Shown: one piece after another, positions 1 to 64,000 of the stretch
Layout of the letters: each line of letters begins with the position of its first letter
How positions within the stretch are numbered: the first letter of the stretch is position 1
Virus record (IMG/VR): IMGVR_UViG_3300029561_000002
Coordinates: 1 to 64,000 of that record
Source of the DNA: a virus
Length of the DNA: 64,000 bases
Reading direction: 5' to 3' (one strand)
Notes under the pieces: generated by a model
Database searches by the model: none
Told to the model about the DNA's origin: nothing
The model's input: only the letters and a program-made list of their open reading frames with translations
Position numbers and translations under genes: made by a program

Positions 1-126
1 CGCCTATGGAGAGTACAAGAACTTGTGAGTAGATAGATATTTATATCATCAAAAGCATACTCGTTGAAGTAGGAATGAAACATAGAAGTTTATAACTTTT
101 TATAAGTTTTCAGTAACGGTGTTTTT

Positions 127-1665
127 ATGGCTGATAATACCATTGATACCCTTGATATACAAATAAACAGTAGTACCAGGAACGCTACAAAAGCATTGGG
201 AAATCTGGCTAAAAAGTTAAAGGATGTTGACACAGCACTGGGGAACGTCAATACTGGTGGGCTTAGAAACTACGCTCGTGAAATTGGAAGAGTATCAGCA
301 GCCTTACAGACATTAAACAAAACAAAAGTTAGTGTGCCGGACTTATCTGGATTAACCGGTCAGCTTCGGAGCTTGTCAAAAGTTGACTTTACGACGCTTG
401 GAGCGAGTACGAAATCTTTGCAGAATCTGGCTGCTGGATTAAGTTCTTTAAAAGGTGCTTCTAATGTTTCAATTCCAAAGATTGATACAAAAAACGTCAA
501 GTCAGCAGTAAACGCTATTCAAAAATTTCAAGAAATTGATGCTGTGAAGATGCAGCCCGCAATAACCGGTGTTGGAAAAATTTCTAGCACCATGAACGCT
601 CTTAACGGAATGAACTTCAAGGATTCTAAAATCACGAATGTTATCAATTCCTTAAGCAGACTTGCGATGGCAGATATGAGCGGATTTGACACTTCAAAGA
701 TGGGAGAAATCATCAAAAGCATCGACAGCTTAAATGATATTGAGGATGTATCTTCCAGTGTCAACCGGTTTGTAGGTTCACTGGCGAGACTTGCTAATGC
801 TGGAGGAAAAGTAGACCAGTCAGCAGAAGGCTTAAAAAAACTCGGAAAGAGTTTGAGAAAAGTTGTTAATGGTATGCTGTTTACAATAAAGCCCTCAGAA
901 TCCATAAACATGTTTGTGCAATCCATTTCACGGTTAGCGAATGCAGGTGACAAAACCGGTAAAACTGCATCGCAATTAGGAAATCTAGCCACAGAAGTAA
1001 AGAAGTTCTTTGCCGCCATGCAGAACGCTCCACAGATCAGTGAGAATACGCTGAGAATGACTGAAGCCCTCGGGCAGTTGGCGACGGCCGGTGGAAAAGT
1101 AGGAACTGCTACGAACACTGTGGTCAATTCCTTTAACAAGCTTTCCTCTATCGGTTCAGGGCTTTCTTCGTTACTTGGTGGAGTAGCAACAAAAGCAAAG
1201 AGCGGACTGGGATTTCTGGCAGCCGGAATCTCTAGTCTGGTCAATAGGAGTAGTGGACTGAAAACAGCATCTTTCAATGTGGGTTCTTTCATTAAGACCG
1301 TCCTTGGATTCAAAGCGGCTTCAGCTGTAATGAACAAATTCAGCGAAGCCATGGGTGGAAAAGGAATCCTTGAGATTGGTTCTGATATCGCTGAGGTCGA
1401 GAACGTTGTAGATGTTGCTTTTGGAAGCATGGCAGATCAGGCATACAAGTTTGCATCTACGGCGACAAAACAGTTTGGATTATCGGAACTGGCAGCAAAG
1501 AACTACTCCGGAACCATGATGGCGATGCTGAATGCTTCTGGCGTGGCGCAGGAATCCGCTGCGAAGATGTCAACAACTCTTGCGGGATTAGCCGGAGATT
1601 TGGCATCTTTTTACAACATTGATACTGATACCGCCTTCTACAAAATCAGGGCGGGTATTTCGGGT
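127..1665 (+). CDS. Tail tape measure protein, exon 1 of 3
   Basis: ORF 127..1701 has helical repeats (SRLANAGGK, SRLANAGDK, GQLATAGGK). The conserved core ..DTAFYKIRAGISG ends at 1665; the frame then reads RYFAPCSRKAA and stops. Confidence 0.75.
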
Positions 1666-1988
1666 AGATATTTTGCCCCTTGCAGTCGAAAGGCTGCATA
1701 GAAAATCGAGCAAAATCGGGGAAAGCTAAATTGATTATCAACATGCTAATCCCGAGGTAAGCGGTCAGATTACTAACGGCTGACTGCCACCGTAACGCGT
1801 AGGAGCTGAATAAATATAATGCTCCCAAGAGTGTTCGACACGATTGATAAAGTCAATCCACTATTAAATATAGCGCCTAACGTTATACGAGGGTGAAAAG
1901 GTACGCTGAACCGGGGATGAATCAACATCCCATAATGCGAGGAAACTCCCGGAAGTATCGGATAAAAAGCCGGTACGGTAACAAATTG
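1666..1988 (+). ncRNA. Group I-like intron 1 in tape measure gene (no ORF)
   Basis: 323 nt insert with stops in all frames. It follows exon T1665 and ends in G1988. GCCC at 1675-1678 can pair with exon GGGT, giving a U.G at the splice site. It shares sequence blocks with the second insert. Confidence 0.6.
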
Positions 1989-2174
1989 GAAATTGAGCCT
2001 TTAAAACAGCTCGGAATAAATCTTTCGATCGCCAACTTACAAGAATATGCACTGTCACAAGGCATTACAACAGCCTATAATTCCATGACACAGGCACAAA
2101 AAACAATGCTGCGCTATAACTACATCATGTCAGTTACAAGTGCGCAGCAGGGAGACTTCGCCAGAACAGCCGGT
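1989..2174 (+). CDS. Tail tape measure protein, exon 2 of 3
   Basis: EIEPLKQLGINLS...QQGDFARTAG continues the tape measure core. It lies in a different frame from exon 1. After 2174 the frame reads RLCAA and stops. Confidence 0.7.
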
Positions 2175-2487
2175 AGACTATGTGCCGCCTGATGTAGTAA
2201 TACATCAGTGAAAATCGGGTAAAGTCGGTAAAGGTTAAGTTGACTTAATACGAACATATTATATTTACAGGATAAGTCAATAAGTTAATACCGAGATAAG
2301 GCTATAGAGCAAAAGCTATAGCACATTGTAGAGCGTAGGGATTGAACCTAGGCTCTTTTTTATTAAAGAGTTTAGAATATAATATCCCCAAGAGTATCCG
2401 ACATCCTTATGGGATGAAAATGTACGCCGAACTTATAGGAAACTATAAGAACTATAGGATAAAAAGCCTATAGGATAACATTAATTG
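2175..2487 (+). ncRNA. Group I-like intron 2 in tape measure gene (no ORF)
   Basis: 313 nt insert. It follows exon T2174 and ends in G2487. GCCG at 2184-2187 pairs with exon CGGT, at the same +9 offset as in intron 1. It shares GAAAATCG, CCCAAGAGT, GGATAAAAAGCC and the AATTG 3' end with intron 1. Confidence 0.6.
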
Positions 2488-5400
2488 ACATATGCAAACC
2501 AAGTACGTCTCCTTACTATGAACATCCAGTCCCTTGCATCTGTTATCGGACAGGGCTTAATCGCAGCAGTTCTTCCGGGAATCCAAGCTCTTAATGCCTT
2601 GATGTCAAAACTTATGCAGGCTGCGGAAACATTCCGCAACTTTATGTACGTTCTGATGGGCAAAAAAATCAAGGGATCCACAAGCGGGGTCGTAAACGAT
2701 CTTGCCGGACTGGAAGATTCCTCAGCAGACCTTAGCGGATTACAGGATGCCGGAGATGCAGCAGCTTCTGGGCTGGACGATGCTACTTCGTCAGCAAAAG
2801 CTCTGAAAAAAGCTCTTTCTGTTCTTCCGTTTGACGAACTGAATCAGCTCACAGATAATTCTAGTTCATCTGGTTCAACATCTGGTACCGGAAAGGGTAA
2901 AACTGGAACCGGTACAACGCCTTCATTGGGTCTTGGCGGAATCACAAACCAGATAGACGATGCTCTGAACAAAGAAGAAACCCCTATCAATAAATGGGCC
3001 GAAAAAATTCGCAAAGCTTTTCTCAACCATGACTGGGAAGGACTTGGAAAGACTATTGCAGATATGCTTAATATCGGAATCCGGAAGATTTACGATGTTA
3101 TTAGTTGGAGCAATGTAGGTCCGAAAATCTCTGCATTTTGTAATGCTTTTACTCGATCTTTTAACAGTCTTGTTGAAAATATTCACTGGGATAGATTAGG
3201 GCGTACTGTCGGTGCCGGTATCAACACTTTGGTCAACACCTTTGAGCTTCTGATTGGCCCGGGTGGCATTGACTTCGTAAACATTGGTAACAAACTGGCA
3301 ACTGGGCTTCGTGGAATGATTGACGAAGTTAACTGGCCAAACCTTGGTCAAGTCCTTGGCAGTGGTTTTATGATAAGCTGGAATATTCTGGACGGTTTTG
3401 TTCAGAAAATGTCTAAAGAGAATAATGCCGGTCTGACTGGTTGGGAACAGTTAGGAACTGCAGTTGCCGATGCCATGAATGGAGCTTTTGGCAGAATTTC
3501 ATTCTCCAAAATAGCAACTACGATTGCGACCGGATTAAACGGTGCATTTAGGACATTGGCTGCATGGACGCAAAAATTCAACTGGGACGAACTGGTAAAC
3601 AATATTTCCAACGGAATCAATACTTTTATTGGAAAGTTTAAGTGGCAAGAGAACGGAACATCCTTAAACACTTTCATCACAAACTTACTGGACGCTCTGG
3701 TTGATATTGCAGCAACAACAGACTGGGAGTCATTCGGAAGAGGTATCGGACTATTCCTTAGCCAGATAGACTGGGGAAGTCATCTAAAGGATTTAGCCAC
3801 AGTATTAGGGGACGTTTTGGGCGGAATCTTTTCCGGCTTAGGAGAAACTACAGCTGGTAAGTTTGTAGTTGCATTTGCCGGTGTAGGATTGGTGTCAAAA
3901 GCCGATACCTTGGTGTCATCTATTTTAGTTGCTATGGGAAAACTGCCGACTGGAGCCAGTGCTACGGCAACATTACTGGGAACAGCACTCAGCAAAATAG
4001 CGACTGCATTTTCAACAAGTACATTAGGCACAGCTGTTGGGGTTTACGCTCTGGAAGCTGTTGACAAGTTGAAAGCGATCCCGACTACCATAGCAACACA
4101 GATTGCGCCAAAAATCCTTGAAGTTATAACTACCAAACTTTGGCCGGCTGCAACTGCCTTCGCTGGTTCAATTGGAACTTGGATTACAGGAACTTTTGCA
4201 CCAGCTATGGCAACAGCGTTTTCTACATTGGGCAGCGTACTATTCAGCCCGATAGGTTTAGCTGTTATCGGAGCTGTTGTCGGTGGATTTCTGCTGTGGC
4301 AAAATTGGGATACCGTTACGGAATTTGCCGGTAAAGCTAAGGAAGCAATAGAAAATGCGTTCAGCACTGCCGGAACCTGGCTTTACGCACATGGATCAAA
4401 CCTTATCAATGGACTTTACAACGGTGCCAAAAACGTGATTTCCACTGTTGGAACATGGCTTAAAACAAACATCTCGGACCCTATTATCAACGGTATTAAA
4501 AACCTTTTTGGTATTCATTCTCCGTCTACGGTTTTTGCTGAGATTGGCGGGTATTTGATATCTGGACTGAAACAGGGAATCTCTGACAGGATTGGAAGCG
4601 TGATTGATACGTTCACAAACATTAAGAACACTGTAACCGGCGTGTGGGACGCTATTAGTTCAAATACCAAAACAGCATGGGATTCAATTGGTTCGAAAAT
4701 TAAAGGAGCTTGGGATACCATTACTGGACAAACTGAAATCGATTCTGCATCCGCAGCTACAAGTGCTGAAAAATCCTTCAGCCGTGTAAGCACATCTGCG
4801 ACAAAGAACTGGGGCAACTCTTCCCGTGAAGTAACCAAAAATGTCCGCCAGATGAAGGTTGATGCAAGTACGGAACTCGGCAGAATGGACGAAACCGTCC
4901 GCAGCCACTTTGGAAGCCAGTACAGAATCGCTCTTGGCAAATGGCAGAATCTTGGAAGGGATATTTCTTCTTACATCCGGGGAACCATGAACTCAAGCAT
5001 TGGCGGTGCGATCAACGGTATAGTTAATACAATCAGTCGAAATTTCGGAGATATGTACAGTATCGGGCAAACGGCTATGCAGAATCTCCGAAACGGCATG
5101 GAGTCAATCAACATCAGGACTCCACATATTTCTATGGATTATACTGATTGGCAAGAGGGACAGACCCACAAGTGGCGGTACAATTCGAGAGTTGACTGGT
5201 ACGCCAAAGGCGGTCTTTTCAATGCTGCATCCGTGATTGGTGTCGGTGAAGCTGGAAAGGAAGCGGTCCTTCCATTGACCAACAAGCAGGCCATGAAGAG
5301 CATTGCTGACAGCATTACCGGAAACATGCCGGACGGAAGTATCGGGCTAGGTAAGGAAGAAATGACACAGGCGGTAACACAGGGTGTCGCTATGGCAATG

Positions 5401-5541
5401 ATGAACATGAACACCGGTGGGAACTCATCTCCACAGTACATTTCCAACACGATCAATCTGGACGGACGTGCTATTGCGAAAGCGGTCACAAAAGCCCAGA
5501 ACGACAATAACCGGCGGAAAAACCCTAGCCCAGCGTGGTAA
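2488..5541 (+). CDS. Tail tape measure protein, exon 3 of 3
   Basis: TYANQVRLLTMNIQSL.. continues the conserved core. About 1017 codons with Gly/Ala-rich hydrophobic stretches. The spliced product would be about 1592 aa. Confidence 0.8.
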   Translation, partial: TYANQVRLLTMNIQSLASVIGQGLIAAVLPGIQALNALMSKLMQAAETFRNFMYVLMGKKIKGSTSGVVNDLAGLEDSSADLSGLQDAGDAAASGLDDATSSAKALKKALSVLPFDELNQLTDNSSSSGSTSGTGKGKTGTGTTPSLGLGGITNQIDDALNKEETPINKWAEKIRKAFLNHDWEGLGKTIADMLNIGIRKIYDVISWSNVGPKISAFCNAFTRSFNSLVENIHWDRLGRTVGAGINTLVNTFELLIGPGGIDFVNIGNKLATGLRGMIDEVNWPNLGQVLGSGFMISWNILDGFVQKMSKENNAGLTGWEQLGTAVADAMNGAFGRISFSKIATTIATGLNGAFRTLAAWTQKFNWDELVNNISNGINTFIGKFKWQENGTSLNTFITNLLDALVDIAATTDWESFGRGIGLFLSQIDWGSHLKDLATVLGDVLGGIFSGLGETTAGKFVVAFAGVGLVSKADTLVSSILVAMGKLPTGASATATLLGTALSKIATAFSTSTLGTAVGVYALEAVDKLKAIPTTIATQIAPKILEVITTKLWPAATAFAGSIGTWITGTFAPAMATAFSTLGSVLFSPIGLAVIGAVVGGFLLWQNWDTVTEFAGKAKEAIENAFSTAGTWLYAHGSNLINGLYNGAKNVISTVGTWLKTNISDPIINGIKNLFGIHSPSTVFAEIGGYLISGLKQGISDRIGSVIDTFTNIKNTVTGVWDAISSNTKTAWDSIGSKIKGAWDTITGQTEIDSASAATSAEKSFSRVSTSATKNWGNSSREVTKNVRQMKVDASTELGRMDETVRSHFGSQYRIALGKWQNLGRDISSYIRGTMNSSIGGAINGIVNTISRNFGDMYSIGQTAMQNLRNGMESINIRTPHISMDYTDWQEGQTHKWRYNSRVDWYAKGGLFNAASVIGVGEAGKEAVLPLTNKQAMKSIADSITGNMPDGSIGLGKEEMTQAVTQGVAMAMMNMNTGGNSSPQYISNTINLDGRAIAKAVTKAQNDNNRRKNPSPAW

Positions 5542-5729
5542 AAACCATTGCCATTTCTGCCGAATTGCGGTATAATAAATGAGTAACAAGTAACACCTAT
5601 ATCTTGTTATATTGTGCGAAAAAACAAAATATTGAGCAGACTTAAGATGATATTTATTTGGGTTGAAACAGTGACCCGTTTTCCGTGATACCGTCTTGGA
5701 GTCTGCTCTTTTTTGTTTTACAGAAGGGG

Positions 5730-5948
5730 ATGAAGCAAATGAAGCCATATGGATTAGTTGACAGAAATATTATACTCAACAAAAATCTATCGTTGGAAGC
5801 AAAAGGAATATACGGCATATTGATGAGTCTTGATGGAACAGACTTTGAACTGGATGAAATCTGCGAATGTGTTTCAGAGGGCAAAGAAGTTGTCGGAAAA
5901 GCTTTAAACGAATTGGTAAATCATGGATTTATTTCATTCGAAAAATAA
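5730..5948 (+). CDS. Small winged-helix-like protein (start 5730 or 5739)
   Basis: ORF track entry. GAAGGGG RBS lies upstream. The C-terminus GKALNELVNHGFISFEK resembles a wHTH recognition helix. Confidence 0.4.
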   Translation: MKQMKPYGLVDRNIILNKNLSLEAKGIYGILMSLDGTDFELDEICECVSEGKEVVGKALNELVNHGFISFEK

Positions 5949-6063
5949 TACGGTAAAACCAACAGGCTAGACCGATCATCGAAAAGCGGAAATGCCTTGC
6001 CGCCTGCCTGTTGATTTACATACATTTCAAGGCATCTTATATACGAAAGGCAGGTATTTTTCT

Positions 6064-6534
6064 ATGAAGTTTAAGGAACAATCCAAAAGTCTTAATATTC
6101 CAGTGGCAAGAGAACCTATTATATATTTTTTGCTGAATGGCGATGAAGTAGTTTATGTTGGACAGTCAATAACGGGACTTTGCCGACCTTATAGTCATTC
6201 CGATAAACAGTTTGACAATGTTTCAATTATTAGGTGTAAAAAAGAAGAATTGGATGATTTAGAAATATTTTACATTAGGAGATATATGCCAAAATACAAC
6301 AAAAGATGTATTGACGGTTCAAAAGATTTTTCTTTTTTAAAGGTTAAGGAAATCATCAGGAAAAATACTAATTTTGAACAATGCACGATTTTTGACATCA
6401 AAAGAATGATGAAAGTTATTGGGATTAAGGCATATGCGGTAAGAGATATGTTTTATATTTCAGCCGATGATACTGAAAAGCTTGTAGAATATACTAATAA
6501 TCATTTTGATGGATACAAGCTGGTGATAAATTAA
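6064..6534 (+). CDS. GIY-YIG-like nuclease domain protein (putative)
   Basis: IYFLLNGDEVVYVGQS ... FYIRRYMPKYN resembles the GIY/YIG/R/E/N pattern. Internal ATG of ORF 5992..6534. Confidence 0.45.
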   Translation: MKFKEQSKSLNIPVAREPIIYFLLNGDEVVYVGQSITGLCRPYSHSDKQFDNVSIIRCKKEELDDLEIFYIRRYMPKYNKRCIDGSKDFSFLKVKEIIRKNTNFEQCTIFDIKRMMKVIGIKAYAVRDMFYISADDTEKLVEYTNNHFDGYKLVIN

Positions 6535-6664
6535 TTGGTAAATTCAGTAGGCTAGGGTAGCTCCCGAAAAGTGTAAACCTTGATGCACCTGCCTACTGTT
6601 TTTATAAATCAAGGATTCTGGCATATTATGGAGATGCCAATGACCAACAAGGAGGTTATTTATT

Positions 6665-7642
6665 ATGGACAAAGAGTTTAATTATCCAAGAGATTTTAAA
6701 GGAGTATGGATCCCGAAACAGGTTTTTCTTGATGAAAGATTAAATGCGATTGAAAAATTGATTCTGGCAGAAGTCGACAGTCTTGATGTAGAAGGAAGCG
6801 AAGGATGCTTTGCGAGCAATGAATATTTAGCAAAATTCTGCCAATGTAGTGTGACAAAAGTTTCTACTTCTGTCTCCAAGTTAATAAAACTTGGATATCT
6901 TTATGTGCTTAAAAATGACGGAAGAAAAAGGTACTTAAAGAGTAGACTTTCAAATTTTGAAAGTCAGGAATTTAAAAACAGTAATTCAGACACGTCAAAT
7001 ATGAAACAAAGTAATAATAATTATAAATACAGTGTAGATGATATAGATAAAGACTTTATTTTATCAAATAAAGAGAAAAAGACTTTATCAAAGAATGATA
7101 AAGGTTCAAAGACTTCTGCTCCTAATAATATTAATATATTAAATATAAATAATATACCTTCACGGACAACTGAGCAGAAGGAAGTGCGCCGTAAGCAAAA
7201 ACAGAAAAATCGTTCTGAGAAATACCGGGACGAAGATGTACCGCAGATTCTGTACAATAAGTTTAATTCCCTGTATGGTGAACAGGAGAATATTCTGGAA
7301 GATCATGACATCTGTCTGACCATGGCAGTTATCGCTTATTACTTCAAACAGTACCGGGCGCACATGGGCGAACAGCATATAATGATTTCTGCCGAATACG
7401 TAGATCAGTTCATGGGAGTTATCATTGGCGATGATTCACCACTTCTGAAAGCGGACGTGGAAGAAAAAGATGAACTTCGGTTCTATCAGGACATGATAGA
7501 TGAGTTTTTTAAATCAGACCTTGGTCAGCGAAATGGAAAAGAGTTTGACCGTCATATCTGGTTGTTCTTCTCAGAGAGAAATCAAGACATTTTGTGTGAA
7601 CGGGTAAAGCAGAAATGGGATAACCAAGAATACATTGACTAA
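6665..7642 (+). CDS. wHTH (DnaD/replication-initiator-like N-terminus) protein with Asn/Lys-rich linker
   Basis: N-terminus VWIPKQVFLDERLNAIEKLILAEV...YLAKFCQCSVTKVSTSVSKLIKLGYL. Low-complexity middle region. Confidence 0.45.
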   Translation: MDKEFNYPRDFKGVWIPKQVFLDERLNAIEKLILAEVDSLDVEGSEGCFASNEYLAKFCQCSVTKVSTSVSKLIKLGYLYVLKNDGRKRYLKSRLSNFESQEFKNSNSDTSNMKQSNNNYKYSVDDIDKDFILSNKEKKTLSKNDKGSKTSAPNNINILNINNIPSRTTEQKEVRRKQKQKNRSEKYRDEDVPQILYNKFNSLYGEQENILEDHDICLTMAVIAYYFKQYRAHMGEQHIMISAEYVDQFMGVIIGDDSPLLKADVEEKDELRFYQDMIDEFFKSDLGQRNGKEFDRHIWLFFSERNQDILCERVKQKWDNQEYID

Positions 7643-7763
7643 AGCAAGCCAAAATCCGTTTGAAATACCGTAGGCGATAATTTCCTCACGCAAACGATTC
7701 AAATTGATTCGAGCCAAAAACATTACAGTAATTGATTGTAAACTCAACATACAGGAGAAACAC

Positions 7764-8003
7764 ATGGACTTCAAAACAAAATACTTTGCTATCTGGCAGG
7801 AAGCGTGGGGATTGCACAAGAAATACTGGCGGATTCCACTGGACGAGTCTGAGATGTGGGAACAATTTGCAGTTGAAGCGAAAGCCCTCAGGAGCAGATA
7901 CGTGGGAATGCCGGAAGAGCATTTCGTGGGGAAACTGATTCTTGCCGTGACAAATGAAGTGGAAAACGTTTCAAAATCATTTAGTGATAATTTCCACAAA
8001 TAA
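7764..8003 (+). CDS. Hypothetical protein
   Basis: AGGAG RBS at 7753-7757, 6 nt before the ATG. ORF track. Confidence 0.4.
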   Translation: MDFKTKYFAIWQEAWGLHKKYWRIPLDESEMWEQFAVEAKALRSRYVGMPEEHFVGKLILAVTNEVENVSKSFSDNFHK

Positions 8004-8063
8004 TACGCTAGAATTGATTATAGCTTAAAATAATACAGTAATTAATTAGAAAGCGAGAAAGAA

Positions 8064-8393
8064 ATGAGTAGACTTGGAAAAGAAATGCCGGCAGAATATT
8101 CTGATCAGTTTGATGAACTGAGGCAAAACCGGTGTGAAACAAGCTTTTACAAATACGGCACTGCAAAAGATAATTTCGGCGAGAAATTGGTAAATGCCAT
8201 AGAATCTCATGATATGTGCATCAAAAAATATCTTAAAACCGGCAACACGGAGTATCTTTGCGATGCTGCGAATTATCTGATGTTCGAATTTATGTACCCA
8301 CAAAAAGACGGTGCTTATTTCAAGGCTACTGATAGTGGTGAAAGTGCCGGAGTAGCAGGAACACCGATAAATCATTTAAAGGAGAAGTGGTAA
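8064..8393 (+). CDS. Hypothetical protein
   Basis: ORF track. Tightly coupled to the next gene. Confidence 0.45.
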   Translation: MSRLGKEMPAEYSDQFDELRQNRCETSFYKYGTAKDNFGEKLVNAIESHDMCIKKYLKTGNTEYLCDAANYLMFEFMYPQKDGAYFKATDSGESAGVAGTPINHLKEKW

Positions 8394-8394
8394 A

Positions 8395-9027
8395 ATGAAG
8401 AAAATCAAAATTATGTTACTTGCAATCTTATGTCTATGTCTTATCGGCGGGACTACAGGATGTGCTCGGATGGACGATGCTATTAATGACATCAAAGGCG
8501 ATCTGGTTGGAAATGGATATACAATCCATACTTACGATAACTATGGCTCAAAAGTGATGACCACTAATGGCGATAAAATCAATGTTCAAGGGAATCCGAT
8601 TGAGACAACTTCTTACAACAGTGATGGAACTGTGGTCAGCGGATACGAGCTGTCATCCGTGATCACAATCAATATTGACGGCAAGGAAATCCAGAGCTGC
8701 GGCGACACCTGCATATTTGAGCAAGATGGTCTGGAGCCGGATGTGGATTTTGAGCAGACTGATATTTACAGTCAATCTACAGGAAAACTTTCTGACAATA
8801 CTTACGTTGCCGGGATCGTAAATCAGTACAAGAATTATTTCGGAAAATCCAGAGTTGTTGTGATTAAATCTCAGCTTGGGCAACCTATTACAGCATATTC
8901 TGGTGACGAAGTATACTGGAAAATTCCGAAGAAGTTGCCGAAAATGACAAAACTCATGATTGACGGGAAAGCCCTTTACATCCACCGGGCAAACTTTCAG
9001 ATTATTGACACAGCATTGTTGAAATAA
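8395..9027 (+). CDS. Putative lipoprotein
   Basis: N-terminus MKKIKIMLLAILCLCLIGGTTGC is a signal peptide with a lipobox-like Cys. Confidence 0.6.
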   Translation: MKKIKIMLLAILCLCLIGGTTGCARMDDAINDIKGDLVGNGYTIHTYDNYGSKVMTTNGDKINVQGNPIETTSYNSDGTVVSGYELSSVITINIDGKEIQSCGDTCIFEQDGLEPDVDFEQTDIYSQSTGKLSDNTYVAGIVNQYKNYFGKSRVVVIKSQLGQPITAYSGDEVYWKIPKKLPKMTKLMIDGKALYIHRANFQIIDTALLK

Positions 9028-9191
9028 AACGGCTTAAATACGGGCACAATTTTTTTGAACGATAAAAACTCCACGGAAACACAAAAAATGGATTCTAGGC
9101 GAAAATGCTCGATCAATTATTGTGATTCTCATTGTAGTTTTTTGCACTTGGATGTATAATTGAGTTATCAATCCAAGGGAGGAAGAAGAAA

Positions 9192-10079
9192 ATGAAAAGG
9201 TGGAAAAAGCTTACAGTGATTTTGCTGGCAATGATTATGGCGCTTGCCATGGCGGTTCCGGCATCGGCGGCAACAGTTAAAATTAACAAAACGAAGGCAA
9301 CCATTTGCACAGGGCAGACATTGCAACTGAAGATGGTCGGAACGAAAGCAAAACCAAAATGGTCTAGCAACTCGAGAAATGTAATTGTGAATAGCGCTGG
9401 AAAAGTAACAGCAAAGGCCCGAGGAACAGCTACGATTATTGCTAAAATCGGGAAGAAGAGATATCGGTGTTTGGTGACAGTAGAAGCGCCGAGGATAAGC
9501 AACTCAAATATTTCACTGTACAAAGGAAAAACGGCACAGCTTAAAATGCTGAATACGAAGCAGAAATACAGATGGACTTCTTCAAATACCAAAGTTGCAA
9601 CAGTTTCGTCAACCGGTAAGATTAGCGGAAAAAGTGCCGGGACTGCTTATGTTTCCGCCAGAAGTGCGTCTGGTAAAACATTTAAGTGCAAAGTCACAGT
9701 CAAGAACACACCTAGCAAACTTAAGATGCTTTTACCAAATCAAAAAGAGTGTGGAGATGCAGATTTCTTTATTGAATATAATTCTCAAAGAAGTACGAAT
9801 GGTAAAACCGTACTTATGCAGTTATATAAACAATTTCCAATGGGATATATCAATTTTTCAGCAAATAATGTTGACCGGGGATTAATGACATATATCTATA
9901 TTGACGGAACACTCTGGGATCAAAATCATGGTACTTCTGTTAGTGGTGGTGGGTCATTGGACGACATTTATATAAAGCCTGGAACACATGTTGTTGAAAT
10001 GGTGCAATTTGCGAATAATAATCGTTATGGGAAAGTGAAATCGTATCGCAGAGCAATGTACAAAGTGACTTATAAATAA
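9192..10079 (+). CDS. Secreted protein with two Big_2-like Ig repeats
   Basis: Sec signal ..AMAVPASAAT. Two repeats match the bacterial Ig-like group 2 pattern (GQTLQLK...WSSSN..VATV...G.V.A...GTA.I). Strong RBS. Confidence 0.65.
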   Translation: MKRWKKLTVILLAMIMALAMAVPASAATVKINKTKATICTGQTLQLKMVGTKAKPKWSSNSRNVIVNSAGKVTAKARGTATIIAKIGKKRYRCLVTVEAPRISNSNISLYKGKTAQLKMLNTKQKYRWTSSNTKVATVSSTGKISGKSAGTAYVSARSASGKTFKCKVTVKNTPSKLKMLLPNQKECGDADFFIEYNSQRSTNGKTVLMQLYKQFPMGYINFSANNVDRGLMTYIYIDGTLWDQNHGTSVSGGGSLDDIYIKPGTHVVEMVQFANNNRYGKVKSYRRAMYKVTYK

Positions 10080-10184
10080 GACCATGGACCGGGGAGAAAT
10101 CTCCGGTTCTTTCTTTTTACTCGAACATCATATGTAAAAATATGGAATCATATTACGTCAAAAAAGTATAATGAATAATCATAA

Positions 10185-10212
10185 AGCGTCTATCTTTGAT
10201 AGGCGCTTTTTT
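10185..10212 (+). terminator. Rho-independent terminator after the Big_2 gene
   Basis: 10-bp stem AGCGTCTATC/GATAGGCGCT (one G.U) followed by TTTTTT. A second hairpin plus T-run lies at about 10088-10120. Confidence 0.6.
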
Positions 10213-10239
10213 CATGCGCAAAAATGAGGTGATTATTCA

Positions 10240-10605
10240 ATGGCAGACGTTTTTATAAAAATTAATGGTGCAGCGATGCCTTGTCCGTCCTCTTTTACCT
10301 GGGGACTTCAGGATATATCAGCGTCAGAATCCGGAAGAACAGACGATACGATCATGCATAAGAATCGTGTTGGACAAAAGAGGAAACTGGAAATCGGCTG
10401 GAATGCGCCAGAATGGGAAAAAGCTTGCAAAATCGTACAAGCGGTCAATCCGGAGTACATTTCTGTTGAATATCCTGATCTCTTGTCTGGAAACAAACAC
10501 GAAGTCCGAACCTTTTATGTTGGCGACCGGTCCGCTCCTTTTAAGTGTTGGTGGATTGGGAATCAACGAATGGAAGGATTGCAATTTGACCTGATCGAAC
10601 AGTAG
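10240..10605 (+). CDS. Putative tail component (distal-tail position)
   Basis: First gene after the island and immediately upstream of the tail fibre gene. The call rests on position only. Confidence 0.4.
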   Translation: MADVFIKINGAAMPCPSSFTWGLQDISASESGRTDDTIMHKNRVGQKRKLEIGWNAPEWEKACKIVQAVNPEYISVEYPDLLSGNKHEVRTFYVGDRSAPFKCWWIGNQRMEGLQFDLIEQ

Positions 10606-10616
10606 GAGGTGAGAGA

Positions 10617-13600
10617 TTGAGAGATATTTCAAACAGATTCAAGAATGAACAGGATAACGATAACAGGAATTATTTAAAATACGCAGACATAACGCTGACG
10701 GATGGAACAATTATCAATCTTACCAACGCTGATTTTTGGTCAAACGGTATGAAGTTTGAGGATTCCGTGTCTGACGACAACGTTTTCAAGATCGGGTCCG
10801 CAAATATCAACACATTGAATCTGTCAATCAATAACTTTGACGGAAAGTATACAGATTATGATTTTACAGATGCTACGGTGATCTGCTATGTAGGAATTGA
10901 ACTTGAGCCAGAAGATACCAGTGCATTGCTCGATACCACCGGCGATAAGATTCTGGATACGACCGGTAATGAAATCATAGTACATAAGAATGCTTTGATA
11001 GAAAAAATCCGAATATGCACAATGACGGTCATAGATACTCCGTACCAGAATACTACGATCATCGAACTACAATGTGAAGATAACATGCGGAAGTTCGACC
11101 GTGATTATTCAGCAAGTAAGCTGAAGTATCCAGCAACAAGGAAACAAATAATACAGGATGCTTGCAAAGTGTGCGGAGTAACACTGGACACGCTTAATTT
11201 CTATCAAGATTCTTATCAGATACCAGCAAGGCCCGATGATGAGGCGCTGACCTTCAGACAAGTTATAGCATGGGTATGTCAGATCGGATGCCAGTACGCC
11301 AGATGCGATAAATACGGCAGATTGACTATAAAATGGTATGATACGGAAATTGCTGATGCGGACAGAGTAGTTATAAAATCCACTAATGGTTTTACCCCGA
11401 ACCTGGACGATGTAGTGATAACTGGTGTGCAGGTAACAGAGTATCTGGAATCTACGTCTAAAGATGAAGAAGCAAGTTCGTATCTGTACGGAGAAGAAGG
11501 ATATGTTCTGAAAATCAGTGAAAACAAACTGATTCCGCAAGGAACCGGAGAGGTTGTTGCAAGTATAATCGGTGAAAAATGCGTCGGGATGTCTTTCCGG
11601 CCGTTTGAAACGGAATGTTTGACCGATATAGTTCTCGAAGCCGGTGATGCTGTTTTGATCACCGACCGAAAAGGGAAAAAGTATAAAAGCTTTTTGACAA
11701 ATGTCGTGCTGCAACCAGGGTCGTTTGAGCAGATTTCCTGTAATGCTGAAAGTGCAGCCCGGAATAGCTCAAAGACCTATTCACTTGTAACACAAGCAGC
11801 TGTCGACGCAAGGAAATCCGTTTGGAGAGAGCGAACCACCCGAGAGCAAGCATTGCAAGAGTTTAAAGACCGGCTGGACAATTCCACCGGTGTTTATACC
11901 ACGGTCCAGACTCAGCAGGACGGTAGCCAAATTTTTTATTTGCATGATAAACCCACACTTGCAGAATCGCAGGCTGTATGGAAGATGACCGCAGAAGCAT
12001 GGGGCGTTTCGACAGATGGTGGTCAAACATGGAACGGCGGAATGACCGTTGATGGAGATACGATAGTAAGGATTTTGAACGCTGTTGGTGTTAATGCTGA
12101 CTGGATTAACGCCGGAGCAATCACGGTAACAGATGCCGACGGAAACATCATCTTCTCTGTGGATATGGACACGAAATCCGTATATCTCGACGGAAGTGTT
12201 CAAATTGGTGGAGGAAAATCTCTTAACCAAACATTTGCAAACTATCTCCAAGAAAGCAAGGATTATTCAGACGGAAAACTATCTGACTACGCTGAAACGG
12301 TAACTGGCTCACTGGGAGAATTGCAAGACCAGATAGACGGTCAGATTGAAACATTCTATTACGATTATGAACCTACACTTCAGAACAAACCTGCATCAGA
12401 CTGGACTACTAAAGAAGAAAGACAAAAGCATGAAGGAGACTTGTTCTTTTGGAAACCGAATAAAGAAACTGGCGAAGGCGGATATGCTTATCGGTTCTTT
12501 TATGATTCGACCGTAGGTAAATGGGAATGGGTTCTTGTACAGGACACAGATATCACAAAAGCTCTTGCGGCGGCTCAAAATGCACAGGATACCGCAGATC
12601 ATAAGCGCAGAGTGTTCGTGACAAAACCGCAGCCACCTTACGATATCGGTGATTTATGGTCGCAGAGTGAAGATGAAGGTGGAGATATCCTTACCTGTAC
12701 AGTTTCAAGAGCAAAGGGAGCATCTTATGTTCAGTCGGATTGGCAGAAGCTGAATAAATATACCGATGATACAAAAGCAGAAGAGGCCCTTGAGGCTGCA
12801 TCCCTAGCCAGAAACATGACCATGCAGCTTGATAACGACTATCAAGGCATCCCGGTTGACAGCGACGGTAACTATACAGAGTTCCCGGAGTGCACCACAA
12901 CAGCGACCGTTATGTACGGTACACAGGACATCACGAATAACTGTACGTATACGATTACGACATCCCAGAATATACAGGGAAGTTGGGACAAGGAAAACAA
13001 AACCTATACTGTCACCGGGCTGACCGCAGACAGCGGATGGGTGAACATCAAAGCCGCATATCTGAATAACCTTGTCGTATCGAAACAGTTCTCACTTGCG
13101 AAACAGTACGCCGGACCACAGGGAATCCCGGGTGTCGGACAGGATGGCAAGACGACCTACCTGCATATTAGATATGCTCCTGTTCAGAACCCAACGGCGG
13201 CACAGATGAGTAAGACACCAAACAAGTACATCGGAACTTATACGGACTTTTCCGGCGTTGACAGTACCGACCCGACAAAGTACACATGGGCCAAGTTTGA
13301 AGGCGACCAAGGAGTGCAAGGCCCGAAAGGGGCGGACGGAAAGACACCGTACTTCCATATCGCTTACGCCAACAGTGCGGATGGAAAAACCGGCTTCTCT
13401 GTGGATGATAGCGTCAATAAGCTGTATATCGGGCAGTACACCGATTACACGCCGAATAACAGCACTGACCCGACAAAATACAGTTGGACGAAAATCAAAG
13501 GCGAGCAGGGAAATGCCGGAAGGACTTACTTCTTCCAGAGTAATGCAGATGTGTTACTGATGGGGGCAGATAAGAAGATAACACCGGCGCCGCTCATTGT

Positions 13601-14873
13601 GGATTCGTTCTACAGGGATGGAAACGGCGAAGTTGCACAGTCACAAAAAGGTTGGTGGAAACTTGAAAAATCCACCGACAACGGCGCTACATGGTCAGCG
13701 CTCACGGTATCACAGACTGCGGCACTTGACCGTTTGAGTGTTAATGTCAACGGACTGTCACTCAAGGCACATGACATGCTCAAGGTTTCACTGTATTTTG
13801 ACCAGTCGAAAACGAAACTTGCGGACTACCAGACATATTCCGTTGCGGTCGATGTGGCGTCACTGACACAGGAACAGATAGTTGATATCCTATCAGACGG
13901 CGGAAAGTTCAAGGGTCTGTATTATGGCAAGGATGAGAGTGGAAACGCGACGCTGTATATTTCGTTCAATGCCGCAAAAGGTGGAACACTTGCACTCGGC
14001 GGACAGAATGACGGAAACGGCTTGGTGAAAATATACGATAGCAGTGGAAGTTTGATTTTAACCATTGGGCAAAATGGAATAGAAACCAGAGCAACGACGC
14101 TGACCAATAAAAATGCAAATGGTAAAATTGCATTTAACAAGAAAGGCTTGACATTTGTTCAGGATATAGCGGGCGGTGGTACAAGTTCAGGCAACGACTT
14201 GCATCTTGAAAAAAGCATAATTTCATTTGATTCACTTGCTAACGTCATAGGTGAGCTCGACAAGCTAACAGTTAGGGGAGATGCAAAAGCAGAAGGCAGA
14301 CTCCTTTTTTACGACTATGAAAATCAAAGCAAAAAAGCGAGTGGAGCGAAAGCGGTAACAAGACAGCCTGTAGCGTCTGTTACTGCCGATACTAACCGAG
14401 TAGCTTTTTTGAGTTCTGACTATCACGCAAATGGATATGGAGCCGGTACCGAACATGGTAGTTACCGCCTTGGCGTAAAAGCGCAGTGGGGCGGCAGCTC
14501 TTATGAAACGCATTATATTTATTCGAACCTGGCTGTTTCCGACATCCGCCTAAAAGAAAACGTTAAAAACAGCGAAACAGACGCCCTCGAAACGGTCAAT
14601 CGCATGAAAGTCCGTCAATTCGATTGGAAAGAGCGGATGGGCGGATGGCATCAGGATATCGGTTTCGTGGCGGATGAACTGGAAGAAATCGACCCGAACT
14701 TGGCACTGGGCGGCGGATATGACGAAAACGGTGAGATGGACATTAAGCAGATTAATAGCCAGTACTTGCTGAACTACGCCATTAAAGCCATACAGGAACT
14801 TAGTGCAAAGGTTGACGAGCAAGAAAAACGTATCAAGGAATTAGAAAGGAGATTACAAAATGGCAAAGTTTAA
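10617..14873 (+). CDS. Tail fibre / minor structural protein with C-terminal intramolecular chaperone (peptidase S74-like)
   Basis: 1418 aa, TTG start after AGGAGG. Two ~65-aa repeats (G.QG..G.DGKT.Y.HI.Y........YIG.YTD....DSTDPTKY.W.K..G.QG). C-terminus SDIRLKENV...MKVRQFDWKE...GFVADELEEIDP plus a coiled coil. Confidence 0.75.
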   Translation: MRDISNRFKNEQDNDNRNYLKYADITLTDGTIINLTNADFWSNGMKFEDSVSDDNVFKIGSANINTLNLSINNFDGKYTDYDFTDATVICYVGIELEPEDTSALLDTTGDKILDTTGNEIIVHKNALIEKIRICTMTVIDTPYQNTTIIELQCEDNMRKFDRDYSASKLKYPATRKQIIQDACKVCGVTLDTLNFYQDSYQIPARPDDEALTFRQVIAWVCQIGCQYARCDKYGRLTIKWYDTEIADADRVVIKSTNGFTPNLDDVVITGVQVTEYLESTSKDEEASSYLYGEEGYVLKISENKLIPQGTGEVVASIIGEKCVGMSFRPFETECLTDIVLEAGDAVLITDRKGKKYKSFLTNVVLQPGSFEQISCNAESAARNSSKTYSLVTQAAVDARKSVWRERTTREQALQEFKDRLDNSTGVYTTVQTQQDGSQIFYLHDKPTLAESQAVWKMTAEAWGVSTDGGQTWNGGMTVDGDTIVRILNAVGVNADWINAGAITVTDADGNIIFSVDMDTKSVYLDGSVQIGGGKSLNQTFANYLQESKDYSDGKLSDYAETVTGSLGELQDQIDGQIETFYYDYEPTLQNKPASDWTTKEERQKHEGDLFFWKPNKETGEGGYAYRFFYDSTVGKWEWVLVQDTDITKALAAAQNAQDTADHKRRVFVTKPQPPYDIGDLWSQSEDEGGDILTCTVSRAKGASYVQSDWQKLNKYTDDTKAEEALEAASLARNMTMQLDNDYQGIPVDSDGNYTEFPECTTTATVMYGTQDITNNCTYTITTSQNIQGSWDKENKTYTVTGLTADSGWVNIKAAYLNNLVVSKQFSLAKQYAGPQGIPGVGQDGKTTYLHIRYAPVQNPTAAQMSKTPNKYIGTYTDFSGVDSTDPTKYTWAKFEGDQGVQGPKGADGKTPYFHIAYANSADGKTGFSVDDSVNKLYIGQYTDYTPNNSTDPTKYSWTKIKGEQGNAGRTYFFQSNADVLLMGADKKITPAPLIVDSFYRDGNGEVAQSQKGWWKLEKSTDNGATWSALTVSQTAALDRLSVNVNGLSLKAHDMLKVSLYFDQSKTKLADYQTYSVAVDVASLTQEQIVDILSDGGKFKGLYYGKDESGNATLYISFNAAKGGTLALGGQNDGNGLVKIYDSSGSLILTIGQNGIETRATTLTNKNANGKIAFNKKGLTFVQDIAGGGTSSGNDLHLEKSIISFDSLANVIGELDKLTVRGDAKAEGRLLFYDYENQSKKASGAKAVTRQPVASVTADTNRVAFLSSDYHANGYGAGTEHGSYRLGVKAQWGGSSYETHYIYSNLAVSDIRLKENVKNSETDALETVNRMKVRQFDWKERMGGWHQDIGFVADELEEIDPNLALGGGYDENGEMDIKQINSQYLLNYAIKAIQELSAKVDEQEKRIKELERRLQNGKV

Positions 14874-15318
14874 TGAGTACCCACAGAAAGCAACACCGGA
14901 AGATGCGGATACATTGATGATTTATGATACGGTGACGAAGACAAACAAGCTTTCACCGTTCAGCGGAATCTGGAACTGGATTGTCAGGAAACTGACCAAT
15001 GCAGTCATCAGCAACTTGCAGACGAGCAATCAGACGGTACTGGGGGCGATTAATGAATTAAATAGTAAGCCCTTTCTGAGGTACGAAAAAGCATTTGGCG
15101 AATCGCTTACTATCAAAAATGTACGTGCTGCCACTCATGGATTAATCATAATCGAGAAAGCGATGGTTGTTTTCTACCTCGGAGGTTCTATCAATATTGG
15201 TTATACCGTGACCACATCAGCACTTCCGGACGGTATCACTGTCAGCAATTCGGATAGGACCGTAACAATAAAATCGACAAAAACTCAGGTGATCACATGC
15301 TTTTATGCTTTTTTATAA
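14860..15318 (+). CDS. Hypothetical tail-associated protein
   Basis: Overlaps the tail fibre stop. No TM segment, so not a holin. Confidence 0.4.
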   Translation: MAKFNEYPQKATPEDADTLMIYDTVTKTNKLSPFSGIWNWIVRKLTNAVISNLQTSNQTVLGAINELNSKPFLRYEKAFGESLTIKNVRAATHGLIIIEKAMVVFYLGGSINIGYTVTTSALPDGITVSNSDRTVTIKSTKTQVITCFYAFL

Positions 15319-15381
15319 TTTTCCTCTTCCCATTTAGTTGATTAAGAAACTTTGAAAATTTCATAAAAAGGAGTTGATGAA

Positions 15382-16797
15382 TTGGAAATTAAAGGAATTG
15401 ACGTATCATCCAATCAAGGAAAACCAGACTGGGCGAAAGTAGCTAAATCTGGTATTAAATTTGCGATTTTGAGAGTGCATCAGAAAGCCGGTATTGACGG
15501 CTCATTCGAGTACAACTACAAAGGTTCTAAGAGCAACGGAATCCTTATCGGCGGGTACAAGTATTCATACGCTCTGACACCGGCACAGGCTATTGACGAA
15601 GCGGAGGATGTGATCGCCGCACTGAACGGACGTGGACTGGACTTTCCAGTATTCTACGACCTTGAGTGGTCTAATCAGCGGAAACTCGGCAAGCAGGCTA
15701 TTGAGAACATTGCAGTTGCATTTCTGGTAAGGATGAAAAAAGCCGGTTATAAGGTCGGTATATACTGCAATCTGGACTGGTACAACAACGTTCTGACTGA
15801 TGCACTCAGAAAGTATGAGTGCTGGATTGCACGTTATCCGGCCAGCGACAATGGTTCCGTACAAGAAAGGTTACGTCCGTCTGTCGGTGTAGGCTGGCAG
15901 TATTCAAGCAAAGGAAAAGTATCCGGCATCAGCGGAAATGTTGATATGGATGTATTCTACAAGGACTATAGAGGAACGACACAGAAAGGAGAAACAACAA
16001 TGGTAAAAATCAGTAACTGTGGACATGACGAAAACGGAAGATATGCAGGTGGAAAAGCAGGAGATCAGACCGGTACAGAGTATCAGATCATGAACTGGTA
16101 CAGCAGACCGTGGCTCTGTGTTCTAAGATTCAATGACGCTAAAATCGCAGCCATGATCGCAGACATGGCGACAAAAGCGGCACGGAACAATCTCATAGGT
16201 TACGATCAGGGTACTGCCGGGAACAGCAATGACCGGTATACGTTCTGGCAGCACCTGAAGGCAAGTAACTACGATCCGGCGCAGATCACGGTAGCTTGCG
16301 AATCTGATTGCAGCGCAAGTACAGCTGCTATCGTCAAGGGCGCTGGATATCGCCTGAATAACGCAAAGCTCAAAGCAGTCAGCATTTATCTGACGACACG
16401 AAACATGAGGGCCGCAATGAAGGCTGCTGGTGCGAAAGTCCTGACGGACAGCAAGTACCTGACATCCGGTGACTATCTGAAGGCGGGAGATATCCTCTTG
16501 AACGATAACCACCACGTAGCTATCGCTGTTACCACCGGTGCAAAAGCAAGTACACCTTCAGCAACACTCACCGGCACCTTCCAGACAAGGCTTCCGATTC
16601 TGAGAAAAGGCAGTTCCGGAACAGCTGTGGCAATGCTTCAGGCGATGCTGGGAGTGGAAGTTGACGGACAGTTCGGGAATGACACATATAATTCCCTCAA
16701 AGTTTTCCAGAAAAATGTTGGTGTAAAGGCAAATGGAACTTGCGGCATTGATACATGGAAGAGAGTGATTGAGCATATGAAAGCCAACACGAAATGA
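15382..16797 (+). CDS. Endolysin: GH25 muramidase + central domain + PG_binding_1
   Basis: N-terminus GIDVSSNQGKPDWAKVAKSGIKFAILRV is GH25-like. C-terminus GSSGTAVAMLQAMLGVEVDGQFGNDTYNSLKVFQ is a peptidoglycan-binding repeat. Confidence 0.85.
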   Translation: MEIKGIDVSSNQGKPDWAKVAKSGIKFAILRVHQKAGIDGSFEYNYKGSKSNGILIGGYKYSYALTPAQAIDEAEDVIAALNGRGLDFPVFYDLEWSNQRKLGKQAIENIAVAFLVRMKKAGYKVGIYCNLDWYNNVLTDALRKYECWIARYPASDNGSVQERLRPSVGVGWQYSSKGKVSGISGNVDMDVFYKDYRGTTQKGETTMVKISNCGHDENGRYAGGKAGDQTGTEYQIMNWYSRPWLCVLRFNDAKIAAMIADMATKAARNNLIGYDQGTAGNSNDRYTFWQHLKASNYDPAQITVACESDCSASTAAIVKGAGYRLNNAKLKAVSIYLTTRNMRAAMKAAGAKVLTDSKYLTSGDYLKAGDILLNDNHHVAIAVTTGAKASTPSATLTGTFQTRLPILRKGSSGTAVAMLQAMLGVEVDGQFGNDTYNSLKVFQKNVGVKANGTCGIDTWKRVIEHMKANTK

Positions 16798-17019
16798 TGT
16801 TCTGATTGATTTATCATTCAAAACAGGTTATACTACCAATAGTCGCACAGGGATTGAACTTATGATGTATAATATCCTGTGTGGCTACGCACAAGTGAAG
16901 AGTGCAGACTGATTCTGCCGTGCATGAACGGAAGAGCTGTATGTCCCCGATGGGGCTGTTAGCAGCGGCACGAGTGGACAGTCAAAGAAAGAGTTGGGCA
17001 TAAAAACCCGACTCTTTTC

Positions 17020-17721
17020 TTACTCTTCGAGATATTTTTGATATATCTGTTCTATTTCTCTTTTTCGGTTCTGTGATATTGAAACGATATCACCGGAAAT
17101 CATCTTGATGTCAGATGCAATGTTTGCGATGTAATCCATGTTTACGATATAACTGCGGTGACACCGGACAAAACGCCGATCCAGAACTTTTTCTATCTCA
17201 TGCAGACGCCGGTAAAAGCCGTACTGATGCCTGTCCGTGCAATGAATGATGCACATTTGACCACGGCTTTCTATATATTCGATGTTTCTGAAGAAAACCC
17301 TGTGGAAATCACCTTTGAATTTTACAGTAAGCATCCGTTCTTTCAATCTTCCGAGCGTAGTATCAATTACGGAAAACACCCTTCCATTTTCATGCCCTTT
17401 GATAACATACTGCGCTGCCCGAACGTCAAAAGCATCACGCATATAACTGCCACTAACTGTCCAGAACATCAAACTGCCGGAGTAACCAGAGCCACGTAAC
17501 TTATATGCTACATCAACACCATTTTCACCGTCTTTTAAAATGATATCCAACACGATTAAGTCAAACCATTCACCGTCTTTCACGTCATCCACAAGAGGGA
17601 TGCCAGAGGTGTATTCTGAAATCTGATACGTCCGGTCACCCTTTTTCTTCAAAAATGACTCGGCCCTTGCTTTGAAATAATCAATGTCAAGCTGATTGTC
17701 GTCAAGTATTGCTATTCGCAT
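17020..17721 (-). CDS. LytR/AgrA-family response regulator (receiver + LytTR DNA-binding domain)
   Basis: Receiver motifs: RIAILDDN and DLIVLDI (phosphoacceptor Asp). LytTR domain: FFRNIEYIESRGQ...RCHRSYIVNMDYI. Confidence 0.85.
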   Translation of the reverse strand: MRIAILDDNQLDIDYFKARAESFLKKKGDRTYQISEYTSGIPLVDDVKDGEWFDLIVLDIILKDGENGVDVAYKLRGSGYSGSLMFWTVSGSYMRDAFDVRAAQYVIKGHENGRVFSVIDTTLGRLKERMLTVKFKGDFHRVFFRNIEYIESRGQMCIIHCTDRHQYGFYRRLHEIEKVLDRRFVRCHRSYIVNMDYIANIASDIKMISGDIVSISQNRKREIEQIYQKYLEE

Positions 17722-17954
17722 TTATATCACACCCTTTTTTTTTATTATGCGAAAACACACTATTTATTCAATTTACCAATTTTTATAGTGAAATGTTGTA
17801 GAATATATAATGTAGATGATGTTTATACAGACATTATACTACAGCAGTTTAATACTGTAAATGGGCTGAATTGCCGGAAATTTATCAAAGCTGCTCTCCT
17901 GTGATAAAAAAAGTGCTTAAATATCCGGCGGTCAGTCCATAAAAGATAGGTGAT

Positions 17955-18380
17955 TTGATGAAACAAAAAACGAAAATACTCTTAATATTGATACTCACAG
18001 CCGCATTGATAAACACTAGCGTTCGTTACATGCTTGTTGAGTTTCCAAACGTACAGGAAAGCGTGCATCTAGCGAACACCCAGAAACATGCTTCAGACGT
18101 GCGCAGAGCAGCCCATATTAGTGTGCCAGTATATCACACGCAAGGCATTGTTTGCAAAAGCATAATTTATTCTGCGATCACGAAGTTTATATTTGAGAAT
18201 ACAAAGATTCTGATCTATATCTGGCAATTCCCGAGAGCAAATATTTTTGTCACAGTCCGTACTATTGCATTGATGTGGGAGTATAGTGAAAACAGAACAA
18301 ATGTTGGAACAATATTTCCCACTAACCGAACATATATTATTGTACAAAGCTGGTCGGGAGGTATGGTTTATGGACTATAA
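17955..18380 (+). CDS. Hypothetical protein with N-terminal TM/signal segment (weak)
   Basis: AGGTGA RBS. Only the N-terminus looks protein-like; the rest may be non-coding or decayed. Confidence 0.2.
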   Translation: MMKQKTKILLILILTAALINTSVRYMLVEFPNVQESVHLANTQKHASDVRRAAHISVPVYHTQGIVCKSIIYSAITKFIFENTKILIYIWQFPRANIFVTVRTIALMWEYSENRTNVGTIFPTNRTYIIVQSWSGGMVYGL

Positions 18381-18489
18381 GAAAGAAATTATTAGTATGA
18401 TACAAAAGATAGAAAGTGTAAGATTCTTGGCGATGATTTATAGCTTTACACATACTCTTTTTGAGAAAGAAAAGAAGCAGGGAGATTAA
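18370..18489 (+). CDS. Small hypothetical protein (39 aa)
   Basis: GGGAGG RBS 8 nt upstream. Ends within the bidirectional terminator. Confidence 0.3.
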   Translation: MDYKKEIISMIQKIESVRFLAMIYSFTHTLFEKEKKQGD

Positions 18490-18504
18490 TCCCTGCTTCT
18501 TTCT
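18474..18504. terminator. Bidirectional terminator between convergent genes
   Basis: Stem GAAGCAGGGA/TCCCTGCTTC with a 6-nt loop and T-rich flanks. Confidence 0.6.
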
Positions 18505-18862
18505 ATTTGGCGAATCTTTCAATGAACTTCCAAAACAATTCTTTGTCTTCTGATGATAATTGATAGTATTTCATAATAGCTTCTTTTGCCTTGGAATCCT
18601 CAGTGCCTATTTCAGCACATATAGAAGAGAAATCTTTGTCCAATTTTAGATCCTTGGGTAATTCTCCTTTATTGATCCAGTCTTCGTTAATCCCGAATGC
18701 TTGGCAAATATCTTTGATAACGCTTTTACTTGGATTAGCATTGTCGTCATTCAAAAGTTTCCAAACATACTGAGGAGTTTTTCTAATTGCTTTCCCTATC
18801 TCAGTTTGGGATTTTTGACTTTCCAAAAGTACCTCTCGGACTCTAATGAGAACGTCCGTCAT
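18503..18862 (-). CDS. XRE-family HTH repressor (CI-like)
   Basis: HTH: SQTEIGKAIRKTPQYVWKLLND. GGAGGTGAGG RBS before the ATG at 18862. Divergent from the early operon. Confidence 0.7.
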   Translation of the reverse strand: MTDVLIRVREVLLESQKSQTEIGKAIRKTPQYVWKLLNDDNANPSKSVIKDICQAFGINEDWINKGELPKDLKLDKDFSSICAEIGTEDSKAKEAIMKYYQLSSEDKELFWKFIERFAK

Positions 18863-18916
18863 TTCCTCACCTCCCAATATCATAATACATCTTAGAGAAA
18901 GAAAAGTCAATAAAAA

Positions 18917-18969
18917 TTTAAACTGAGTTTAAAGTTATGCTTGACAGATAAACTGAGTTGTAGTAATAT
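18917..18969 (+). promoter_or_regulatory. Early promoter with repeated operator-like boxes
   Basis: TTGACA (18941-46), 17 nt spacer, TAATAT (18964-69). TAAACTGAGTT occurs twice (18919-29 region and 18949-59); the first copy sits inside the near-palindrome TTTAAACTGAGTTTAAA. Confidence 0.5.
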
Positions 18970-19029
18970 TAAACCAAGTTGAAAAACTGACGCAAAAAAA
19001 ACAACTCACTAAACAGAAAGGAGAAAAAT

Positions 19030-19185
19030 ATGGAAGTATTAAAAAACAAAGATATTGAAGACGGAAAACGAATTGCCGATATTTTCGCAACATTATCAGA
19101 AGAAAACAAAAATATGGCAATCGTTTATTTGTCAGCCCTTAGAGATAAGGAAATTGCCGATTCCAGTAAAAAGGAGGTAAATTAG
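19030..19185 (+). CDS. Small early protein (51 aa)
   Basis: AAAGGAG RBS. First ORF downstream of the early promoter. Below the ORF-track cutoff. Confidence 0.4.
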   Translation: MEVLKNKDIEDGKRIADIFATLSEENKNMAIVYLSALRDKEIADSSKKEVN

Positions 19186-19254
19186 ATGAATTTATACGAT
19201 GTAGCGCTTTTCTTTTCTATTGCAGCAATCATTTTAAATATAATCACTTTTTTC

Positions 19255-19794
19255 TTAAATCGAAAGTAAATCTTTGCTTTCTTTTGGTATTTGAAGAGTA
19301 TATATTTTATTCTTCTTGTTTGTGATTATTTTTAATGTGATAAAATCTTTGCTCAATTTAATATTAGCAGGAATGTCAAACAGGACAATTTCAAATATTC
19401 CTTGTGATGGTTGCAAAGAGATTGGAAAATCCGCACTGAATATTCTTTCAGTGATGGGAATATCTGTTTCATTATACTTTGGATAATAACGTTCAGCAAC
19501 CCACCTATGGGTTAGAACACATGAATACGAAGCGCGATGATTTAAAAGTAAAGAAACTCTGGTAATAATTATAGGAGAAGATGAATTGTTCTGAAAGATT
19601 AAACCTAGTTTGATAGACTTTTTGTTTTCTACATTTAAAGTGCACAGTGTTTCCAATGAAACAGAAATATTTGTTCGTTTACTCCAAAGTGAATGAATGA
19701 ATTGAAATAGAGAAAGAACAAATCCTGCGATCGCAATAACGGTTGTAAGCAAAGACTTATTTTCTACAACAAATTTAACAATGGTACTCAGCAT
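19255..19794 (-). CDS. Membrane-anchored protein (candidate lysogen-expressed exclusion factor)
   Basis: N-terminal TM segment LLTTVIAIAGFVLSLFQFI. GGAGG RBS. Lies opposite to the early operon, next to the repressor. Confidence 0.5.
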   Translation of the reverse strand: MLSTIVKFVVENKSLLTTVIAIAGFVLSLFQFIHSLWSKRTNISVSLETLCTLNVENKKSIKLGLIFQNNSSSPIIITRVSLLLNHRASYSCVLTHRWVAERYYPKYNETDIPITERIFSADFPISLQPSQGIFEIVLFDIPANIKLSKDFITLKIITNKKNKIYTLQIPKESKDLLSI

Positions 19795-19844
19795 AATTAA
19801 AACCTCCATTTTTTTAATTAGAGTATACCACAGAAAGGAGAAAC

Positions 19845-20567
19845 ATGAATAACTTAACAGTAACAGAGTACAAGAATATTCGAGTGCTCACTACACAGCA
19901 GATTGCTGAAGCGTATGGAACTGATACAAAAGTTGTTTCATATAACTTCAACCACAACAAAGATAGATATGTTGATGGAAAACATTATATTTGCTTGACG
20001 GGAGATGAGCTTCGGGCGTTTCGTGAAAATCACGATTTGCCAAGTAATCTCAATAAAATCTACCTCTGGACAGAAAAAGGAGCATTCCTCCATGCAAAGT
20101 CGCTGAACACCGACAAGGCGTGGGAAGTGTATGACAGACTGGTGGATGAGTATTTCGATAAGCCCAAATTACCATCATGGACTATGGATGACAAAATTCA
20201 GATTCTTGCACAGGGAAACATCGAGCTTAAAGAAAAGATTGATGCTGTCAATGATGACTTGCAGGAGTTCAAAAGAGATATGCCATTGCTTGCATTGGAA
20301 TGTCAGAAAATCACAAAGGCAAAGAACCAGAAAGTAGTTCCAATTTTAGGTGGAAAGAATGCACCAGCATATAAAGATAATTCATTGCGTCAGCTCGTGT
20401 ACAGTGATATTGATGCACAGCTCCGCAGGGAATTTGGTGTGAACACCTACAAGGCAATCAAGAGAAACCAGTGCGATATGGCAATAAAAATCATAAACGA
20501 ATATGAGCTGCCGATGTATTTGAAAGATCGCATTGATGATGCGAATGCTCAGAGTAGTTTCTTATGA
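19845..20567 (+). CDS. Antirepressor-like protein (ORF6N/ORF6C type)
   Basis: NIRVLTTQQIAEAYGTDTKVVSYNFNHNKDRYVDGKHY matches the ORF6N pattern. Confidence 0.65.
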   Translation: MNNLTVTEYKNIRVLTTQQIAEAYGTDTKVVSYNFNHNKDRYVDGKHYICLTGDELRAFRENHDLPSNLNKIYLWTEKGAFLHAKSLNTDKAWEVYDRLVDEYFDKPKLPSWTMDDKIQILAQGNIELKEKIDAVNDDLQEFKRDMPLLALECQKITKAKNQKVVPILGGKNAPAYKDNSLRQLVYSDIDAQLRREFGVNTYKAIKRNQCDMAIKIINEYELPMYLKDRIDDANAQSSFL

Positions 20568-20582
20568 GAAAGAGAGAAGATT

Positions 20583-20897
20583 ATGAAAAGTATTGAAAGT
20601 TATATGTTTTATGGCGATAACGCAGAAGTATTTCGGCCACTTATAGGATTTAAAATCGTAGACATTCAATTCACACACACAAATGAAGAAAACGATGATG
20701 TAGTTATTCTTAAATGTGTTAATGAACATAACGTGGCAATAGATATTCTTTTTCAGGAATATGTAGTATCCGTTACCGAACCGTATGCAGTCAATGAAGA
20801 TTTGAGCCCTATTGAATCTAAACAGGAGAAAGAGAAAGACATTGTCCCAGTGATTGAGCAGGAAAATGCCCAGACAAGAATACGGGAGGGTAAATAA
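20583..20897 (+). CDS. Hypothetical protein
   Basis: ORF track; operon context. Confidence 0.45.
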   Translation: MKSIESYMFYGDNAEVFRPLIGFKIVDIQFTHTNEENDDVVILKCVNEHNVAIDILFQEYVVSVTEPYAVNEDLSPIESKQEKEKDIVPVIEQENAQTRIREGK

Positions 20898-21125
20898 GTG
20901 ATTAATGAATTAAAAAATATGACATTAGAGGAAAAGAAAAACAAGCTTATTGAAATGATTTGTGAGATTCCAGATGAATCCCCGATTCACAAAGAACTGT
21001 ATGAAATTTTTAAAGAAGCAACGCACACGGGAAAACTTGGAGAGAAAACAATTTCCGAATGCGTTGCAAGTGGAATTAATTCTGCTGTTCAGAATTCCAT
21101 TCGTGATATTGACGAAGAAGATTAA
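20898..21125 (+). CDS. Hypothetical protein (GTG start)
   Basis: ORF track. Abuts the previous stop codon. Confidence 0.4.
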   Translation: MINELKNMTLEEKKNKLIEMICEIPDESPIHKELYEIFKEATHTGKLGEKTISECVASGINSAVQNSIRDIDEED

Positions 21126-21252
21126 TTGTAATTGAAGTAGATAATGCCGAAATAGCAGATATAGGATTATCTGAATTTTCAATTACATCAACAGTCGGAG
21201 ACACTAATTTATTCATGTCGACTGTCTTTAAGAAATCGTCAAAATTTTTCAT
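21076..21252 (-). CDS. Small antisense-oriented protein (58 aa) with its own promoter
   Basis: Strong RBS AAGGAGGTG 7 nt before the ATG at 21252. Extended -10 TGATATACT lies on the minus strand at 21278-21286. Confidence 0.45.
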   Translation of the reverse strand: MKNFDDFLKTVDMNKLVSPTVDVIENSDNPISAISALSTSITINLLRQYHEWNSEQQN

Positions 21253-21310
21253 GATACCCACCTCCTTCCTATAGGAGAGTATATCACAAAAAAGAGAGGG
21301 GAAAAAGAAA

Positions 21311-21487
21311 ATGATTAAATGCGAAAAAGGAAACGTATCAATCAACGGTGCGGGAAACGAAGTTATCCATGATCTTTCGGAAATCATATCTCGTACCTAC
21401 AGTTCCTTCTCCAAAGCGTTCGGAGAGGAAAAAACAAAACAGATGATTTTTAAGGCGGTAAACGCCGGGATGGGAGCGGACAAATGA
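21311..21487 (+). CDS. Small hypothetical protein (58 aa)
   Basis: ATGA overlap with the next gene. Below the ORF-track cutoff. Confidence 0.4.
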   Translation: MIKCEKGNVSINGAGNEVIHDLSEIISRTYSSFSKAFGEEKTKQMIFKAVNAGMGADK

Positions 21488-21786
21488 CAAAAGCAGAGAA
21501 ATTTAACCTTTATGCTGATACCTTATATGGAATGTGCCGGAAAGCACAGGACACAGTTCCAGAAGCGTGTGTGTCCTTTGAATGTAGGGGTTTCAATAGC
21601 GAAAAATTAGGAAAGTATCGTTCGATATACATCGGTATCACAGAAACTGGTGGCAGCAGAGAATATTACTATGTGTGTGAAGCATTAAGTAATATGGAGA
21701 AAAAATTCACGCTTGTAAAAACCATGTTGAACAATCTGTTACTTGAAGCCCCGTGTCCATACTGTGAAAAGGAGAAAGAAAATTGA
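21484..21786 (+). CDS. Hypothetical Cys-containing protein
   Basis: ORF track. Confidence 0.5.
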   Translation: MTKAEKFNLYADTLYGMCRKAQDTVPEACVSFECRGFNSEKLGKYRSIYIGITETGGSREYYYVCEALSNMEKKFTLVKTMLNNLLLEAPCPYCEKEKEN

Positions 21787-21947
21787 TGGATGTAGAAAAA
21801 GAAAGCTCCGTGGATTTTATCCCGGAGACCGTTGAAGAAGAATATGCCCTGTTGGCAGGCAGATTGAAAGCTGTTGAAGCTTATCTTGATGCTTCAGATA
21901 GCGATTACGTAGACAAAAATGTTCTGGCTGCCATGTTAGGCATTTAG
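21786..21947 (+). CDS. Small acidic hypothetical protein (53 aa)
   Basis: Start overlaps the previous stop codon. Confidence 0.35.
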   Translation: MDVEKESSVDFIPETVEEEYALLAGRLKAVEAYLDASDSDYVDKNVLAAMLGI

Positions 21948-22081
21948 GTTGTAAGCAGCCCCGGTGGTGCAGGAACACCAACCGGAGCACGTATCTAACT
22001 TAGCTTGAGTAAGTTAAATACAAGATGATTATATCATACCTTCTTGTATTTGACAAATAAAAACACAGGAGGGCATTTTTA

Positions 22082-22228
22082 ATGTCTAAAATCACTAAGG
22101 AAAATGGCAAAACACTTGCTTCTGAGATTATCGAAGATCTTGAAAAAGAAGTAAGAAACAAAGATCTGGCAATCATTGCTCTGCTGACTACAGTGCTGGC
22201 AATGGGGTTGTTGGGGAAAGGAAAATAA
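22082..22228 (+). CDS. Small C-terminally anchored membrane protein (48 aa)
   Basis: GGAGGG RBS. C-terminus LAIIALLTTVLAMGLLG. Confidence 0.35.
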   Translation: MSKITKENGKTLASEIIEDLEKEVRNKDLAIIALLTTVLAMGLLGKGK

Positions 22229-22479
22229 TGAGAACTTACTTAGAGGGGCTTGCAGTGTTCGGAGTTTCCGGCCTGGCAATCGTGTTCTTTGCAGTATGCT
22301 GGGCTGTGACTGATTTGGACGCACTCACGATTCTGGCATTGGATTATATCTTAATGAGTACAGCCGGGCTGGCAGTAATGCTTAAAATCAATGACTTCGT
22401 ACACGACATTAAAAGGAAGGAACAAGAAAACAAAAATGGGAGATTTAAACAGAGCGACATTAACCGGATTCGTAACTGA
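22228..22479 (+). CDS. Small membrane protein (2 TM)
   Basis: ORF track. Hydrophobic segments GLAVFGVSGLAIVFFAVCWAV and ILMSTAGLAVML. Confidence 0.45.
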   Translation: MRTYLEGLAVFGVSGLAIVFFAVCWAVTDLDALTILALDYILMSTAGLAVMLKINDFVHDIKRKEQENKNGRFKQSDINRIRN

Positions 22480-23059
22480 TTCGGCGGAAGTCAAATTTAA
22501 GCCAAGAAAGGGAAAGAGCTTTTTAGTCGTCAGAAGTGACCGTTTCAGCGGAACACCGGACGATATCATTGTTGAGATCCCGAACAGACTCAAAGGTACG
22601 TTCCGGGAATGGAATTGGATAAAGGTTTCGGGAAGAATCCGTTCCAAATGGGTCAGAGCAGACCACCAAGAGAAAAAGTATATGTATCTGGAAGCATATG
22701 ATGTCAGCACGGAAGGAACGCTTCTTGTAAATACAGTAGAAATGACTGCAAATATTTGCAAGAAGCCGGTGCTGAGAAAAACACCGTTAGGAAGGACACT
22801 TTGTGAAATTTGCGTGGCAATCAATGGATACAGACGGTCAGAATATATTTCTTGTATTTCATGGAGAGATCTGGCGGTGAAAGCTTCTGAATGGAAAGTA
22901 GGTACAAAAGTTAGATTAAAGGGACGTATGCAGAGCCGTGATTATTGGAAAAAACAGTCAGATGGTTCTTATGTTAGAAAAACGGCATACGAAGTTTCGG
23001 TAATAGAGATGGAGGAAATCAAAGATGAAAAAGGTGACTTTGAAAAAACTGAGCGTTGA
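22436..23059 (+). CDS. Tandem OB-fold, SSB-like protein (putative)
   Basis: Two SSB-like halves (NRATLTGFVTDSAEVKF.. and NTVEMTANICKKPVLRKT..). Start is uncertain (22391 or 22436). Confidence 0.45.
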   Translation: MGDLNRATLTGFVTDSAEVKFKPRKGKSFLVVRSDRFSGTPDDIIVEIPNRLKGTFREWNWIKVSGRIRSKWVRADHQEKKYMYLEAYDVSTEGTLLVNTVEMTANICKKPVLRKTPLGRTLCEICVAINGYRRSEYISCISWRDLAVKASEWKVGTKVRLKGRMQSRDYWKKQSDGSYVRKTAYEVSVIEMEEIKDEKGDFEKTER

Positions 23060-25010
23060 AAATTATAAGAAATTTGAAGCAAGAGAATTTGATTTCGCCG
23101 GAAGAACAGAAGTTTCCGGAAGAAATAGACAGGGTAAAACTTCTCTGATGGATGCATATTTTGATGTTCTGACCGGAAAACTGGCAGACGGAACGCTTCC
23201 GAACAATATCCGCCGGAAGGTTGACGGTGAAGAAGTTGACGATCCGGTGGTGAGAGAACTGGTTATTGACGTTGACGGAATGGAATATGTTGTCCAGAAA
23301 AAGACCAAAAAGGGAAAATCATCAAATACGGTTGAATATTACGTCAACGGAATTAAGCGGAACAAAACCGAGTATATGGAGATTCTTAAAAGGATTGCCG
23401 ATCCTGATACGATTGCCATGTGCAGCAACGCCAGAGTGTTTTTGAACGAGATCCAGAAAGCAACAGCAAAAGCAAGGGAAACACTGGGAGGAATAGCTGG
23501 ATTCAGTGAATCACAGTTCAGAGCAGAGCATCCGGAATATGAATGGATAAAGAATGAAGGTGTGGAAGGAGATTCTATCGAAGAAATCTTAAAAGCCCGC
23601 AGAAGAGACCTGAGAAAAGCCAAGTCAGATGTTGATGATATTGCAAAGCAGATCAGAAAAGAGCAGAGCCGACAGGTTGAATGCGATGAAACACTTCCAG
23701 CGCAGAGGGACGATCTTCTTGACTTACTGAAAGAAAACGAGAAGCAGGAGAAAGTGCTCTGCGATGCTTCAAGAGAGTACGACCGGATATCTATCGAACT
23801 GGCAGGACTGAAGCGTTCAAGGGACGCACTGGTTGAGAAAGCCGAAAAATCAGCCAGGGAGAATCACGACAGAATAACTTCCTTATTATATACACTGAAA
23901 TCCGATAAGAAAAATGCTGAGAACAAGTTACGACTTGCCAGAATAGATCTGGAACACGCCAGCAAAGGGATTGAGCGACATAAGGCAGCACTGGCACAGG
24001 CCAAAAGCAAATATACAGAAGCATTAAAAGAGAAGTGGGGCGGAGATACCGAACTTACTGCAATCCGTGGAGAAGAATTTGATCAGGCATCAGCTGTTTG
24101 CCCGACTTGCGGACAGATGCTTCCAGAAGAGGCTGCAAAGCGAAAGTTTGAGTTTAATAAACAGACCAGAATCTCCAAAATGTTAGAAGAGAAAGAACAG
24201 TTTGAGAGAAACAAACGAGCCAAGTTGGAACAGATCACTGAGGACGGAAACGAAGCTTCAGAGGGATTAAAAACAGCGAATAAAGCAAAGAAAGAAGCTG
24301 AAGCAGCTATCGAAGCTGCCAAGAAAGAGATAACATCTCTGGCGCTTGAAATTGCAGAAACAGAAAAGGAAACAGAGAAACCGATTCCAAAACCGGATAT
24401 GTCTGGTGATGAAGAATACAAGGCTGTTTGCGACAAAATTTCAGCACTGGAAGAAAGTATCAACGGAATCGGAAACGGCGAAAATGACAGGATTTTGTTA
24501 AGCAACAACCGTCACTCTCTGGAAGCGAAGCTCAGAGATGTTGAAGCCAAGATTAAAACTCAGACTGCAAGGCTTGAAGAAAAAGCCGACAGCCTTGAAG
24601 CACTACAGGAAGAGCAGAAGAAACTTTCACAGAAACAGGCGGATATTCAGCAGAAAGTAGATCAGCTGACTGACTATTCCATTGAGAAAAATAAGGCACT
24701 GGCAGCAGTGATTAATCCGCACTTCAAACACTTCCACTTCCAGTTCCTTGACTACACACAGGACGGAGAACCGATGGAAACTTGCCGGATGATCTGCAAT
24801 GGCATTGATTACGCAAACGGTCTGAACCACAGTGATCGGATTCTTTGTGATATCGACCTTGCGATGGGGCTTCAGGAGATGAACGACTTACGGCTTCCGG
24901 TTTGGGTTGACGATACCGAAAGCATAAATTCGGACAGGATTCCAGAATTAGATACACAGATGATTTTGCTCAAGGTTTCTGAGGGTGAGTTGGAAGTAAA
25001 AGGAATTTAA
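23025..25010 (+). CDS. Rad50/SbcC-like coiled-coil ATPase
   Basis: Walker A GRNRQGKTS, a long coiled coil with a CPTCGQ hook-like motif, and Walker B-like LPVWVDDTES. Confidence 0.7.
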   Translation: MKKVTLKKLSVENYKKFEAREFDFAGRTEVSGRNRQGKTSLMDAYFDVLTGKLADGTLPNNIRRKVDGEEVDDPVVRELVIDVDGMEYVVQKKTKKGKSSNTVEYYVNGIKRNKTEYMEILKRIADPDTIAMCSNARVFLNEIQKATAKARETLGGIAGFSESQFRAEHPEYEWIKNEGVEGDSIEEILKARRRDLRKAKSDVDDIAKQIRKEQSRQVECDETLPAQRDDLLDLLKENEKQEKVLCDASREYDRISIELAGLKRSRDALVEKAEKSARENHDRITSLLYTLKSDKKNAENKLRLARIDLEHASKGIERHKAALAQAKSKYTEALKEKWGGDTELTAIRGEEFDQASAVCPTCGQMLPEEAAKRKFEFNKQTRISKMLEEKEQFERNKRAKLEQITEDGNEASEGLKTANKAKKEAEAAIEAAKKEITSLALEIAETEKETEKPIPKPDMSGDEEYKAVCDKISALEESINGIGNGENDRILLSNNRHSLEAKLRDVEAKIKTQTARLEEKADSLEALQEEQKKLSQKQADIQQKVDQLTDYSIEKNKALAAVINPHFKHFHFQFLDYTQDGEPMETCRMICNGIDYANGLNHSDRILCDIDLAMGLQEMNDLRLPVWVDDTESINSDRIPELDTQMILLKVSEGELEVKGI

Positions 25011-25247
25011 ATAAAAGGGAACAGCTAGAAACTTGTTTGGCGACAGCCTAGCTGTTCCGATACCGATATAAAAAGATATATCTGTTTAAGAATAGCAGAA
25101 AAAATTGACTTATTCAAGTCACAGGCGATTTCGCAACCGAAAAGTGAGGGGGATATCCCATCACTAAATACCGTGTTTGAGGTTTAAGAACCATGTGAAA
25201 GTACACGGTAACGAAAGAAACTAAAAATAATGAAAAGGAGAATTGTT

Positions 25248-26192
25248 ATGGCAAACAAAACACAATTAACAACAGCAGGAGAACAGCAGGCAGCAGTTGT
25301 AATTAACAACCAGTTTATTGACGGATTGACAAAACAGCTTGAAGAAAAATGTAAATATGGTCTTTCTTTTCCAAAGGACTACAATCTCAGCAATGCACTT
25401 ATGGGAGCGTATCTGGTGCTCAAGGAAACGAAAGACAGGAATAACACACCAATTCTGGAATCTTGTAGCCAGATCAGCATCGCAAACAGTCTTATGAACA
25501 TGGCGACCCTGGGGCTTTCGGTGCAGAAGAAGCAGGGATATTTCATCGCTTACAGCGGCCAGTGTCAGTTCCAGAGATCATATTTCGGAAACATGACGAT
25601 TGCCAGAAGATACGGAATGAAAGACATTCACGCAGAGATTATCTACCAGGGAGATAAATTCAAATATCATATTGAAGATGGAAATAAGGTTCTGGATTCT
25701 CACGAACAGGATTTTATGAACATTGATAACGAAAAAATCCTTGGAGCATACGCAGTTGTGCTGATGGAAGATGGAACGAAACAACTGGAAGTAATGAATA
25801 TCAAACAGATTAAACAATCTTGGTCACAGGGCTTCGGATACAAGGAAAATGGGAATGGCACACACCAAAAATTCACTGACCAGATGGCAAAGAAAACTGT
25901 TGTCAATCGTGCCTTAAAACAGATCATCAACACTCATGGTGATGTTTTCGTGCAAGAAGCAGACGATGATACAGAAACAATTTCAAAAAATGACGCTTTT
26001 GCAGCTGATGTCGCATATGAAATCGAGCAGAACGCCAACACTGAAGAATTTATCCCAGAACCAATGGCGATCGAGGAACAGTCGAAACAGCCAACGGTCG
26101 CAGAAACTGTCCAGACGGTAGAGAAAGAACCGGTCCCGGCAGCAGGCAAAGAACCAGAGATTCCAGATTTTATGAAGCAGGAGGAAATGTGA
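25248..26192 (+). CDS. recT: RecT-family single-strand annealing protein
   Basis: Core LGLSVQKKQGYFIAYSGQCQFQRSYFG..ARRYG. AAAAGGAG RBS before the ATG at 25248. Confidence 0.7.
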   Translation: MANKTQLTTAGEQQAAVVINNQFIDGLTKQLEEKCKYGLSFPKDYNLSNALMGAYLVLKETKDRNNTPILESCSQISIANSLMNMATLGLSVQKKQGYFIAYSGQCQFQRSYFGNMTIARRYGMKDIHAEIIYQGDKFKYHIEDGNKVLDSHEQDFMNIDNEKILGAYAVVLMEDGTKQLEVMNIKQIKQSWSQGFGYKENGNGTHQKFTDQMAKKTVVNRALKQIINTHGDVFVQEADDDTETISKNDAFAADVAYEIEQNANTEEFIPEPMAIEEQSKQPTVAETVQTVEKEPVPAAGKEPEIPDFMKQEEM

Positions 26193-26193
26193 T

Positions 26194-26802
26194 ATGAATA
26201 ATAGTGAAATTTTAAAGAAAACAAAGGAACTGGTTGAGCTTCTGGAAAAGCAGGAAAAATCATGCAAGGTGAGATTATCGGAACTTAATTCGGGAGATAT
26301 CTTCCAGACTACCGGAAAGCGAAAATACAAGGTCTTGGAACAGTACACAGAGCATACCAAGATCATTTCACTCGGATTCGTGAAAGAGAATGTGAAATTT
26401 GATGATGATACAACTGACTATAACAAATCATCCTTAAAGAAACTCTGTGATACTGAAATTCTGAAAGATTTTGAAAAAGAGTTTGGAGAAGAGAATATCG
26501 AAACTGACATAGTAGATTTGATCACCGTGGATGGACAGAAAATCGGAGAAACGGAATGCAAAGTTAGACCACTGACGTTTGATGAAGCGCGTAAATACAC
26601 AGAACTGACGCCAAATGATGAATTGGATGATTTCTATTGGACTTGCTCCACATGGAGCACAGTGGAAAGAGGATGGAAATATGCGCTAGCCGTTGTTTCG
26701 CTTTCCGGCAGCATCGGCTGCAATAGCTACTACTGCAGCGGCGGTGTTCGCCCAGTTTGTATCTTAAAATCTAATATCTTTGTATCTAAAGCGGAGGAAT
26801 GA
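26194..26802 (+). CDS. DGR target protein 1 (VR at C-terminus)
   Basis: Paralog of the next gene. C-terminus ..AVVSLSGSIGCNSYYCSGGVRPVC is encoded by VR1. Confidence 0.75.
   Translation: MNNSEILKKTKELVELLEKQEKSCKVRLSELNSGDIFQTTGKRKYKVLEQYTEHTKIISLGFVKENVKFDDDTTDYNKSSLKKLCDTEILKDFEKEFGEENIETDIVDLITVDGQKIGETECKVRPLTFDEARKYTELTPNDELDDFYWTCSTWSTVERGWKYALAVVSLSGSIGCNSYYCSGGVRPVCILKSNIFVSKAEE
26690..26754 (+). repeat. DGR variable repeat VR1
   Basis: 65 bp aligned ungapped to the TR. 12 differences, 11 of them at TR adenines. Confidence 0.85.
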
Positions 26803-27404
26803 AAATGAAGAAAAATCTGAAATATTTTGAAAATGAATTAAACCGGATCTACAAAGAATTTGCTGAATATAAAAAGCAGCATATGGAAAAACCGGAAATT
26901 GGCAAAACGATGGAAATTGCCGGCATGGAATGGATGATTCTGGATAAGACAGAAAAAGGATATTTTGCCATTTTAAACAGCTTCGACGGGGAAAACAGAA
27001 AATTTGATTCAGATTCAAATAATTGGATTAAAAGTGATCTTAGAAAAGAATTAAACGATTCTTTTCTTAAGAAAATCACAGAAGAGTTGGGGGAAGATGC
27101 AGTTGTTGAATTTGATCGCGATTTACTTTCATTGGACGGCCAGACAGAATACGGGCATTGTGAAGATAAGATTGCACTTTTGACCGTGGATGAATACCGG
27201 AAATATCGTAAATTACTTCCGAATACGAAGAACTGGTGGTGGTTGATTACGCCATTGAGCACACCAGCAAATGGTTACAGCTCAACACTTTCCGTTGTTT
27301 CGCCTTCCGGCAGCATCGTCAACTATGACTGCTTCAACAGCAACGGTGTTCGCCCAGTTTGTATCTTTTCTTCTTCTATCTTTGAATCAAAGAACGATAA
27401 ATGA
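26799..27404 (+). CDS. DGR target protein 2 (VR at C-terminus)
   Basis: C-terminus ..SVVSPSGSIVNYDCFNSNGVRPVC is encoded by VR2. Paralogous to target 1. Confidence 0.75.
   Translation: MKMKKNLKYFENELNRIYKEFAEYKKQHMEKPEIGKTMEIAGMEWMILDKTEKGYFAILNSFDGENRKFDSDSNNWIKSDLRKELNDSFLKKITEELGEDAVVEFDRDLLSLDGQTEYGHCEDKIALLTVDEYRKYRKLLPNTKNWWWLITPLSTPANGYSSTLSVVSPSGSIVNYDCFNSNGVRPVCIFSSSIFESKNDK
27292..27356 (+). repeat. DGR variable repeat VR2
   Basis: 65 bp aligned ungapped to the TR. 8 differences, all at TR adenines. Confidence 0.85.
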
Positions 27405-27775
27405 TGGAAAATGAAGATTTAAGAGTTATCACAAAAGCGAAGCAATTAGCCAAACATACGTTAATTATGACCAGCAATGCGCGGAGATATCCAAAGAAGT
27501 TTAGATTTTCTCTTGTAGATAAAATGCAGAATAAAGCTCTGGAAATATATGAAATGCTTTTTGAAGCCAACCGAACAGACATAAAAGACTATAAAAGAGA
27601 AAGATTGGAGTTGCAAACAAAAGCTATTACTCATTGCGACGAGCTTATGTATTTTATAGAGCTTTCTTATGAATTGAATATCATAAATTCAGGAAGTATG
27701 GAAGCGTGGTCCAAAATAGTTATGGACGTAAAACATATGGCGATTGCTTGGAGAACAAAAGACAAAAATAGGTAA
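27401..27775 (+). CDS. avd: DGR accessory variability determinant (Avd-like four-helix bundle)
   Basis: 124 aa, basic and helical. Sits between the targets and TR/RT, as in canonical DGR cassettes. Confidence 0.7.
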   Translation: MMENEDLRVITKAKQLAKHTLIMTSNARRYPKKFRFSLVDKMQNKALEIYEMLFEANRTDIKDYKRERLELQTKAITHCDELMYFIELSYELNIINSGSMEAWSKIVMDVKHMAIAWRTKDKNR

Positions 27776-27799
27776 GAATATAGGTTATGCGTTGCAATA

Positions 27800-27864
27800 C
27801 CGTTGTTTCGCCTTCCGGCAACATCAACAACAATAACTACAACAACAGCAACGGTGTTCGCCCA
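27800..27864 (+). repeat. DGR template repeat (TR)
   Basis: Intergenic and AAC/AAT-rich (aac atc aac aac aat aac tac aac aac agc aac). Matches both VRs except at adenines. Confidence 0.85.
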
Positions 27865-27968
27865 ACCTGGATCACAGGCAGACAGAGTAAGCACAAAGCT
27901 GAAATCAGTAAAGATACAAGTAAATGCATAGCCTTTCCAAAATGGATAAATAAAAAGGAACAAAAACA

Positions 27969-28988
27969 ATGGATAAAGAAATTGTTGCAAATTTTGAGAA
28001 TTTATATCGTTCTTACAAGAAGGTTAAGAACGGTAAGAAATTTAATTCAGGTACTGCAAGGTTTTCTAATATGGCTCTCGAAGGAATTCAGATACTGAAA
28101 GAACAGCTAGAAAATCAAACATATAGCATAAGCCCATATAATAAATTTCAGATTCATGAACCGAAAGAGAGGACAATAGAATCATGTGCATTTAAGGATA
28201 AAGTAGTCCAAAGATGTTTTTCTGATTACATCCTGACACCGAAACTAGAAAATATTCTGATTAAATGGAACACCGCCGGGCAGCATGGAAAAGGACAACA
28301 TATGGCGATGAATGGATTAAGAGATCAGATGTTGGATTTCTATAAAAGAAATGGAATGAATACCTGGATTGTAAAATGCGATATTCATAAATACTTTTAC
28401 AGCATAGACCATGAAATTATGAAAGACATACTGGACTACTATTTTGATGATGATTTTACGACTTGGATGAATCATTTATTTATCGACAGTACAGATAACC
28501 CGGGACTGCCATTAGGAAATCAGGTAAATCAGAAATACGCTCTTTTGCTGTTACATTCATTGGACCAAATGATAACGATTGAATTTGGAAATCCATATTA
28601 CGGACGATATAACGATGATTTTTATGTGTTGTGCAAAACAAAAGACATCGCTAGAGAAATTCTTAAAGCGATTCGAATGATGGTTAAAAGTCTCGGGTTG
28701 GAATTAAACCCAAAGTCACAAATTGTACCGTTCCGAATGGGACTGTGTTATCTTGGATTCCACCATTACGTGACTGATGAGGGGAAATATATCAGAAAAT
28801 TACGTGGTGACAGAAAAAGAAATACTCAGAAAAAGGTTCGTAGATGGGTTCGTGCAGTAAACGAAGAAAAGATGCCGGTTGAGAAATTCAACGAAAAGTA
28901 CGGAGCATGTAAGAACCATATGCTACACGGAAACTGCATCAAATTATGCCACAGTATGGATTTGGAAATTGAAAGGAGAATGAAATGA
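27969..28988 (+). CDS. DGR reverse transcriptase
   Basis: RT motifs: IHEPKERTI, KCDIHKYFYSIDH, LPLGNQVNQ (DGR-type), YGRYNDDFYVL (YxDD). Confidence 0.9.
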   Translation: MDKEIVANFENLYRSYKKVKNGKKFNSGTARFSNMALEGIQILKEQLENQTYSISPYNKFQIHEPKERTIESCAFKDKVVQRCFSDYILTPKLENILIKWNTAGQHGKGQHMAMNGLRDQMLDFYKRNGMNTWIVKCDIHKYFYSIDHEIMKDILDYYFDDDFTTWMNHLFIDSTDNPGLPLGNQVNQKYALLLLHSLDQMITIEFGNPYYGRYNDDFYVLCKTKDIAREILKAIRMMVKSLGLELNPKSQIVPFRMGLCYLGFHHYVTDEGKYIRKLRGDRKRNTQKKVRRWVRAVNEEKMPVEKFNEKYGACKNHMLHGNCIKLCHSMDLEIERRMK

Positions 28989-29374
28989 GATTAATTAGTC
29001 AGACGGGAGATATTGACATTCCTTACGAAAATGCTTCATTAAGCAGAGCTGAAAATATCATAAGAGCATACATTCCAGAGACCGGTGAAAAAGGAACAAT
29101 TATGGCTGCTTACTCAACAGAAGAACAGGCGAAAGAAGCAATGAGCATGGTTATATATGCATATATTTCAAACAAACCAATAGTCATTCTTCCAAAAGAA
29201 GGAAAAACAAAATTGGAATCGACTTTCTTGGGAAGATACGAATTAAGGCTTCTTAGAGAAAATCTTCCCAATGTAATGGATTTAAAAAACGAAAATGGAG
29301 ACTACGTTCTTCCACTAAAAATAAGAGATAGTATCAAAGAAATTGCCGCAGCTTTAAATGTAGCGGGATTATAA
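28985..29374 (+). CDS. Hypothetical protein translationally coupled to the RT
   Basis: ATGA overlap with the RT stop codon. Confidence 0.5.
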   Translation: MRLISQTGDIDIPYENASLSRAENIIRAYIPETGEKGTIMAAYSTEEQAKEAMSMVIYAYISNKPIVILPKEGKTKLESTFLGRYELRLLRENLPNVMDLKNENGDYVLPLKIRDSIKEIAAALNVAGL

Positions 29375-29418
29375 AATAATCGGTATTAATTTTGCAGAAA
29401 GAAAAGGAGGTGATTCCA

Positions 29419-30174
29419 GTGTTCATGCGAGTAATTTCAACAGGAAGTACGAAAGGAAACTGTTACGCTTTGCAGTCAAGGACAGGCGAGATTGTTCTTC
29501 TTGACTGCGGATGCAAGTACAAGAAAATCCTCAGAGGGATTGACTACCAGATAAACAATGTTTCCGGTGTGCTTCTTTCACATGAACATGGTTAAGGCGA
29601 TCACACCGAAGCTATTCATGAAATCATAAGCGCCGGAATCACAGTTTATACCGGTCAAGAAACAATCAGTAATTTGGGTATAACAGACGGAACTATAAAA
29701 GCTGTCACTGAAAAGAAGTACTTCAAAATCGGTTCTTTCAGCGCAGTTCCGCTCAGACTACCACATACATCTGCAAATAAAGAACCGTGTCCGAACTTCG
29801 GGTATCTAGTGGAACATGAAGAAATGGGAAAACTTCTTTACCTGACAGACTTTGAGCATTGCCGGTACAAATTCAAATCAATGGAACTTAATCACTTGGT
29901 TATTGGTTGTAATTACTGCGAGGAGCTGATAGACAGAAACAACCCGAAGTGGAAACACCAGATCACCGGGCATTGTTCTTTGTCAACTTGTAAGCAATTC
30001 ATTAAGGAAAACCTCACAGAATCGCTCAAAACGATAACACTGGTACATTTGAGCGGTGATGTTTCAGATGCCGGGAAGATGCTTAAAGAAGTCAAAGAAG
30101 TTGTTGGGGATGATATTCTGGTTCAGATTGGACGGTCTGGACTGGAAGTTGATTTGAAATTGTTTCCATTTTGA
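29419..30174 (+). pseudogene. Metallo-beta-lactamase-fold hydrolase/nuclease interrupted by an in-frame TAA
   Basis: ORFs 29392..29595 and 29674..30174 share one frame. The sequence reads LLSHEHG-TAA-GDH, so the HxHxDH motif is split by 6 extra nt that include a stop codon. Confidence 0.6.
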
Positions 30175-30188
30175 AAGGAGAAAATCCA

Positions 30189-30287
30189 ATGGAAATGACA
30201 GATTGCGATAGTTGCAAATATCACGATGATTGTCCGTTTGCATGGGACTACGGACCACTTTACTGCAATGATTATGAGGAGGAATAA
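30189..30287 (+). CDS. Small Cys-rich protein (32 aa)
   Basis: AAAGGAG RBS. Below the ORF-track cutoff. Confidence 0.3.
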   Translation: MEMTDCDSCKYHDDCPFAWDYGPLYCNDYEEE

Positions 30288-30289
30288 AA

Positions 30290-30676
30290 TTGAAAGAATG
30301 GACAGAAGAACTTTTACTGGCGGATGGATATAAACTTCAAAACGCTGAAATTACAAATGTATCATTAAATTTCAGAGATCACGGAGTATTGTCACTTGAC
30401 CTTACGCTGAACGGTGGCGGATGGGGAGTCGTTTACGGCGGCTATGTTCTTGGACATGGATATTTGGGAGCCAAAGAATTTAAAGGTTCTGCTTCTGGAA
30501 TGGAAGCAATCATGCGAATTATGGATGTAGTTGGCGTTGAAGACCTTGTGAATTTAAAAGGAAAGCATGTTCGGGTTGCAACAAAGGGATGGGGAAACTC
30601 AGTGAAAATCATCGGACATTTTATCAAAGACCAGTGGTTTGATTACTTGAGTTTTTACGAAGACAAAAAGGAGTGA
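30290..30676 (+). CDS. Hypothetical protein (TTG start)
   Basis: GAGGAGG RBS 7 nt upstream. Confidence 0.5.
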   Translation: MKEWTEELLLADGYKLQNAEITNVSLNFRDHGVLSLDLTLNGGGWGVVYGGYVLGHGYLGAKEFKGSASGMEAIMRIMDVVGVEDLVNLKGKHVRVATKGWGNSVKIIGHFIKDQWFDYLSFYEDKKE

Positions 30677-30680
30677 CAGG

Positions 30681-31031
30681 ATGAAAATTTTAATTAATGT
30701 TCTGGACAAAATCAAAAAGGAAATCTCTTCAACATCCGGTTTGTACGACAGAGGATGGAATGATGCACTGGAAAAGGCAAAGGAATGTTTCACATCCTAT
30801 AATCCGGTGATTGAATGGATTCCGACAGAATTAATGTTACCGCCGGAGCCAGACGAAGATGTTGATATCGAGGAACTTCCGCAGTACACGGTAACAATCA
30901 AGGGTGCTGAATGGCCAACATCTCTGAGATACATTGGAAACGGAGAATGGGCGGATGTTGGAGTCGGAAGAGAGATAAAATACACGGTTTCGGCGTGGAT
31001 GCCGATGCCTAAAGCTTATAAGGAGAAATAA
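30681..31031 (+). CDS. DUF551-like protein
   Basis: C-terminus ..YTVSAWMPMPKAYKE has the W.P.P tail typical of DUF551. Confidence 0.5.
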   Translation: MKILINVLDKIKKEISSTSGLYDRGWNDALEKAKECFTSYNPVIEWIPTELMLPPEPDEDVDIEELPQYTVTIKGAEWPTSLRYIGNGEWADVGVGREIKYTVSAWMPMPKAYKEK

Positions 31032-31032
31032 C

Positions 31033-31449
31033 ATGAACAAAGTAATTTTGATCGGCCAATTAGTGAAAGACCCGGACATACGGACCGGAACTAACAACAT
31101 AACCATTGCCAGATACGCTCTTGCAGTAGAAAGACAGTATCGTAAAGACAACGAGCGGAAAGCAGATTTCATAAATTGTGTTGCACTTGGTAAAAATGGA
31201 GAGTTTTCCGAAAAATACCTGCATAAGGGAATGAAAATTGCAGTCATCGGCAGCTGGCAGACTGGAAACTATACAGACACTGACGGAAAGAAAATTTACA
31301 CAAATGATTGCCTAGTGGAAACACATGAGTTTGTGGAAAGCAAGGGTAGAAGCAACCAGTCCGAAAACATCGGCACAGTTCCGCCGCCAGCACCGGCAAG
31401 TGACACATTTGTCGAACCGGCTTATGATCCGGATTTGCCATTTAGCTAA
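31033..31449 (+). CDS. ssb: Single-stranded DNA-binding protein
   Basis: NKVILIGQLVKDPDIR...FINCVALGKNGEF...IAVIGSWQTGNY. Acidic tail ends in DLPFS. Confidence 0.85.
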   Translation: MNKVILIGQLVKDPDIRTGTNNITIARYALAVERQYRKDNERKADFINCVALGKNGEFSEKYLHKGMKIAVIGSWQTGNYTDTDGKKIYTNDCLVETHEFVESKGRSNQSENIGTVPPPAPASDTFVEPAYDPDLPFS

Positions 31450-31462
31450 GGAGTAGCTTCGG

Positions 31463-32044
31463 GTGGATTACAAGAAATTCAGACAGGCGAAAGCCATTGA
31501 AGCAAGCAACAAGAAGAAACTTCTGAAAGTAAATCCAAAACTGGATGAAGGAAGCGGCATATATATGCTCTGGCGTACCGAAACCCATGGATATATCGGG
31601 CAGTCAGTAAAACTTCTTACCAGACTGGCCCAACACATGTCAGGATACGAACAACATATTGATCGTTCCATGAAAGCACATGGGCTGTATTCGGAAGAGA
31701 ACAAGAACGGATACAAGATTGATTTCTTTCACTGCCCGGCATCGCAGCTTGACGAAAAAGAACGAGAATACATCCAGAAAGCCATTGATGCCGGATGGAT
31801 TGTGAAAAACAAGACTGGCGGCGGACAGGATGAAGGAAAAGAAAAGATTGCTGATTACCGACCGGCAAAAGGATATCGTGATGGTATCCAACAAGGCAAG
31901 AAAGCTCTGGCCCGTGATTTATCACATATCATTGATACGCATTTGCAAATTACCCTGAAGCCGGAAAAGCAGAACAACAAAACTTCAATCAAAGCTTTCG
32001 AGAAATTTAAAGAAATGCTTGATGAAAGGAACTACGAGAAATGA
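31463..32044 (+). CDS. GIY-YIG nuclease
   Basis: GIYMLW...GYIGQSVKLLTRLAQH...EREYI...KNKT. Confidence 0.7.
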   Translation: MDYKKFRQAKAIEASNKKKLLKVNPKLDEGSGIYMLWRTETHGYIGQSVKLLTRLAQHMSGYEQHIDRSMKAHGLYSEENKNGYKIDFFHCPASQLDEKEREYIQKAIDAGWIVKNKTGGGQDEGKEKIADYRPAKGYRDGIQQGKKALARDLSHIIDTHLQITLKPEKQNNKTSIKAFEKFKEMLDERNYEK

Positions 32045-32295
32045 CTATACGTGAAATAAAGAACAGAAAGCATAAGGAATACGAGCAGAATCGTAAAGAT
32101 ATTTATTATTTTATCGTAAAATACGAAAAACGCAAAGGCGAAATGCCACAGATTAAAACGATAGCTGAGGAATTGGATTTAAGCCCTAGTGCAATCCAGA
32201 GGCATTTGCGCCAGTTTGCGGATGATGGACTGATTGAATTTTCGGGGAGCAATTCTCACAGAAAATACCGGTTGGTAAGAAAGAACAAAAGATGA
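32041..32295 (+). CDS. Small winged-helix DNA-binding protein
   Basis: IKTIAEELDLSPSAIQRHLRQFADDGLIEF. Confidence 0.5.
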   Translation: MTIREIKNRKHKEYEQNRKDIYYFIVKYEKRKGEMPQIKTIAEELDLSPSAIQRHLRQFADDGLIEFSGSNSHRKYRLVRKNKR

Positions 32296-32552
32296 AGCTT
32301 TACGATCTGTACACCTTAGATGGAACATTTGTAGATACTCTTACCCGGAAAGAAGCCGTTGAAAGGTTCAACCTTTCCGGGTGGGACTTTAAATCAAAAA
32401 TAGACTACAGAGATTCTATCAATGGCGAATATTACCTGGATGATTCAGAAGATGATATCACTGTCAGAAAACATAAAGACAAGGAAATGCTTATACAGTT
32501 TGACTTACTCACATCGAAGTTGAGAAAAATATTAAAAGTGGAGGGAAAATAA
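32292..32552 (+). CDS. Hypothetical protein
   Basis: ORF track; overlapping start. Confidence 0.45.
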   Translation: MKLYDLYTLDGTFVDTLTRKEAVERFNLSGWDFKSKIDYRDSINGEYYLDDSEDDITVRKHKDKEMLIQFDLLTSKLRKILKVEGK

Positions 32553-32896
32553 TGGCAGAGAATTGTAATGAATGTAGTATCGCATGGATACGTGGAAGTA
32601 ATTATGCTGAGGTATCAGCGTACAACGGAAGCACTTTAAAGAATCGAACACTTAAGCTGAAAGAAGAAAACCCGGAAGATGTGAAAGTTATCGCAATCAA
32701 CAAAGATGGCTCAATTTTCGCTCATGTACCAAGAAAATACGTGCCGAATTTACGAGCTCCGAGAAAACTGACAGAAGAGCAGAGGGCAGAACTGATTGAG
32801 CGAGGAAAGAACATGTCGAAATGGAAAGTAACTGATGTAGAAGAAACGCCAGATTTCGATTCTGACGATGAAGATGAGGAAATGTTCGATGTTTAA
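32552..32896 (+). CDS. Hypothetical protein with acidic C-terminus
   Basis: ORF track. Confidence 0.45.
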   Translation: MAENCNECSIAWIRGSNYAEVSAYNGSTLKNRTLKLKEENPEDVKVIAINKDGSIFAHVPRKYVPNLRAPRKLTEEQRAELIERGKNMSKWKVTDVEETPDFDSDDEDEEMFDV

Positions 32897-33131
32897 TGAA
32901 AGAATGGGAATTAATGTTGAAAATGGTAAAAGTAGGATTTGCCCTAAATGCGGGAATCGTTTTCATGTTTTCACAGATTATAACCGGCATTGTGGAGGAA
33001 ATTTATATTGGTGCGAATGCACAGAATGTAAAACCATTACAAAAATACATCACAGTAAGGAAGCTGCAATAGTGGCTTTTAAGGAAGGATTGGTACACAA
33101 AAATGAGCAAAGTGAACATATATGGGCTTAA
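32889..33131 (+). CDS. Zinc-ribbon protein
   Basis: CPKCGN...CECTEC. Internal ATG overlaps the previous stop codon. Confidence 0.4.
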   Translation: MFNERMGINVENGKSRICPKCGNRFHVFTDYNRHCGGNLYWCECTECKTITKIHHSKEAAIVAFKEGLVHKNEQSEHIWA

Positions 33132-33330
33132 AGCATATATAAGTAAAACGTTTGATTTGCATGTTGGCAAAAGAATCAAATACGTAGAACGTGGTGGGGA
33201 AGAAAAAGAGCATATCTATGAGGTAAAACAGCTTTTTCCACATTGCGTTTTACTAGAAGATATTTTCGATCACACAAGAATTTGCCCTTGTTATAGCAAA
33301 TTAAGCTTGATGTTAAGGGGAATTGAATAA
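33103..33330 (+). CDS. Hypothetical protein
   Basis: ORF track. Confidence 0.4.
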   Translation: MSKVNIYGLKAYISKTFDLHVGKRIKYVERGGEEKEHIYEVKQLFPHCVLLEDIFDHTRICPCYSKLSLMLRGIE

Positions 33331-33358
33331 GAATCTGGTTAAGAAGATGGGAGTATAG

Positions 33359-34732
33359 ATGAGAGATTTAATCATAGATTGCTTTGCCGGCGGTGGTGGG
33401 GCGTCTGTAGGAATCGAAATGGCGCTCGGAAGGCCAGTAGACATAGCGATCAATCACGACCCCGACGCTATCCTGATGCACAAGACGAATCACCCTGGAA
33501 CACTGCATCTGACAGAAGATATCTTCAAAGTAGACTTGCAGAAATATGTTGGAAATCAGCACGTAGCGTTGATGTGGGCTTCCCCGGACTGCACAAGCCA
33601 TTCAAAAGCAAAAGGCGGTCAGCCCCGTAAAAAGGGGCTTCGCATTCTTCCATGGGCTGTATACAAGCACGCAAAGGCAATTCTTCCAGATGTGATAATC
33701 ATGGAGAATGTAGAAGAAATACAACAATGGGGACCATTGGACGAGAAAGGGCATCCAATCAAAGAAAGAGCCGGTGAAGATTATCGAAAATTCATTTCAG
33801 CAATGGAAAATATCGGTTATGAATTTGACAGCCGGGAACTGGTAGCTGCGAATTATGGAGCGCCGACTACAAGAAAACGTTGGTATGCGGTGTTTCGTAG
33901 GGATGGAAAGCAGATAGTGTGGCCAAAGCCTACGCATAATCGTTTTGGGACAGACGGCCTGAAGCCATATGAGCAGTGTGGAGATTACATTGATTGGTCA
34001 GACTTAGGTAAAAGTATATTTGACCGTCCGAAACCACTGGCAGAAGCAACACAGAAGCGCATTGCAAATGGAATCAAGAAATATATCGTTGATAATCCAG
34101 AGCCGTATATTGTACGGAATAAAGATGCGCTGGCATTTATCATTCAGTATCATGGAGAAACCAGACAAGGTGATTCCAGAGGGCAATTGCTGACTGAACC
34201 GATAAAAACCATTGACACCTCAAACAGATACGGACTTGTGACAGCTTTCATCACGAAATATTACAAAACCGGTATCGGTCAAGGATGCGACGAACCACTG
34301 CATACAATAACCACATCACCCGGACACTTCGGCGTGATATCTGCTTTTCTGGTTAAATATTATGGAACGGGATGCGGACAGGTACTCAACGAACCGCTCG
34401 GAACCATTACCACAAAAGACAGGTTCGGACTGGTAAATGTTCTGGTTGATATTCATGGAGAGAAATACATCATATCAGATATTTTTCTCAGAATGCTAAA
34501 GCCGGAAGAATTAAAGGTGATGCAGGGATTTCCAAAAGATTACATTATTGATCGGGATTACAAATGGAGAAATTACCCGATTGCAAAACAAGTAGCGAGA
34601 ATTGGAAATAGTGTTGTGCCGGTTATGGCAGAAGTGCTTGTGAAAGCTAATTGCCCGTATCTGAAAGTCGGAGAGCGAAAAGCTGCACCGGTGATTTATA
34701 TTCAGAATAATGGACAGGTATCATTTGGATAA
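33359..34732 (+). CDS. DNA (cytosine-5)-methyltransferase
   Basis: Motif I DCFAGGGG, motif IV-like ASPDCTSHSKA, ENVEE, and C-terminal GNSVVP. Confidence 0.8.
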   Translation: MRDLIIDCFAGGGGASVGIEMALGRPVDIAINHDPDAILMHKTNHPGTLHLTEDIFKVDLQKYVGNQHVALMWASPDCTSHSKAKGGQPRKKGLRILPWAVYKHAKAILPDVIIMENVEEIQQWGPLDEKGHPIKERAGEDYRKFISAMENIGYEFDSRELVAANYGAPTTRKRWYAVFRRDGKQIVWPKPTHNRFGTDGLKPYEQCGDYIDWSDLGKSIFDRPKPLAEATQKRIANGIKKYIVDNPEPYIVRNKDALAFIIQYHGETRQGDSRGQLLTEPIKTIDTSNRYGLVTAFITKYYKTGIGQGCDEPLHTITTSPGHFGVISAFLVKYYGTGCGQVLNEPLGTITTKDRFGLVNVLVDIHGEKYIISDIFLRMLKPEELKVMQGFPKDYIIDRDYKWRNYPIAKQVARIGNSVVPVMAEVLVKANCPYLKVGERKAAPVIYIQNNGQVSFG

Positions 34733-34788
34733 GAAATCATGGAGGACTGCACAATAGCGTGCCAGTTGTTTACATTGGGAAAACGAGG

Positions 34789-35037
34789 ATGGAAATGAAA
34801 AAAAATAATTACACTTCATTCTTCAAAACGAAGCCAAAGAAAGTAGAGAGATACATTCGTTGCAGAAAATGTGGTGGAAACATGGAATGGGTTGAATACT
34901 ATCCGCCGGAAATCAAATGTCCGAAGTGTGGCTATACTGTATATCCAAAACCTTATGAGCCAGATTGTATTAAGCTGTTAGAAGCATCGGAAGAATATTT
35001 TGAATTATATGAGAAAATAAGGAGGAAAAATGGATAA
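34789..35037 (+). CDS. Zinc-ribbon protein
   Basis: CRKCGG...CPKCG. Start is 34789 or 34795. Confidence 0.4.
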   Translation: MEMKKNNYTSFFKTKPKKVERYIRCRKCGGNMEWVEYYPPEIKCPKCGYTVYPKPYEPDCIKLLEASEEYFELYEKIRRKNG

Positions 35038-35224
35038 ATTAAAACCGTGTCCGTTTTGCGGAGGAAAAGCAGAAATGTTATTTAATGAATATGAAGATTC
35101 GAGAAAAGAATATCTTGCAGCTTGCACAGAATGCGATGGAATGGTTGAACGCTGGAGAGAAACAGAGGAAGAAGCTGTAGAACAGTGGAATCGAAGAGTA
35201 AGCGACAAGGAGGGTGCGGAATGA
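35030..35224 (+). CDS. Lar-family restriction alleviation protein
   Basis: KPCPFCGG.AE....CTECD...EEAVEQWNRR is the typical Lar pattern. Confidence 0.6.
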   Translation: MDKLKPCPFCGGKAEMLFNEYEDSRKEYLAACTECDGMVERWRETEEEAVEQWNRRVSDKEGAE

Positions 35225-35649
35225 GAAAACACACAATAAATCTTCCAGGAGGACTGGAAGCGGATATTTTTAATTTACCAGAGGATTTCAAAGAACAGGT
35301 TGAAGAAACATTCAAAGAGTATACATCTGGAACAGCAAAAGCGTATATGTACGCTGACAAGTTAGGATTCATTGACCGTTGCGTAGAATGCCTGAACGGT
35401 AATGAGGATTCAGATAAGGTTGTAAATTCACTGGTTGAAGAAGCGATGATTGCCGAATGGAGAAATAATGGTGAAATTATTAAGGAAGATGATATATACA
35501 GTTTTGAATTTATGGAAGATTGCTACAGGAAAGGCAAAGAAGATGCAAGGCTGAACTCTCATTTCGGAACTGACGATCATCACATTTACGACCAGATCCA
35601 GAAAGTTCTGGTGCAGGTAATTACAATTGTAATGAATTATCAGGATTAA
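35221..35649 (+). CDS. Hypothetical protein
   Basis: ATGA overlap with the Lar gene. Confidence 0.45.
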   Translation: MRKHTINLPGGLEADIFNLPEDFKEQVEETFKEYTSGTAKAYMYADKLGFIDRCVECLNGNEDSDKVVNSLVEEAMIAEWRNNGEIIKEDDIYSFEFMEDCYRKGKEDARLNSHFGTDDHHIYDQIQKVLVQVITIVMNYQD

Positions 35650-35661
35650 GGAGGACACAAA

Positions 35662-35901
35662 ATGTTAATCAGAAGTCAGAATAAAACATTTTTATTAAAC
35701 TTTAGCAATTTGACTATATCTTATATTGCGGAAGATGACGAGGATTTTGTTATTTCAAGCCTAGAGGACGAAAACAGATAGAGACTTGGTAAATACTCCT
35801 CAAAAGAAAAAGCCATGAAAGTACTGGATATGATTCAGGAAGCCTATGTAAATGGACATATTGATTACCAGATGCCAGAGGACAGTGAGGTGGTTGTATG
35901 A
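35662..35901 (+). pseudogene. Small phage protein (80 codons) interrupted by an in-frame TAG at 35779-35781
   Basis: GGAGGA RBS. Translation is MLIRSQNKTFLLNF..EDENR-TAG-RLGKYSSKEKAMKVLDMIQEAY... The end overlaps the next gene as ATGA, which suggests a single unit. Confidence 0.4.
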
Positions 35902-36236
35902 GCCATATCAAAGACAGATTGTCCAGTTATCATGATTGGATGCAAGATATTGTAAATAGATACAAATTGGTTACTGCTAGAGATTTTTTAGAAATGATAG
36001 AACAGCTTCAAGAGGATCTGGAACAGGACGAGAAAGAAAATGGCTGGATTCCAGTCAGCGAGAGATTGCCGGAAGCAAGCGGTACGTATCAAGTGACTTG
36101 CATGGACGGAAGAATATATCGTTCAACCTACGCAAAATTCCAAAACAAATTGAAGCGCTGGGAATTAACTGGTGCTAGGTCGTATTGGAAAGTCACAGCG
36201 TGGATGCCGCTTCCAGAACCATATAAGGAGGATTAA
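35898..36236 (+). CDS. DUF551-like protein
   Basis: C-terminus WKVTAWMPLPEPYKED. Confidence 0.55.
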   Translation: MSHIKDRLSSYHDWMQDIVNRYKLVTARDFLEMIEQLQEDLEQDEKENGWIPVSERLPEASGTYQVTCMDGRIYRSTYAKFQNKLKRWELTGARSYWKVTAWMPLPEPYKED

Positions 36237-36389
36237 ATGGGATATTGTAAAATAGAATGTCCGGACGGTGAAACAGAGTGCTGCATCTGCTGCAAGAAGC
36301 AAGGCGGTTACGATAACCGGTGCGACATGATGGATAGCTACGAATACGCAGAAGATTGCGAAGATTATGTCAAGGAGGATGAAGTATGA
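36237..36389 (+). CDS. Small Cys-rich protein (50 aa)
   Basis: AAGGAGG RBS upstream. ATGA coupling to the next ORF. Confidence 0.35.
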   Translation: MGYCKIECPDGETECCICCKKQGGYDNRCDMMDSYEYAEDCEDYVKEDEV

Positions 36390-36487
36390 TCACATTCTTA
36401 TTAGGATTCACCCTTGGAACCATATTCGGAGCGACTGGTCTTGTATGCGTGGCGATCATGTACAACAAGCATCATCCAGACGAATAG
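36386..36487 (+). CDS. Small single-TM protein (33 aa)
   Basis: AAGGAGG RBS. Sequence MITFLLGFTLGTIFGATGLVCVAIM. Confidence 0.35.
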   Translation: MITFLLGFTLGTIFGATGLVCVAIMYNKHHPDE

Positions 36488-36501
36488 AAAGGAGCAACGG
36501 T

Positions 36502-36816
36502 ATGCTGACAAGGAACAAAAAGCTGAAAGACTACGGTATTCCGGCAGAGGACATTGAAAAGCTGAACATGATGCTGAAAGACTTCCCGGCAGAGTACGGC
36601 TACCTGCTTACCAGTGCTGCCTTGTCAGCTTGCCCGAAGAACACGGTGATAGCGGATATGGTTATTGAGAATATCCTACACCGGAAAAGCTACAGGAAAA
36701 TCAGCAAAGAAAGATATATCCCGATGAATCCGAAAGACTTCTACGGATACAGACGCAAGACCGTCGCTGTACTATATGAGAGAATGCGGTTGTTGGGAGT
36801 GTGGGAGGAAAAATAA
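36502..36816 (+). CDS. Hypothetical protein (possible transcription regulator)
   Basis: AAAGGAG RBS 7 nt before the internal ATG of ORF 36367..36816. Confidence 0.35.
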   Translation: MLTRNKKLKDYGIPAEDIEKLNMMLKDFPAEYGYLLTSAALSACPKNTVIADMVIENILHRKSYRKISKERYIPMNPKDFYGYRRKTVAVLYERMRLLGVWEEK

Positions 36817-37197
36817 ATGAAAGAATATAAATGTCCAAAGTGCAATAGTAAAAACCTTTTTGTCAAGAAATTTGGGAATAATACGGGATTGTATTGCGGG
36901 GATTGCGGTGCATGGATTAAATGGGTCGGAAAAAATGAGCTGAGAATATTTGAATATTTAAACAGACAGAAATACGTAGACGATGCTAATAGTAAACAAG
37001 ACGATATTGCAAACATCATTTATAGCACTCTCAATCATATGTATTGCGATAATTGCAGATTCAATAGCGAAATTAAAGAAAGTGATAGTGATGAATGGAA
37101 CTGTGATGAATGCCACAGAAAATATAATGGATGGGGAGTTTCCATGCAGGAAAGTAATAAAATTGCAAAAGAAATTTTAAAACAGTTAGGAGAATAG
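36817..37197 (+). CDS. Zinc-finger protein
   Basis: CPKCN..CGDCG and CDNC..CDEC pairs. Confidence 0.45.
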   Translation: MKEYKCPKCNSKNLFVKKFGNNTGLYCGDCGAWIKWVGKNELRIFEYLNRQKYVDDANSKQDDIANIIYSTLNHMYCDNCRFNSEIKESDSDEWNCDECHRKYNGWGVSMQESNKIAKEILKQLGE

Positions 37198-37200
37198 GAT

Positions 37201-37431
37201 ATGAGCCGATTGATTGATGCAGACGAATTAATTAAATATATCAAAATTTGGGAAATTGGCACAAGTATTAGCTCTGACCAGAAAGAGTTTATTGATTGTG
37301 TTAATGAACAGTGGACAGCTTTTGATGCGGATAAGGTTGTTGAACAGTTGGAAGATTATTTATTTGAAAAATATTGCATAGAAGGGGATACAACAATTGA
37401 TGAAATCGTGAAAGGCGGTGGAGTTGAATGA
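37201..37431 (+). CDS. Hypothetical protein
   Basis: ORF track. Confidence 0.45.
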   Translation: MSRLIDADELIKYIKIWEIGTSISSDQKEFIDCVNEQWTAFDADKVVEQLEDYLFEKYCIEGDTTIDEIVKGGGVE

Positions 37432-37901
37432 GAGAGTTTCTTTTCAAGGCAAAGCGGATTGATAACGGTGAATGGGTTGAGGGATATTACATAAGAGATC
37501 AATATCACATAGGTGGGAAGGACATTATTTTTTATCGGAAGGATTCAGATCGGTTTACAGTATATACCAATATAATTGATATAGAAACCCTCTGCCAGTT
37601 CACGGGACTTTGTGACAAGAACGGGAAGAAAATTTGGGAGAATGACATTTTGATGTGCCATGGAAACCCAAAAGACCTTGCAAAAGTGCTATTTGGAGAA
37701 TTTGGTGTAAGAAATATTGAAACCGGCTCCATAGTAGACAAAGTTGTCGGATGGCATTATGAGGTTGTTCCGACAGATGCAATCAGCAGATGCGAACCAT
37801 TCTGCTGGCCAATGCCATTGACAGAATATTATATCGACAGATGCGAAATGGAAGTAGTTGGAAACATTTTCGACAACCCAGAATTATTACAGGAGAAATG
37901 A
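37428..37901 (+). CDS. YopX-family protein
   Basis: EFLFKAKRIDNGEWVEGYY...FTGLCDKNGKKIWENDI...GNIFDNPELL. Confidence 0.6.
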   Translation: MREFLFKAKRIDNGEWVEGYYIRDQYHIGGKDIIFYRKDSDRFTVYTNIIDIETLCQFTGLCDKNGKKIWENDILMCHGNPKDLAKVLFGEFGVRNIETGSIVDKVVGWHYEVVPTDAISRCEPFCWPMPLTEYYIDRCEMEVVGNIFDNPELLQEK

Positions 37902-37902
37902 G

Positions 37903-38058
37903 ATGAGTAAAGGAAAAGACATTTCCACTATGTTCACAAGAGAAGAAAACAAAAAGAATGGAAGACTTGGATATTATAATGCTACCAGAGAGAAGAAAGA
38001 TGTTATCAGTCCGGCACAGTATGGAGCATTCTTGCAGAAAAGAGGTAAGAAAAGATGA
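37903..38058 (+). CDS. Small basic protein (51 aa)
   Basis: AGGAG RBS before the internal ATG of ORF 37858..38058. Confidence 0.4.
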   Translation: MSKGKDISTMFTREENKKNGRLGYYNATREKKDVISPAQYGAFLQKRGKKR

Positions 38059-38303
38059 GTAAATCAGTATTAGTGATTGATACACCAGATAAATGCATAC
38101 ATTGTCCATTATTAACTGGTGCAGATGAATGTATGGTACAAGATGATGATGCAAATTTTAACGCTTCTGATTCTTGGGATGAGTTAATGAAGGGGTGTCC
38201 GCTGAAGCCATTGCCGGAGAAGAGCACTACCGAGAATGATATGACGGATTATCAGTGCGGGATGGTCGATGGTCGAAACCAGTGTATTAATGAGATTGTA
38301 TGA
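38055..38303 (+). CDS. Hypothetical protein
   Basis: ORF track. Confidence 0.45.
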   Translation: MSKSVLVIDTPDKCIHCPLLTGADECMVQDDDANFNASDSWDELMKGCPLKPLPEKSTTENDMTDYQCGMVDGRNQCINEIV

Positions 38304-38315
38304 GAGGTAGAGTAG

Positions 38316-38654
38316 ATGAGCAAGAAAGTAAAGTGTTGTGAATGCGATTCTTTTATGGGATGGGCTTTGCCAAGAGGGGTAGATAAAGACAATTACGAAT
38401 ATGCGAAAGAAGTTTTGAAGTTAGCATCTACTACAGGAATATGTGAATATACCATGAAAACCAAGGCAAGGTCGCATGAGCAGTATTGCAGAAAATTTAA
38501 AAAAGACAAGTTTTTAGAACGACATAACGATTTTTTTAAAGATGAAATTTTAAAACTTGAAAACATGATCAAGGAATATGAAAAAGAAAATTTTGTGGAA
38601 GTAGACGAATCATGGAAAGCTCATTTTATGAGAAGATTTCAAGAGGTGAAGTAG
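38316..38654 (+). CDS. Hypothetical protein
   Basis: ORF track. Confidence 0.45.
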   Translation: MSKKVKCCECDSFMGWALPRGVDKDNYEYAKEVLKLASTTGICEYTMKTKARSHEQYCRKFKKDKFLERHNDFFKDEILKLENMIKEYEKENFVEVDESWKAHFMRRFQEVK

Positions 38655-39080
38655 ATGGAGAGATTAACAGAATGGGAAAATGGTAGTGTCACATATAACG
38701 AAAAACGAGAGATTGAATGTGGTGAATATTGTGATAGCTGCTCACAGGGCGCAGGAAATTGCGAAACAATAAAGAATATGATTAAAAAACTTGCCGACTA
38801 CGAGGACTTAGAAGAACAGGGCTTGCTTGTGAGATTGCCGTGTAAGATTGGAGACACGGTTTATAGAGTGAATGCCGGAGCCAAGCAACCGATTATTCCA
38901 ATGACTGTTTCAGAAATTCATTTTCTCTGTTACAAAAATGAACGTGCTGTAAGGTTTGACGCAATAGGTAAAGAAGATATGGGAGAAAGTTGCTACCGTT
39001 TAGAAGATATTGGAAGAATAGTATTCCTCACCCGTGAAGAAGCTGAGAAGAAGTTGGAGGAACTCAAAAATGAAATTTAA
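38655..39080 (+). CDS. Hypothetical protein
   Basis: ORF track. Confidence 0.45.
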   Translation: MERLTEWENGSVTYNEKREIECGEYCDSCSQGAGNCETIKNMIKKLADYEDLEEQGLLVRLPCKIGDTVYRVNAGAKQPIIPMTVSEIHFLCYKNERAVRFDAIGKEDMGESCYRLEDIGRIVFLTREEAEKKLEELKNEI

Positions 39081-39097
39081 TTTTAAGGAGGCGCAAA

Positions 39098-39307
39098 ATG
39101 GGAAGAAACATTTATTTTACGGATAGAGAATTAAGCATGGTAAGAGACTATGTGTTTGAAGCAACTGATATTTTAGGAAATGCTTCTGATACAGCAGAAC
39201 AAGTGGACGAAGACATGGAGAATGGTCTTGGCTCTGCTTTGCGAAAATTATACAAAGGCTGTATTGGAGAATCAAAATACGCAAAGTATAAAACAAAACG
39301 AGGATAA
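39098..39307 (+). CDS. Hypothetical protein
   Basis: AAGGAGG RBS upstream. Confidence 0.4.
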   Translation: MGRNIYFTDRELSMVRDYVFEATDILGNASDTAEQVDEDMENGLGSALRKLYKGCIGESKYAKYKTKRG

Positions 39308-39351
39308 AAATATTTTTAATCCGATAGAGAATAAGTTGGAGGAGATGCAGA

Positions 39352-39549
39352 ATGCCGAAAATGCCTAAGCCAATGAAATATGATAAGATTCCCGAAACGT
39401 GTGGAACGTGTATTTATCGCAAATGGGTTCATGAGCTTCTGGATTATGCGTGCATGAATCCAGACCCAGAATTACATGGAATAGTAGTTGATTTCAATGA
39501 TTATTGCGGAGAATGGGAGGATCAACATGAAACCAGAAGAAGCAATTAA
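39352..39549 (+). CDS. Hypothetical Cys-rich protein
   Basis: GGAGGAG RBS upstream. Confidence 0.4.
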   Translation: MPKMPKPMKYDKIPETCGTCIYRKWVHELLDYACMNPDPELHGIVVDFNDYCGEWEDQHETRRSN

Positions 39550-39829
39550 AATCTTGCAGAATCGCATTGACTTAATTAATCAGGATTATTTGCATATGCC
39601 GGACCTTGTGGAATATCAGAAAGCATTGGAACGTGCAACTAAGGCATTGAAAAAGCAGATCCCGAGGAAAGTGAACAACTTGAGCAAAATATATTTTGAC
39701 TTCGGAGTAGGCAAAAAAATAAAAGTTGGTGCTTACGGTAACTGTCCAAATTGTAATTACAACATAGATATTGTTAGTAAATACTGTACTAGATGCGGAC
39801 AGAAATTAGATTGGAAAGAAGAGGAATAG
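39527..39829 (+). CDS. Hypothetical protein with C-terminal zinc ribbon
   Basis: GGGAGG RBS before the internal ATG. CPNCN..CTRCG. Confidence 0.4.
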   Translation: MKPEEAIKILQNRIDLINQDYLHMPDLVEYQKALERATKALKKQIPRKVNNLSKIYFDFGVGKKIKVGAYGNCPNCNYNIDIVSKYCTRCGQKLDWKEEE

Positions 39830-39833
39830 ATAA

Positions 39834-40727
39834 ATGGCTCAGAAGCGAATGTTTACAATGAAAATCGTTGACAGTGATGCATTCCTGGAGATGCCGTTGT
39901 CAACTCAGTGCTTATATTTTCATCTTAACATGAGAGCTGACGATGATGGATTCATTGGAAATACAAAAAGAATAATGAAAATCATAGGAGCAAGTGAAGA
40001 TGATCTGCGATTATTGATTGCAAAAAGGTTTGTTCTTACATTTGAGGACGGCGTGATTGTAATTAAGCATTGGAGAATGCACAACACTTTATCAAGAGAT
40101 CGGTATGCTGAAACATCATATACTGACGAAAAGAAAATGCTGCTTTTAAAGGACAATGGTAGTTACTCTTTGACGGGCGGAAATCCGATTGATGATACTC
40201 GGCTAATAGAACGATCAGGACGGCAGACGCAACAAAGACGCAACAAAGACGCAACAAAGACGCTCTCAGATAAAGGTTTAGATATAGATATAGAATTAGA
40301 TAAAGATAAAGATAATAATTTAATAGTATCTAAAGATACTATTCGTCAGACAGATGTCCGACGTGTTATCGAGGAATGGAACAAATTACAGGATGTTGGC
40401 ATTGCTCCTATCAGGGATATCAAACCAGCATCAAAAAGATGCCAGATGCTCAAAGGACGAATAAGAGAGTATGGCATGAACGATCTCTTAAAAGCTATGG
40501 ACAACATCCGCAACAGTGACTTCCTGAGAGGCGAAAACAAAAATGGCTGGATGATTACTTTTGACTGGTTTGTAAAACCAAATAACTTCTTAAAGGTTTT
40601 GGAGGGCAACTACAATGGGGACAGGAAACATGGATCTGGTTCAAAAACTCAAAGAAAAGTCGAACCACTTATCCCGTTCGGAACACTCGGTGATGATGGA
40701 GGATCAGACACATTGCCGTTTATGTGA
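39834..40727 (+). CDS. Phage replisome organizer / DnaD-like replication initiator
   Basis: N-terminus MFTMKIVDSDAFLEMPLSTQCLYFHLNMRADDDGF. Contains the iteron-like repeats described below. Confidence 0.6.
   Translation: MAQKRMFTMKIVDSDAFLEMPLSTQCLYFHLNMRADDDGFIGNTKRIMKIIGASEDDLRLLIAKRFVLTFEDGVIVIKHWRMHNTLSRDRYAETSYTDEKKMLLLKDNGSYSLTGGNPIDDTRLIERSGRQTQQRRNKDATKTLSDKGLDIDIELDKDKDNNLIVSKDTIRQTDVRRVIEEWNKLQDVGIAPIRDIKPASKRCQMLKGRIREYGMNDLLKAMDNIRNSDFLRGENKNGWMITFDWFVKPNNFLKVLEGNYNGDRKHGSGSKTQRKVEPLIPFGTLGDDGGSDTLPFM
40226..40263 (+). repeat. Tandem 11-bp repeat (GACGCAACAAA x3.4), iteron-like
   Basis: Three exact copies plus a partial copy, followed by an AT-rich GATA-repeat tract (40264-40345). 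Lies inside the initiator gene. Confidence 0.6.
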
Positions 40728-41466
40728 TGATTCCGGATGGGTATGGAGCCGTGATCAATACGGAGTTCCGTACTGTCAGGAGTGCTCCTGCGGTATCCGC
40801 CGAAAAATGATTCATAGAAATCAGCTTAAGTTTGCAGAGATTCCAGACATCTACAAAGATGCAATGTTTAATAATTTTCGGTCGGCGGTATATCAGCTGC
40901 CGGAGAGCCAGGAAACAATAAGGCAGGCTGCGAAAGCTGTTCGCTACTGGATAGAAAATATCGGCGATATGCAAAAGCAGGGAATTGGGCTGTATTTTTA
41001 CTCTAGCACGAAAGGTTCTGGAAAAACCCGAATGGTATGCAGCCTGGCGAATGAACTGATTGAAAAACATCAGAAACAGGTAAAGTTTTCAACGTCTATG
41101 AGGATTCTTGACGAGATCAAGTCCACATGGGGAAAAAGATACAGCCCGGGCAAAACGGAAGAACAGTTGATTGATGAACTGTCCAGAGCAGATATTCTCA
41201 TCATTGATGATTTCGGCACAGAAATTGAAAAAGACTGGGTAAATGAAAAATACTATGAAATTATCGACGGACGCTATACAAGCCGAAAAATCACGATTTT
41301 CACAAGTAATTACTGTATTTCTCGACTAAATTATGATGAGCGTATCACCAACCGGATTCTGGAGCGGTCACTTGAGATCCCATTTCCGGAAGAATCTGTC
41401 CGGGAACACATAGCGGAAACAATGAAACAACAAATGATAGCAGGTATCATGGGAGGCGGAAAATGA
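40615..41466 (+). CDS. DnaC/IstB-like AAA+ helicase loader
   Basis: Walker A STKGSGKTRM, Walker B ILIIDDFG, N-terminal Cys cluster. Overlaps the previous gene by 113 nt. Confidence 0.7.
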   Translation: MGTGNMDLVQKLKEKSNHLSRSEHSVMMEDQTHCRLCDDSGWVWSRDQYGVPYCQECSCGIRRKMIHRNQLKFAEIPDIYKDAMFNNFRSAVYQLPESQETIRQAAKAVRYWIENIGDMQKQGIGLYFYSSTKGSGKTRMVCSLANELIEKHQKQVKFSTSMRILDEIKSTWGKRYSPGKTEEQLIDELSRADILIIDDFGTEIEKDWVNEKYYEIIDGRYTSRKITIFTSNYCISRLNYDERITNRILERSLEIPFPEESVREHIAETMKQQMIAGIMGGGK

Positions 41467-41993
41467 GCAGTGCGGTGTTAAAAAGAAAATTCACAGGGAA
41501 ACCGGTAACTATGCCTTATTCAGCTGCAAAGATTGAAAGAATGCAGCGGATGTTTGATGAATCCAGAGAAAAAGTTCTGGCAGTCAGAAATGAAGAGATT
41601 GAAAAAGCGTACCAGAAAGGCAAGGAAGACGGGATCAGTAGAACCGTGAGCGCATTGAACGGAGTTGTGGAAAATGCAAGGGCGGAAGAACGCGAGAAAA
41701 GTTATAAAGACGGATGTGAAAAAGGTTTTGAAGATGGTCAAAACTGGGCTAACATCGAGAACAGCATAACTTTTCTTTTAGCATTACACGATACATATGA
41801 ATTTGGTCCAGAAGAAATAATGACAGTTGTCAGAAAAGGAAATGAATATATTCACCAGGCTAACAAAGGAAATCCGACTATTGGTCAATTGGCACGCAGG
41901 CTTAATGAACAATGCAAAATACAATTAGATAAAGACGACGTGGAACTTTTGAGAAAATTCAGCGTATTTGAAGAAGGTGATCCGTATGATTAA
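41463..41993 (+). CDS. Hypothetical protein
   Basis: ORF track; ATGA coupling. Confidence 0.45.
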   Translation: MSSAVLKRKFTGKPVTMPYSAAKIERMQRMFDESREKVLAVRNEEIEKAYQKGKEDGISRTVSALNGVVENARAEEREKSYKDGCEKGFEDGQNWANIENSITFLLALHDTYEFGPEEIMTVVRKGNEYIHQANKGNPTIGQLARRLNEQCKIQLDKDDVELLRKFSVFEEGDPYD

Positions 41994-42201
41994 GATAAGC
42001 GCAATGTACAAAGATTCCGGCGGAACAAATCCGTATCACAGATGCAATGAATGTCTGCGGTACCGGTCCGGAAAACACCCTAGATGCCTAAATTACAATG
42101 GAGATGTGGACTGGAAACCAAACTACATTGCTTGCAAATTTTTCACAGATGAAAAGGAAGATGAAATCAAAGGACAGATAGATATATTTGATTTGTTGTA
42201 A
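41986..42201 (+). CDS. Hypothetical Cys-containing protein
   Basis: Internal ATG with a GAAGGTGA RBS. Confidence 0.4.
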   Translation: MIKISAMYKDSGGTNPYHRCNECLRYRSGKHPRCLNYNGDVDWKPNYIACKFFTDEKEDEIKGQIDIFDLL

Positions 42202-42322
42202 AACGAAGTAATTGATTGACCCAAAAACGCTAGAATCCATTTTATATAAGTTTGCATAGAAATATATGCCTAAAATGTTTTAAAAGGATTTCAGGCTTTT
42301 TCATCAAAGAAAGGAGTGCGAC

Positions 42323-42430
42323 ATGAACAAAGCGTTATTACTGGCATTGAACGAACACGTATACCTTCAGGGACTAATCAGTAAAGAAATGAAAGAAAAA
42401 ATTGATATTGAAATTCTCTCTGAAAATTAA
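42323..42430 (+). CDS. Small protein (35 aa) upstream of the recombinase
   Basis: AAAGGAG RBS. Below the ORF-track cutoff. Confidence 0.3.
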   Translation: MNKALLLALNEHVYLQGLISKEMKEKIDIEILSEN

Positions 42431-42474
42431 ACCAAACTATTGAGCGGAGATGAGATTGAAGGTATAATAATCTT

Positions 42475-42489
42475 ATCTCTGCTCTTCCG
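42475..42489. repeat. Left copy of the 15-bp inverted repeat flanking the recombinase gene
   Basis: ATCTCTGCTCTTCCG is the exact reverse complement of 44254-44268. It overlaps the 3' arm of a 14-bp-stem hairpin (42444-42482). Confidence 0.8.
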
Positions 42490-42509
42490 ACCAGAAGGGA
42501 GAACGGGAC

Positions 42510-44234
42510 ATGAACGTTTATCGAACAAGAGAAGTGCTGAAAACTTGCAGCATTTTTGACTTGAAATTAAAAGTGGCTTTCTATGCAAGGGTAAGCACGG
42601 AATCAGAAGACCAACAAGTTTCTATACATCACCAGGACGAATATTACAGAAACTTCATTGCTAAAAATAAAAACTGGGTATTTGTTGGCGCGTACATTGA
42701 CAACGGAATATCGGGAATACGAACTGAGAAAAGGGACGAATTTCAACGCATGATGGCAGATGCAAAAACTGGGAAGATCGATATGATTGTAACGAAAGAA
42801 ATTACCAGATTTGCGAGAAATACGTTAGATAGTATAAGATATACAAGGGAATTGCTAATGTATGGTGTATGCGTATGGTTTCAAAATGACAACATCAACA
42901 CGATTGACGAAGATAGCGAATTAAGACTTACCATAATGTCCGGAATTGCCCAAGATGAATCAAGAAAGCTCTCCAATCGAATAAAATTCGGACATGCACA
43001 GTCGATAAAAAATGGTGTAGTCCTCGGCGCTCGAATATACGGATACATCAAAAAAGACGGAAAACTTACAATTGATCCCAAAACAGCTCCAATGGTAAAA
43101 GAGATATTTGAAAAATATTCTACAGGAGAATGGTCTACATCCACTATTGAGAAATACCTGTACAAAAAAGGATATCGAAATTACAAAGGTGGAAAACTCA
43201 GCCGAGATAATATCAAAAAGATAATCAAGAACCCGAAATACAAAGGTTATTATTGCGGCGGTAAAGTAAAAGTTGTCGATATGTTCACAAAAAAGCAAGA
43301 GTTTTTGCCAGAGGACGAATGGACAATGTACAAAGATGACGGTAACCATGTTCCACAGATTGTAGATGAATCTGTATGGGATAAAGCAAACGTTATTATG
43401 CAAACACGGAGCGATGCAATCAAATCCCACAGAACGTCTTTCAAACAAAACAATTTGTTTACCGGGTATATCTTTTGCGGTAACGATGGAGCGCCGTACT
43501 GGATGAAGCAGCACACTATAAGAGGGCGTGAAGATGCAAGATGGGTATGCAGCTATCGCATAAAAAACGGAGCGCAAAGCTGCAACTCTTTTGGTATACG
43601 TGAGAAAGAATTAAGGGCAATGCTTGCAGACCTTATCAATAAATCCGGGGATATCCAAATAGCTATTGAAAAATATATAAGTTTGGCTGAAAGGAACATA
43701 GACTTCAGCAACGATGGAGCTGAGATAAGCCGACTTAAAAACATGGTTCTTCAGTTGGAGAAAAAGAAAGACAAACTTCTCGATCTTAATCTGGATGGAA
43801 TCATAACAAACTCTGAATATCTTGAAAAAAATGAAAAATTCAAGAATGAAATCCAAGACATAAGCAATAAACTTTCCGAACTGGAATCGAAAGAAGAAGC
43901 CAATAAAGATTCCCATTTGAAATTAAAAAAAATCGGAAAGATATTAAATGATTTGCAAGGAGTTGGCCCAGAAGATATTACCAAAACGGTTCTGGGAGAA
44001 TTTTTGGACAAAATAGTAATAAATCCAAAACGCCCGCAGGAGTGCGAAATTTTGTTCTTTTTAAAGACCGGAGATGTAAAAAAAAAGTCAATAATCGAGC
44101 AGGATAAACAAGGCTGTTCTGAATACTTTTTTTTAAATAAGTTCTCAGAACGACACGCCGTATTTTACAGGAAAATCAACTATGTGGATGGATGCGAAAA
44201 GGAATTTAACTACACTTACGCATTTGCAATCTAA
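42510..44234 (+). CDS. Large serine recombinase (integrase)
   Basis: N-terminal resolvase domain (FYARVSTESEDQ..., KEITRFARN), recombinase domain, Cys cluster and C-terminal coiled coil. 574 aa. Confidence 0.85.
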   Translation: MNVYRTREVLKTCSIFDLKLKVAFYARVSTESEDQQVSIHHQDEYYRNFIAKNKNWVFVGAYIDNGISGIRTEKRDEFQRMMADAKTGKIDMIVTKEITRFARNTLDSIRYTRELLMYGVCVWFQNDNINTIDEDSELRLTIMSGIAQDESRKLSNRIKFGHAQSIKNGVVLGARIYGYIKKDGKLTIDPKTAPMVKEIFEKYSTGEWSTSTIEKYLYKKGYRNYKGGKLSRDNIKKIIKNPKYKGYYCGGKVKVVDMFTKKQEFLPEDEWTMYKDDGNHVPQIVDESVWDKANVIMQTRSDAIKSHRTSFKQNNLFTGYIFCGNDGAPYWMKQHTIRGREDARWVCSYRIKNGAQSCNSFGIREKELRAMLADLINKSGDIQIAIEKYISLAERNIDFSNDGAEISRLKNMVLQLEKKKDKLLDLNLDGIITNSEYLEKNEKFKNEIQDISNKLSELESKEEANKDSHLKLKKIGKILNDLQGVGPEDITKTVLGEFLDKIVINPKRPQECEILFFLKTGDVKKKSIIEQDKQGCSEYFFLNKFSERHAVFYRKINYVDGCEKEFNYTYAFAI

Positions 44235-44253
44235 ATAATATACAAAAGATGAA

Positions 44254-44268
44254 CGGAAGAGCAGAGAT
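44254..44268. repeat. Right copy of the 15-bp inverted repeat
   Basis: CGGAAGAGCAGAGAT begins 20 nt after the recombinase stop codon. Confidence 0.8.
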
Positions 44269-44372
44269 GTAATTTTTTGACATTTAAGTGAATATCTGAT
44301 AGTATGAAAACATACTAATGACGACATCGGTTCCAATTCCCGGAACAGGATGTCTTTTTGTGTTTTTAAGGG

Positions 44373-45050
44373 GTGATAACCATGAATCATACCGCATATG
44401 ACGTAATGAGAGAATATATGATCGAGGGAGCAGAGCTGGACGGACCATACCAGTTCCCCATGATGCCACGGTATACTGGCAGACCTGGAACGGATACTGT
44501 CGACTTCAAAGACAGCTTTGACCGGCGGATAAAGAACCATAGGGACTTGACCGTCAATTTCTATATCCATGACAACGAATTTGAGAAAATCTGGAATTGT
44601 CCGGATAAATATATTGAGCATCTAAAATGCTTCAACAGTGTGATCGCACCGGATTTCAGCATGGCAGTCGGAGAAGGCGGTATGCCATTTGCAATGAACA
44701 TCTGGCAGAAGTACCGCAACCATGCGATAGCACATTATCTGCATATGAACGGAATCCGTATAATTCCAAACGTGAACATACCGCCGGAATACTGCTATGA
44801 TTGGATTTTTGACGGAATACCGAAGAAAAGCACAGTAGCTTGCTGTACCAATGGGCGAGTGAAGTCAAAAGCATCACGACTGGAATTTTGTAATGGGTTT
44901 CAAGAGATGGTCCGGAGATTGGAGCCACTAAGAGTAATCATCGTTGGGCGGATACCACAGGAACTGCAAACAGATATAGAAATTATCAATTTCAAAAGCA
45001 GAAACCAGAAGATTAAGGACAGGGAGGGAAAATATGGGATTCTCAACTGA
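44373..45050 (+). CDS. DUF4417-like protein
   Basis: NFYIHDNEFEKIWNCPDKYIEHLKCFNSVIAPDFSM resembles DUF4417 (from memory). Confidence 0.45.
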   Translation: MITMNHTAYDVMREYMIEGAELDGPYQFPMMPRYTGRPGTDTVDFKDSFDRRIKNHRDLTVNFYIHDNEFEKIWNCPDKYIEHLKCFNSVIAPDFSMAVGEGGMPFAMNIWQKYRNHAIAHYLHMNGIRIIPNVNIPPEYCYDWIFDGIPKKSTVACCTNGRVKSKASRLEFCNGFQEMVRRLEPLRVIIVGRIPQELQTDIEIINFKSRNQKIKDREGKYGILN

Positions 45051-45186
45051 ACGATCAGCACACAACAAAGTGCGTAGAAAAAAAGACAAGACAGAGCGAA
45101 AGGTGAAAGTCCGGAAACAACGGACCACATACAAAACGAAGAATACGGCTAGGAGAAAATCCGAGGGATTAAATAAATTAAATTGA
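45034..45186 (+). CDS. Small highly basic protein (50 aa)
   Basis: AGGGAGGG RBS 5 nt upstream. Lys/Arg-rich. Confidence 0.3.
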   Translation: MGFSTERSAHNKVRRKKDKTERKVKVRKQRTTYKTKNTARRKSEGLNKLN

Positions 45187-45940
45187 TTCGTGATTTTACA
45201 CAGCCCCTCAGAAGATGCTATAGATTAATATATGCAAGATAGACAAAATGGAAATCTAGGAAAAACGGTTATTTTTGAGTTACCCCTTTTTTTAGTCATT
45301 TTTCGGACTTTTTCTATGTCTGAATATTGCAAATATTCAAGAGCCTCCAGAAATATCGTTCGTTTCACAACCGGTACGACCAATTTTATAAAAGCCTGTG
45401 GATCACCTGCGGACCGGTGCCGGGATTTTCTGGCGGTCAATAACTGATACTCTAATTTCGCCCACAACGCCCGCAAAACTGACAAGGCTAGACTTCTTCA
45501 ACCGTAATCTAATCGGCCGTTAAAAAGCCGAATAGGGCGGTTGTACAGTGGATCCAAAATAGAACATACTTTTGCCACTGTTCGGACGCTGCGCCCCGGA
45601 TCGGTGCCAGCTGCACGCGAGAGCACGACAAAAAGAGCCAGAAACGGCTATATATAATCATAATATCACCATACCGGGATTCCGTCAACCGTGAGTATTG
45701 ATTGATAAAAACGTGCAAAAACGGCTTGAAAATCAGGCAATGATAAAAATATCAATGAACGTCAAAGAGACGAAAAACGGCGAAAAAAGCAAATCAACAA
45801 CCGTATTTCCGGGCAAACAAAAGTTAAGTTGTCAAGGCACACGGCTTGTAGATAGATTTCACAAGCCTGATCCGCTCCCCAGGCCGTGAACCTGGCGCCG
45901 GACTGGATACCGGAAGAGCAGCAGAAAAAGAGCAGCGTTT

Positions 45941-46318
45941 TTACTGCTCTAAATAATTTATACATGCGACTTGTGGCAAGCCCCGGAAAAACTCAGAAAA
46001 ACCGCCGTCAGTAATATTATATTGCCGATCAAAAACCGGGATAATCTGCCCGTTTTTAAGCTCCATGCAAGACAGCTGTAAAAATCCGTCTTTTTTCGTC
46101 GACCGGTGCAAGGCGTACCGCATGACGGACGCGTCACCAGATCGCGTTGTTACCGGTGGCAGATCATACCAGATCAGCGGGACAGTACCGGAAGAAACCG
46201 CATTAAACACTTGCGCAGCGTCCTTTTTTGCGGTTGAATTGATCTTGTCAACAACGGAAAAATCACCGCTTTTTATAGCGGTGATGGTTTGCTTTTGCGT
46301 GGCTTTTCTAATTTTCAT
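45941..46318 (-). CDS. Hypothetical protein (last gene of the minus-strand island)
   Basis: AAAGGAG RBS before the internal ATG at 46318. Terminator hairpin at about 45927-45950. Confidence 0.5.
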   Translation of the reverse strand: MKIRKATQKQTITAIKSGDFSVVDKINSTAKKDAAQVFNAVSSGTVPLIWYDLPPVTTRSGDASVMRYALHRSTKKDGFLQLSCMELKNGQIIPVFDRQYNITDGGFSEFFRGLPQVACINYLEQ

Positions 46319-46472
46319 TATAATGTTCTCCTTTTGTTCTCTCCTGGTAAAATGCAATTAATGTTATTTCTATCGGTTCTTTACTGGAAAAGTAACGAAA
46401 ATTTCTAAATTTATTGAAATCATGTTCTAAGTGGTTTTCTTCGATATAGTTTATTATTTGCATTAAGTTCAT
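46308..46472 (-). CDS. Small hypothetical protein (54 aa)
   Basis: Unlisted ORF MNLMQIINYIEENHLEHDF.. that overlaps the next start. Weak RBS. Confidence 0.3.
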   Translation of the reverse strand: MNLMQIINYIEENHLEHDFNKFRNFRYFSSKEPIEITLIAFYQERTKGEHYNEN

Positions 46473-46567
46473 TTTTTTTCTTTCTTCCCTGTACCCATGG
46501 GAGCCGGGTTTTTATTAGATGCCGAAAAAGTATTGACTATTTAAGGAAAAAATGATATATTGTGATA

Positions 46568-46640
46568 GCTGGATGCTATTCGAATTTTTCGAATGCATTT
46601 TCTGGAGCGGTCTAACGTGCGTTGTTAGATCGCTTTTTTA
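46568..46640 (+). ncRNA. Candidate small RNA 0 (promoter plus intrinsic terminator)
   Basis: TTGACT (46533-38), 17 nt spacer, TGaTATATT (-10 hexamer at 46556-61). 10-bp terminator stem 46607-16/46624-33 followed by TTTTTT. Confidence 0.45.
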
Positions 46641-46693
46641 TCGGTCCATCAATTTAACTTGACTTTTCCAGCTGCATGATGTATTATGATTGT

Positions 46694-46830
46694 ATCAGCT
46701 AGCAACAGTTGCTGGTTCTTAACGTACCATGATTCCGTTGAGAGTCGCCACAGTCTACGGTGTGGTGTTGAGTTGAAAAGCATGTTTATAAGGATATGAA
46801 AAAAGGCTATTATATTTTTTGTAATGGTCT
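46694..46830 (+). ncRNA. Candidate small RNA 1 (conserved 64-nt block at 46718-46781)
   Basis: TTGACT (46659-64), 17 nt spacer, TATTAT (46682-87). The block is paralogous to 46894-46957. The 3' end is uncertain (T-run at 46829-37). Confidence 0.4.
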
Positions 46831-46873
46831 TTTTTTTATTGACTTTTTCCTGTAATCGTGCTATATTATTAAT

Positions 46874-47018
46874 CAGTAACACATGTGTTACTTTTCAACG
46901 GGCCACGATTCCGTTGGAAGTCGTTCCGATCAATGGCGAAACGTTGAGTTGAAAAATATTGTTATATATTTGCTAAAATGCAAAAAGCGGGAAGGCGTGA
47001 CAGATGTCACGCCTTTTC
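46874..47018 (+). ncRNA. Candidate small RNA 2 (conserved 64-nt block at 46894-46957)
   Basis: TTGACT (46839-44), 17 nt spacer, TGcTATATT (46862-67). Terminator GGCGTGAC/GTCACGCC (46994-47013) followed by TTTT. Confidence 0.45.
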
Positions 47019-47234
47019 ACTGTTTTCTATAATCTCTCGGTACATTCTTGCGCCGCCGTCCCATTCACTCCTGCCGTTCAAATACTCTTCGGCGGTTTCT
47101 TCGCGAACTTCTCCGGAATTTGCGAAAAGTGCAATTTTCCCGGTGCTTTTCTGCACAACCTCGGTTGCTGATAGTGTGCAAAAAGGCTCACAGCTTTCGC
47201 GGAAATTCTCCGCGCGGTCCATCAGCTCTATCAT
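47007..47234 (-). CDS. Hypothetical protein (75 aa)
   Basis: ATGA-coupled to the upstream small ORF. Same frame as track ORF 47007..47300. Confidence 0.45.
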   Translation of the reverse strand: MIELMDRAENFRESCEPFCTLSATEVVQKSTGKIALFANSGEVREETAEEYLNGRSEWDGGARMYREIIENSEKA

Positions 47235-47353
47235 TTTTTTAGCTGCGGGATTGAAAACGCTTTCAAATCCTCGTCGGTAAGTACGTTTTTCACGTACCAC
47301 TGAATATTTTTTACCGCTTCTGATTTTTTTAATAACAATTCCTCTTTTCTCAT
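47231..47353 (-). CDS. Small hypothetical protein (40 aa)
   Basis: GGAGGA RBS 7 nt before the ATG at 47353. Confidence 0.4.
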   Translation of the reverse strand: MRKEELLLKKSEAVKNIQWYVKNVLTDEDLKAFSIPQLKK

Positions 47354-47449
47354 GTTTTTTTCCTCCATTTTTGATTTATTTTATTATACCATTTTTTTGG
47401 CTGGTATTAAAGGGCCGCCGGGGAAATGCTCCCCGGTACGCTTACTGGT

Positions 47450-47818
47450 CTAATTCCTTTTTGTGAACTCTATTTCCGTGTAATTTTCTCCGGTTACCTC
47501 ATTTGCAAATGCCAGGATTCCGGCTATTGTAAAATCGAAGCGGGTAAAATCAAAACCTCTTTGCGAAAGTCTGTATTCGTAGGAACGCCCGCAACCTTCA
47601 ACGTCGTAATATGTGCCGTCGACGTGTAAGGCGTTAGGCTGTACCACTGGACAACCTTTTTTGCTTGCGTCGCGTCTTTGGTAGCTTCCAAAATCCGCGA
47701 TAACATGCAGACCGTCCAGCGTGTCAAATTCTGCGCGAACTCTGCAATTTGGAACGTCTGAGCCGTTTCTGTAGCCTGTTCCTGTGCATCCGTATTCTAC
47801 TAATACTAATTTTCCCAT
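47450..47818 (-). CDS. Hypothetical protein (122 aa)
   Basis: ORF track. GC-richer than the surrounding genes. Confidence 0.55.
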   Translation of the reverse strand: MGKLVLVEYGCTGTGYRNGSDVPNCRVRAEFDTLDGLHVIADFGSYQRRDASKKGCPVVQPNALHVDGTYYDVEGCGRSYEYRLSQRGFDFTRFDFTIAGILAFANEVTGENYTEIEFTKRN

Positions 47819-47899
47819 AATTTCCCTTTCTGGTCTGCCATCATCAGCACCGGGAGACCGTCCCGCGGTGGACGCCCCTAAAATCTGAGGCGTTTCGGC

Positions 47900-48109
47900 T
47901 TATGCTTCTATTGTTCGCCCGCGGCCGTCCATAAATACCTCCCCGGCGGGCCACTGGCAAAGCTTTGCCCGTCCCTCTTTTACAACACGCTCATTATAGC
48001 GCCCGGCGTGCTGAAGTGCTTTGTATGTGATTGTTTTAGCGGTTTTGTTCGTGATTTCGAATGTTAAACCGCTTTCATAGTATCTTTTTCCGATTTCAAA
48101 TTTTTTCAT
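47900..48109 (-). CDS. Hypothetical protein (69 aa)
   Basis: ORF track. AGGTAAAAGGA RBS region. Confidence 0.5.
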   Translation of the reverse strand: MKKFEIGKRYYESGLTFEITNKTAKTITYKALQHAGRYNERVVKEGRAKLCQWPAGEVFMDGRGRTIEA

Positions 48110-48185
48110 ATCCTTTTACCTCTTTTCATATTTTTTGAAATCCGGCGGTTGCGTTGGGGCTACGGCTTGACCGCCGCCGGAAAGG

Positions 48186-48425
48186 TTAGAACTTGCTCGG
48201 TTTTTCGTACCGGATAACCGGAACTACTTCACCGGATTCCAAAATCTGCAAGCCATTGTACATTGGGCCGTTAAGCCCCCGGAGCTTCGGCTGCCATTGC
48301 AGTTCTTCCCGGGTCTCTGGGCTGTAATACGTCCCGTAAATCAAGGCCCGCATTTCTTCCAGCGTCTTGATCTCTTCGGGGAGATCGTAAACACATTTTC
48401 CGACTGTTGATGTTCCAATTATCAT
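48186..48425 (-). CDS. Hypothetical protein (79 aa)
   Basis: AAGGAGG RBS. ATGA overlap with the upstream ORF. Confidence 0.5.
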   Translation of the reverse strand: MIIGTSTVGKCVYDLPEEIKTLEEMRALIYGTYYSPETREELQWQPKLRGLNGPMYNGLQILESGEVVPVIRYEKPSKF

Positions 48426-48586
48426 ACTGTTTTCCTCCTTATGACTACTGACATAGCAGCTAATAACATTTCGTGGACTTTGCTTTCCTCTCTGAATGTG
48501 TATTTATCTTTGCCTGTCGCTTTCATCCAGATGATTGAATAAAAGCAATTGATACTTGATAAAGCTTTAAGGATAGTGTCTTTCAT
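48422..48586 (-). CDS. Small hypothetical protein (54 aa), first gene of the minus-strand operon
   Basis: GAGAGGGAAT RBS before the ATG at 48586. Confidence 0.4.
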   Translation of the reverse strand: MKDTILKALSSINCFYSIIWMKATGKDKYTFREESKVHEMLLAAMSVVIRRKTV

Positions 48587-48665
48587 TTTATTCCCTCTCT
48601 TTCTCCCGGATCAGCGTCCGGGGTGAATGTTTTTTGTTTTCCTTTGATGGTTATATAATACTATA

Positions 48666-48783
48666 ATTAAGCACTAATATCAATTGACAAAATGCACAAA
48701 TTAAGCACTAATTATTTATGGCAAATTGTACATTATGATTAAGCACTAAAATTATTGACAATTAAGCACACGCATATTATAAT
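48666..48783. promoter_or_regulatory. Divergent control region with four ATTAAGCAC boxes and a consensus promoter
   Basis: Boxes at 48666, 48700, 48738 and 48761. TTGACA (48755-60), 17 nt spacer, TATAAT (48778-83); the box fills the spacer directly after the -35. Confidence 0.6.
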
Positions 48784-48808
48784 GAAGAAAAATAAAGGAG
48801 GAATAAAC

Positions 48809-49012
48809 ATGGCAGAATTAACAGCAGAAGAAAAAGCAATAAAGAATCGAGAAGCAGTAAAGAAATGTATGAAAAATAAGGACAGAATAAATGTGATCTT
48901 ACCACAGGGAACGCTTGACAGAATAAACGCATATGGATTAAAAACAAACGCGTTCGCGAGGGAATTAATTCTTGCAGAACTTGATAAAATGGATAGAATG
49001 AAAAAAATGTAA
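48809..49012 (+). CDS. Ribbon-helix-helix (CopG/Arc-like) regulator
   Basis: AAAGGAGG RBS. RINVILPQGTLDRINAYGLKTNAFARELILAEL fits a beta-strand plus two helices. Confidence 0.6.
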   Translation: MAELTAEEKAIKNREAVKKCMKNKDRINVILPQGTLDRINAYGLKTNAFARELILAELDKMDRMKKM

Positions 49013-49059
49013 ATTAAGCACAAATTACTATTGACAATTAAGCACTAATGGTATATACT
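49013..49059 (+). promoter_or_regulatory. Second consensus-like promoter with two ATTAAGCAC boxes
   Basis: Boxes at 49013 and 49037. TTGACA (49031-36), 17 nt spacer, TATACT (49054-59). Confidence 0.55.
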
Positions 49060-49085
49060 GTAACCATAGAAAGGAAGTGGTTACA

Positions 49086-49583
49086 GTGGAAACAGAGCAA
49101 TTTAGGATTAATGAAAATTCTGATTTCCCGGGTGTCTATATAATTGTAAATATGGACAATCAAAAAGTATATATTGGCTCAACCAGAAATATACGCAAAA
49201 GATTGAAAACACATTTATATAGTCTAAAAAAAGGGAAACATTCGTCAAGTACTTTTCAAAAAGATTTTGATAGTGGTAATTCATTTATTGCGTATCCTTT
49301 AACCCGGGTTGAGCTATTGCCAAAGTATTTAAAGGACCATAATTTAAGGTATTTTGAATATATGGCGATTAAAATGTTTGATTCTACGAATCCAGAAAAA
49401 GGATACAATAAAGTAAATCGCAAAGCAGAATCATACGAATTAGGAAATATAAAGCAAGCGAATTCTTTATTTAACGAGTTCTTTGAAGTGAAAGAAAAAT
49501 ACAAAACGAGAACAGACTTGGAATATTATAAAGAATATTACAAAGAAGAATTAGAATTCTTTTTAAAACAAAGCATGAGTTAA
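49086..49583 (+). CDS. GIY-YIG homing-endonuclease-like protein (I-TevI type N-terminus)
   Basis: PGVYIIVNMDNQKVYIGSTRNIRKRLKTHLYSLKKGKHSS..FQKDF...YFEYMAIKMF..GYNK. Start is 49077 or 49086. Confidence 0.8.
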   Translation: METEQFRINENSDFPGVYIIVNMDNQKVYIGSTRNIRKRLKTHLYSLKKGKHSSSTFQKDFDSGNSFIAYPLTRVELLPKYLKDHNLRYFEYMAIKMFDSTNPEKGYNKVNRKAESYELGNIKQANSLFNEFFEVKEKYKTRTDLEYYKEYYKEELEFFLKQSMS

Positions 49584-49628
49584 AGCACATCAAATAGCCC
49601 CCCAGGCGGGGCGGATCAGGAGGGAAAA

Positions 49629-50048
49629 ATGCGAAAATATGATTTAGTAAAAAGAACAGCGAAATTTAACTACAAAAACAGAAGGAATATTGAAGAAGGA
49701 TGCACAGCGTTAGATCCTTCCCCTGAATACATAAAAACTTTTGCCAGTTTGGCAGAAGCGAAAAAAGAACTTGCAAAGCATAAGACAGCTATTAGCAAGT
49801 TTAAATCTGGGATGACGTTTTATGAGGTTACGGAATATGTAATCGAGGAAAACGAGTTTGAGTATGACGAGGATGAAAAAAAGCTCGTGCAGACGGACTT
49901 TATAGACACGTTAGAAATAACTCCAATGAAAATTGAAGTTGTCGAGATTCCGAGTTATGAAACAATCGCGATTTGTTCCAGTCTGGAAGAAGCAGAAGAA
50001 GCCGCGGACAATTACGATGGCGAAGGCGAAACTTATATTATGATTTAA
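49629..50048 (+). CDS. Hypothetical acidic protein
   Basis: CAGGAGGG RBS. Confidence 0.5.
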   Translation: MRKYDLVKRTAKFNYKNRRNIEEGCTALDPSPEYIKTFASLAEAKKELAKHKTAISKFKSGMTFYEVTEYVIEENEFEYDEDEKKLVQTDFIDTLEITPMKIEVVEIPSYETIAICSSLEEAEEAADNYDGEGETYIMI

Positions 50049-50102
50049 TAATAAATAAAGCCCCTGAAAAATCTCCATGCAGGGGGCGGACAGGAGGGGA
50101 AA

Positions 50103-50348
50103 ATGAAGATTTATAAAATTGAAAGTGCAGCCACCCACATAAACCGGGTGACCGGCAAAGTGGTACCGGATGAAATGGTAACATTCACACCAGCGCATAA
50201 ACTCGTTGCACAAGATGGCAAATACATATATCTTGCGGACGGATTTACGTATTGCGATGGCGTCCCGGTTGCGGAACGTTACGCAAAAGAAGCTTATAGA
50301 TTTTTTGATCCCAACAACAACGAGATCGAATTTGAAACTTGGAAATAA
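50103..50348 (+). CDS. Hypothetical protein
   Basis: CAGGAGGGG RBS, preceded by a hairpin. Confidence 0.5.
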   Translation: MKIYKIESAATHINRVTGKVVPDEMVTFTPAHKLVAQDGKYIYLADGFTYCDGVPVAERYAKEAYRFFDPNNNEIEFETWK

Positions 50349-50363
50349 AAGGAGGAAAGAAGA

Positions 50364-50780
50364 ATGAGAAAATTGGCAGAAGCAGATTTGAATATCGTCG
50401 CAGCATACATGGACGATGACATCAGAGAACAAGTAGCCAGCGAACTTGCACCATGTGAGCCGGGAGAATTTCTGGCAAGGTACTGCGAACTGGTACCGGA
50501 ATTTGAGGATTTGTTAGAAGATGAGTTCTCGATTGAACTAGAAAATGGTGAATTTTTCAAAGTCAATGAAGACGAGGAAAATTTCACTGAAGAAGAGAGA
50601 GCTGATATAGAAAAACATCAGCTCGTAAAAAAATCCGCTAAATGCGGAACTTTAACAGAAACATTTGCCCGGAATTATGCAAGGGTTCCGGAGAAATTAA
50701 TAAAAAAGCTCACGCCGGAAGAACTCGGGGAGCTTGTGGACGCTTTCTACAAATGTTACGAGGACGGAAAGAGGGCATGA
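50364..50780 (+). CDS. Hypothetical acidic protein
   Basis: AAAGGAGG RBS. Confidence 0.5.
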   Translation: MRKLAEADLNIVAAYMDDDIREQVASELAPCEPGEFLARYCELVPEFEDLLEDEFSIELENGEFFKVNEDEENFTEEERADIEKHQLVKKSAKCGTLTETFARNYARVPEKLIKKLTPEELGELVDAFYKCYEDGKRA

Positions 50781-51716
50781 AAAAAGGCCAGACCCGAAAG
50801 CCTAGCCTAATTTCTTTTAGTTATAACCAAAACTATTATTTCAATCCGTGAGCCGGCGGTATCGCTACCGACTCCGCTGTAAAAGCATCCATTTACAGCG
50901 ACTAATAAGAGTATAATATACTATTAACTAAAAAGCAAGAGAAAAATGGAAATTATGTAAAATATGCGATGACTGAATTTTAACAAAAAAGCCCTTGGAT
51001 AATCTCCAGGGGCTTAAACTCTTTTTTTTGTGGCGGCTAACGAGGGGAGAACAGACCCGCCGCCAAAGCCTGTTAAATTATTCATAGCACACAAATGTTT
51101 GCTTTGTCAAGAAAAATATTTTTTTACTTTTGGCTTGACAGGTTTTTATAAAATGTGCTATCGTGTCACTAACGAGGAACTCAGGAGGGGCGAGCTAATC
51201 GAAAAATAATAAAAATCATTCAGCCAGGTAACCGGATCAGACGCCGGAAGCCTGGTTTTTTTCTGTGCCAAAACGCCCCTATAATTATATTATATATATA
51301 ATCCCCTATTAATTAACTCTATACAGTGCTGTATTATAAAATCTTTTAAGCCCCTCCTAGATTCTGAGTTTATTAATATATGCCTAAATACACTATATTA
51401 TAATATATATAGCTCTATAACGCTGTATATTGAGTTATAACGGATTATTTTATTAATAGGTCTTTTATTTATACCTTGAGCAATAAAAATAAATTTATGC
51501 TTGCATTAATGGCTTATATGTGCTATTGTAATTGACAGATAAGCAAATACATTTATGATTTTTAAAACAAAGGACGATAAAAACTGAAAAGCATTTACGG
51601 GAACTTCCGGCGCTGGTTATAGCTGCTGGGCGTGTTTTTCGATTGCTGACCGGTTTGTTATCGTCCTTTTTATTTTACTAAATTAACAGATTAACGTTGT
51701 AAAGTGAGGTGATACA

Positions 51717-52310
51717 GTGAAAGATAATACTATCAAAACGGAAAAGGAAACAGAAGTATATTTAAGCAATATTAATATATATGCTGATGAATATATTAAT
51801 ACAGTGTTATGTGTATCACCTGATAGTGAGAATTACAGAAAAGAAGTAGCTGATAGTTTTGTTGATATGATATTTTATATTGCTGATCACATACAGAAAC
51901 CTAGTAACGACGATATAGAATTATTAGATCATATGTTTAGTGTGTTTGTAAGATTATGCAGTAAGTATCATGTACTACCAACTCTGGAAGTATTTAGTTT
52001 TCTAGTAGGGATTAACCGCTCAACGTTTAGTGACTGGATGCGTGGGGACTATAGAACCGCCACAGCGCATAGCAACACGGTGAAAAAATGGTTCGATATT
52101 TGCAAAAACTGCACGCTTAATAGATTGCATAACCAGCCCGGAACAAATGCAAACCTGATCTTCGTTGCGAAAGCTGCATACGGCATGGCAGAGACAACAC
52201 CAGTCCAGGCGGATCATGTGCAAGGTATCCCGCAGCAGTCGGCACAGCAGATTGCGGACAAGTACAAGGATGCGCTGGAGCTACCGGAGATGGAGCGGCC
52301 GAAACTGTGA
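51717..52310 (+). CDS. Putative terminase small subunit (HTH)
   Basis: LPTLEVFSFLVGINRSTFSDWMRG resembles the TerS HTH. GTG start after GAGGTGA. Preceded by a repeat-rich non-coding region. Confidence 0.4.
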   Translation: MKDNTIKTEKETEVYLSNINIYADEYINTVLCVSPDSENYRKEVADSFVDMIFYIADHIQKPSNDDIELLDHMFSVFVRLCSKYHVLPTLEVFSFLVGINRSTFSDWMRGDYRTATAHSNTVKKWFDICKNCTLNRLHNQPGTNANLIFVAKAAYGMAETTPVQADHVQGIPQQSAQQIADKYKDALELPEMERPKL

Positions 52311-52739
52311 ACACGAAAGCAACCAAAACACAATATATTGTATAAAACAAGATGTAAACACAATATATAGCTTGTCGCCATGTATAAATAGGGTGTACTT
52401 AAAATGTACAATGAACAATGCGAGAAAATTTGTGCAATATGACGAACGAAAAGCGGTGTTAACATCCTCTGACTACTGCCGAAGGCCGAACAATAACAGC
52501 GTGATCCGGTGCAGCGGGTCCCATGGGGCGGCGGGCTGACCGGATAGCGTACGGGGAAGACGGGGACCCCCTTGGAGGAAAAACTACCAGGAGCCGGGTG
52601 AGCCCCCAAAGCAAACAAAATAACAAAAAGGCCCTTTTCACATGGCAGAGATAGTGATTGCAACACGACAAGCCGTAAGCCTTAACGGTTTCTCTGCCAA
52701 CACAAAATAAGGCAATACCAAGAAAGGCAGGTATGAAGA

Positions 52740-53483
52740 ATGAATGAAATGATGATTTTTAGCAATCCAGAATTTGGAAACGTAAGAACAGTGACGATAG
52801 ACGGAAATCCTTGGTTCGTTGGAAACGATGTAGCAAAAGCATTAGGATACGTAAAAGAACGAAACGCCATTGCTAATCATGTCGATAAAGAGGACGCCCT
52901 GAAATGCAGCCTCCCTTCAAACAGCGGAGTACAGGAAACAATCGTGATAAATGAGAGCGGTTTGTTTTCACTTATACTATCAAGCAAACTCGATTCTGCA
53001 AAAAGATTTAAACATTGGGTAACTGCAGAAGTCCTTCCTTCTATCCGTAAAACCGGAAAGTATGAAGTTGGTCAGAAACAAGATTCTTACCAGATAGCTG
53101 ATCCGATAGAGCGAGCTAAAAGATGGATTGAAGAACAGCAGGAAAAGCAGTTACTTGAACAGAAAGTGCAGGAGCAGAAGCCCAAAGCGGAGTACTTCGA
53201 TTCTCTTGTAGACAATAGACTGCTCACAACATTTCGGGACGCTGCGAAAGAATTTCACATGCCACCCAAGACGCTTACGAAATGGCTGGCAGATAACGGG
53301 TATATTTATCGAGACCGGCACAATATCATAAAACCATACGAACAGCATCGAAAGTCAGGACTTTTCCAGATGAAAGATTTTTCAACGCCTTATGGGTATT
53401 CGAATGTTCAAACATATATCACTGTAAAAGGCAAGGAAACATTTCGACTGTTACTTCGGGGACAGGGACTGATTAGGGCATAA
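52740..53483 (+). CDS. Antirepressor (Bro-N domain + KilAC-like C-terminus)
   Basis: FSNPEFGNVRTVTIDGNPWFVGNDVAKALGY...AIANHV is Bro-N-like. The C-terminus contains an HTH, TFRDAAKEFHMPPKTLTKWL. Confidence 0.7.
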   Translation: MNEMMIFSNPEFGNVRTVTIDGNPWFVGNDVAKALGYVKERNAIANHVDKEDALKCSLPSNSGVQETIVINESGLFSLILSSKLDSAKRFKHWVTAEVLPSIRKTGKYEVGQKQDSYQIADPIERAKRWIEEQQEKQLLEQKVQEQKPKAEYFDSLVDNRLLTTFRDAAKEFHMPPKTLTKWLADNGYIYRDRHNIIKPYEQHRKSGLFQMKDFSTPYGYSNVQTYITVKGKETFRLLLRGQGLIRA

Positions 53484-53496
53484 AAAAAGAGAACCA

Positions 53497-53730
53497 TTAC
53501 GGTTCCCTTTTGAGATCATCAGTGGTCAGTTTGATTGACACATCTGGTTTTGGCTCAATTATCAATTGACATTCCAGAAAATCAAGAATCTGAATTAGTT
53601 CATCTGCGGATATGCTTCCCCTTGAAAATTTATTTGCAAGTGATTGCGGGAGCATCCCAAGGTGCTGAGCTAATTGAACACTGGTTACTTTTTTCATCTT
53701 CATTATTTGCTTTATCTTATCAGAAACCAT
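53497..53730 (-). CDS. XRE-family HTH regulator
   Basis: KKVTSVQLAQHLGMLPQSLANKFSRG. AGGAGG RBS. Minus-strand promoter TTGACT, 17 nt spacer, TATGAT. Confidence 0.65.
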   Translation of the reverse strand: MVSDKIKQIMKMKKVTSVQLAQHLGMLPQSLANKFSRGSISADELIQILDFLECQLIIEPKPDVSIKLTTDDLKREP

Positions 53731-53812
53731 ATAAATACCTCCTATTGACATTATCATAATCAAAAACGTTTCAATAGTCAATAAAAAATACTCATAAATG
53801 TGTACGAACTAC

Positions 53813-53841
53813 TTGCAAACATAATCAATTAGATGTATAAT
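53813..53841 (+). promoter_or_regulatory. Promoter of the resolvase gene
   Basis: TTGCAA (53813-18), 17 nt spacer, TATAAT (53836-41). Flanked by two ACTCATAAAT direct repeats. Confidence 0.5.
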
Positions 53842-53871
53842 TAACTCATAAATAAACGGGAGGGATTATAT

Positions 53872-54456
53872 ATGAAGATAGGATATGCGAGAGTATCAAC
53901 AGTAGAACAGAACGAAGCGAGACAGATGGAAGCATTGAGAGAAGAAGGCGTTGATAAAATTTATATGGACAAGAAGTCCGGAAAGGATTTCAACCGTCCT
54001 GAATATCAGAAGATGATCGCTTCCCTTCAAAAAGGTGACGTACTGGTGATCCATTCCATTGATCGACTTGGAAGGAATTACGAAGAAATTATAGCTGAGT
54101 GGAGAAAAATTACAAAAGAGATTGAAGCAGATATCGTTGTCCAGGACATGCCATTACTTAACACCACGCAAAACAAAGATTTAACCGGAACTCTGATTGC
54201 TGATATCGTATTGCAGCTTCTTTCATACGTAGCTCAGAGAGAGCGTGAAAATATTCGCCAGAGACAGAAAGAAGGAATTGCGATTGCGAAAGCTCAAGGG
54301 AAATATAAAGGACGAGCAAAAAAAGAGGTAGACAAAGAACTCTTCGAGAAAACAAAGCAAAGATGGCAGGCTGGGGAAATTACCAAAGTTCAGTTTGCCG
54401 AAATTGTGGGAGTGTCAAGAGGAACACTATATAAAATGTTGGGAGGGGAACAGTAA
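53872..54456 (+). CDS. Small serine recombinase (resolvase/invertase family)
   Basis: MKIGYARVSTVEQNEARQ..., SIDRLGRN, and C-terminal HTH FAEIVGVSRGTLYKML. Confidence 0.85.
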   Translation: MKIGYARVSTVEQNEARQMEALREEGVDKIYMDKKSGKDFNRPEYQKMIASLQKGDVLVIHSIDRLGRNYEEIIAEWRKITKEIEADIVVQDMPLLNTTQNKDLTGTLIADIVLQLLSYVAQRERENIRQRQKEGIAIAKAQGKYKGRAKKEVDKELFEKTKQRWQAGEITKVQFAEIVGVSRGTLYKMLGGEQ

Positions 54457-54923
54457 TGATAGACTTTACAAATAAGTGTGTTATCACAGAAAGCGATGTT
54501 GAATCAGCGAAGCTTCTTAAGATGGCAATTTCTCAAGGTTTTGCGCTTCCGAAAGGCGAAAAAGTAATGGAATCATGCAGATTTTTCCGCTTTATCGGAA
54601 GTCCGTATAAAAGCGTGATTGCGCTGTCAGCAGTAACACAGGAAATGTATGATCGAGCTATATTGTACTCACATTTATTCGGGAATGAGCTGGAAGAACT
54701 AATGAAAATTTCTGATCTGGCTGCCAGGTGGTGCCGTACATATGGATACAATCATCTCAGTGTATACGCTAATGAAGAAGCTGACATATACACTGGGCGC
54801 GGGATTGCCAAAAACAAAGATGGTGCGGTGCAAGATTTGAAAATCAAATTAAATAAGCCACGTAAAATAACGGTAGCTGAGCTTGAAGAAAAATTAGGCT
54901 ATCCGGTAGAAATAGTAAGTTAA
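54456..54923 (+). CDS. Hypothetical protein
   Basis: ORF track; start overlaps the previous stop codon. Confidence 0.45.
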   Translation: MIDFTNKCVITESDVESAKLLKMAISQGFALPKGEKVMESCRFFRFIGSPYKSVIALSAVTQEMYDRAILYSHLFGNELEELMKISDLAARWCRTYGYNHLSVYANEEADIYTGRGIAKNKDGAVQDLKIKLNKPRKITVAELEEKLGYPVEIVS

Positions 54924-54934
54924 GGATACTGCTT

Positions 54935-55084
54935 ATGAAAAAGAGTAATATTCAAGGCGAATCCATTCGTATCCGGTTGCCGTACCAATTGGAGCAAAGG
55001 CTTATAGCCGAAAAGAACCGAACCAGCAAAAGCGTGTCACAGATCACCCGTGAAGCCTTGACACAGTATTTTCGGAAAAGGTAG
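54935..55084 (+). CDS. Small RHH-like protein (49 aa)
   Basis: ESIRIRLPYQLEQRLIAEKNRTSKSVSQITREALTQYF fits a ribbon-helix-helix. Confidence 0.4.
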   Translation: MKKSNIQGESIRIRLPYQLEQRLIAEKNRTSKSVSQITREALTQYFRKR

Positions 55085-55091
55085 GTAAAAG

Positions 55092-55532
55092 ATGATGCTT
55101 GAAAAAAATTTTAAAAATAAAAAAGGGCTTTCTGGAAAACTGGAGACACATCCACTTGAAAAACCTTTACTGCACGACAAAGCGTATGAATATCATCACA
55201 AGAAAGCCGTTCTGGAAGATGGAAAACTGTATGATACGGAATCGGCGAAAAAGGTTTTTACGGACGAAGCAAGTTTAGAATATATCGCACTCGGAAGAGT
55301 AACGCAAATAGTTTACTTCTTAACCCCGAACGGAAACTGGTTTTCGGCCAAAGAAAAAATCGAGACTGAAAGCGGAATCACTGATGTCGGCGAATATCGC
55401 ATACAGGTCACAAAAATCATTTACACATACAGTGATCTTCGGATAGAGCAAAAATACAAGGTTAAATACCTGATTGGAAGAAATGACTATGAGTTATACA
55501 AAGAATATTTTGGAGAGGTAAAAGAGGCATGA
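55092..55532 (+). CDS. Hypothetical protein
   Basis: ORF track. Confidence 0.45.
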   Translation: MMLEKNFKNKKGLSGKLETHPLEKPLLHDKAYEYHHKKAVLEDGKLYDTESAKKVFTDEASLEYIALGRVTQIVYFLTPNGNWFSAKEKIETESGITDVGEYRIQVTKIIYTYSDLRIEQKYKVKYLIGRNDYELYKEYFGEVKEA

Positions 55533-55792
55533 ATAAAGAAAAAGGAATATATGAACTGTTACCGTCAGAGCCAGTTGATGTAGCAGCTATGTTGATAAAA
55601 GCAACGATTGTTACGGACGCACCGGTATTCGCACCACTATCTCCGATGCTTAAAGGTAAATTGGTTGCGATTCCAAAATACGACCCGGTTCAGCTTCAGG
55701 AAATCGCAGAGCATCTTCTGGTGTACTGCAATGCACAGGAAAGGGGATACGAAAATGTCTGTTGTGAAGATTGTAAATCCGAATCCGTATGA
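55529..55792 (+). CDS. Hypothetical protein
   Basis: ORF track; ATGA coupling. Confidence 0.4.
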   Translation: MNKEKGIYELLPSEPVDVAAMLIKATIVTDAPVFAPLSPMLKGKLVAIPKYDPVQLQEIAEHLLVYCNAQERGYENVCCEDCKSESV

Positions 55793-56138
55793 CTGGATGG
55801 GGACGCAGTGCTTTATTGACGGACATAAAGTACCGAGAGTAAAATCAGTTGATTTTCATGTTTCGGTCGATGAAGTACCGACGTTTAACTTTGAAATGAT
55901 GGGAGCACCGGATATTGAACTGGAGTGTCTAGCACAGATTAGTGTTAGTTCTCAATCAATTACTGATGCAATTTCGGTTTTAAGGCACGAACTACTTCAA
56001 CATGGAGAAATATACCAAGGCTTCAAATCAAGCCTGAAATCGGCTCTGGAAATCTATTCTACATGTGGGCTTCCATTTGAGCCTGAAGAAGAGACAGCAG
56101 AAAAGATTCTTGATTTCATGATTGGAGAAGAACGATGA
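55755..56138 (+). CDS. Hypothetical protein
   Basis: Internal ATG of ORF 55608..56138, preceded by AGGGGA. Confidence 0.4.
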   Translation: MSVVKIVNPNPYDWMGTQCFIDGHKVPRVKSVDFHVSVDEVPTFNFEMMGAPDIELECLAQISVSSQSITDAISVLRHELLQHGEIYQGFKSSLKSALEIYSTCGLPFEPEEETAEKILDFMIGEER

Positions 56139-56305
56139 GAACGATATTTACGATAATAGCACTTGCCATCAATGTTCTGATGTTTGTTTCGGCAAGTTCT
56201 GAGATCGTGACAAATAACAACAAAGACAAATGGGAATCTACCGCTTGTTCGATGATTCTTGTTGGAACCGGAATAAGCGTGATTTTATTTTTGACATCCC
56301 TGTGA
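56135..56305 (+). CDS. Small membrane protein (56 aa, 2 TM)
   Basis: ATGA coupling. Sequence MRTIFTIIALAINVLMFV...ILVGTGISVILFL. Confidence 0.35.
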   Translation: MRTIFTIIALAINVLMFVSASSEIVTNNNKDKWESTACSMILVGTGISVILFLTSL

Positions 56306-56620
56306 GGTGAAATAAATGTTACTGGCATTTCCGATGGTTTTACTTCCGCTGATATTGGTAGAGCGGATTAAAATAATAAAAACAAAGGTACAGCCCTCGC
56401 CGTGTGGACTTGGAGGAACGTTCATCACGGACAGGACGAGGCATGAAATCCCTAGATAGCCTGTATCGGTACGGATTTATAATAATGAAATAGATATCCA
56501 AAACCAAATTTCCTCCAAATGAGTTACGACTGATACAGGCGTTCCAGGAAAAACATAAATATAGCAATGGTGTTTTTGAAATATATCACGTGCGGCAGGG
56601 TTGAGCGACTGCCGCAACAT

Positions 56621-56692
56621 AGCGCATTGGCGAAGTGGCAACGCATCGGACTTTGACTCCGCTATTCGTGGGTTCGAATCCCACATGCGCCG
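56621..56692 (+). tRNA. tRNA-Gln (anticodon TTG)
   Basis: Hand-folded cloverleaf. Acceptor AGCGCAT/ATGCGCC (A1.C72 mismatch), anticodon loop CT-TTG-AC, T arm GTGGG-TTCGAAT-CCCAC. Confidence 0.7.
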
Positions 56693-56923
56693 CTCTGCAT
56701 CGGATTTCGCCTTTCCTCTGATGCAGGTTGGATTTTCTTTTTCCCTTTGCCACCTATCACAACGGTGATGATTAAAGGAACTGTCAAATGTTCCGGGTGG
56801 CTTTGCCTTAGTTGGCAAGATTAATTTCTTCTATGGTTTACCTTTGTTGCAGCTGGCGGTCAAGAACTGCAACAGTAGTAAAAAGACAGATATCGCAGCG
56901 ACCCTGTATCTTTTTGCTACTCA

Positions 56924-56997
56924 GGAAACTTAGCTCAGTTGGTTAGAGCAGCCGGCTCATAACCGGTCGGCCCTGGGTTCGAACCCCAGAGTTTCCA
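56924..56997 (+). tRNA. tRNA-Met (anticodon CAT), elongator-like
   Basis: Perfect acceptor GGAAACT/AGTTTCC, D arm TAGCTCAGTTGGTTAGAGCA, anticodon loop CT-CAT-AA, T arm CTGGG-TTCGAAC-CCCAG. Confidence 0.85.
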
Positions 56998-57296
56998 TTT
57001 CTCCCAAAGCTGTCCATCCGTTTTATGGATAGAAAAAACTGCCGAATGTGTGTATGTGGGTTGTTTTTCAGAAGGTACGTAACGGCGTAGCCGGAGTGAA
57101 AAGACAACTTCCCGTTCGGTTCTGTCTCTGAGTTGAATATGTCGCCAATGAGTGCACGCTGACGACAGGGAGTTTTCAAGAGGCATTTCAGAAATAATCC
57201 TCCGAAACAACTCCGTGGGACTGGCACGGATGAAAACAGTCTAGTGGAAAGCATAACACGATAAACCTATTGCTAACCCGGTACAATCCGGGTTAA

Positions 57297-57368
57297 GGCA
57301 GGATGGAGAAGTGGAATCTCACAAGGCTCATATCCTTGAGAACGGCGGTTCAAATCCGTCTCCTGCAA
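57297..57368 (+). tRNA. tRNA with CAT anticodon (Met or Ile2) and a G1.A72 mismatch
   Basis: Acceptor GGCAGGA/TCCTGCA (mismatch at 1-72), D stem GAGA/TCTC, anticodon stem CAAGG/CCTTG with loop CT-CAT-AT, T arm GGCGG-TTCAAAT-CCGTC. Confidence 0.7.
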
Positions 57369-57551
57369 TTAATTCGTTCGTTCTATACTGTCAGTGCACA
57401 GGCGGTCTATGGTTCAAGCGGATTAAACCCATGGGAAAAGGTTGATGTTTATCCTGGTAACTGCTGGACAGTACGAAAAACATTATCATATGTTGTGCAA
57501 ATGGAAATCATCTCATTCATTTACCGAGGTGATCAGCCGTGGTAAGCGGCA

Positions 57552-57622
57552 TGGAATGTAGCTCAGTGGTAGAGTACACTACAAAAGCGGTGAGGTCGCA
57601 GGTTCGATTCCTGCCATTCCGT
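57552..57622 (+). tRNA. tRNA-like gene with a non-canonical anticodon arm (anticodon undetermined)
   Basis: Normal acceptor, D arm (TAGCTCAGTGGTAGAGT) and T arm (GCAGG-TTCGATT-CCTGC). The anticodon arm is 16 nt (CACTACAAAAGCGGTG): a 4-bp stem, an 8-nt loop and no U33. Confidence 0.5.
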
Positions 57623-57685
57623 TTCCGGTAAATTGCCATTACCGGAAAGCATTTCCAAAATGCTCAAATTTACCTTCTGATTGGT

Positions 57686-57743
57686 TCCGGTGGTTCACGT
57701 TGGGTGACAATGCGTGGTTCAAGTCCACCCACCGGATTTTTTT
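57686..57743 (+). other. tRNA-like minihelix lacking an anticodon arm, followed by a T7 tract
   Basis: 7-bp acceptor TCCGGTG/CACCGGA, small hairpin TCAC-GTTGG-GTGA, T-arm-like GTGG-TTCAAGT-CCAC, then TTTTTTT. Confidence 0.4.
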
Positions 57744-57799
57744 ATTTTATAGAAAAAGGTTACTTGGTGATAGCTTTGAATGTTGGGAGGGAGTAAAGA

Positions 57800-58075
57800 A
57801 TGAAAATTCATGAAATGATATGTTTGAGAAATACATACGGCGGAGAAACAACTCTTGATGAACTTGTAAACCGAATACAAGGAAATAAAATTCACAGATG
57901 CCCGAAGTGTGGTGGAAGTGGAACTATTGTCAAAAGAGTAAATCGTGCACAATACTGGGAGTGTTGCGATGATTACAAAGAAGTAGAAGTCACTTGCGAC
58001 TTATGCAACGGTGAAGGATACACTGAGAAAAGATATGAGCCTAGAATGGTGCAGGATGGATGGAAATGCGAATAG
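57800..58075 (+). CDS. Zinc-finger protein (DnaJ-type CxxCxGxG repeats)
   Basis: CPKCGGSGT and CDLCNGEGY. Confidence 0.5.
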   Translation: MKIHEMICLRNTYGGETTLDELVNRIQGNKIHRCPKCGGSGTIVKRVNRAQYWECCDDYKEVEVTCDLCNGEGYTEKRYEPRMVQDGWKCE

Positions 58076-58230
58076 CAGGTAAAGAAATCAAAGACGAATG
58101 TTCCCATTGCGGAAATATCCTTGAATGCGAATTGTTCCGTCAGGGGCATGGAATAAAACAGGAACGTGAGAACATAGCAAAGATGATCAAGTGCCAGATG
58201 AAGCACAGGGAGGAAAGGCAGTATAATTGA
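58066..58230 (+). CDS. Small hypothetical protein (54 aa)
   Basis: Unlisted ORF that overlaps the previous stop codon. Confidence 0.3.
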   Translation: MRIAGKEIKDECSHCGNILECELFRQGHGIKQERENIAKMIKCQMKHREERQYN

Positions 58231-58244
58231 AGGGGGAGATTTCC

Positions 58245-58484
58245 ATGTTTAATAAATTTTTTAATCTATACATAAGATACAAGACCAAAAATCTCAAAGC
58301 AATTCCGTTGTTCGTAATGACATTTGACTGGAAGAAATTCCAGAAATACGGTGAAAAAGATAGTTGCACACTATACTCAATACATCCGGACATTGCAAAA
58401 GACCCAATCTTAAAAGAAAAACTCAGTGAATGTGTGGATCATATCCGCAACAATTACGATATGGAAATGTTTACCAAGATTTGA
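58245..58484 (+). CDS. Hypothetical protein
   Basis: AGGGGGAG RBS before the internal ATG of ORF 58227..58484. Confidence 0.4.
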   Translation: MFNKFFNLYIRYKTKNLKAIPLFVMTFDWKKFQKYGEKDSCTLYSIHPDIAKDPILKEKLSECVDHIRNNYDMEMFTKI

Positions 58485-58496
58485 GGGAGGATTGCC

Positions 58497-58835
58497 ATGA
58501 GGATTGAAGATATGAAGAACTGGACGGTAGATCAGCTGAAGAAGGAAGTTGTCCGACTGTCTGAAGAATGTGAGAAAAGACAGCATGAAATTTTGGATTT
58601 ACAAGAACACCAGATTGAGCTGGAAAGAGATTGTGATGTGATGATGATGTATGGAGAACCTGAATTAATTAACGATGCGCAGCCAGATAAAAAGGAGACA
58701 GATTTTGCTGCAAGCTTAAAAATGTATGAAGATCAGCACCAGTTCGATTGTATTACAATTAACCAGCTTCAGACCGCATTGGATGTAATGGTTGACCGAT
58801 ATGCAAATCTAAGAAAAATTCACGGGGTGAGTTGA
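58497..58835 (+). CDS. Hypothetical coiled-coil protein
   Basis: GAGGGAGG RBS. Confidence 0.45.
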   Translation: MRIEDMKNWTVDQLKKEVVRLSEECEKRQHEILDLQEHQIELERDCDVMMMYGEPELINDAQPDKKETDFAASLKMYEDQHQFDCITINQLQTALDVMVDRYANLRKIHGVS

Positions 58836-58836
58836 T

Positions 58837-59136
58837 ATGGAAGAGAAAGATGAAAAACAGTATTTTCTTAAAAAAACAGATGGCGAGTACTGTCCGTTTA
58901 CCAGAATAGCAGACATTTCAAAAAGCATTGAGTCTGATCAGAATGATAATTTGCAGAATTTCAGCGAAGACAAATCATTCTCTATGAACTTTAAAATGAA
59001 TTCAAATACTAAGAAGAGATTATTTTGGACAATAGTTGCACCGAATAAAATAAATCGAAATAATTTCAGAAAAAATCATGGAATTCCGATGATACGCAGA
59101 GTTGCAGGACGAAGAGGAGTGAGGAAATATAGATGA
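58837..59136 (+). CDS. Hypothetical protein
   Basis: ORF track. Confidence 0.4.
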   Translation: MEEKDEKQYFLKKTDGEYCPFTRIADISKSIESDQNDNLQNFSEDKSFSMNFKMNSNTKKRLFWTIVAPNKINRNNFRKNHGIPMIRRVAGRRGVRKYR

Positions 59137-59366
59137 GCATTAAATCAGCATTTGAATCTGAGGGGATAGATTTCTCTCAGGTAATGAACCCACCAGAGCC
59201 GTGGGACGGACGGACATTAATAAAGAACATCAATGGCAAACTGTGGTATTGTTGCCCTTTTTGCGAGAAGAAAGCACTTCTCATTAGCCCAGAAACAAAA
59301 ATTCAGCATCTTAAATTGAAATGCAAGGGTAGCAACTGCAAGAAAGAGTTTGAGGTCAATGTATGA
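59133..59366 (+). CDS. Zinc-ribbon protein
   Basis: CCPFCEKK...CKGSNCKK. Confidence 0.45.
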   Translation: MSIKSAFESEGIDFSQVMNPPEPWDGRTLIKNINGKLWYCCPFCEKKALLISPETKIQHLKLKCKGSNCKKEFEVNV

Positions 59367-59536
59367 ACATAAAACGAATTAAATGTATTCTGACAGGCGG
59401 ATGTAGATTCCGGGATTCAGCTATTTCAGAGTGCGACGATAAAGAAAAGACCTGTACCATTACGGAAACTTGCTGCAAGTGTGGGAAGAAGTATACAGCG
59501 GTATTTACTTACAAACAATTAGGGATTCCAGACTGA
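59363..59536 (+). CDS. Small Cys-rich protein (57 aa)
   Basis: ATGA coupling. Unlisted ORF. Confidence 0.35.
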   Translation: MNIKRIKCILTGGCRFRDSAISECDDKEKTCTITETCCKCGKKYTAVFTYKQLGIPD

Positions 59537-59545
59537 GGTGAATAT

Positions 59546-59857
59546 ATGAAATATGGTGCAGTGAATTATCCCGTTAAGATTATTGATGAAGAAATCATTA
59601 ATGCACTGGCAGACATTGAAATACATCATGAAGAAGATAAACGAATTGTTTTGGTAGAATGCGTCATGAATTACACTGAACTTCCAGAAGAATGCATTCT
59701 TGAAATTGGATATCTTAAAAGAAAATTCAAACTCGTGCATATCGACTTAGCTACAACAGGATCTGGAATCTATAAACTTAAATTCATGTTTGAGCGAGTA
59801 GAAGATATAAATAAAAAAGACGAGTGGTGGGATTCGTTTAGAAGCATTGTGAGGTGA
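59546..59857 (+). CDS. Hypothetical protein
   Basis: ORF track. Confidence 0.45.
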   Translation: MKYGAVNYPVKIIDEEIINALADIEIHHEEDKRIVLVECVMNYTELPEECILEIGYLKRKFKLVHIDLATTGSGIYKLKFMFERVEDINKKDEWWDSFRSIVR

Positions 59858-59861
59858 GCAA

Positions 59862-60140
59862 ATGATATGGAATGAAGAAATATCCTTTGATGGATTTCAA
59901 AAGAAGATTGATGAGTGGTACAAGGATAAAGACTTTGAACTGTGCGACCCACCTATCAGCGCTCAGTTTGCCTTAGACTTAATTTTCAAGACATTAGTAG
60001 ATGATAGAGAAGATTATCCGTATCTCACAACTATGTCAGAAAACACAGAACAAACAAATAGTATCATGCTTGATTTGATTCTTCGGAAATACAGTCGCAA
60101 ATATAGAAAATACTTGAAATTAAAAAAGAAAAATAAATAA
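59862..60140 (+). CDS. Hypothetical protein
   Basis: ORF track. Confidence 0.45.
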   Translation: MIWNEEISFDGFQKKIDEWYKDKDFELCDPPISAQFALDLIFKTLVDDREDYPYLTTMSENTEQTNSIMLDLILRKYSRKYRKYLKLKKKNK

Positions 60141-60206
60141 ATTAGTCAGAGAGCCACGTGAGAGCCAGACTAAATCCTAAAAGAAAGGAGGCCTGGCTCT
60201 ATTTTT

Positions 60207-61952
60207 ATGTCCGGAAATATTACAGAAGGCTCGATTGAGTGGTACAGGGCAGTCTTAAATCGAATCATCAGCGGAGATATGTCTGTTTACCAGAATCAGA
60301 AAGACTGCCTTGATCTGTTGTTAAACATGAACATTGATTTGCCGTTTACGGAGAATTTAGAAGCACAGCAAATGGCAATAAAAGTAAGTAAGTATGCCCA
60401 TAACGTAGCCGCAAGACAAGCTGCACTGACGGGAAGCGGTAATTTTGATGATATCTACTGGCAGTATTTGCTGTTGGAAGGACAGAACTATCAGGTTGAC
60501 AGCGGACTCCTTTACCTTGAAAAGAACCGAATCCCGAAAGAGCGATTCTACGAACCACGAAGAAATGTGTTCTTACAGCATAACATCATAGGGTCACTGC
60601 AAGACCTGATGGATGACAAATTAGATATATTTGCATTAAGCGTACCTCCGGGTTGTGGCAAGAGTACTCTGGAAGATTTCTTTTTATCATTGGTAGGCGG
60701 ATGGTTCCCGAATGACTTTAACCTGTCTTCAGCACACAGTAGCATTTTGACACGTTCCCTTTATGATGGCGTTCTGGAAATTATCAATGATCCCGTGGAA
60801 TACACGTGGCATGAAATGTTCCCGAACGTAGAAATTCAAGGAACAAACGCAAAGGAAACTACAGTCAATCTCGAAAGAAACGGACGATTTAAGACATGGA
60901 CATTTCGTTCTATTGATGGTTCTTTGACTGGTGCCACTAGATGTAATAGATTTCTTACTGCCGATGACCTTGTGTCTGGTATTGAAGAAGCTTTGAATAA
61001 GAACCGACTTGATACCTTATGGACAAAAGTGGTAAATGACTTGCGCTCCCGTAGACTTGAGGGATGCAAAGAGTTTTATATTGCCACCAGATGGTCAGTA
61101 CATGACCCTATTGGAAAACTGCAACAACTGTATGCCGGAAACCCACGGGCAAGGTTTATTGCAGTGCCAGCACTTGATGAAAATGGAAAGAGCAATTTTC
61201 TGTTTACGGTAAATGGATTCTCCGAAAAATATTTCAATGATGCTAAGGAAGCCATGGATGAAATTTCTTACAACTGTCTTTATCAGCAACAACCGGTAGA
61301 ACGTGAGGGATTATTATTACCACCGGATAAATTAAAACGATTCTTTTTCAGTGAAGAAGACGTGCCGGATGGATGCGCGGATGAATACATCATCATTCCA
61401 GATAAAGATGCAGATGCAATATGGGCGGTATGCGATACAAAAGATAAAGGAACTGACTTCGAATCATTACCGATTGCATACCAATACGGAGATAAATTTT
61501 TCTTTCCTGATGTGGTGTTTGATGACACTACAGACTATGACATTTTGGATAGAAAGACAGCAGATATTTTGATAAGACATAACCCACATAAGATTCGTTT
61601 CGAATCAAATAATGTCGGAAACCGCGTGGCACACAATATTCAGAAAATGATTACTGGAAAGTGCAGAGCTGAAATTGAGACAAAACCAACGTCGGCAAAT
61701 AAAGAAACAAAGATTCTCGTAAATTCGGACTATATAGCAAAACATTTTTATTTTCTGCATCCAAGTCAGTACAAAGCAAAGTCTGATTACGGATTGTTTA
61801 TGGCTAATGTAACTACGTACACCACTAGGGCAAAAGTACCACATGATGACGGAATCGATTCTTTGGCTATGATGGCTGAGTACACACAAAATCCATTAGG
61901 CGGTAAAGCGACAGCAATGCAGAATCCATTATGGGGAGGGAGAATGAGATGA
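60207..61952 (+). CDS. terL: Terminase large subunit
   Basis: Walker A SVPPGCGKST. Walker B-like RFLTADDLVSG. C-terminal nuclease-like region ..VPHDDGIDSLAMMAE. Lies upstream of the portal gene. Confidence 0.8.
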   Translation: MSGNITEGSIEWYRAVLNRIISGDMSVYQNQKDCLDLLLNMNIDLPFTENLEAQQMAIKVSKYAHNVAARQAALTGSGNFDDIYWQYLLLEGQNYQVDSGLLYLEKNRIPKERFYEPRRNVFLQHNIIGSLQDLMDDKLDIFALSVPPGCGKSTLEDFFLSLVGGWFPNDFNLSSAHSSILTRSLYDGVLEIINDPVEYTWHEMFPNVEIQGTNAKETTVNLERNGRFKTWTFRSIDGSLTGATRCNRFLTADDLVSGIEEALNKNRLDTLWTKVVNDLRSRRLEGCKEFYIATRWSVHDPIGKLQQLYAGNPRARFIAVPALDENGKSNFLFTVNGFSEKYFNDAKEAMDEISYNCLYQQQPVEREGLLLPPDKLKRFFFSEEDVPDGCADEYIIIPDKDADAIWAVCDTKDKGTDFESLPIAYQYGDKFFFPDVVFDDTTDYDILDRKTADILIRHNPHKIRFESNNVGNRVAHNIQKMITGKCRAEIETKPTSANKETKILVNSDYIAKHFYFLHPSQYKAKSDYGLFMANVTTYTTRAKVPHDDGIDSLAMMAEYTQNPLGGKATAMQNPLWGGRMR

Positions 61953-62368
61953 ATACACGACAATATCTCGAACAAGTACAAGATTCTGAAAGAAGAATCC
62001 AGAATAAGATACAGGAAGAATACCGCTTAAGGCTTTTGGCAACCAGTATATCTTCTTTTTCAAATGGAGATAAAGTGCAGACTTCCGGTGGAAAAGACCG
62101 TGTTGGTGATGCTGTAACCAGGATTGTTGAGTTGCAGCAGGAAATAGCATCTGATGTCAAGGAACTGGCAGAATTGCAAATGAAAGTTTCCGGAGATATC
62201 AATGACATGGAAAACTCCATGTATTCATCCTTACTCCATAAGAGATACATAGAATTTAAAAATCTGGTCACGGTCGCAGACGAGATGGGATATTCCGTAC
62301 AGCATATCCGTTCCTGCCATGGAAAAGCCATTGAAGCTTTGCGGAAACAAAAGCATTTTGAAAGTTAA
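61949..62368 (+). CDS. Sigma-70 region-4-like phage regulator (DUF1492-like)
   Basis: C-terminal HTH VTVADEMGYSVQHIRSCHGKAIEALRK. ATGA overlap with the terL stop codon. Confidence 0.5.
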   Translation: MNTRQYLEQVQDSERRIQNKIQEEYRLRLLATSISSFSNGDKVQTSGGKDRVGDAVTRIVELQQEIASDVKELAELQMKVSGDINDMENSMYSSLLHKRYIEFKNLVTVADEMGYSVQHIRSCHGKAIEALRKQKHFES

Positions 62369-62481
62369 TATGTTTTAATATGGAATCATATGTTCTATGT
62401 ATAATATAATGTAACCTGTAAAACGAGCATCGGAGAATAATCCGGTGCTTTTTTAATGCCCAAAAATGGGAGGTGTAGGCA

Positions 62482-63975
62482 GTGGGCAGAAACAAAATGA
62501 ATTTCATTGACTTATGCCGGGGCGAGTTTGGCCGCAAAATTGCCTATACCGGTGTAAGTCAGATTACAACAGCAAATGTTAGAAAAGTTGTTTCTGACAC
62601 AATCGGTACTCATAACCGGAATAGGGTACTGATTGACTACTTGTACCGGTACTACAAAGGAGATCAGCCGATTCTCTACAGAGAAAAAGTGGTGCGACCG
62701 GAAATCAACAATCGTGTATGCGAGAACCATGCACTGGAAGTTGTCCGCTTCAAAGCATCACAGACATATGGCGAACCTATCCAGTATGTGTGCAAGAAGA
62801 AAAAAGCAACAAAAAAAGCAAACGAGCAGGTAGATCTGTTCAATGACTATCTGGACGAAGCAAACGCGGAAGCCAGAAATATCGAACTAGGGACTTATCA
62901 AAGCGCTGTAGGAACTGCATACAAAGCGATTCTGAAAGAAGATGACTGGATAAAGGACAGTGAGTTACCGCCGTTTCGGATTTTTATACCGTATCCGGGG
63001 GATTGTTACATTGTTTATTCCCGGAAGACCGGAAAAGCGATGCTCTCGGTTCAGATTCTTAAAGATGAGAATGAACAGCAGTATTATTTATGTTTTTCGG
63101 CAAAACAATATTTTGAGATTCAGAATGGACAGATTACAAAAACCGGCATCAATGGTTTTGGTGGCATCCCGGTAGTTGAGTACCCGAATAACCACGATCG
63201 CCTTTCTGATATCGAAATTGCAATAACCATGTTCGATACTATGAACAACATGCAGTCAAACAGAATGGATGGCGTAGAGCAGTTCGTGCAAGCTCTTATG
63301 AAGTTTAAGAACTGCGAGATTGATGAAAGCGAATTTCTGAAAATGATTAAGCTCGGCGCTATCTCTGTAAAGGATACTGGAAATGGTTGCCAGTCAGATG
63401 TTGACCTGATGACCGCCGAACTGAATCAGACAGAAAGCCAAGTCGCAAAGGACGATATCTACAGTAACATGCTGATTGTTGAAGGCATGCCAGATAGGCA
63501 GCAACAATCGTCTGGAGATACCGGTCAAGCCGTATACCTCAGAAACGGATGGGACTTTGCAGAGCGCAGAGCGAAACTGGATGAGCCATTTATCCGTGAG
63601 GCTGAGAAAGCAACTGCCAGAATCATTCTGAACATCATTCGACAGACCACAAAGGATATTTCGATTTCAACAAGAGATTTTGATGTAAAGATAACCAGGA
63701 ACCCAACAGATAACATGCTTGTCAAAGCACAGGCTCTTGACTATCTGTTTAAGAATAAAATTCATCCGCTGATTGCATTGATTACCTGCGGACTTTTCAG
63801 TGATCCGCAAAAGGTATACGAGATGAGTTTGCCTTACCTGGGAACTGTATATCCCGAACTGGCAGATCCGGACGCAGAAATGCAAAAAGCACAACTATTG
63901 ATTGGTAAAAACGGTCAGAATCCGACCGGAATCGATTCGACGGTAAATTCTTCGGATATCAATCAAAACTCGTAA
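62482..63975 (+). CDS. Portal protein (SPP1 Gp6-like)
   Basis: 497 aa, immediately after the terminase genes. N-terminus ..LIDYLYRYYKGDQPI.. is typical of SPP1-type portals. Confidence 0.7.
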   Translation: MGRNKMNFIDLCRGEFGRKIAYTGVSQITTANVRKVVSDTIGTHNRNRVLIDYLYRYYKGDQPILYREKVVRPEINNRVCENHALEVVRFKASQTYGEPIQYVCKKKKATKKANEQVDLFNDYLDEANAEARNIELGTYQSAVGTAYKAILKEDDWIKDSELPPFRIFIPYPGDCYIVYSRKTGKAMLSVQILKDENEQQYYLCFSAKQYFEIQNGQITKTGINGFGGIPVVEYPNNHDRLSDIEIAITMFDTMNNMQSNRMDGVEQFVQALMKFKNCEIDESEFLKMIKLGAISVKDTGNGCQSDVDLMTAELNQTESQVAKDDIYSNMLIVEGMPDRQQQSSGDTGQAVYLRNGWDFAERRAKLDEPFIREAEKATARIILNIIRQTTKDISISTRDFDVKITRNPTDNMLVKAQALDYLFKNKIHPLIALITCGLFSDPQKVYEMSLPYLGTVYPELADPDAEMQKAQLLIGKNGQNPTGIDSTVNSSDINQNS

Positions 63976-64000
63976 ATTCAATTATCAAAGGAACCAAGGA

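Follow-up and report, generated by a model that had tools for sequence, protein, structure and literature searches.

The window, by which we mean the whole stretch of 64,000 nucleotides analysed here, carries a tail tape measure gene interrupted by two inserts (Table 1). With both inserts removed, the joined product matches the PHROGs family phrog_1535, "tail length tape measure protein" (E 1.6e-61), and more than 10 further PHROGs tape measure families, and tblastn retrieves the annotated tape measure proteins (TMPs) of Roseburia, Streptococcus, Flavonifractor, and Microbacterium phages. Searches of the tape measure core against Pfam and NCBIfam gave zero matches, and the identification is based on PHROGs and the annotated homologues. 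The gene is also of great length and sits in the tail module: genes for a tail protein and an endolysin lie downstream, and the window otherwise contains intact tail, lysis, terminase, and portal genes. It is the tail tape measure gene of a siphovirus-type gut phage, whose host is probably a member of the Lachnospiraceae or Eubacteriales. A 180-aa ORF further downstream (5992-6534) was suspected to encode a degenerate GIY-YIG nuclease acting in trans, a suspicion that finds no support in Pfam or PHROGs.

Table 1. Exons, introns, and intron helices of the tape measure gene (positions in the window).
Feature	Position	Strand	Description
Tape measure exon 1	127-1665	+	513 codons, ends ..ATT TCG GGT
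Intron 1	1666-1988	+	323 nt, ORF-less, group I, subgroup IA-like
Tape measure exon 2	1989-2174	+	62 codons, EIEPLKQ...FARTAG
Intron 2	2175-2487	+	313 nt, ORF-less, same family as intron 1
Tape measure exon 3	2488-5541	+	1017 codons plus stop
Endonuclease ORF 5'-end remnant	2251-2270	+	20 nt, CGAACATATTATATTTACAG, encodes RTYYIYR; in the loop of P5, intron 2
Intron 1 P1	1662-1668/1672-1678		
Intron 1 P10 guide	1670-1674		
Intron 1 P2	1682-1687/1692-1697		GAAA loop
Intron 1 P3	1706-1711/1833-1838		
Intron 1 P4	1716-1720/1751-1755		
Intron 1 P5 and P5a	1724-1747		
Intron 1 P6 and P6a	1756-1791		
Intron 1 P7	1795+1797-1801/1902-1907		C1796 bulged
Intron 1 P7.1	1802-1806/1821-1825		
Intron 1 P8	1839-1895		branched
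Intron 1 P9	1911-1952		GAAA loop
Intron 1 P9.1	1955-1961/1970-1976		loop AUAAAAAG
Intron 2 P1	2171-2174/2184-2187		
Intron 2 P10 guide	2179-2183		
Intron 2 P2	2189-2196/2201-2208		
Intron 2 P3	2215-2220/2396-2401		
Intron 2 P4	2225-2229/2290-2294		
Intron 2 P5	2240-2247/2273-2280		
Intron 2 P6a	2301-2307/2316-2322		
Intron 2 P7	2331+2333-2337/2423-2428		A2332 bulged
Intron 2 P7.1	2338-2342/2384-2388		inner hairpin 2348-2375
Intron 2 P8	2402-2406/2412-2416		
Intron 2 P9	2432-2438/2443-2449		GAAA loop
Intron 2 P9.1	2452-2458/2467-2473		

The preliminary description had placed the inserts at 1666-1988 and 2175-2487, and these coordinates are exact. Their removal joins the exons, all three of which have lengths divisible by 3, into one ORF of 1592 aa with zero internal stops, which reads ..FYKIRAGISG/EIEPLKQLGINLS..QQGDFARTAG/TYANQVRLL.. 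across its junctions. ORF callers return three separate ORFs (127-1701, 1893-2192, and 2485-5541). The first of these ends at a stop codon (1699-1701) that would give a truncated product of 524 aa from the unspliced mRNA. The TTG at 2485, a likely start for an ORF caller, sits within the tail of intron 2.

The spliced junction segment of 223 aa aligns as one ungapped piece to 273 phage records. It is uninterrupted in 80 viral contigs, 18 of them 96-99% identical, and the alignment to these homologues, which had been proposed as a check, shows the same residues in one frame and junctions that match base for base. Four allele states of the gene are found in public data: neither intron (L126-L205), intron 1 only (L224, L216), intron 2 only, with an endonuclease gene (L071), and both (the window and L215). 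Site 1 is thus empty in L071 and L126-L205, and orthologues of intron 1 occupy the identical site in L215, L224, and L216; these contigs are 3-5% diverged, and their introns keep the fold. The inserts are present or absent independently among genes that are otherwise 92-97% identical. An exact search of viral contigs with the 23-nt exon 1/intron 1 junction gave no match; a shorter junction pattern gave 27 matches in metagenome contigs, of which 3 are carriers and the other 24 unrelated. The empty-site alleles confirm the intron boundaries: empty site 1, ATTTCGGGT/GAAATCGAG, is regenerated only by the boundaries T/A...G/G, and empty site 2 reads ..ACAGCCGGC/ACATACGCC.., where the boundary is ambiguous by 1 nt from sequence alone.

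Each insert follows an exon T and ends in G (G1988 and G2487), as first described. Also borne out is the proposal that 4-nt guides at an equal offset covary with their own exons and leave a U.G pair at the splice site. At intron positions 10-13, GCCC in intron 1 and GCCG in intron 2 complement the last four exon bases, GGGT and CGGT, respectively. The P1 helix of intron 1 (GGGU/GCCC) extends to 7 bp and has U1665.G1675 at the 5' splice site, the U being the final base of exon 1. That of intron 2 (CGGU/GCCG) has U2174.G2184, and its exon strand, CGGU, is formed by the final four bases of exon 2. A feature absent from the preliminary description is a P10 helix of 5 bp in both introns, whose intron strand lies directly 5' of the P1 guide: AUUUU of intron 1 pairs with GAAAU, the first five bases of exon 2, and UAUGU of intron 2 pairs with ACAUA, the first five bases of exon 3. 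The blocks said to be common to both inserts are present as well, with CCCAAGAGTNTYCGACA and GGATAAAAAGCC each found twice in the window, against 0 (100 shuffles) and 0.56 copies expected, respectively.

A group I core, the absence of which had been set beforehand as grounds for rejection, is found in both inserts, from P3 to P9.1. Single-sequence minimum free energy (MFE) folds recover P1 to P9.1 (z = -4.2 for intron 1 and -4.6 for intron 2), and both introns have the P3/P7 pseudoknot, the bulged P7, and the P7.1 hairpin. RNAalifold, run de novo on 17 ORF-less homologues from other contigs, returns P3, P4, P5, P6, P6a, P7.1, P8, and P9.1, with compensatory changes in 35 of 42 pairs. The pseudoknot strand of P7 covaries without exceptions at two positions, one in GCGUA/UACGC versus GCAUA/UAUGC and the other an A-U/G-C pair past a bulge. 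In 19 out of 19 sequences, P7 contains G-C and C-G pairs that never vary and, on its 5' strand, a bulged nucleotide that is either C or A, which suggests the architecture expected of the guanosine-binding site. In the 3' domain, 97.6% of cells are paired; shifting the partner by 1-3 columns lowers this to 28-43%, and the observed value was reached in 0 of 500 shuffles. P3-P6 are supported by RNAalifold and the MFE folds, and the covariance model presented below spans P7 to the 3' end only. P7.1 has 5 bp, four of which covary, and directly follows P7; it contains an inner hairpin in intron 2 and in many homologues. In the classification of Michel and Westhof, the mark of subgroup IA, as in T4 td, is reportedly a P7.1 with P7.2 or P7.1a between the 5' strand of P7 and P3', and P7.1 is an extra helix at this place. 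The branched P8 of intron 1 is unusually large and its P9 is extended, and intron 2 has a long AU-rich leftover in L5.

We made a covariance model of the 3' domain, R1, from the 17 homologues on other contigs, leaving out the sequences of the window. Over the 64 kb, R1 gave full-length matches to both inserts (106.6 bits, E 2.7e-26, 1789-1988 for intron 1; 135.3 bits, E 7.2e-34, 2325-2485 for intron 2) and no other credible match. A weak match with disrupted helices (46241-46347, 11.7 bits, E 0.27) was discarded as due to chance. The intron 1 orthologues in the diverged contigs score 107 bits each. The group I model of Rfam (RF00028, Intron_gpI), to which the preliminary description had pointed, finds the inserts at the expected location and in the correct orientation, with alignments that begin at P1 in both (permissive 1-kb search: 34.2 bits, E 9e-7, 1656-1875 for intron 1; 22.6 bits, E 3e-3, 2165-2449 for intron 2), but these scores are below its gathering score of 50 bits, and scanning the window with Rfam gathering thresholds gave no group I match. 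This shortfall reflects the detection threshold of a single broad model rather than the nature of the molecule. At E<0.01, RF00028 also misses an endonuclease-bearing member of the family in phage BMBtp13.

The two introns had been called paralogous. They do belong to one intron family, but they are not duplicates of each other: only short core blocks are alike (at most 36 bits), versus 104 and 385 bits for the closer relatives that intron 1 and intron 2 have elsewhere. Their weak mutual similarity, these closer relatives, and their independent occurrence indicate that they were acquired separately and not by duplication in the gene. The past of intron 2 can be read from L071, whose TMP gene is 92% identical to that of the window at the nucleotide level. 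The L071 intron at site 2 has 1191 nt and carries a homing endonuclease ORF that matches Pfam GIY-YIG (PF01541) and NUMOD1 (PF07453). Window intron 2 is 93% identical to it over the first 90 nt and 99% over the last 218 nt, and the remnant of the ORF (Table 1) is a 100% match to positions 115-134 of the L071 intron. At least 10 more distant TMP homologues have about 1.2 kb inserted exactly at site 2. The comparison of these sequences identifies window intron 2 as an L071-type intron from which the ORF was deleted. The deletions are restricted to the P5 loop, the usual site of endonuclease ORFs, and P5 stays closed. The preliminary description was right that neither insert encodes a homing endonuclease, since stops occur throughout all three frames of both, but intron 2 is a deletion derivative of a GIY-YIG-bearing intron. 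Intron 1 has no endonuclease trace, and the endonuclease ORF in a peripheral loop by which mobile introns are recognised is found in neither window intron.

We consider it very probable that both inserts are self-splicing group I introns of one family, widespread in Firmicutes phages, that entered the gene independently. The homologues, the covarying fold, and the R1 matches uphold the central claim, namely that two ORF-less group I introns from a single family interrupt the tape measure gene. Given the exact boundaries, the empty-site alleles, the conserved covarying fold, the family membership, and the endonuclease-deletion history, which come from the analysis, established group I chemistry suggests a mechanism. 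The gene would be transcribed into a single pre-mRNA in which each intron forms P1 between its internal guide and the end of the preceding exon, placing U.G at the cleavage site. Free guanosine, held in P7, would attack the 5' splice site; the terminal G would next take the same pocket, with P10 aligning the 3' exon, and in-frame exon ligation would yield a single TMP of 1592 aa, with a mass of about 165 kDa. The ligated junctions would read TTTCGGGT/GAAATTGAG (also written ATTTCGGGT/GAAATTGAGCC) between exons 1 and 2, and CAGCCGGT/ACATATGCA (also written ACAGCCGGT/ACATATGCAAAC) between exons 2 and 3. Judging by their sequences, both introns almost certainly self-splice, and we infer that splicing takes place and needs no protein. 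Intron 2 probably came as a mobile intron with a GIY-YIG/NUMOD endonuclease gene in the P5 loop, and two deletions have removed this gene; having lost it, the intron would now be immobile on its own.

Other explanations have to be weighed against this one. It is very unlikely that the inserts derive from group I introns but have lost splicing, the gene being a pseudogene in a decaying prophage or defective phage. The endonuclease missing in both introns and the deletion scars in intron 2 fit such decay, but the scars are limited to the P5 loop with P5 closed, all core helices, P1, and P10 are intact in both introns, the three exons are open and in frame across 4.8 kb, the intron 1 orthologues retain fold and score at 3-5% divergence, and the set of tail, lysis, terminase, and portal genes is otherwise intact. 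Even less credible are three separate genes, i.e., a naturally split tape measure in which the inserts are ordinary intergenic regions and the pieces have their own translation starts. ORF callers do list the pieces separately, the TTG at 2485 is preceded, at a distance of about 10 nt, by an AGGA, and GenBank KX190832 annotates an analogous TMP as three CDS. Yet more than 80 close relatives have the frame uninterrupted and match the ligated junctions base for base. The supposed intergenic regions fold as conserved RNAs whose covarying helices include pairings with the adjoining exons, they come and go independently in genes otherwise 92-97% identical, and the starts of the second and third ORFs fall within conserved intron helices. 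That another element is bypassed rather than spliced has next to no probability, being effectively refuted by the group I fold and the boundaries: 313-323 nt is far too small for a group II intron, for which Rfam has no match; an intein is excluded by stops in every frame; the lack of terminal inverted repeats and of a target-site duplication contradicts an IS or MITE, as the empty sites show clean insertion; and the 50-nt translational hop of T4 gene 60 is exceeded sixfold by these gaps.

Group I introns in phage tape measure genes have been known since 2008, and this pair represents further members. The literature already contains TMP genes that carry one to three group I introns, in many cases without an ORF, and since two-intron TMP genes are among them (PMC2504315, PMC10448857), the initial assessment of the pair as unusual was overstated. 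Other genes with introns of the same family carry two or three closely spaced ones. The TMP introns of Bacillus cereus-group prophages (TMP-IVS1, -IVS2, -IVS3a, and -IVS3b; Tourasse and Kolsto 2008, PMC2504315) resemble those of the window in that they lie in the tape measure gene, up to two per gene, belong to subgroup IA, mostly lack a complete endonuclease gene, and vary in presence among related prophages; related introns inserted at separate sites are distinguished chiefly by P1 and P10, which fit their own exons (PMC2504315). They differ in having Bacillus hosts, versus gut Clostridia here, and in being in another TMP family. IVS1 and IVS2 are 80% identical (PMC2504315), whereas the two introns of the window are far more diverged, and in the window, unlike in the B. 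cereus-group case, a close relative allows the endonuclease deletion to be retraced at single-base resolution. A tblastn comparison of the window TMP with the intron-bearing TMPs of the Bacillus BMBtp13, Clostridium CB452P1, and Caldibacillus CBP1 phages found no similarity. In Bacillus phage vB_BtS_BMBtp13 (KX190832), as in the window, the TMP is split into three pieces, which the record annotates as separate CDS; the two introns between them lie about 250 nt from each other. The second is a member of the window family (R1 123 bits, the same P1/P10 layout, and a GGT/ACA splice site) but retains an HNH endonuclease ORF, whereas the first is of another sub-family (RF00028 97 bits, no R1 match).

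Classical phage introns of subgroup IA include those of T4 td and of Staphylococcus phage Twort, where orf142 has three introns in one gene. In common with the introns of the window, they have an insertion of the P7.1 type between P7 and P3', occur in short ORF-less forms (250-330 nt) and several to a gene, and show U.G at the 5' splice site and the terminal G. In contrast to them, the window family has just one stem, P7.1, in which an inner hairpin is optional, no clearly separate P7.1 and P7.2, and the signature P9.1 loop AUAAAAAG. Twort is a partial match in Table 3 of the B. cereus-group study (PMC2504315). In Vibrio phage ICP1, the interrupted TMP was shown by RNA-seq and RT-PCR to be spliced, one isolate has two introns at the locus, and the authors point to TMP as a gene in which interruptions are frequent (Barth et al. 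2023, PMC10448857); unlike in the window, HNH-3 endonucleases are encoded in the introns, and the phage infects a Gram-negative host (PMC10448857). The mycobacteriophages BAKA and Optimus have an ORF-less group I intron of 265 bp in a minor tail gene (Pope et al. 2013, PMC3706429). Like those of the window, it is endonuclease-less, interrupts a tail structural gene, was recognised via intron-less relatives, follows an exon that ends in U, and itself ends in G; its splicing was confirmed by RT-PCR (PMC3706429). The gene and the host phylum are different, and there is one intron.

Some further properties can be envisaged. Intron 1 occurs in at least three diverged phages and is missing from most relatives; devoid of an endonuclease, it might have spread in trans, through recombination or the action of a free-standing nuclease from a co-infecting phage. 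With 186 nt between the two introns, their splicing could also serve as a gate on when, or in what quantity, full-length TMP is made. The P8 and P9 of intron 1, or the L5 leftover of intron 2, could lower self-splicing efficiency or bring protein dependence. We regard as improbable the joint reading in which the introns, through spread in trans and a splicing gate, are not inert passengers and AUAAAAAG marks a sub-class missed by Rfam. If it were true, the family with this P9.1 loop would be a distinct and very abundant sub-class missed by the Rfam model, and many structural genes of gut phages would now be mis-annotated as fragments.

The locus leaves the knowledge of group I introns and of tape measure proteins unchanged. 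It provides a natural series of the homing-intron life cycle (empty site, intron with endonuclease gene, gene deleted, and second, independent intron alongside), with all alleles in genes that are 92-99% identical. One 24-nt signature of the intron family occurs in more than 120 viral contigs, which is a lower bound. Gene callers and GenBank records break such TMP genes into two to four "hypothetical" or fragment CDS, and in gut and Firmicutes phages, many structural and packaging genes would be annotated correctly with the help of a dedicated covariance model.

The tape measure frame opens at 127 and meets a stop at 1699-1701, eleven codons past the proposed 5' splice site (ORF listing). It resumes at 1989, breaks just past 2174, resumes at 2488, and continues to 5541 (direct reading of 1-4200 and the ORF listing). 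The three exons, each a multiple of three in length, join into a 1,592-aa product without internal stops, which reads ..FYKIRAGISG|EIEPLKQ..FARTAG|TYANQVRLL.. across the junctions. The splice coordinates and the single frame of the preliminary description are thus correct to the base, as are the T preceding each insert and the G at its end. Stops close all three frames in both inserts (323 nt for insert 1 and 313 nt for insert 2), in agreement with the earlier statement that neither encodes a homing endonuclease. The internal blocks they were said to share were found, and the longest, CCCAAGAGTNTYCGACA, has exactly two copies in the window and none in 100 shuffles. PHROGs assigns exon 3 to tape measure families (phrog_1535, E 1.6e-61); neither Pfam nor NCBIfam recognises the tape measure core. 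The gene neighbourhood is that of a phage, and the nearest prophage-like copies found in genomes come from MAGs of Eubacteriales and Lachnospiraceae.

Contiguous homologs speak strongly against reading the three frames as separate genes rather than one interrupted gene. A tblastn search with the spliced 223-aa segment across both junctions matched 317 phage records, and for 273 of these a single ungapped alignment spans 80% or more of the query. The top match (77.6% identity over exactly 669 nt) is uninterrupted at both junctions (GISG-EIEPL and ARTSG-TWANQV). A scan of IMG/VR gave 80 loci in which the 153-aa junction segment has an unbroken coding sequence of 459 bases; 18 of them show 96-99% protein identity. 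Alignment to intact tape measure homologs, a check named in the preliminary description, came out in its favour. At the nucleotide level, the empty site 1 (insertion point of insert 1) of the 96-99% identical loci reads ..ATTTCGGGT|GAAATCGAG.., which only T|A...G|G boundaries restore, because a one-base shift would yield GGGGGAAAT. At site 2, moving both boundaries one base to the right leaves the ligated sequence unchanged; the choice there follows the group I convention of a U preceding the intron and a terminal G.

At gathering thresholds, Rfam identifies no group I introns in the whole window. A permissive scan of 1550-2600 with the Rfam group I intron model (RF00028, Intron_gpI) was favourable in part: both matches lie on the correct strand and start at P1, but their 34.2 and 22.6 bits are below the gathering score of 50. 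We therefore tested the fold directly. Both introns show the order P1, P2, P3, P4, P5, P6, P6a, P7, P7.1, P3', P8, P9, and P9.1, followed by a short tail ending in G. In P1, GCCC (intron 1) or GCCG (intron 2), at positions 10-13 of the intron, is paired to the end of the upstream exon, and the pair at the splice site is U.G, as previously noticed. The five bases directly 5' of this guide are complementary to the first five of the next exon (P10: AUUUU/GAAAU in intron 1, UAUGU/ACAUA in intron 2). Since P1 and P10 each fit their own exons, the whole guide differs between the introns in step with the exons. P3 (UCGAGC/GUUCGA and UCGGGU/AUCCGA) shows two compensatory changes between introns 1 and 2. 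P7 consists of GCGUA/UACGC plus one extra pair past a bulged base and crosses P3 in the classical pseudoknot. The P7.1 hairpin sits between P7 and P3' in both introns, which, as in the T4 td intron, is the subgroup IA arrangement. The P9 loop is GAAA and the P9.1 loop is AUAAAAAG. Unconstrained single-sequence minimum free energy folds recover all nested helices in both introns (z-scores of -4.2 and -4.6 against dinucleotide shuffles for introns 1 and 2). The P3-P9 core, whose failure to fold had been named as a refutation, has all its helices in both. The size and fold of the inserts make another kind of element very improbable.

A conserved module, CCUAACGUUAUACGAGG (1876-1892, +), lies in the branched P8 of intron 1; in three other contigs with related introns (L106, L109, and L119) it reads CCUAACGUUAAACGAGG. 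It resembles the 11-nt GAAA-tetraloop receptor and may be a docking site for the GAAA loop of P9 or P2.

Both inserts are partly similar (blastn) to regions adjoining HNH or other homing endonuclease genes in GenBank phages (of Staphylococcus, Clostridium, Bacillus, and Streptococcus, and gut phages), and also to regions inside terminase, capsid, lysin, and tape measure genes. Among the matches listed, more than 120 viral contigs carry a 24-nt signature from P9.1 and the tail. We extracted 25 ORF-less homologs from the signature and similarity matches and aligned 17, leaving out the window sequences (alignments A2-A4). On these 17, RNAalifold predicted de novo P3, P4, P5, P6, P6a, P7.1, P8, and P9.1, with compensatory changes in 35 of 42 pairs. 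When P7, P7.1, P8, P9, and P9.1 were imposed on the alignment, 97.6% of the 3' domain cells were paired, against 28-43% with the 3' partner slid by 1-3 columns; both sides change in 21 of 30 pairs, and none of 500 shuffles attained any observed measure. P7 covaries without exception (GCGUA with UACGC, GCAUA with UAUGC), the pair past the bulge being A-U or G-C. A covariance model of the family's 3' domain (R1, from P7 to the 3' end), built without the window sequences, matched 2325-2485 (135.3 bits, E 7e-34) and 1789-1988 (106.6 bits, E 3e-26). Each match is full length and finishes at the predicted 3' splice site of its intron, and there is no other credible match in the 64 kb. At other loci, R1 matches coincide exactly with insertions breaking homologous genes, and R1 has no match in intron-less relatives. 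The viral contig L044 has three introns of this family within ~1.6 kb of one terminase-like gene (416-1974, -), two with ORFs; its first exon encodes the Walker A motif GSVRSGKT. The viral contig L016 has two in one gene (8852-10334, +).

Three metagenome contigs have intron 1 at the same site. One (L215, 97% identity over the region) carries both introns; in the other two (L224 and L216) site 2 is empty (..GCCGGA|TCTTGG..). In IMGVR_UViG_3300007524_000023 (L071), whose tape measure gene is 92% identical to that of the window in nucleotides and 98% in amino acids, site 1 is empty and site 2 is occupied by a 1,191-nt intron (8530-9720, +). With the window and the empty-site loci, all four intron combinations therefore exist. 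Introns 1 and 2 have only short core blocks in common (at most 36 bits), whereas their closest relatives elsewhere are far nearer (104 and 385 bits). Of the earlier term "paralogous", membership of one family stands and duplication does not: these comparisons indicate that the two introns were gained independently.

The L071 intron is 93% identical to intron 2 of the window over its first 91 nt and 99% over its last 218 nt. It contains a 291-aa ORF (frame open for 297 codons) for a GIY-YIG and NUMOD1 endonuclease, placed in the loop of P5 downstream of a promoter-like TTGACT..TATAAT and a GAGGTG ribosome-binding site, with its last codons overlapping the 3' strand of P5. Compared with it, intron 2 has two deletions: 38 nt between CGAACAT repeats, taking out the promoter, ribosome-binding site, and ATG, and ~840 nt, taking out the ORF body. 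A remnant, CGAACATATTATATTTACAG (2251-2270), encodes RTYYIYR. At least 10 more distant tape measure homologs (35-44% identity) have ~1.2-kb inserts exactly at site 2, which is hence a recurrent homing site.

The analysis establishes the boundaries, fold, family membership, independent presence/absence, and endonuclease gene loss. That the gene is a dead pseudogene, or that the inserts do not splice, is very improbable given the intact, covarying core and the open exons across diverged carriers. Contiguous homologs, the covarying fold, and the R1 matches support a tape measure gene split by two ORF-less group I introns, and we are highly confident that both are spliced. By established group I chemistry, the pre-mRNA would fold and exogenous guanosine bound at P7 would cleave after U1665 and U2174. 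The terminal G would then take the place of this guanosine, P10 would position the following exon, and ligation would re-establish the tape measure frame.

The preliminary description called two nearby introns in such a gene unusual, a view that precedents contradict. In B. cereus-group prophages, tape measure genes have group I introns at three sites, with two in several of the genes; these introns are of subgroup IA1 or IA2, and in most of them the endonuclease gene is incomplete or absent (Tourasse & Kolsto 2008, PMC2504315). Related introns of that group differ in P1 and P10 to fit different sites (PMC2504315), as do those of the window. The tape measure gene has been termed "frequently interrupted", and in Vibrio phage ICP1, where one isolate has two introns, splicing was demonstrated by RNA-seq and RT-PCR (Barth et al. 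2023, PMC10448857). In a mycobacteriophage, RT-PCR confirmed a tail gene intron of 265 bp that has no ORF (Pope et al. 2013, PMC3706429). The GenBank record of Bacillus phage vB_BtS_BMBtp13 (KX190832.1, 12401-17494; L003) divides the tape measure gene into three "tape measure" CDS and an "HNH nuclease". The gaps between these CDS are two group I introns, the first a typical RF00028 match (97 bits) and the second of the same family as those of the window (R1, 123 bits). Given these cases and the three-intron gene of L044, two close ORF-less tape measure introns are not unusual in kind.

Other features were recorded in the window. The RAGATH-18 motif precedes the tape measure ATG by ~50 nt and sits in the gap in front of the gene. 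The two int-alpA motifs (78% column identity to each other) flank an unassigned 180-aa ORF (5992-6534). Together with two HTH_36 / replication-initiator-like ORFs they form a group at 5685-7642 (+), between the tape measure and tail protein genes. Replication-type genes are oddly located there, and the group is possibly an inserted element. The hammerhead lies on the minus strand, opposite to the plus-strand orientation of practically every long ORF in the window.

Coordinates of the tape measure gene parts and other features in the window
Feature	Position	Strand	Remark
RAGATH-18 RNA motif, full length	3-75	+	75.2 bits; gathering score 44.9
Tape measure exon 1	127-1665		
Intron 1	1666-1988		
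Tape measure exon 2	1989-2174		
Intron 2	2175-2487		
Tape measure exon 3	2488-5541		
HTH_36 / replication-initiator-like ORFs	5685-5948 and 6665-7642	+	beside int-alpA motifs
int-alpA RNA motif	5960-6032	+	45 bits
int-alpA RNA motif	6545-6614	+	57 bits
Tail protein	10617-14873		phage neighbourhood
Endolysin	15382-16797		phage neighbourhood
Type II hammerhead ribozyme	47829-47900	-	58.8 bits; gathering score 37
Four-tRNA-gene cluster	56621-57622	+	
Large terminase	60207-61952		phage neighbourhood
Portal	62482-63975		phage neighbourhood

The value of the locus is modest and twofold. It provides a natural series, well resolved, in which introns are gained and an endonuclease is lost. It also shows that a very common phage intron family escapes the Rfam threshold, which leads to fragmented annotation of structural genes; the BMBtp13 deposit exemplifies the resulting error.

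Follow-up and report, generated by a model that had tools for sequence, protein, structure and literature searches.

Diversity-generating retroelements (DGRs) are the only natural systems known to hypermutate chosen proteins in prokaryotes or their viruses, and the accepted purpose of those encoded by phages is receptor switching. Bacteria also encode intracellular DGR targets, which belong to the cell's own signalling machinery and combine several domains, as in kinases and NTPases. Such targets in cyanobacteria and other bacteria set a precedent for lectin-fold variable proteins inside cells (e.g. PMC7517822). Among phages, the tentaclins have between one and four Ig-like domains, the C-terminal one of which serves as an anchor (PMC10743442), and small targets consisting of DUF6273 only have been published as well, namely 'tgt2' of nd4/nd12 (PMC10743442), those of Lelie/CP11 (PMC11792537), and the core target of Toutatisvirus (bioRxiv 2024.10.15.618418). 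The small genes of Lelie and nd4 are reported DGR targets (PMC11792537, PMC10743442), and the core DUF6273 target of Toutatisvirus is a remote one, located 17 kb from its template repeat (TR) (bioRxiv 2024.10.15.618418). In Quimbyvirus, the second DGR target has been proposed to be non-structural and to function in phage-host conflict (Benler et al. 2021, PMC8008677).

The window, by which we refer to the entire 64-kb stretch of DNA analyzed here, derives from an uncultured, temperate, human-gut phage of ~78 kb and encodes what we consider with high confidence to be a complete DGR of the type known from Bordetella phage BPP-1, a judgment that covers its identity, mechanism, and recent activity jointly. 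Like the BPP-1 DGR (mtd-avd-TR-brt), it comprises a target, avd, TR, and reverse transcriptase (RT) in this order, exhibits adenine-specific transfer from TR to VR, and carries the VR at the C-terminus of a protein with a C-type-lectin fold. Among solved structures, the RT of BPP-1 is also the one closest to the window RT. Unlike BPP-1, the window encodes two tandem targets of ~200 aa (T1 and T2), both lacking the β-prism and β-sandwich domains of Mtd, its TR is 65 nt in length, its cassette is located among early recombination and replication genes rather than beside tail-fibre genes, and its VRs have no conserved hairpin at their 3' sides.

The small DUF6273-only targets of nd4/nd12, Lelie/CP11, and Toutatisvirus are homologues of T1 and T2 (30–34% identical) and share with them a single lectin-like domain, a VR forming the C-terminal β-hairpin, the retention of targets by some relatives devoid of a DGR, and an early-gene location, upon which we found no comment in the papers on those targets. 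In these three groups, the small protein accompanies a Hoc-like 'tentaclin' as a second target, whereas the window and the distant lineages L251/L253 and L255 lack a tentaclin and have as their only targets a pair of small paralogues that immediately precede avd and possess an extra N-terminal helix. Tentaclins and Hoc-like targets (Mushu, Brigit, and nd4 tgt1) likewise possess a DUF6273 lectin-like domain and a hairpin VR, but T1 and T2 are only ~200 aa in length and contain no Ig domains. Mtd-like tropism determinants combine an N-terminal β-prism/β-sandwich architecture and a trimeric state on the tail fibre with a tail-module gene, whereas T1 and T2 yielded no Mtd match among the listed fold or sequence hits and are encoded within an early operon. 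The second target of Quimbyvirus has a C-type lectin domain and is similarly encoded away from structural genes, in its case near methyltransferases and nucleases. However, Quimbyvirus infects Bacteroides hosts, has an unrelated genome and a frameshifted RT, and carries one structural and one non-structural target, whereas both window targets are non-structural by position. Compared with the intracellular targets of cyanobacteria and other bacteria, T1 and T2 are phage genes encoding single-domain proteins. The first-pass annotation of this DNA had described the targets as unusual; their early position and lack of tail context are genuine, but the description was overstated, as both small DUF6273-only targets and a non-structural phage target were already known.

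Architecture of the locus

The locus begins immediately downstream of recT (25230–26192) and proceeds in the order target 1, target 2, avd, TR, and RT, with the following features:

26194–26802, + strand: target gene 1 (T1), 202 aa, N-terminal helix and DUF6273 C-type-lectin-like domain
26690–26754, + strand: VR1, 12 mismatches to TR, 11 on TR adenines
26743–26765, + strand: candidate IMH of VR1, GGTGTTCGCCCA followed directly by GTTTGTATCTT
26799–27404, + strand: target gene 2 (T2), 201 aa, start overlapping the T1 stop (ATGA)
27292–27356, + strand: VR2, 8 mismatches to TR, 8/8 on TR adenines
27345–27367, + strand: candidate IMH of VR2, same sequence as the VR1 candidate
27401–27775, + strand: avd, 124 aa, start overlapping the T2 stop
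27782–27791, + strand: predicted long-range RNA stem, 5' arm, AGGTTATGCG (RNAalifold)
27800–27864, + strand: template repeat (TR), 65 nt, 20 adenines
27866–27878, + strand: predicted hairpin CCTG-GATCA-CAGG, directly 3' of TR (IMH* / spacer start)
27925–27934, + strand: predicted long-range RNA stem, 3' arm, TGCATAGCCT (RNAalifold)
27969–28988, + strand: DGR reverse transcriptase (RT), 339 aa
28985–29374, + strand: 129-aa ORF overlapping the RT stop, phrog_25456, unknown function

The complete DGR with two tandem paralogous targets that had been proposed for this early region was borne out in all of its structural claims, and its TR/VR coordinates and adenine count proved exact on recheck. No additional TR-like copies or DUF6273 genes were found elsewhere in the 64-kb window, nor in the ~14 kb of head genes located outside of it, as judged from a 92%-related contig. 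The 129-aa ORF (28985–29374) is found in only part of the related loci and its membership in the DGR is doubtful.

Adenine bias and the candidate IMH

TR aligns without gaps to both VR1 and VR2 over 65 nt, and 19 of the 20 mismatches coincide with TR adenines, an outcome having a chance probability of 2.7e-9 for at least 19 of 20, given that A accounts for 20 of the 65 TR bases. When read in frame, the variable codons of TR are AAC ATC AAC AAC AAT AAC TAC AAC AAC AGC AAC, which agrees with the adenine-mutagenesis signature at AAC/AAT codons recognized at first reading. The sole exception is a C to T difference (TR 27812 / VR1 26702), which creates a Pro to Leu change within a conserved SPSG motif and is private to the window. 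In each target, eight AAY codons and three single-A codons are subject to rewriting, equivalent to 15^8 x 4^3 or ~1.6e11 potential variants per target with no stop codons.

In both targets, the VR ends 16 codons upstream of the stop. The junctions read CGCCCA GTTTGTATCTT at the VRs versus CGCCCA ACCTGGATCAC at TR, a configuration that fits the IMH/IMH* pattern, in which the two differing 3' ends make transfer unidirectional, and is conserved in 52 loci. VR1 and VR2 have the same GGTGTTCGCCCA plus GTTTGTATCTT sequence, each position of which is conserved in 90% or more of the 52 loci, whereas the TR counterpart consists of GGTGTTCGCCCA plus ACCTGGATCAC. This sequence at the VRs is a candidate IMH. 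Its GTTTGTATCTT part also codes for a VCI motif conserved in both paralogues, and its identity between the VRs could for this reason reflect protein conservation as much as IMH function. Accordingly, the shared sequence noted previously downstream of the VRs and its divergence from TR are both real, but VCI coding is an equally possible source of the former. A hairpin or cruciform located just downstream of the VR is required in BPP-1, but is not universal among DGRs. In the consensus of 52 loci, no hairpin 3' of the VRs was conserved. A 6-bp AT-rich stem can be read 3' of VR2 in the window sequence and is not kept in that consensus.

Reverse transcriptase, Avd, and predicted RNA structure

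The RT matches RVT_1 (50.6 bits) and phrog_1423 (E 2.4e-84), and among solved structures it is closest to chain 8ub7_A (E 3.8e-25), whose RYMDDI aligns with the RYNDDF of the window RT; the class assignment was made from models other than a DGR-specific curated RT model. Motif 4 reads LGNQVNQ, compared with the usual ending in SQ. The reading frame is intact and contains the catalytic motif YNDD, and thus the enzyme appears not to be inactive, a circumstance that the first-pass annotation had named as capable of overturning its interpretation. Avd matches phrog_3206 ('Avd protein of DGR') over its full length (E 3.8e-23). Its best NCBIfam match is DivGenRetAVD, at 37 bits versus a cut-off of 80, and its matches to Pfam bAvd and 23S_rRNA_IVP are both below cut-off.

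It is conceivable in principle that the repeats resemble each other merely through paralogy or gene conversion and that the RT is that of a group II intron, retron, or defence system, as models of group II intron RTs and of defence RTs (Drt/UG) yield weak sub-threshold matches. We consider this scenario extraordinarily improbable, however, given that the scores of the RT against the models of these other classes fall short of the respective cut-offs by a factor of 3 to 20, the locus has no intron, maturase, or retron features, the best solved relative of the RT is the chain named above, and the adenine restriction (P ~3e-9) is seen again at each of the related loci. A defence role of the RT or its neighbours was considered separately and rejected: PADLOC recognized the RT through generic sub-family models only and did not match T1, T2, or Avd.

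An RNAalifold consensus of 31 distinct relatives predicts a long-range stem enclosing TR and the spacer, in which 10 pairs are kept in 29–31 sequences with only one-sided changes. Directly after TR, a predicted hairpin has one pair changed on both sides from C-G to A-U in 12 of 31 sequences. This two-sided change is probably a single event, and hence its support for the hairpin as IMH* or the start of the spacer is suggestive only.

Recent activity

The evidence for the activity of this DGR is indirect but strong and comes from assembled metagenomic contigs. Four of these (L260–L263) are identical to the window over 1271–2276 nt except for 10–11 changes in VR1 and 9 in VR2; in global alignments, all 19–20 changes of each contig fall within the two VRs, TR is identical, and the VR alleles differ from TR at A only. 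As these contigs differ in their VRs alone, the last homing events must be younger than any other mutation in >2 kb. Among contigs chosen for an identical VR2, there are four VR1 alleles. These comparisons of assembled sequences show that the DGR was active very recently in the window's strain and that VR1 and VR2 are written independently. On a broader scale, 531 and 572 VR mismatches in 52 related loci are located on A versus 113 and 94 elsewhere, with 0–2 non-A mismatches per locus in most of them, and non-A polymorphisms of TR recur in both VRs at matching frequencies. Across 57 loci, there are 50 and 52 distinct VR alleles, and TR is invariant at the A positions where the VRs vary. The A-restricted VR polymorphism that the annotation had proposed to seek in population data is therefore abundant in public assemblies.

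Several observations could be taken to indicate that the cassette is a relic in the window genome and that its VR differences were inherited from an active ancestor: fresh homing would erase the non-A Pro to Leu change at VR1 26702, one exact T2 allele occurs in 20 contigs from several samples, signifying that turnover is not constant, and the DGR has been lost in ~23 relatives. Nevertheless, RT, Avd, and TR are all intact, TR keeps all 20 of its adenines, and the contigs described above have zero differences outside of the VRs versus 19–20 within them. We therefore regard a relic as very improbable.

Target proteins

T1 and T2 are 34% identical. T2 matches Pfam DUF6273 at 33.4 bits, exceeding the 23.5 cut-off, and phrog_9958 with an E of 3e-51, whereas T1 matches phrog_9958 with an E of 3.5e-22 and DUF6273 at 22.3 bits, slightly under the same cut-off. 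An AlphaFold2 model of T2 built from a diverse alignment (pLDDT 92.3) consists of a helix (residues 2–27) and a lectin-like domain, in which the VR forms a surface β-hairpin (residues 173–183). Four poor models from a shallow alignment (pLDDT 67) were superseded by this one. In Foldseek searches with T2, the top matches, including viral ones, were DUF6273 domains or proteins, and the best PDB match was 9qa6 (E 8.5e-7), the N-terminal DUF6273 domain of an IgA peptidase from Thomasclavelia ramosa, followed by weak C-type lectin matches. Both the profiles and the model point to ~200-aa targets with a C-type-lectin-like fold, one of the two folds that the first-pass annotation had proposed to look for. 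No Mtd-like fold or sequence was present among the listed Foldseek or sequence matches of the targets, and no Ig domain was found in T1 or T2 by Pfam or in the model.

Variability is concentrated in the hairpin. Among 120 homologues of T1, entropy exceeds 3 bits at aa 173, 175–178, 180, 181, and 183, and among 53 homologues of T2 it reaches ~3 bits only at AAY-derived codons. The DUF6273 family comprises ~1433 clusters, mostly single-domain proteins of ~200 aa, and ten longer members contained DUF6273 alone, with no fusion partners. Cysteines 121, 178, and 188 are conserved; as a probe of disulfide formation and an extracellular role, their co-variation was not convincing. Neither T1 nor T2 has a hydrophobic segment (top 19-aa Kyte-Doolittle window < 1.0). 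The reported lack of a signal peptide is uninformative as to location or role, because virion proteins also lack one.

Genomic setting and related loci

The placement of the targets between recT and the replication genes, with no tail-fibre context, is a real feature of this phage group, as the gene order is conserved in ~80 related loci. From gene packing alone, which is how the operon boundaries were drawn, we infer the order Rad50/SMC-like ATPase, RecT, T1, T2, avd-TR-RT (when present), metallo-β-lactamase (MBL) fold hydrolase, and SSB, with DnaD-like and DnaC-like genes further downstream. Start/stop overlaps extend along the target and avd genes, and T1 and T2 appear translationally coupled to recT and avd. 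A scan of 17–36 kb for promoters and terminators returned sites no more numerous than in shuffled sequence. In 23 loci, avd-TR-RT is absent and both targets are intact, and the target scaffold evolves with a dN/dS of 0.15–0.22 with or without the DGR, indicative of purifying selection. Presumably, the DGR is accessory and often lost, whereas the target pair belongs to the core early-operon genes. Integration of the cDNA by RecT, which might be suspected from adjacency, was not supported: recT was undetected beside the targets in several relatives, and DGR-less phages have the same position.

The distant lineages L251/L253 and L255 (33–38% identity) also encode the cassette of tandem targets, avd, TR, and RT, located among repressor and replication genes and with 56 of 56 mismatches at A. 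Two of the three distant family representatives had no match in IMG/VR. The small DUF6273 genes of FP_Brigit, FP_Toutatis, Lelie, and nd4 similarly reside among early genes, which extends the early-operon position to six lineages examined. The FP_Brigit gene is a remote target, with 7 of 7 mismatches at A and its TR ~41 kb away. The phage group itself is represented by no fewer than 281 IMG/VR contigs and by protein clusters numbering in the thousands. No prophage copy was detected in GTDB species genomes in two scans, one using an RT query and the other a T2-alignment query. The nearest portal, endolysin, and recombinase relatives from isolated phages are 30–40% identical and have various Bacillota hosts, consistent with a Gram-positive gut bacterium as the probable host.

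Discussion

Applying the established DGR mechanism to this locus, TR would be transcribed and copied by an RT-Avd complex into a cDNA randomized at adenines, which would then overwrite the matching 65 nt near the 3' end of the two adjacent paralogous targets. The more difficult matter is the role of the targets. In the reading that we prefer, at about even odds, T1 and T2 would be soluble binders that are produced early in infection, lack a virion anchor, and have as their intracellular ligand a variable molecule of the host or of a rival element. The genomic context is consistent with such an intracellular role, which the first-pass annotation had already suggested. In this arrangement, each incoming genome would be tested directly on its own variant.

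Arguing against an intracellular role is the fact that DUF6273 is extracellular in its other known settings, which include predicted virion proteins (tentaclins/Hoc-like), fusions to tail fibres, and an IgA peptidase anchored in the cell wall (PMC10743442, PMC12402451). T1 and T2 could instead be virion-associated or otherwise extracellular receptor-binding proteins or adhesins, comparable to Mtd or 'tgt2', which are encoded outside the late operon and dock via the N-terminal helix or the lectin domain. In the published view of the small targets, they are receptor-binding proteins, a role favoured by the authors of three papers. DUF6273 lectin domains head predicted virion proteins and tail-fibre fusions elsewhere (PMC10743442), a match to phrog_10993 ('Hoc-like head decoration') covers the VR end of T2, and the residues found in the VRs (N, S, D, Y, and G) are typical of ligand-binding loops. 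Furthermore, we observed that the small protein of Brigit shares a single TR with a Hoc-like/tentaclin protein, as has been reported for Toutatisvirus and nd4 (bioRxiv 2024.10.15.618418; PMC10743442), and the TR of all three also diversifies a predicted virion protein. Against receptor binding are the early-operon position in six lineages and the coupling to recT and avd, the absence of an anchoring domain from T1 and T2, the lack of even the N-terminal helix in the Brigit, Toutatis, and nd4 versions, the failure to find an Mtd-like fold match, and the presence of a 1418-aa tail protein with host-range domains already encoded by the same phage. On balance, a receptor-binding role is possible, if rather unlikely.

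If T1 and T2 are early soluble binders, a further and more speculative step, which we hold to be doubtful but worth stating, is that the small early-operon DUF6273 proteins do not bind receptors at all and constitute a DGR-randomized intracellular repertoire that would capture or neutralize a hypervariable protein of the host or a rival element, in effect an antibody-like, anticipatory counter-defence. Its partners might include restriction enzymes, superinfection factors, and the sensors or effectors of defence systems. Such a module would recur in at least six phage lineages and be kept as 'frozen' alleles after the loss of the DGR.

In either case, a very widespread gut phage group spends its whole DGR on two small, anchor-less, lectin-like proteins of the early region, and the combination of a small, well-folded scaffold with an 11-codon randomized hairpin is of practical interest as a naturally occurring library of binders. 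Should T1 and T2 prove to be virion proteins, the locus would be an ordinary gut-phage DGR, albeit a well documented one with clear recent activity. Should they turn out not to belong to the virion, the role that textbooks give to phage DGRs would have to be widened and a family of ~1400 sequence clusters would gain a function.

The DGR and its position in the phage genome

The window covers ~64 kb of the genome of a temperate siphovirus-like phage, ~78 kb in all, and the gene order of its long early unit agrees with the first-pass annotation, which had placed the DGR targets between recT and the replication genes.

Main features of the genome and of the DGR
2485-5541: tape measure, tail module
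10617-14873: tail protein, tail module
15382-16797: endolysin, tail module
19845 (+): anti-repressor, early unit upstream of the DGR
22391 (+): SSB-like, same unit
23025-25010 (+): Rad50/SMC-like ATPase, same unit
25230 (+): recT, same unit
26194-26802: target T1, phrog_9958 / Pfam DUF6273
26799-27404: target T2, phrog_9958 / Pfam DUF6273
27401-27775: Avd, phrog_3206 'Avd protein of DGR' (E 3.8e-23)
27782-27791 with 27925-27934: predicted 10-bp long-range stem enclosing the TR and most of the spacer (RNAalifold)
Directly 3' of the TR: predicted hairpin CCTG-GATCA-CAGG (RNAalifold)
27969-28988: RT, 339 aa, RVT_1 and phrog_1423 matches
29392-30174 (+): MBL-fold hydrolase, early unit downstream of the DGR
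31033 (+): SSB, same unit
33359 (+): methyltransferase, same unit
39834 (+): DnaD-like, same unit
40615 (+): DnaC-like, same unit
42510: large serine recombinase
60207: terminase
62482: portal

The DGR interpretation is supported by the families of RT, Avd, T1 and T2 as well as by the adenine signature of the repeats. The best solved relative of the RT is chain 8ub7_A (E 3.8e-25), which we take to be bRT, the Bordetella phage BPP-1 enzyme, and the RYNDDF motif of the RT aligns with RYMDDI of this chain; its scores against group II intron, retron and defence-RT models were all far under the cut-offs. Curated Avd models are the best matches of Avd, yet under threshold. T1 and T2 are paralogues with 34% identity, and neither contains a hydrophobic segment. 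Start codons overlap the preceding stop codons at T1/T2, T2/avd and RT/next ORF, and recT ends one base before T1. The structure prediction recommended in the first-pass annotation assigned T2 to the DUF6273 fold. Built from 76 diverse homologues (a shallow-alignment model was poor), the model has a pLDDT of 92.3 and predicts a helix (residues 2-27) and, after it, a compact alpha/beta domain in which the VR folds into a beta-hairpin (residues 173-183). Its sole significant PDB match is 9qa6 (E 8.5e-7), the DUF6273 domain at the N terminus of the Thomasclavelia ramosa IgA peptidase (PMC12402451), followed by weak matches to classical C-type lectins, while its viral matches are DUF6273 proteins from gut phage metagenome assemblies.

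Other parts of the genome yielded separate observations. The 661-aa Rad50/SMC-like ATPase upstream of recT exhibits weak PADLOC matches to LmuB (Lamassu) and JetC, but its role is more likely in recombination than in defence. The MBL-fold hydrolase gene adjoining the DGR has an in-frame TAA (29593-29595) inside its HxHxDH metal-binding motif; since the remainder aligns at 91% identity with the 249-aa counterpart in the related contig L001 (Pfam Anti-Pycsar_Apyc1), it is probably a pseudogene or the product of an assembly error. A RAGATH-18 RNA motif (3-75, + strand; 75 bits vs a gathering score of 45) is located just upstream of a 524-aa ORF, which itself precedes the tape-measure gene. Two int-alpA RNA motifs (5960-6032 and 6545-6614, + strand) lie on either side of a 180-aa ORF (5992-6534) and are followed by a replication-initiator/DnaD-like ORF (6665-7642) between the tape-measure gene and the tail genes, an odd site for replication genes, and the region may be an inserted element. 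The window also encodes a Type II hammerhead ribozyme (47829-47900, - strand; 58.8 bits vs a gathering score of 37) and, upstream of the terminase, four tRNA genes (56621-57623, + strand): one for Gln (TTG), two for Met (CAT) and a fourth whose anticodon loop is aberrant.

Repeats and cis elements

The ungapped alignments of the TR (27800-27864) to VR1 (26690-26754) and VR2 (27292-27356) proved exact as first described, as did the adenine signature: 19 of the 20 mismatches (12 in VR1, 8 in VR2) fall on TR adenines. Of the 65 nt of the TR, 20 are A, so that 19 or more of 20 mismatches would fall on A by chance with a probability of 2.7e-9. The sole exception, a C->T change at TR 27812 / VR1 26702, converts a conserved SPSG motif to SLSG in the window's VR1; none of the eight closest contigs compared by global alignment has it, which marks it as a point mutation private to the window and later than the last rewriting of VR1. 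Read in frame (...GGC AAC ATC AAC AAC AAT AAC TAC AAC AAC AGC AAC GGT...), the TR has eight AAY and three single-A variable codons, from which simple arithmetic gives a potential diversity of ~15^8 x 4^3 = 1.6e11 proteins per target with zero stop codons. No extra TR-like copy or further DUF6273 gene was found within the 64-kb window or, judging from a 92%-related contig, among the ~14 kb of head genes outside it.

Both VRs end in ...GGTGTTCGCCCA GTTTGTATCTT and the TR in ...GGTGTTCGCCCA ACCTGGATCAC, and each type of end is at least 90% conserved among 52 loci. This fits a candidate IMH/IMH* pair, although the VR form also encodes a conserved Val-Cys-Ile. RNA structure was predicted from 31 distinct relatives, and the hairpin after the TR has one pair altered on both sides in 12 of the 31 sequences; because both changes probably arose together in one event, the hairpin and the long-range stem are suggestive only. 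No conserved hairpin was found downstream of the VRs in the 52 loci. In one related locus, L077, the TR 3' flank is the VR-type GTTTGTATC rather than ACCTGGATC (alignment A5, columns 113-121), and three others (L017, L033 and L083) have an intermediate ACCTGTATC; such flanks may be products of VR-to-TR conversion of the IMH* region.

Activity in this strain and its relatives

Activity was judged on assembled contigs. One exact T2 variant is encoded by twenty contigs from several samples, and four of these (L260-L263) were aligned with the window in the T1-RT region, over 1271-2276 bases. They differ at 10-11 positions in VR1, 9 in VR2 and none elsewhere, the TR being identical; if differences were scattered at random over the longest contig, all 20 would land within the 130 bases of the VRs with a probability of ~1e-25. 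Every allele of these contigs differs from the TR at adenines only. Contigs picked for the same VR2 carry four different VR1 alleles, and thus VR1 and VR2 are rewritten independently. The adenine-restricted hypervariation anticipated in the first-pass annotation is equally evident among 53 T2 and 121 T1 homologues (81-97% identity), in which entropy of ~3 bits is limited to AAY-derived codons and the ATC, TAC and AGC codons exhibit precisely the residues that substitution at A alone can give (I/F/V/L, Y/C/F and S/C/G). Across the 52 related loci, 531 and 572 mismatches lie at A vs 113 and 94 elsewhere, with 0-2 non-A mismatches in most loci. Furthermore, non-A TR polymorphisms reappear in both VRs at matching frequencies, which is a signature of TR-to-VR copying. 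DGR activity is demonstrated at the population level. As firmly inferred from the family, TR RNA is copied by RT-Avd into adenine-randomised cDNA that replaces VR1 or VR2, and such replacements have occurred very recently in the window's strain.

The phage group is common and comprises at least 281 IMG/VR contigs, and its targets fall into families of 3785 (T2) and 3290 (T1) protein clusters at 90% identity. One such cluster, that of the T1 homologue P0131, has 1335 member sequences and a single listed contig, consistent with public data holding a great many VR variants of a single scaffold. No close isolate phage was found, nor was a host when GTDB species genomes were scanned with RT and T2.

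Loss of the DGR in related loci

The T1-T2 pair occupies the same position in ~80 related loci wherever the contig extends to it. In 23 of these avd-TR-RT is missing, three retaining an RT fragment, and the targets are intact in all 23. Some VR2 alleles are common to several DGR-less loci, and almost all are unique where the DGR is present. With or without the DGR, the target scaffold is under purifying selection (dN/dS 0.15-0.22), and hence the targets are core genes to which the DGR is a dispensable accessory.

Individual loci depart from the usual arrangement. In L062, L068 and L071 (~10605), avd and TR are deleted and the RT fragment is fused directly to the end of T2; their VR2 allele recurs in L070 and, but for one residue, in L078, and their VR1 alleles differ. 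The repeat at the TR position of L028 (~11001-11065) has only 9 adenines and is VR-like (GGC ATC GGC GGC GAT TAC...), so this template seems to have undergone mutagenesis or overwriting, an event that would inactivate the DGR there. In the viral contig L053 (64-2348), T2-avd occurs twice in tandem (T2, avd, T2, avd, RT) and the repeat is present four times; the duplication is either genuine or an artefact of assembly across the repeats.

Role of the small DUF6273 targets

DUF6273 is a recognised C-type-lectin-like domain that heads the tentaclins, Hoc-like targets predicted to be virion proteins, and by itself constitutes the small second targets of nd4/nd12, Lelie/CP11 and Toutatisvirus, for which receptor binding has been proposed without test (PMC10743442, PMC11792537, bioRxiv 2024.10.15.618418). 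In these three sources we found no comment on the early-gene position of the small targets. A non-structural DGR target is reported near defence-related genes of Quimbyvirus (PMC8008677), and among gut Firmicutes phages DGRs are common as well as active (bioRxiv 2026.01.26.701711). Given the small DUF6273 targets and the Quimbyvirus target, the window's element belongs to a known kind; what is distinctive is that its sole targets are two small paralogues lacking an anchor and that the early operon houses the entire cassette.

Homologues of T2 with 30-34% identity are encoded by FP_Toutatis, Lelie, FP_Brigit, nd4 and nd12. The small gene is flanked by methyltransferases and a replication initiator in Toutatis and Lelie, and in nd4 lies between lysis/lysogeny genes and exonuclease/SSB/DnaC-like genes. 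In FP_Brigit (MG711465.1) it comes immediately after a set of HTH regulator genes located behind the recombinase, with exonuclease, RecT and replisome organiser downstream. This gene (3948-4559) is a remote DGR target at the head of the early operon: its 3' end has 7/7 mismatches on adenines of a TR (45411-45483) situated 41 kb away and adjoining the RT. In the literature on Brigit, we found mention of the Hoc-like target alone. Two more distant lineages from other metagenomes, represented by contigs L251/L253 and L255 (33-38% identity), share the window's cassette of a tandem pair of phrog_9958 genes followed by avd, TR and RT. Its neighbours there are replication-initiator genes, or else it immediately follows a CI-like repressor, and 56/56 mismatches are on TR adenines. 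Small DUF6273 genes thus occur amid early genes in the six lineages examined, a sample rather than a census, and three of these (the window's group, L251/L253 and L255) possess the full tandem-target cassette.

It is about an even proposition that T1 and T2 act as soluble, early, intracellular binders. Virion-bound or extracellular binding is a less likely alternative, despite the fact that DUF6273 is extracellular in every setting about which something is known and that the TR in other phages also serves a predicted virion protein: the early-operon location is conserved across lineages with differing neighbour genes, translation of T1 and T2 is coupled to that of recT and avd, the ~1433 clusters of the family contain no anchoring domain (DUF6273 only in the ten longer members checked), and the phage already has an ordinary large tail protein. 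The remaining probability belongs to other roles. In a search for disulfides, the conserved cysteines (121, 178 and 188) showed no convincing co-variation. The conserved early-operon place of small DUF6273 targets poses a concrete and testable question about the purpose of phage DGRs.

What the first reader, a model, noticed from the sequence alone, without database searches (positions are those of the whole stretch)
45941..49059. GC-richer minus-strand operon of small unknown proteins under an RHH-controlled divergent promoter: candidate anti-defence island
Seven or eight short ORFs (40-125 aa) run opposite to the rest of the genome. I recognise no motifs in any of them. Spot counts give about 55% GC (line 47581) against about 37% GC (line 38461). 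The operon diverges from a strong consensus promoter region that drives a small RHH regulator. This layout matches the acr-aca style of anti-defence loci: small novel inhibitors plus an autorepressor acting on a very strong promoter.
Basis: inference. Interest (0 to 1): 0.7.

Follow-up and report, generated by a model that had tools for sequence, protein, structure and literature searches.

The report
Ribozyme-cut phage accessory gene island
This stretch of a temperate gut phage holds small orphan genes beside an Arc-like repressor, and it also carries a self-cleaving hammerhead ribozyme and small RNA genes that partly resemble CRISPR repeats, while the only recognisable anti-CRISPR gene lies on the other side of the shared promoter region.

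Summary
The eight small minus-strand genes are real: each has a ribosome-binding site, relatives conserve them, and two give confident orphan folds. The consensus promoter and the Arc-like regulator are real too. The GC claim fails: 42.7% against 40.3% for the window, within 1 sd.

The region is not one operon. It is a mosaic of at least three transcription units. Three things were missed:
- A type II hammerhead ribozyme at 47829-47900(-), 58.8 bits, cuts the transcript between the 69-aa and 122-aa genes.
- An inserted cassette (46525-47455) carries three plus-strand small-RNA genes, each with its own promoter and terminator.
- Two of these RNAs contain GTC-hairpin-TGAGTTGAAA. This resembles type I-C CRISPR repeats of gut Clostridia but fails the published solitary-repeat threshold.

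A 9-nt operator, ATTAAGCAC, occurs six times, two copies at each of three promoters. It co-varies with the regulator across relatives.

The only recognisable anti-defence gene is an AcrIC5-family homolog at 50364-50780(+). It lies on the rightward, regulator-led arm, outside the reported coordinates.

Verdict: an anti-defence reading is plausible by association but unproven for the leftward proteins. Each component belongs to a known kind. The unusual points are an RHH regulator where known Aca proteins are HTH, and the degenerate repeat-like RNAs.

The parts
45929..45950 (-). intrinsic-terminator-like hairpin ending the 54-aa/125-aa unit
   Evidence: 8-bp stem followed by a T run on the minus strand
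45941..46318 (-). 125-aa orphan protein (ATG at 46318). Very widespread in ~75-85 kb gut Caudoviricetes contigs.
   Evidence: 1219 homologs; one labelled from a Roseburia inulinivorans MAG; AF2 pLDDT 92.5; no Foldseek match; RBS AAGGAGAA
46308..46472 (-). 54-aa orphan protein
   Evidence: conserved in L011, L012, L014 and L177
46533..46640 (+). small-RNA unit 0: promoter TTGACT-17-TATATT, then a ~70-nt RNA with one hairpin and an intrinsic terminator
   Evidence: fold z = -5.96
46659..46838 (+). small-RNA unit A: promoter (46659-46687), hairpins P1 and P2, type I-C-repeat-like module GTCGCCACAGTCTACGGTGTGGTGTTGAGTTGAAAA (46744-46779), terminator
46839..47018 (+). small-RNA unit B: promoter (46839-46867), hairpins P1 and P2, repeat-like module GTCGTTCCGATCAATGGCGAAACGTTGAGTTGAAAA (46920-46955), shared bidirectional terminator (46989-47018)
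47007..47234 (-). 75-aa acidic orphan protein (ATG at 47234, ATGA overlap with the upstream gene). Its stop codon lies inside the bidirectional terminator.
47231..47353 (-). 40-aa orphan protein (true start is the second ATG, preceded by GGAGG)
47383..47410 (-). internal promoter-like site (TTAATA-16-TATAAT with TG) for the 40/75-aa pair
47407..47449 (-). junction hairpin H1 (terminator-like). It recurs at cassette boundaries in relatives.
47450..47818 (-). 122-aa orphan protein
   Evidence: 27 homolog clusters; AF2 pLDDT 91; no PDB fold match, and the only BFVD match is an uncharacterised ortholog
47829..47900 (-). type II hammerhead ribozyme; predicted cleavage after GUC, between 47871 and 47870
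   Evidence: RF02276, 58.8 bits, GA 37, E 1e-10; stems I and III and the loop I-tail pseudoknot covary
47900..48109 (-). 69-aa basic orphan protein
48122..48181 (-). junction hairpin H2, conserved at cassette boundaries
48186..48425 (-). 79-aa orphan protein
48422..48586 (-). 54-aa orphan protein, first gene of the leftward unit
48655..48683 (-). leftward promoter-like site (TTGATA-17-TATTAT)
48666..48769 (.). four copies of the operator ATTAAGCAC (starting at 48666, 48700, 48738 and 48761), placed in the spacer and just upstream of the -35 box of the two divergent promoters
48755..48783 (+). consensus sigma-70 promoter (12/12) for the RHH gene
48809..49012 (+). 67-aa Arc/RHH-like regulator
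49013..49059 (+). third promoter (TTGACA-17-TATACT) with two more ATTAAGCAC operators (starting at 49013 and 49037)
49077..49583 (+). GIY-YIG homing endonuclease
50364..50780 (+). 138-aa acidic protein (pI 4.4) with an N-terminal AcrIC5 domain
   Evidence: PF22147, 36.4 bits, cutoff 27; 49% identical to the L005 AcrIC5 homolog

Best explanation
The window comes from a temperate siphovirus-like gut phage; relatives run to about 75-85 kb and the host is probably a member of the Lachnospiraceae. Coordinates 45941-49059 are the leftward half of a divergent accessory locus controlled by shared operators. The locus sits between the integrase/DUF4417 module and the early rightward genes.

Control (inferred). 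An Arc-like RHH protein (48809-49012) probably binds the 9-nt operator ATTAAGCAC. The operator occurs as one copy in the spacer and one just upstream of the -35 box at each of three promoters: leftward, its own, and a second rightward one. The regulator would therefore throttle all three after an initial burst, as Aca proteins do.

Rightward arm. It carries an AcrIC5-family gene. This is shown by homology. AcrIC5 blocks target-DNA binding by type I-C Cascade.

Leftward arm. It is a mosaic of exchangeable cassettes, not a single operon.
- Unit 1 runs 54 aa, 79 aa, 69 aa, hammerhead, 122 aa. The type II hammerhead cleaves the polycistronic RNA between 47871 and 47870. The upstream piece is left with a 3' hairpin and a cyclic phosphate. 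The 122-aa mRNA is left with a 5'-OH and a stem I hairpin. This would uncouple the stability and expression of neighbouring cistrons; that step is inferred.
- Unit 2 is a separate cassette (46525-47455). It holds its own promoter, a 40-aa/75-aa gene pair, and three convergent small-RNA genes. Two of these RNAs carry a degenerate type I-C repeat: GTC, a hairpin, then the Cas5c handle TGAGTTGAAA.
- Unit 3 encodes the 54-aa and 125-aa proteins.

Most likely function: early-expressed accessory or counter-defence genes. The protein functions are unknown. The RNA units may act as Cas5c/Cascade decoys, but that is speculative.
For: - Phage context and integrase.
- Hammerhead: above the Rfam gathering score. 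Its core is intact, and stems I and III and the pseudoknot show compensatory changes in L009, L229 and L232. Published precedent exists for hammerheads near integrases that flank single genes or short gene blocks in prophages, including the anti-restriction gene ardA (PMC3088659).
- Operators: six copies, found only here in the 64 kb. Regulator and repeat co-vary in five relatives.
- AcrIC5 domain in the window and in relatives. AcrIC5 orthologs are reported in Firmicutes (PMC7913775).
- Cassette mosaicism.
- Small-RNA genes: promoters and terminators. Structure is 99% paired, with 5 compensated pairs.
- Repeat resemblance: the handle is identical to that of 120+ type I-C arrays of gut Clostridia. 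Unit A shares 29 of 36 aligned columns with the repeat of an Anaerotignum array that has a complete I-C cas operon, and 0 of 200 shuffles reach that score.
- RacrIC1 is documented next to an AcrIC5 homolog (PMC10651486).
Against: - No leftward protein matches a known anti-defence protein.
- The 125-aa family is highly conserved: over 1200 clusters, with at least 70% identity among the 120 best listed. That is unlike fast-evolving Acrs.
- The AcrIC5 homolog is 1.3 kb outside the finding and on the other arm.
- The hammerhead accompanies only about 10% of 122-aa homologs (6 of 58), so it is dispensable.
- The repeat-like RNAs score only 12.0 and 10.6 bits (E about 1-3) against a covariance model of 61 real I-C repeats. 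They reach 20.3 bits by blastn, against the 41.1-bit SRUFinder cut-off.
- No CRISPR array with their exact GTTGAGTTGAAA handle exists in GTDB representatives or JGI metagenomes.
- No sampled spacer targets this phage.
Confidence: 0.5

Rival explanations
1. The leftward genes are ordinary accessory, host-takeover or lysogeny-associated 'moron' genes placed next to the attachment/integrase module. They have no counter-defence role, and their closeness to an Acr gene is incidental.
For: - The location directly follows the serine recombinase and DUF4417 genes and an ~890-nt non-coding stretch.
- The phage is temperate.
- There is no homology to any anti-defence family.
- The 125-aa gene behaves as a conserved core gene of the clade.
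- The rightward arm also holds non-defence genes: a homing endonuclease, a Bro-N/ANT antirepressor and a resolvase.
Against: - A CI-like HTH_3 repressor and a second divergent control region lie elsewhere, at 18.5-19.85 kb.
- All eight proteins are soluble, so they do not look like membrane exclusion proteins.
- They share operators with the arm that carries AcrIC5.
- Cassette turnover is high.
Confidence: 0.3
2. Small-RNA units A and B are ordinary phage regulatory RNAs, for example base-pairing or protein-sponging RNAs, or remnants of a decayed repeat. Their likeness to type I-C repeats is coincidental or vestigial and has no effect on CRISPR-Cas.
For: - The covariance model of I-C repeats gives E about 1-3.
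- blastn reaches only 20.3 bits.
- The loops are 8 nt instead of 4, an extra U lies before the handle, and the last handle base is A instead of U/C.
- No array has this handle.
- Unit B is not significantly similar to any repeat beyond the handle (9% of shuffles reach its score).
- A conserved 5' two-hairpin domain has no counterpart in CRISPR repeats.
- The family is confined to one small phage clade.
Against: - GTC, a hairpin and the 10-nt handle appear in the right order and orientation in both paralogs, although their stem sequences are completely different.
- Unit A matches a real repeat better than 200 of 200 shuffles.
- An AcrIC5 homolog sits in the same locus.
- The validated RacrIC1 was only 29/34 identical to the repeat it was tested against.
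Confidence: 0.55
3. The small ORFs are not genes, and the region is non-coding or decaying DNA.
For: The ORFs are short and have no database families.
Against: - Every ORF has a ribosome-binding site or translational coupling.
- Protein-level conservation runs from 54% to 98% across many contigs.
- Two AlphaFold models have pLDDT of 91 or more.
- Strand-specific skew is present.
Confidence: 0.03

Closest known systems
Type II hammerhead ribozymes in prophage operons (Rfam RF02276; Perreault et al. 2011, PMC3088659)
   Same: The core is CUGAUGA / GAAA / GUC, stem II is open, and a loop I-3' tail pseudoknot is present. It lies between small genes near an integrase in a temperate phage of Clostridia. 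The published examples flank single genes or short gene blocks, including the anti-restriction gene ardA.
   Different: Only one copy is present here rather than a flanking pair or triple. In relatives the same junction is occupied instead by a plain hairpin or a tRNA-like minihelix.
acr-aca operons (anti-CRISPR gene plus autorepressor on a strong promoter)
   Same: An AcrIC5-family gene sits in a same-strand operon of proteins under 200 aa with intergenic gaps under 250 nt. A small DNA-binding protein and repeated operator sites overlap a consensus promoter.
   Different: The regulator is Arc/RHH-like, whereas Aca1-12 are all HTH proteins. It is the first gene rather than the last. The same operators also sit on a divergent leftward promoter and on a third promoter. 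The leftward genes have no Acr homology.
RNA anti-CRISPRs / solitary repeat units (Racr; Camara-Wilpert et al. 2023, PMC10651486), especially RacrIC1 next to AcrIC5
   Same: They are intergenic and solitary, and each sits downstream of its own promoter. They are transcribed in the sense of the repeat, contain GTC-hairpin-handle like a type I-C repeat, and share a locus with an AcrIC5 homolog.
   Different: They fail the SRUFinder similarity threshold (20.3 against 41.1 bits). Compared with real repeats they have three 1-nt insertions, larger loops and a 50-nt structured 5' leader. They lie 3.4 kb from the Acr gene rather than within 1 kb, and no matching host array was found.
Arc/Mnt/CopG-type RHH repressors of temperate phages (e.g. 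the P22 immI region)
   Same: It is a small RHH protein with repeated operators at divergent promoters. Operator specificity is swapped between related phages.
   Different: The operators are six direct repeats of 9 nt arranged identically at three promoters. Binding has not been tested.

Membership tests
Hammerhead ribozyme type II (RF02276) | Score at or above the Rfam gathering threshold | tested here: met
   58.8 bits against 37; E 1.3e-09 for the whole window and 9.6e-11 for the region
Hammerhead ribozyme type II (RF02276) | Intact catalytic core (CUGAUGA, GAAA, cleavage triplet GUC) with stems I and III closed and stem II open | tested here: met
   Alignment to the model; the core is invariant in the window, L005 and L009
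Hammerhead ribozyme type II (RF02276) | Helices and the loop I-3' tail pseudoknot supported by covariation | tested here: met
   Stem III: CGCCUC/GGGGCG against CGGUC/GACCG against CGCUCC/GGAGCG. Stem I: CACCG/CGGUG against AGCCG/CGGCU. Pseudoknot: GGUCU/AGACC against UUGCCU/AGGCAA
Hammerhead ribozyme type II (RF02276) | Self-cleavage activity | not testable with these tools
   Needs in vitro transcription or sequencing of 5'-OH and 2',3'-cyclic-phosphate RNA ends
acr-aca operon (AcaFinder guilt-by-association criteria) | Contains a homolog of a validated Acr | tested here: met
   PF22147 AcrIC5, 36.4 bits (cutoff 27), at 50364-50780 on the rightward arm. None was found among the eight leftward proteins.
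acr-aca operon (AcaFinder guilt-by-association criteria) | All genes on one strand, intergenic gaps under 250 bp, proteins under 200 aa | tested here: met
   From the RHH gene to the AcrIC5-like gene the gaps are 64, 45, 54 and 15 nt and the sizes are 67-168 aa. Criteria.
acr-aca operon (AcaFinder guilt-by-association criteria) | The regulator is an HTH protein or a member of Aca1-12 | tested here: not met
   The regulator is Arc/RHH-like. Aca1-12 all contain HTH domains. In relatives L003 and L006 an HTH_26 protein takes its place.
acr-aca operon (AcaFinder guilt-by-association criteria) | The regulator represses the acr promoter through operator sites | tested here: inconclusive
   Six ATTAAGCAC sites overlap three promoters and co-vary with the regulator across relatives. 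Binding and repression were not tested.
Racr / solitary CRISPR repeat unit (SRUFinder definition) | Sequence match to a known CRISPR repeat with a bit score of at least 41.1 | tested here: not met
   The best blastn-short score against 71 type I-C repeats is 20.3 bits, covering only the 10-nt handle. The covariance model of 61 repeats gives 12.0 and 10.6 bits, E 1.1 and 2.6. A gapped alignment of unit A to the Anaerotignum repeat gives 29 of 36 columns, with 0 of 200 shuffles as good.
Racr / solitary CRISPR repeat unit (SRUFinder definition) | Intergenic, solitary, not next to cas genes or other repeats, downstream of a promoter | tested here: met
   The units are 176 nt apart, and each has its own promoter and terminator. 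No cas gene was recognised among the window proteins that were scanned.
Racr / solitary CRISPR repeat unit (SRUFinder definition) | The host carries a CRISPR-Cas system of the matching subtype and repeat | tested here: inconclusive
   The host is not identified beyond one Roseburia-labelled homolog. Type I-C arrays with the TGAGTTGAAA handle are common in Lachnospiraceae and other gut Clostridia. None has the exact GTTGAGTTGAAA form.
Ribbon-helix-helix (Arc/MetJ/CopG) DNA-binding proteins | Significant match to an RHH family model | tested here: inconclusive
   The window protein has no Pfam hit above threshold; the best is the RHH end of HicB_lk_antitox at E 0.12. A 97%-identical protein is named Arc-like by NCBI, and the L005 positional equivalent passes Pfam Arc at 24.6 bits against 20.4.

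The most novel reading that the evidence does not exclude
Units A and B would be a diverged form of RNA anti-CRISPR. They are self-contained small-RNA genes in which a degenerate type I-C repeat (the base of the stem plus the Cas5c handle UGAGUUGAAA) is fused to a conserved two-hairpin 5' domain. They occur as a tandem pair with different stems, perhaps to decoy two Cas5c/Cascade variants. They would act together with an AcrIC5-family protein, all under an RHH-type (non-HTH) Aca-like repressor, in an island whose mRNAs are cut by a hammerhead ribozyme. If so, similarity-threshold searches for solitary repeats miss a class of RNA decoys.
Probability: 0.22. Interest if true: 0.7.

Novelty: new variant of a known kind. 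Interest (0 to 1): 0.5.

Why it matters
If the reading holds, this one compact locus of an abundant gut-phage clade combines three layers of control over counter-defence. The first is a protein anti-CRISPR of the AcrIC5 family. The second is candidate RNA decoys for type I-C systems, which are very common in gut Clostridia. The third is ribozyme-mediated processing of the accessory transcripts.

It would give hammerhead ribozymes in phages a concrete role that can be tested. Their function has been unclear since 2011. It would also extend Aca-type regulators beyond HTH proteins. And it would show that published solitary-repeat searches are too strict to find degenerate repeat mimics.

If the reading fails, the region is an ordinary mosaic block of orphan phage genes with a known ribozyme inside it.

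Tried and rejected
- **Close relatives:** megablast of 45000-49300 against INPHARED phages found no match.
- **Protein families:** Pfam, PHROGs and NCBIfam gave nothing for the eight leftward proteins.
- **PDB sequence searches:** the RHH, AcrIC5-like, 75-aa, 69-aa and 79-aa proteins gave only spurious or no hits.
- **Structure searches:** AlphaFold2 plus Foldseek found no significant neighbour for the 122-aa protein (PDB and BFVD) or the 125-aa protein (PDB only), apart from an uncharacterised ortholog of the 122-aa protein.
- **Other RNA families:** an Rfam scan of 44800-49400 at E up to 5 found only the hammerhead.
- **Racr paper supplements:** k-mers from units A and B are absent; only the shorter GAGTTGAAA/GTGAGTTGAAA of canonical I-C solitary repeats occur there.
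- **CRISPR arrays with the exact GTTGAGTTGAAA handle:** none in GTDB representatives. JGI metagenomes gave one hit that is not a CRISPR array.
- **Spacer matches:** 2265 spacers from 120 I-C arrays gave only chance 15-17-nt matches to the window and relatives.
- **Cracr-type idea** (the sequence after the handle targets host cas promoters): no meaningful complementarity in 0.79 Mb of I-C loci.
- **Wider small-RNA family:** three IMG/VR pattern scans found only the same small clade plus random hits.
- **Target of the conserved P2 loop:** no complementary site in the window other than the units themselves.
- **Hammerhead as an obligate partner of the 122-aa family:** rejected, since only 6 of 58 loci carry one.
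- **Main lysis-lysogeny switch:** judged less likely, because a CI-like HTH_3 gene and another divergent region lie at 18.5-19.85 kb.
- **GC-rich foreign island:** rejected.

Full report
**Context.** The 64-kb window is most of a temperate siphovirus-like phage genome. It encodes a tape-measure protein, a tail protein, an endolysin, a large terminase, a large serine recombinase (42510-44234) and a DUF4417 protein (44373-45050). Nothing close exists among deposited phage genomes. Many gut-metagenome contigs of 75-85 kb carry the same genes. One homolog is labelled as coming from a Roseburia inulinivorans MAG.

**Checking the observation.**
- Eight minus-strand ORFs lie between 45941 and 48586.
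- Two start codons need correcting. The 45-aa ORF starts at its second ATG, which follows GGAGG, and so encodes 40 aa. The 97-aa GTG ORF starts at an ATG that overlaps the upstream stop (ATGA) and so encodes 75 aa.
- All eight have ribosome-binding sites or translational coupling, and all are soluble.
- They are conserved at the protein level in relatives.
- Two of them give confident AlphaFold models, with pLDDT 91 and 92.5. They are real genes.
- AT and GC skew invert over 46-49 kb.
- The GC claim fails. The island is 42.7% GC against 40.3% for the window, and 19% of same-size windows are at least as GC-rich. The local maximum of 53.5% sits on an RNA element.
- A 12/12 consensus promoter at 48755-48783 drives a 67-aa protein.
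- That protein is Arc/RHH-like by PHROG match, by the NCBI name of a 97%-identical protein, and by a Pfam Arc hit of its positional equivalent in a relative. Its own Pfam score is not significant.

- Rfam finds a type II hammerhead at 47829-47900 on the minus strand. It scores 58.8 bits against a gathering score of 37.
- It starts at the last base of the 69-aa gene's stop codon and ends 10 nt before the 122-aa gene's start codon.
- The CUGAUGA and GAAA boxes and the GUC cleavage triplet are intact. Cleavage is predicted between 47871 and 47870.
- Versions in relatives keep the core. They show compensatory changes in stem III, in stem I and in the loop I-tail pseudoknot: GGUCU/AGACC here, UUGCCU/AGGCAA in L009.
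- This fits Perreault et al. 2011. They found type II hammerheads to be common in prophages near integrases. There they flank single genes or short gene blocks, including the anti-restriction gene ardA, and presumably cut long transcripts into shorter mRNAs.
- The element is not fixed to one gene. Only 6 of 58 IMG/VR loci with a 122-aa homolog have one directly beside the gene.
- In the L001 group the same junction holds a terminator-like hairpin instead.

- Comparison with 16 related loci shows discrete cassettes joined at recurring hairpins, at 47407-47455 and 48122-48181.
- Coordinates 46525-47455 form one such cassette. It is present in L011-L014 and L141, partly present in L010, and absent from L001-L004.
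- The cassette has a minus-strand promoter (47410-47383), the 40-aa and 75-aa genes, and a bidirectional terminator (46989-47018).
- Converging on that terminator are three plus-strand units. Each has a TTGACT-17-TATATT/TATTAT promoter and a terminator.
- Units A and B are paralogs. Two helices are 99% paired across seven variants, and five base pairs are compensated.
- The 77-aa ORF on the opposite strand of these units is therefore almost certainly spurious.

**The small RNAs and CRISPR.**
- Both units contain GTC, a hairpin whose sequence differs completely between the two, and then GTTGAGTTGAAAA.
- The 10-mer TGAGTTGAAA occurs only in these two places in the window.
- It is the invariant 3' handle of a large family of type I-C repeats in gut Clostridia, Akkermansia and Bifidobacterium. 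Their form is GTC-stem-loop-stem-G-TGAGTTGAAAT.
- Solitary copies of that repeat type are listed as type I-C SRUs in gut viruses by Camara-Wilpert et al. 2023.
- Unit A aligns with 29 identities over 36 columns to the repeat of an Anaerotignum array. That array sits beside a complete cas3-cas5c-cas8c-cas7-cas4-cas1c operon. With GTC and the handle held fixed, none of 200 shuffles of the middle reached the observed score.
- For comparison, the validated RacrIC1 was 29/34 identical to the repeat it was tested against, and it sits next to an AcrIC5 homolog.

Evidence against the CRISPR link:
- A covariance model of 61 real repeats ranks A and B first and second in the window, but at only 12.0 and 10.6 bits, E about 1-3.
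- blastn gives 20.3 bits against the 41.1-bit threshold of SRUFinder.
- Unit B is not significantly repeat-like beyond the handle.
- No array with the exact handle exists in GTDB representatives or JGI metagenomes.
- No sampled spacer hits the phage.
- The RNA family is confined to one small clade.

I therefore treat repeat mimicry as a lead with a probability of about 0.2-0.25, not as a finding.

**Regulation.**
- ATTAAGCAC occurs six times in the window, all on the plus strand and all between 48666 and 49045.
- Each of three promoters has one copy in its spacer and one just upstream of its -35 box. The promoters are the leftward one (48683-48655), the RHH promoter (48755-48783) and a second rightward one (49031-49059).
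- Relatives with an 89%-identical regulator keep the same motif. Relatives with other small regulators at this position have different repeats in the same places: TATGTGCGTTAT, ATTACTCAAT and GCATAGTTTAATAAA.
- That co-variation supports a regulator-operator pair. It implies that the leftward unit, the regulator and the downstream rightward genes are controlled together. Binding itself is inferred.

**Is it anti-defence?**
- The eight leftward proteins have no match in Pfam, PHROGs or NCBIfam, and the three searched against PDB sequences also have none.
- The two modelled proteins have no structural neighbour.
- The rightward arm runs RHH, GIY-YIG endonuclease, 139 aa, 81 aa, 138 aa, and ends in a protein whose N-terminus passes the Pfam AcrIC5 model (36.4 bits, cutoff 27). 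That protein is strongly acidic, with pI 4.4.
- Relatives place an AcrIC5 homolog directly after their Arc-like regulator.
- AcrIC5 orthologs are known in Firmicutes. The protein blocks DNA binding by type I-C Cascade.
- The rightward arm meets the AcrFinder-style operon criteria used by AcaFinder, except that the regulator is not HTH. All 12 validated Aca families are HTH.
- So the locus works like an acr-aca locus but is not a member of a known Aca family.
- The lysogeny-module alternative is weakened. A CI-like gene and a second divergent region lie at 18.5-19.85 kb, and the proteins are not membrane proteins. It is not excluded.

**Verdict.** The firm results are the hammerhead ribozyme, the operator system, the mosaic structure, the three small-RNA genes and the AcrIC5 homolog next door. 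The function of the leftward proteins and of the RNAs remains inferred.

Noticed in passing
window 3-75 (+): RAGATH-18 RNA at 75.2 bits (gathering score 44.9). RAGATH motifs were defined by their association with genes found near twister and hammerhead ribozymes (from my own knowledge), so its presence in the same genome as the hammerhead fits that pattern.
   Followed up: no
window 5960-6032 and 6545-6614 (+): Two int-alpA RNA matches (45.4 and 57.3 bits; gathering score 35.8) bracket a 180-aa ORF (5992-6534) that lies between the tape-measure gene and the tail genes.
   Followed up: no
window 56621-57623 (+): A tRNA cluster: Gln(TTG), two Met(CAT), and a fourth tRNA (57551-57623) for which ARAGORN cannot assign an anticodon, although Rfam scores it at 48.4 bits.
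   Followed up: no
window 45051-45940: An ~890-nt stretch without convincing ORFs lies between DUF4417 and the island. It is 93-96% conserved in relatives that share the serine recombinase (L010, L013). In relatives with a tyrosine integrase (L001) it is replaced by unrelated sequence that contains its own repeats. It is a candidate attP or regulatory region. No Rfam hit.
   Followed up: partly
window 46533-46640 (+): Small-RNA unit 0 is a third promoter-terminator unit encoding a ~70-nt two-hairpin RNA (fold z-score -5.96). It has no similarity to units A and B or to any Rfam family.
   Followed up: partly
window 49077-49583 (+): A GIY-YIG homing endonuclease sits immediately after the regulator gene, behind its own operator-bearing promoter. 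It is present in L001, L002 and L009 and absent from L003 and L005-L008, so it looks like a mobile insertion in the control region.
   Followed up: partly
window 17020-19850: A second minus-strand block holds a LytTR-type response regulator (17020-17721) and a CI-like HTH_3 protein (18503-18910). It faces plus-strand ORF6N/ORF6C genes from 19845. This is probably the real lysis-lysogeny control region.
   Followed up: partly
L001 5370-5420: In relatives without the small-RNA cassette, the 122-aa gene is followed by a tRNA-like minihelix, GGCGUAACGGUUCCCGCCGGGUUCGAUUCCCGGCAACGCC, which has a canonical T-loop. It may be an RNase P or RNase Z processing site that plays the role the hammerhead plays elsewhere.
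   Followed up: no
L006 45-609 (-): A related phage carries a full-length ROOL RNA (349.7 bits) next to tRNA genes.
   Followed up: no
window 52740-54456 (+): A Bro-N/ANT antirepressor (52740-53483) and a small serine resolvase/invertase (53872-54456) lie on the rightward arm downstream of the AcrIC5 homolog.
   Followed up: no
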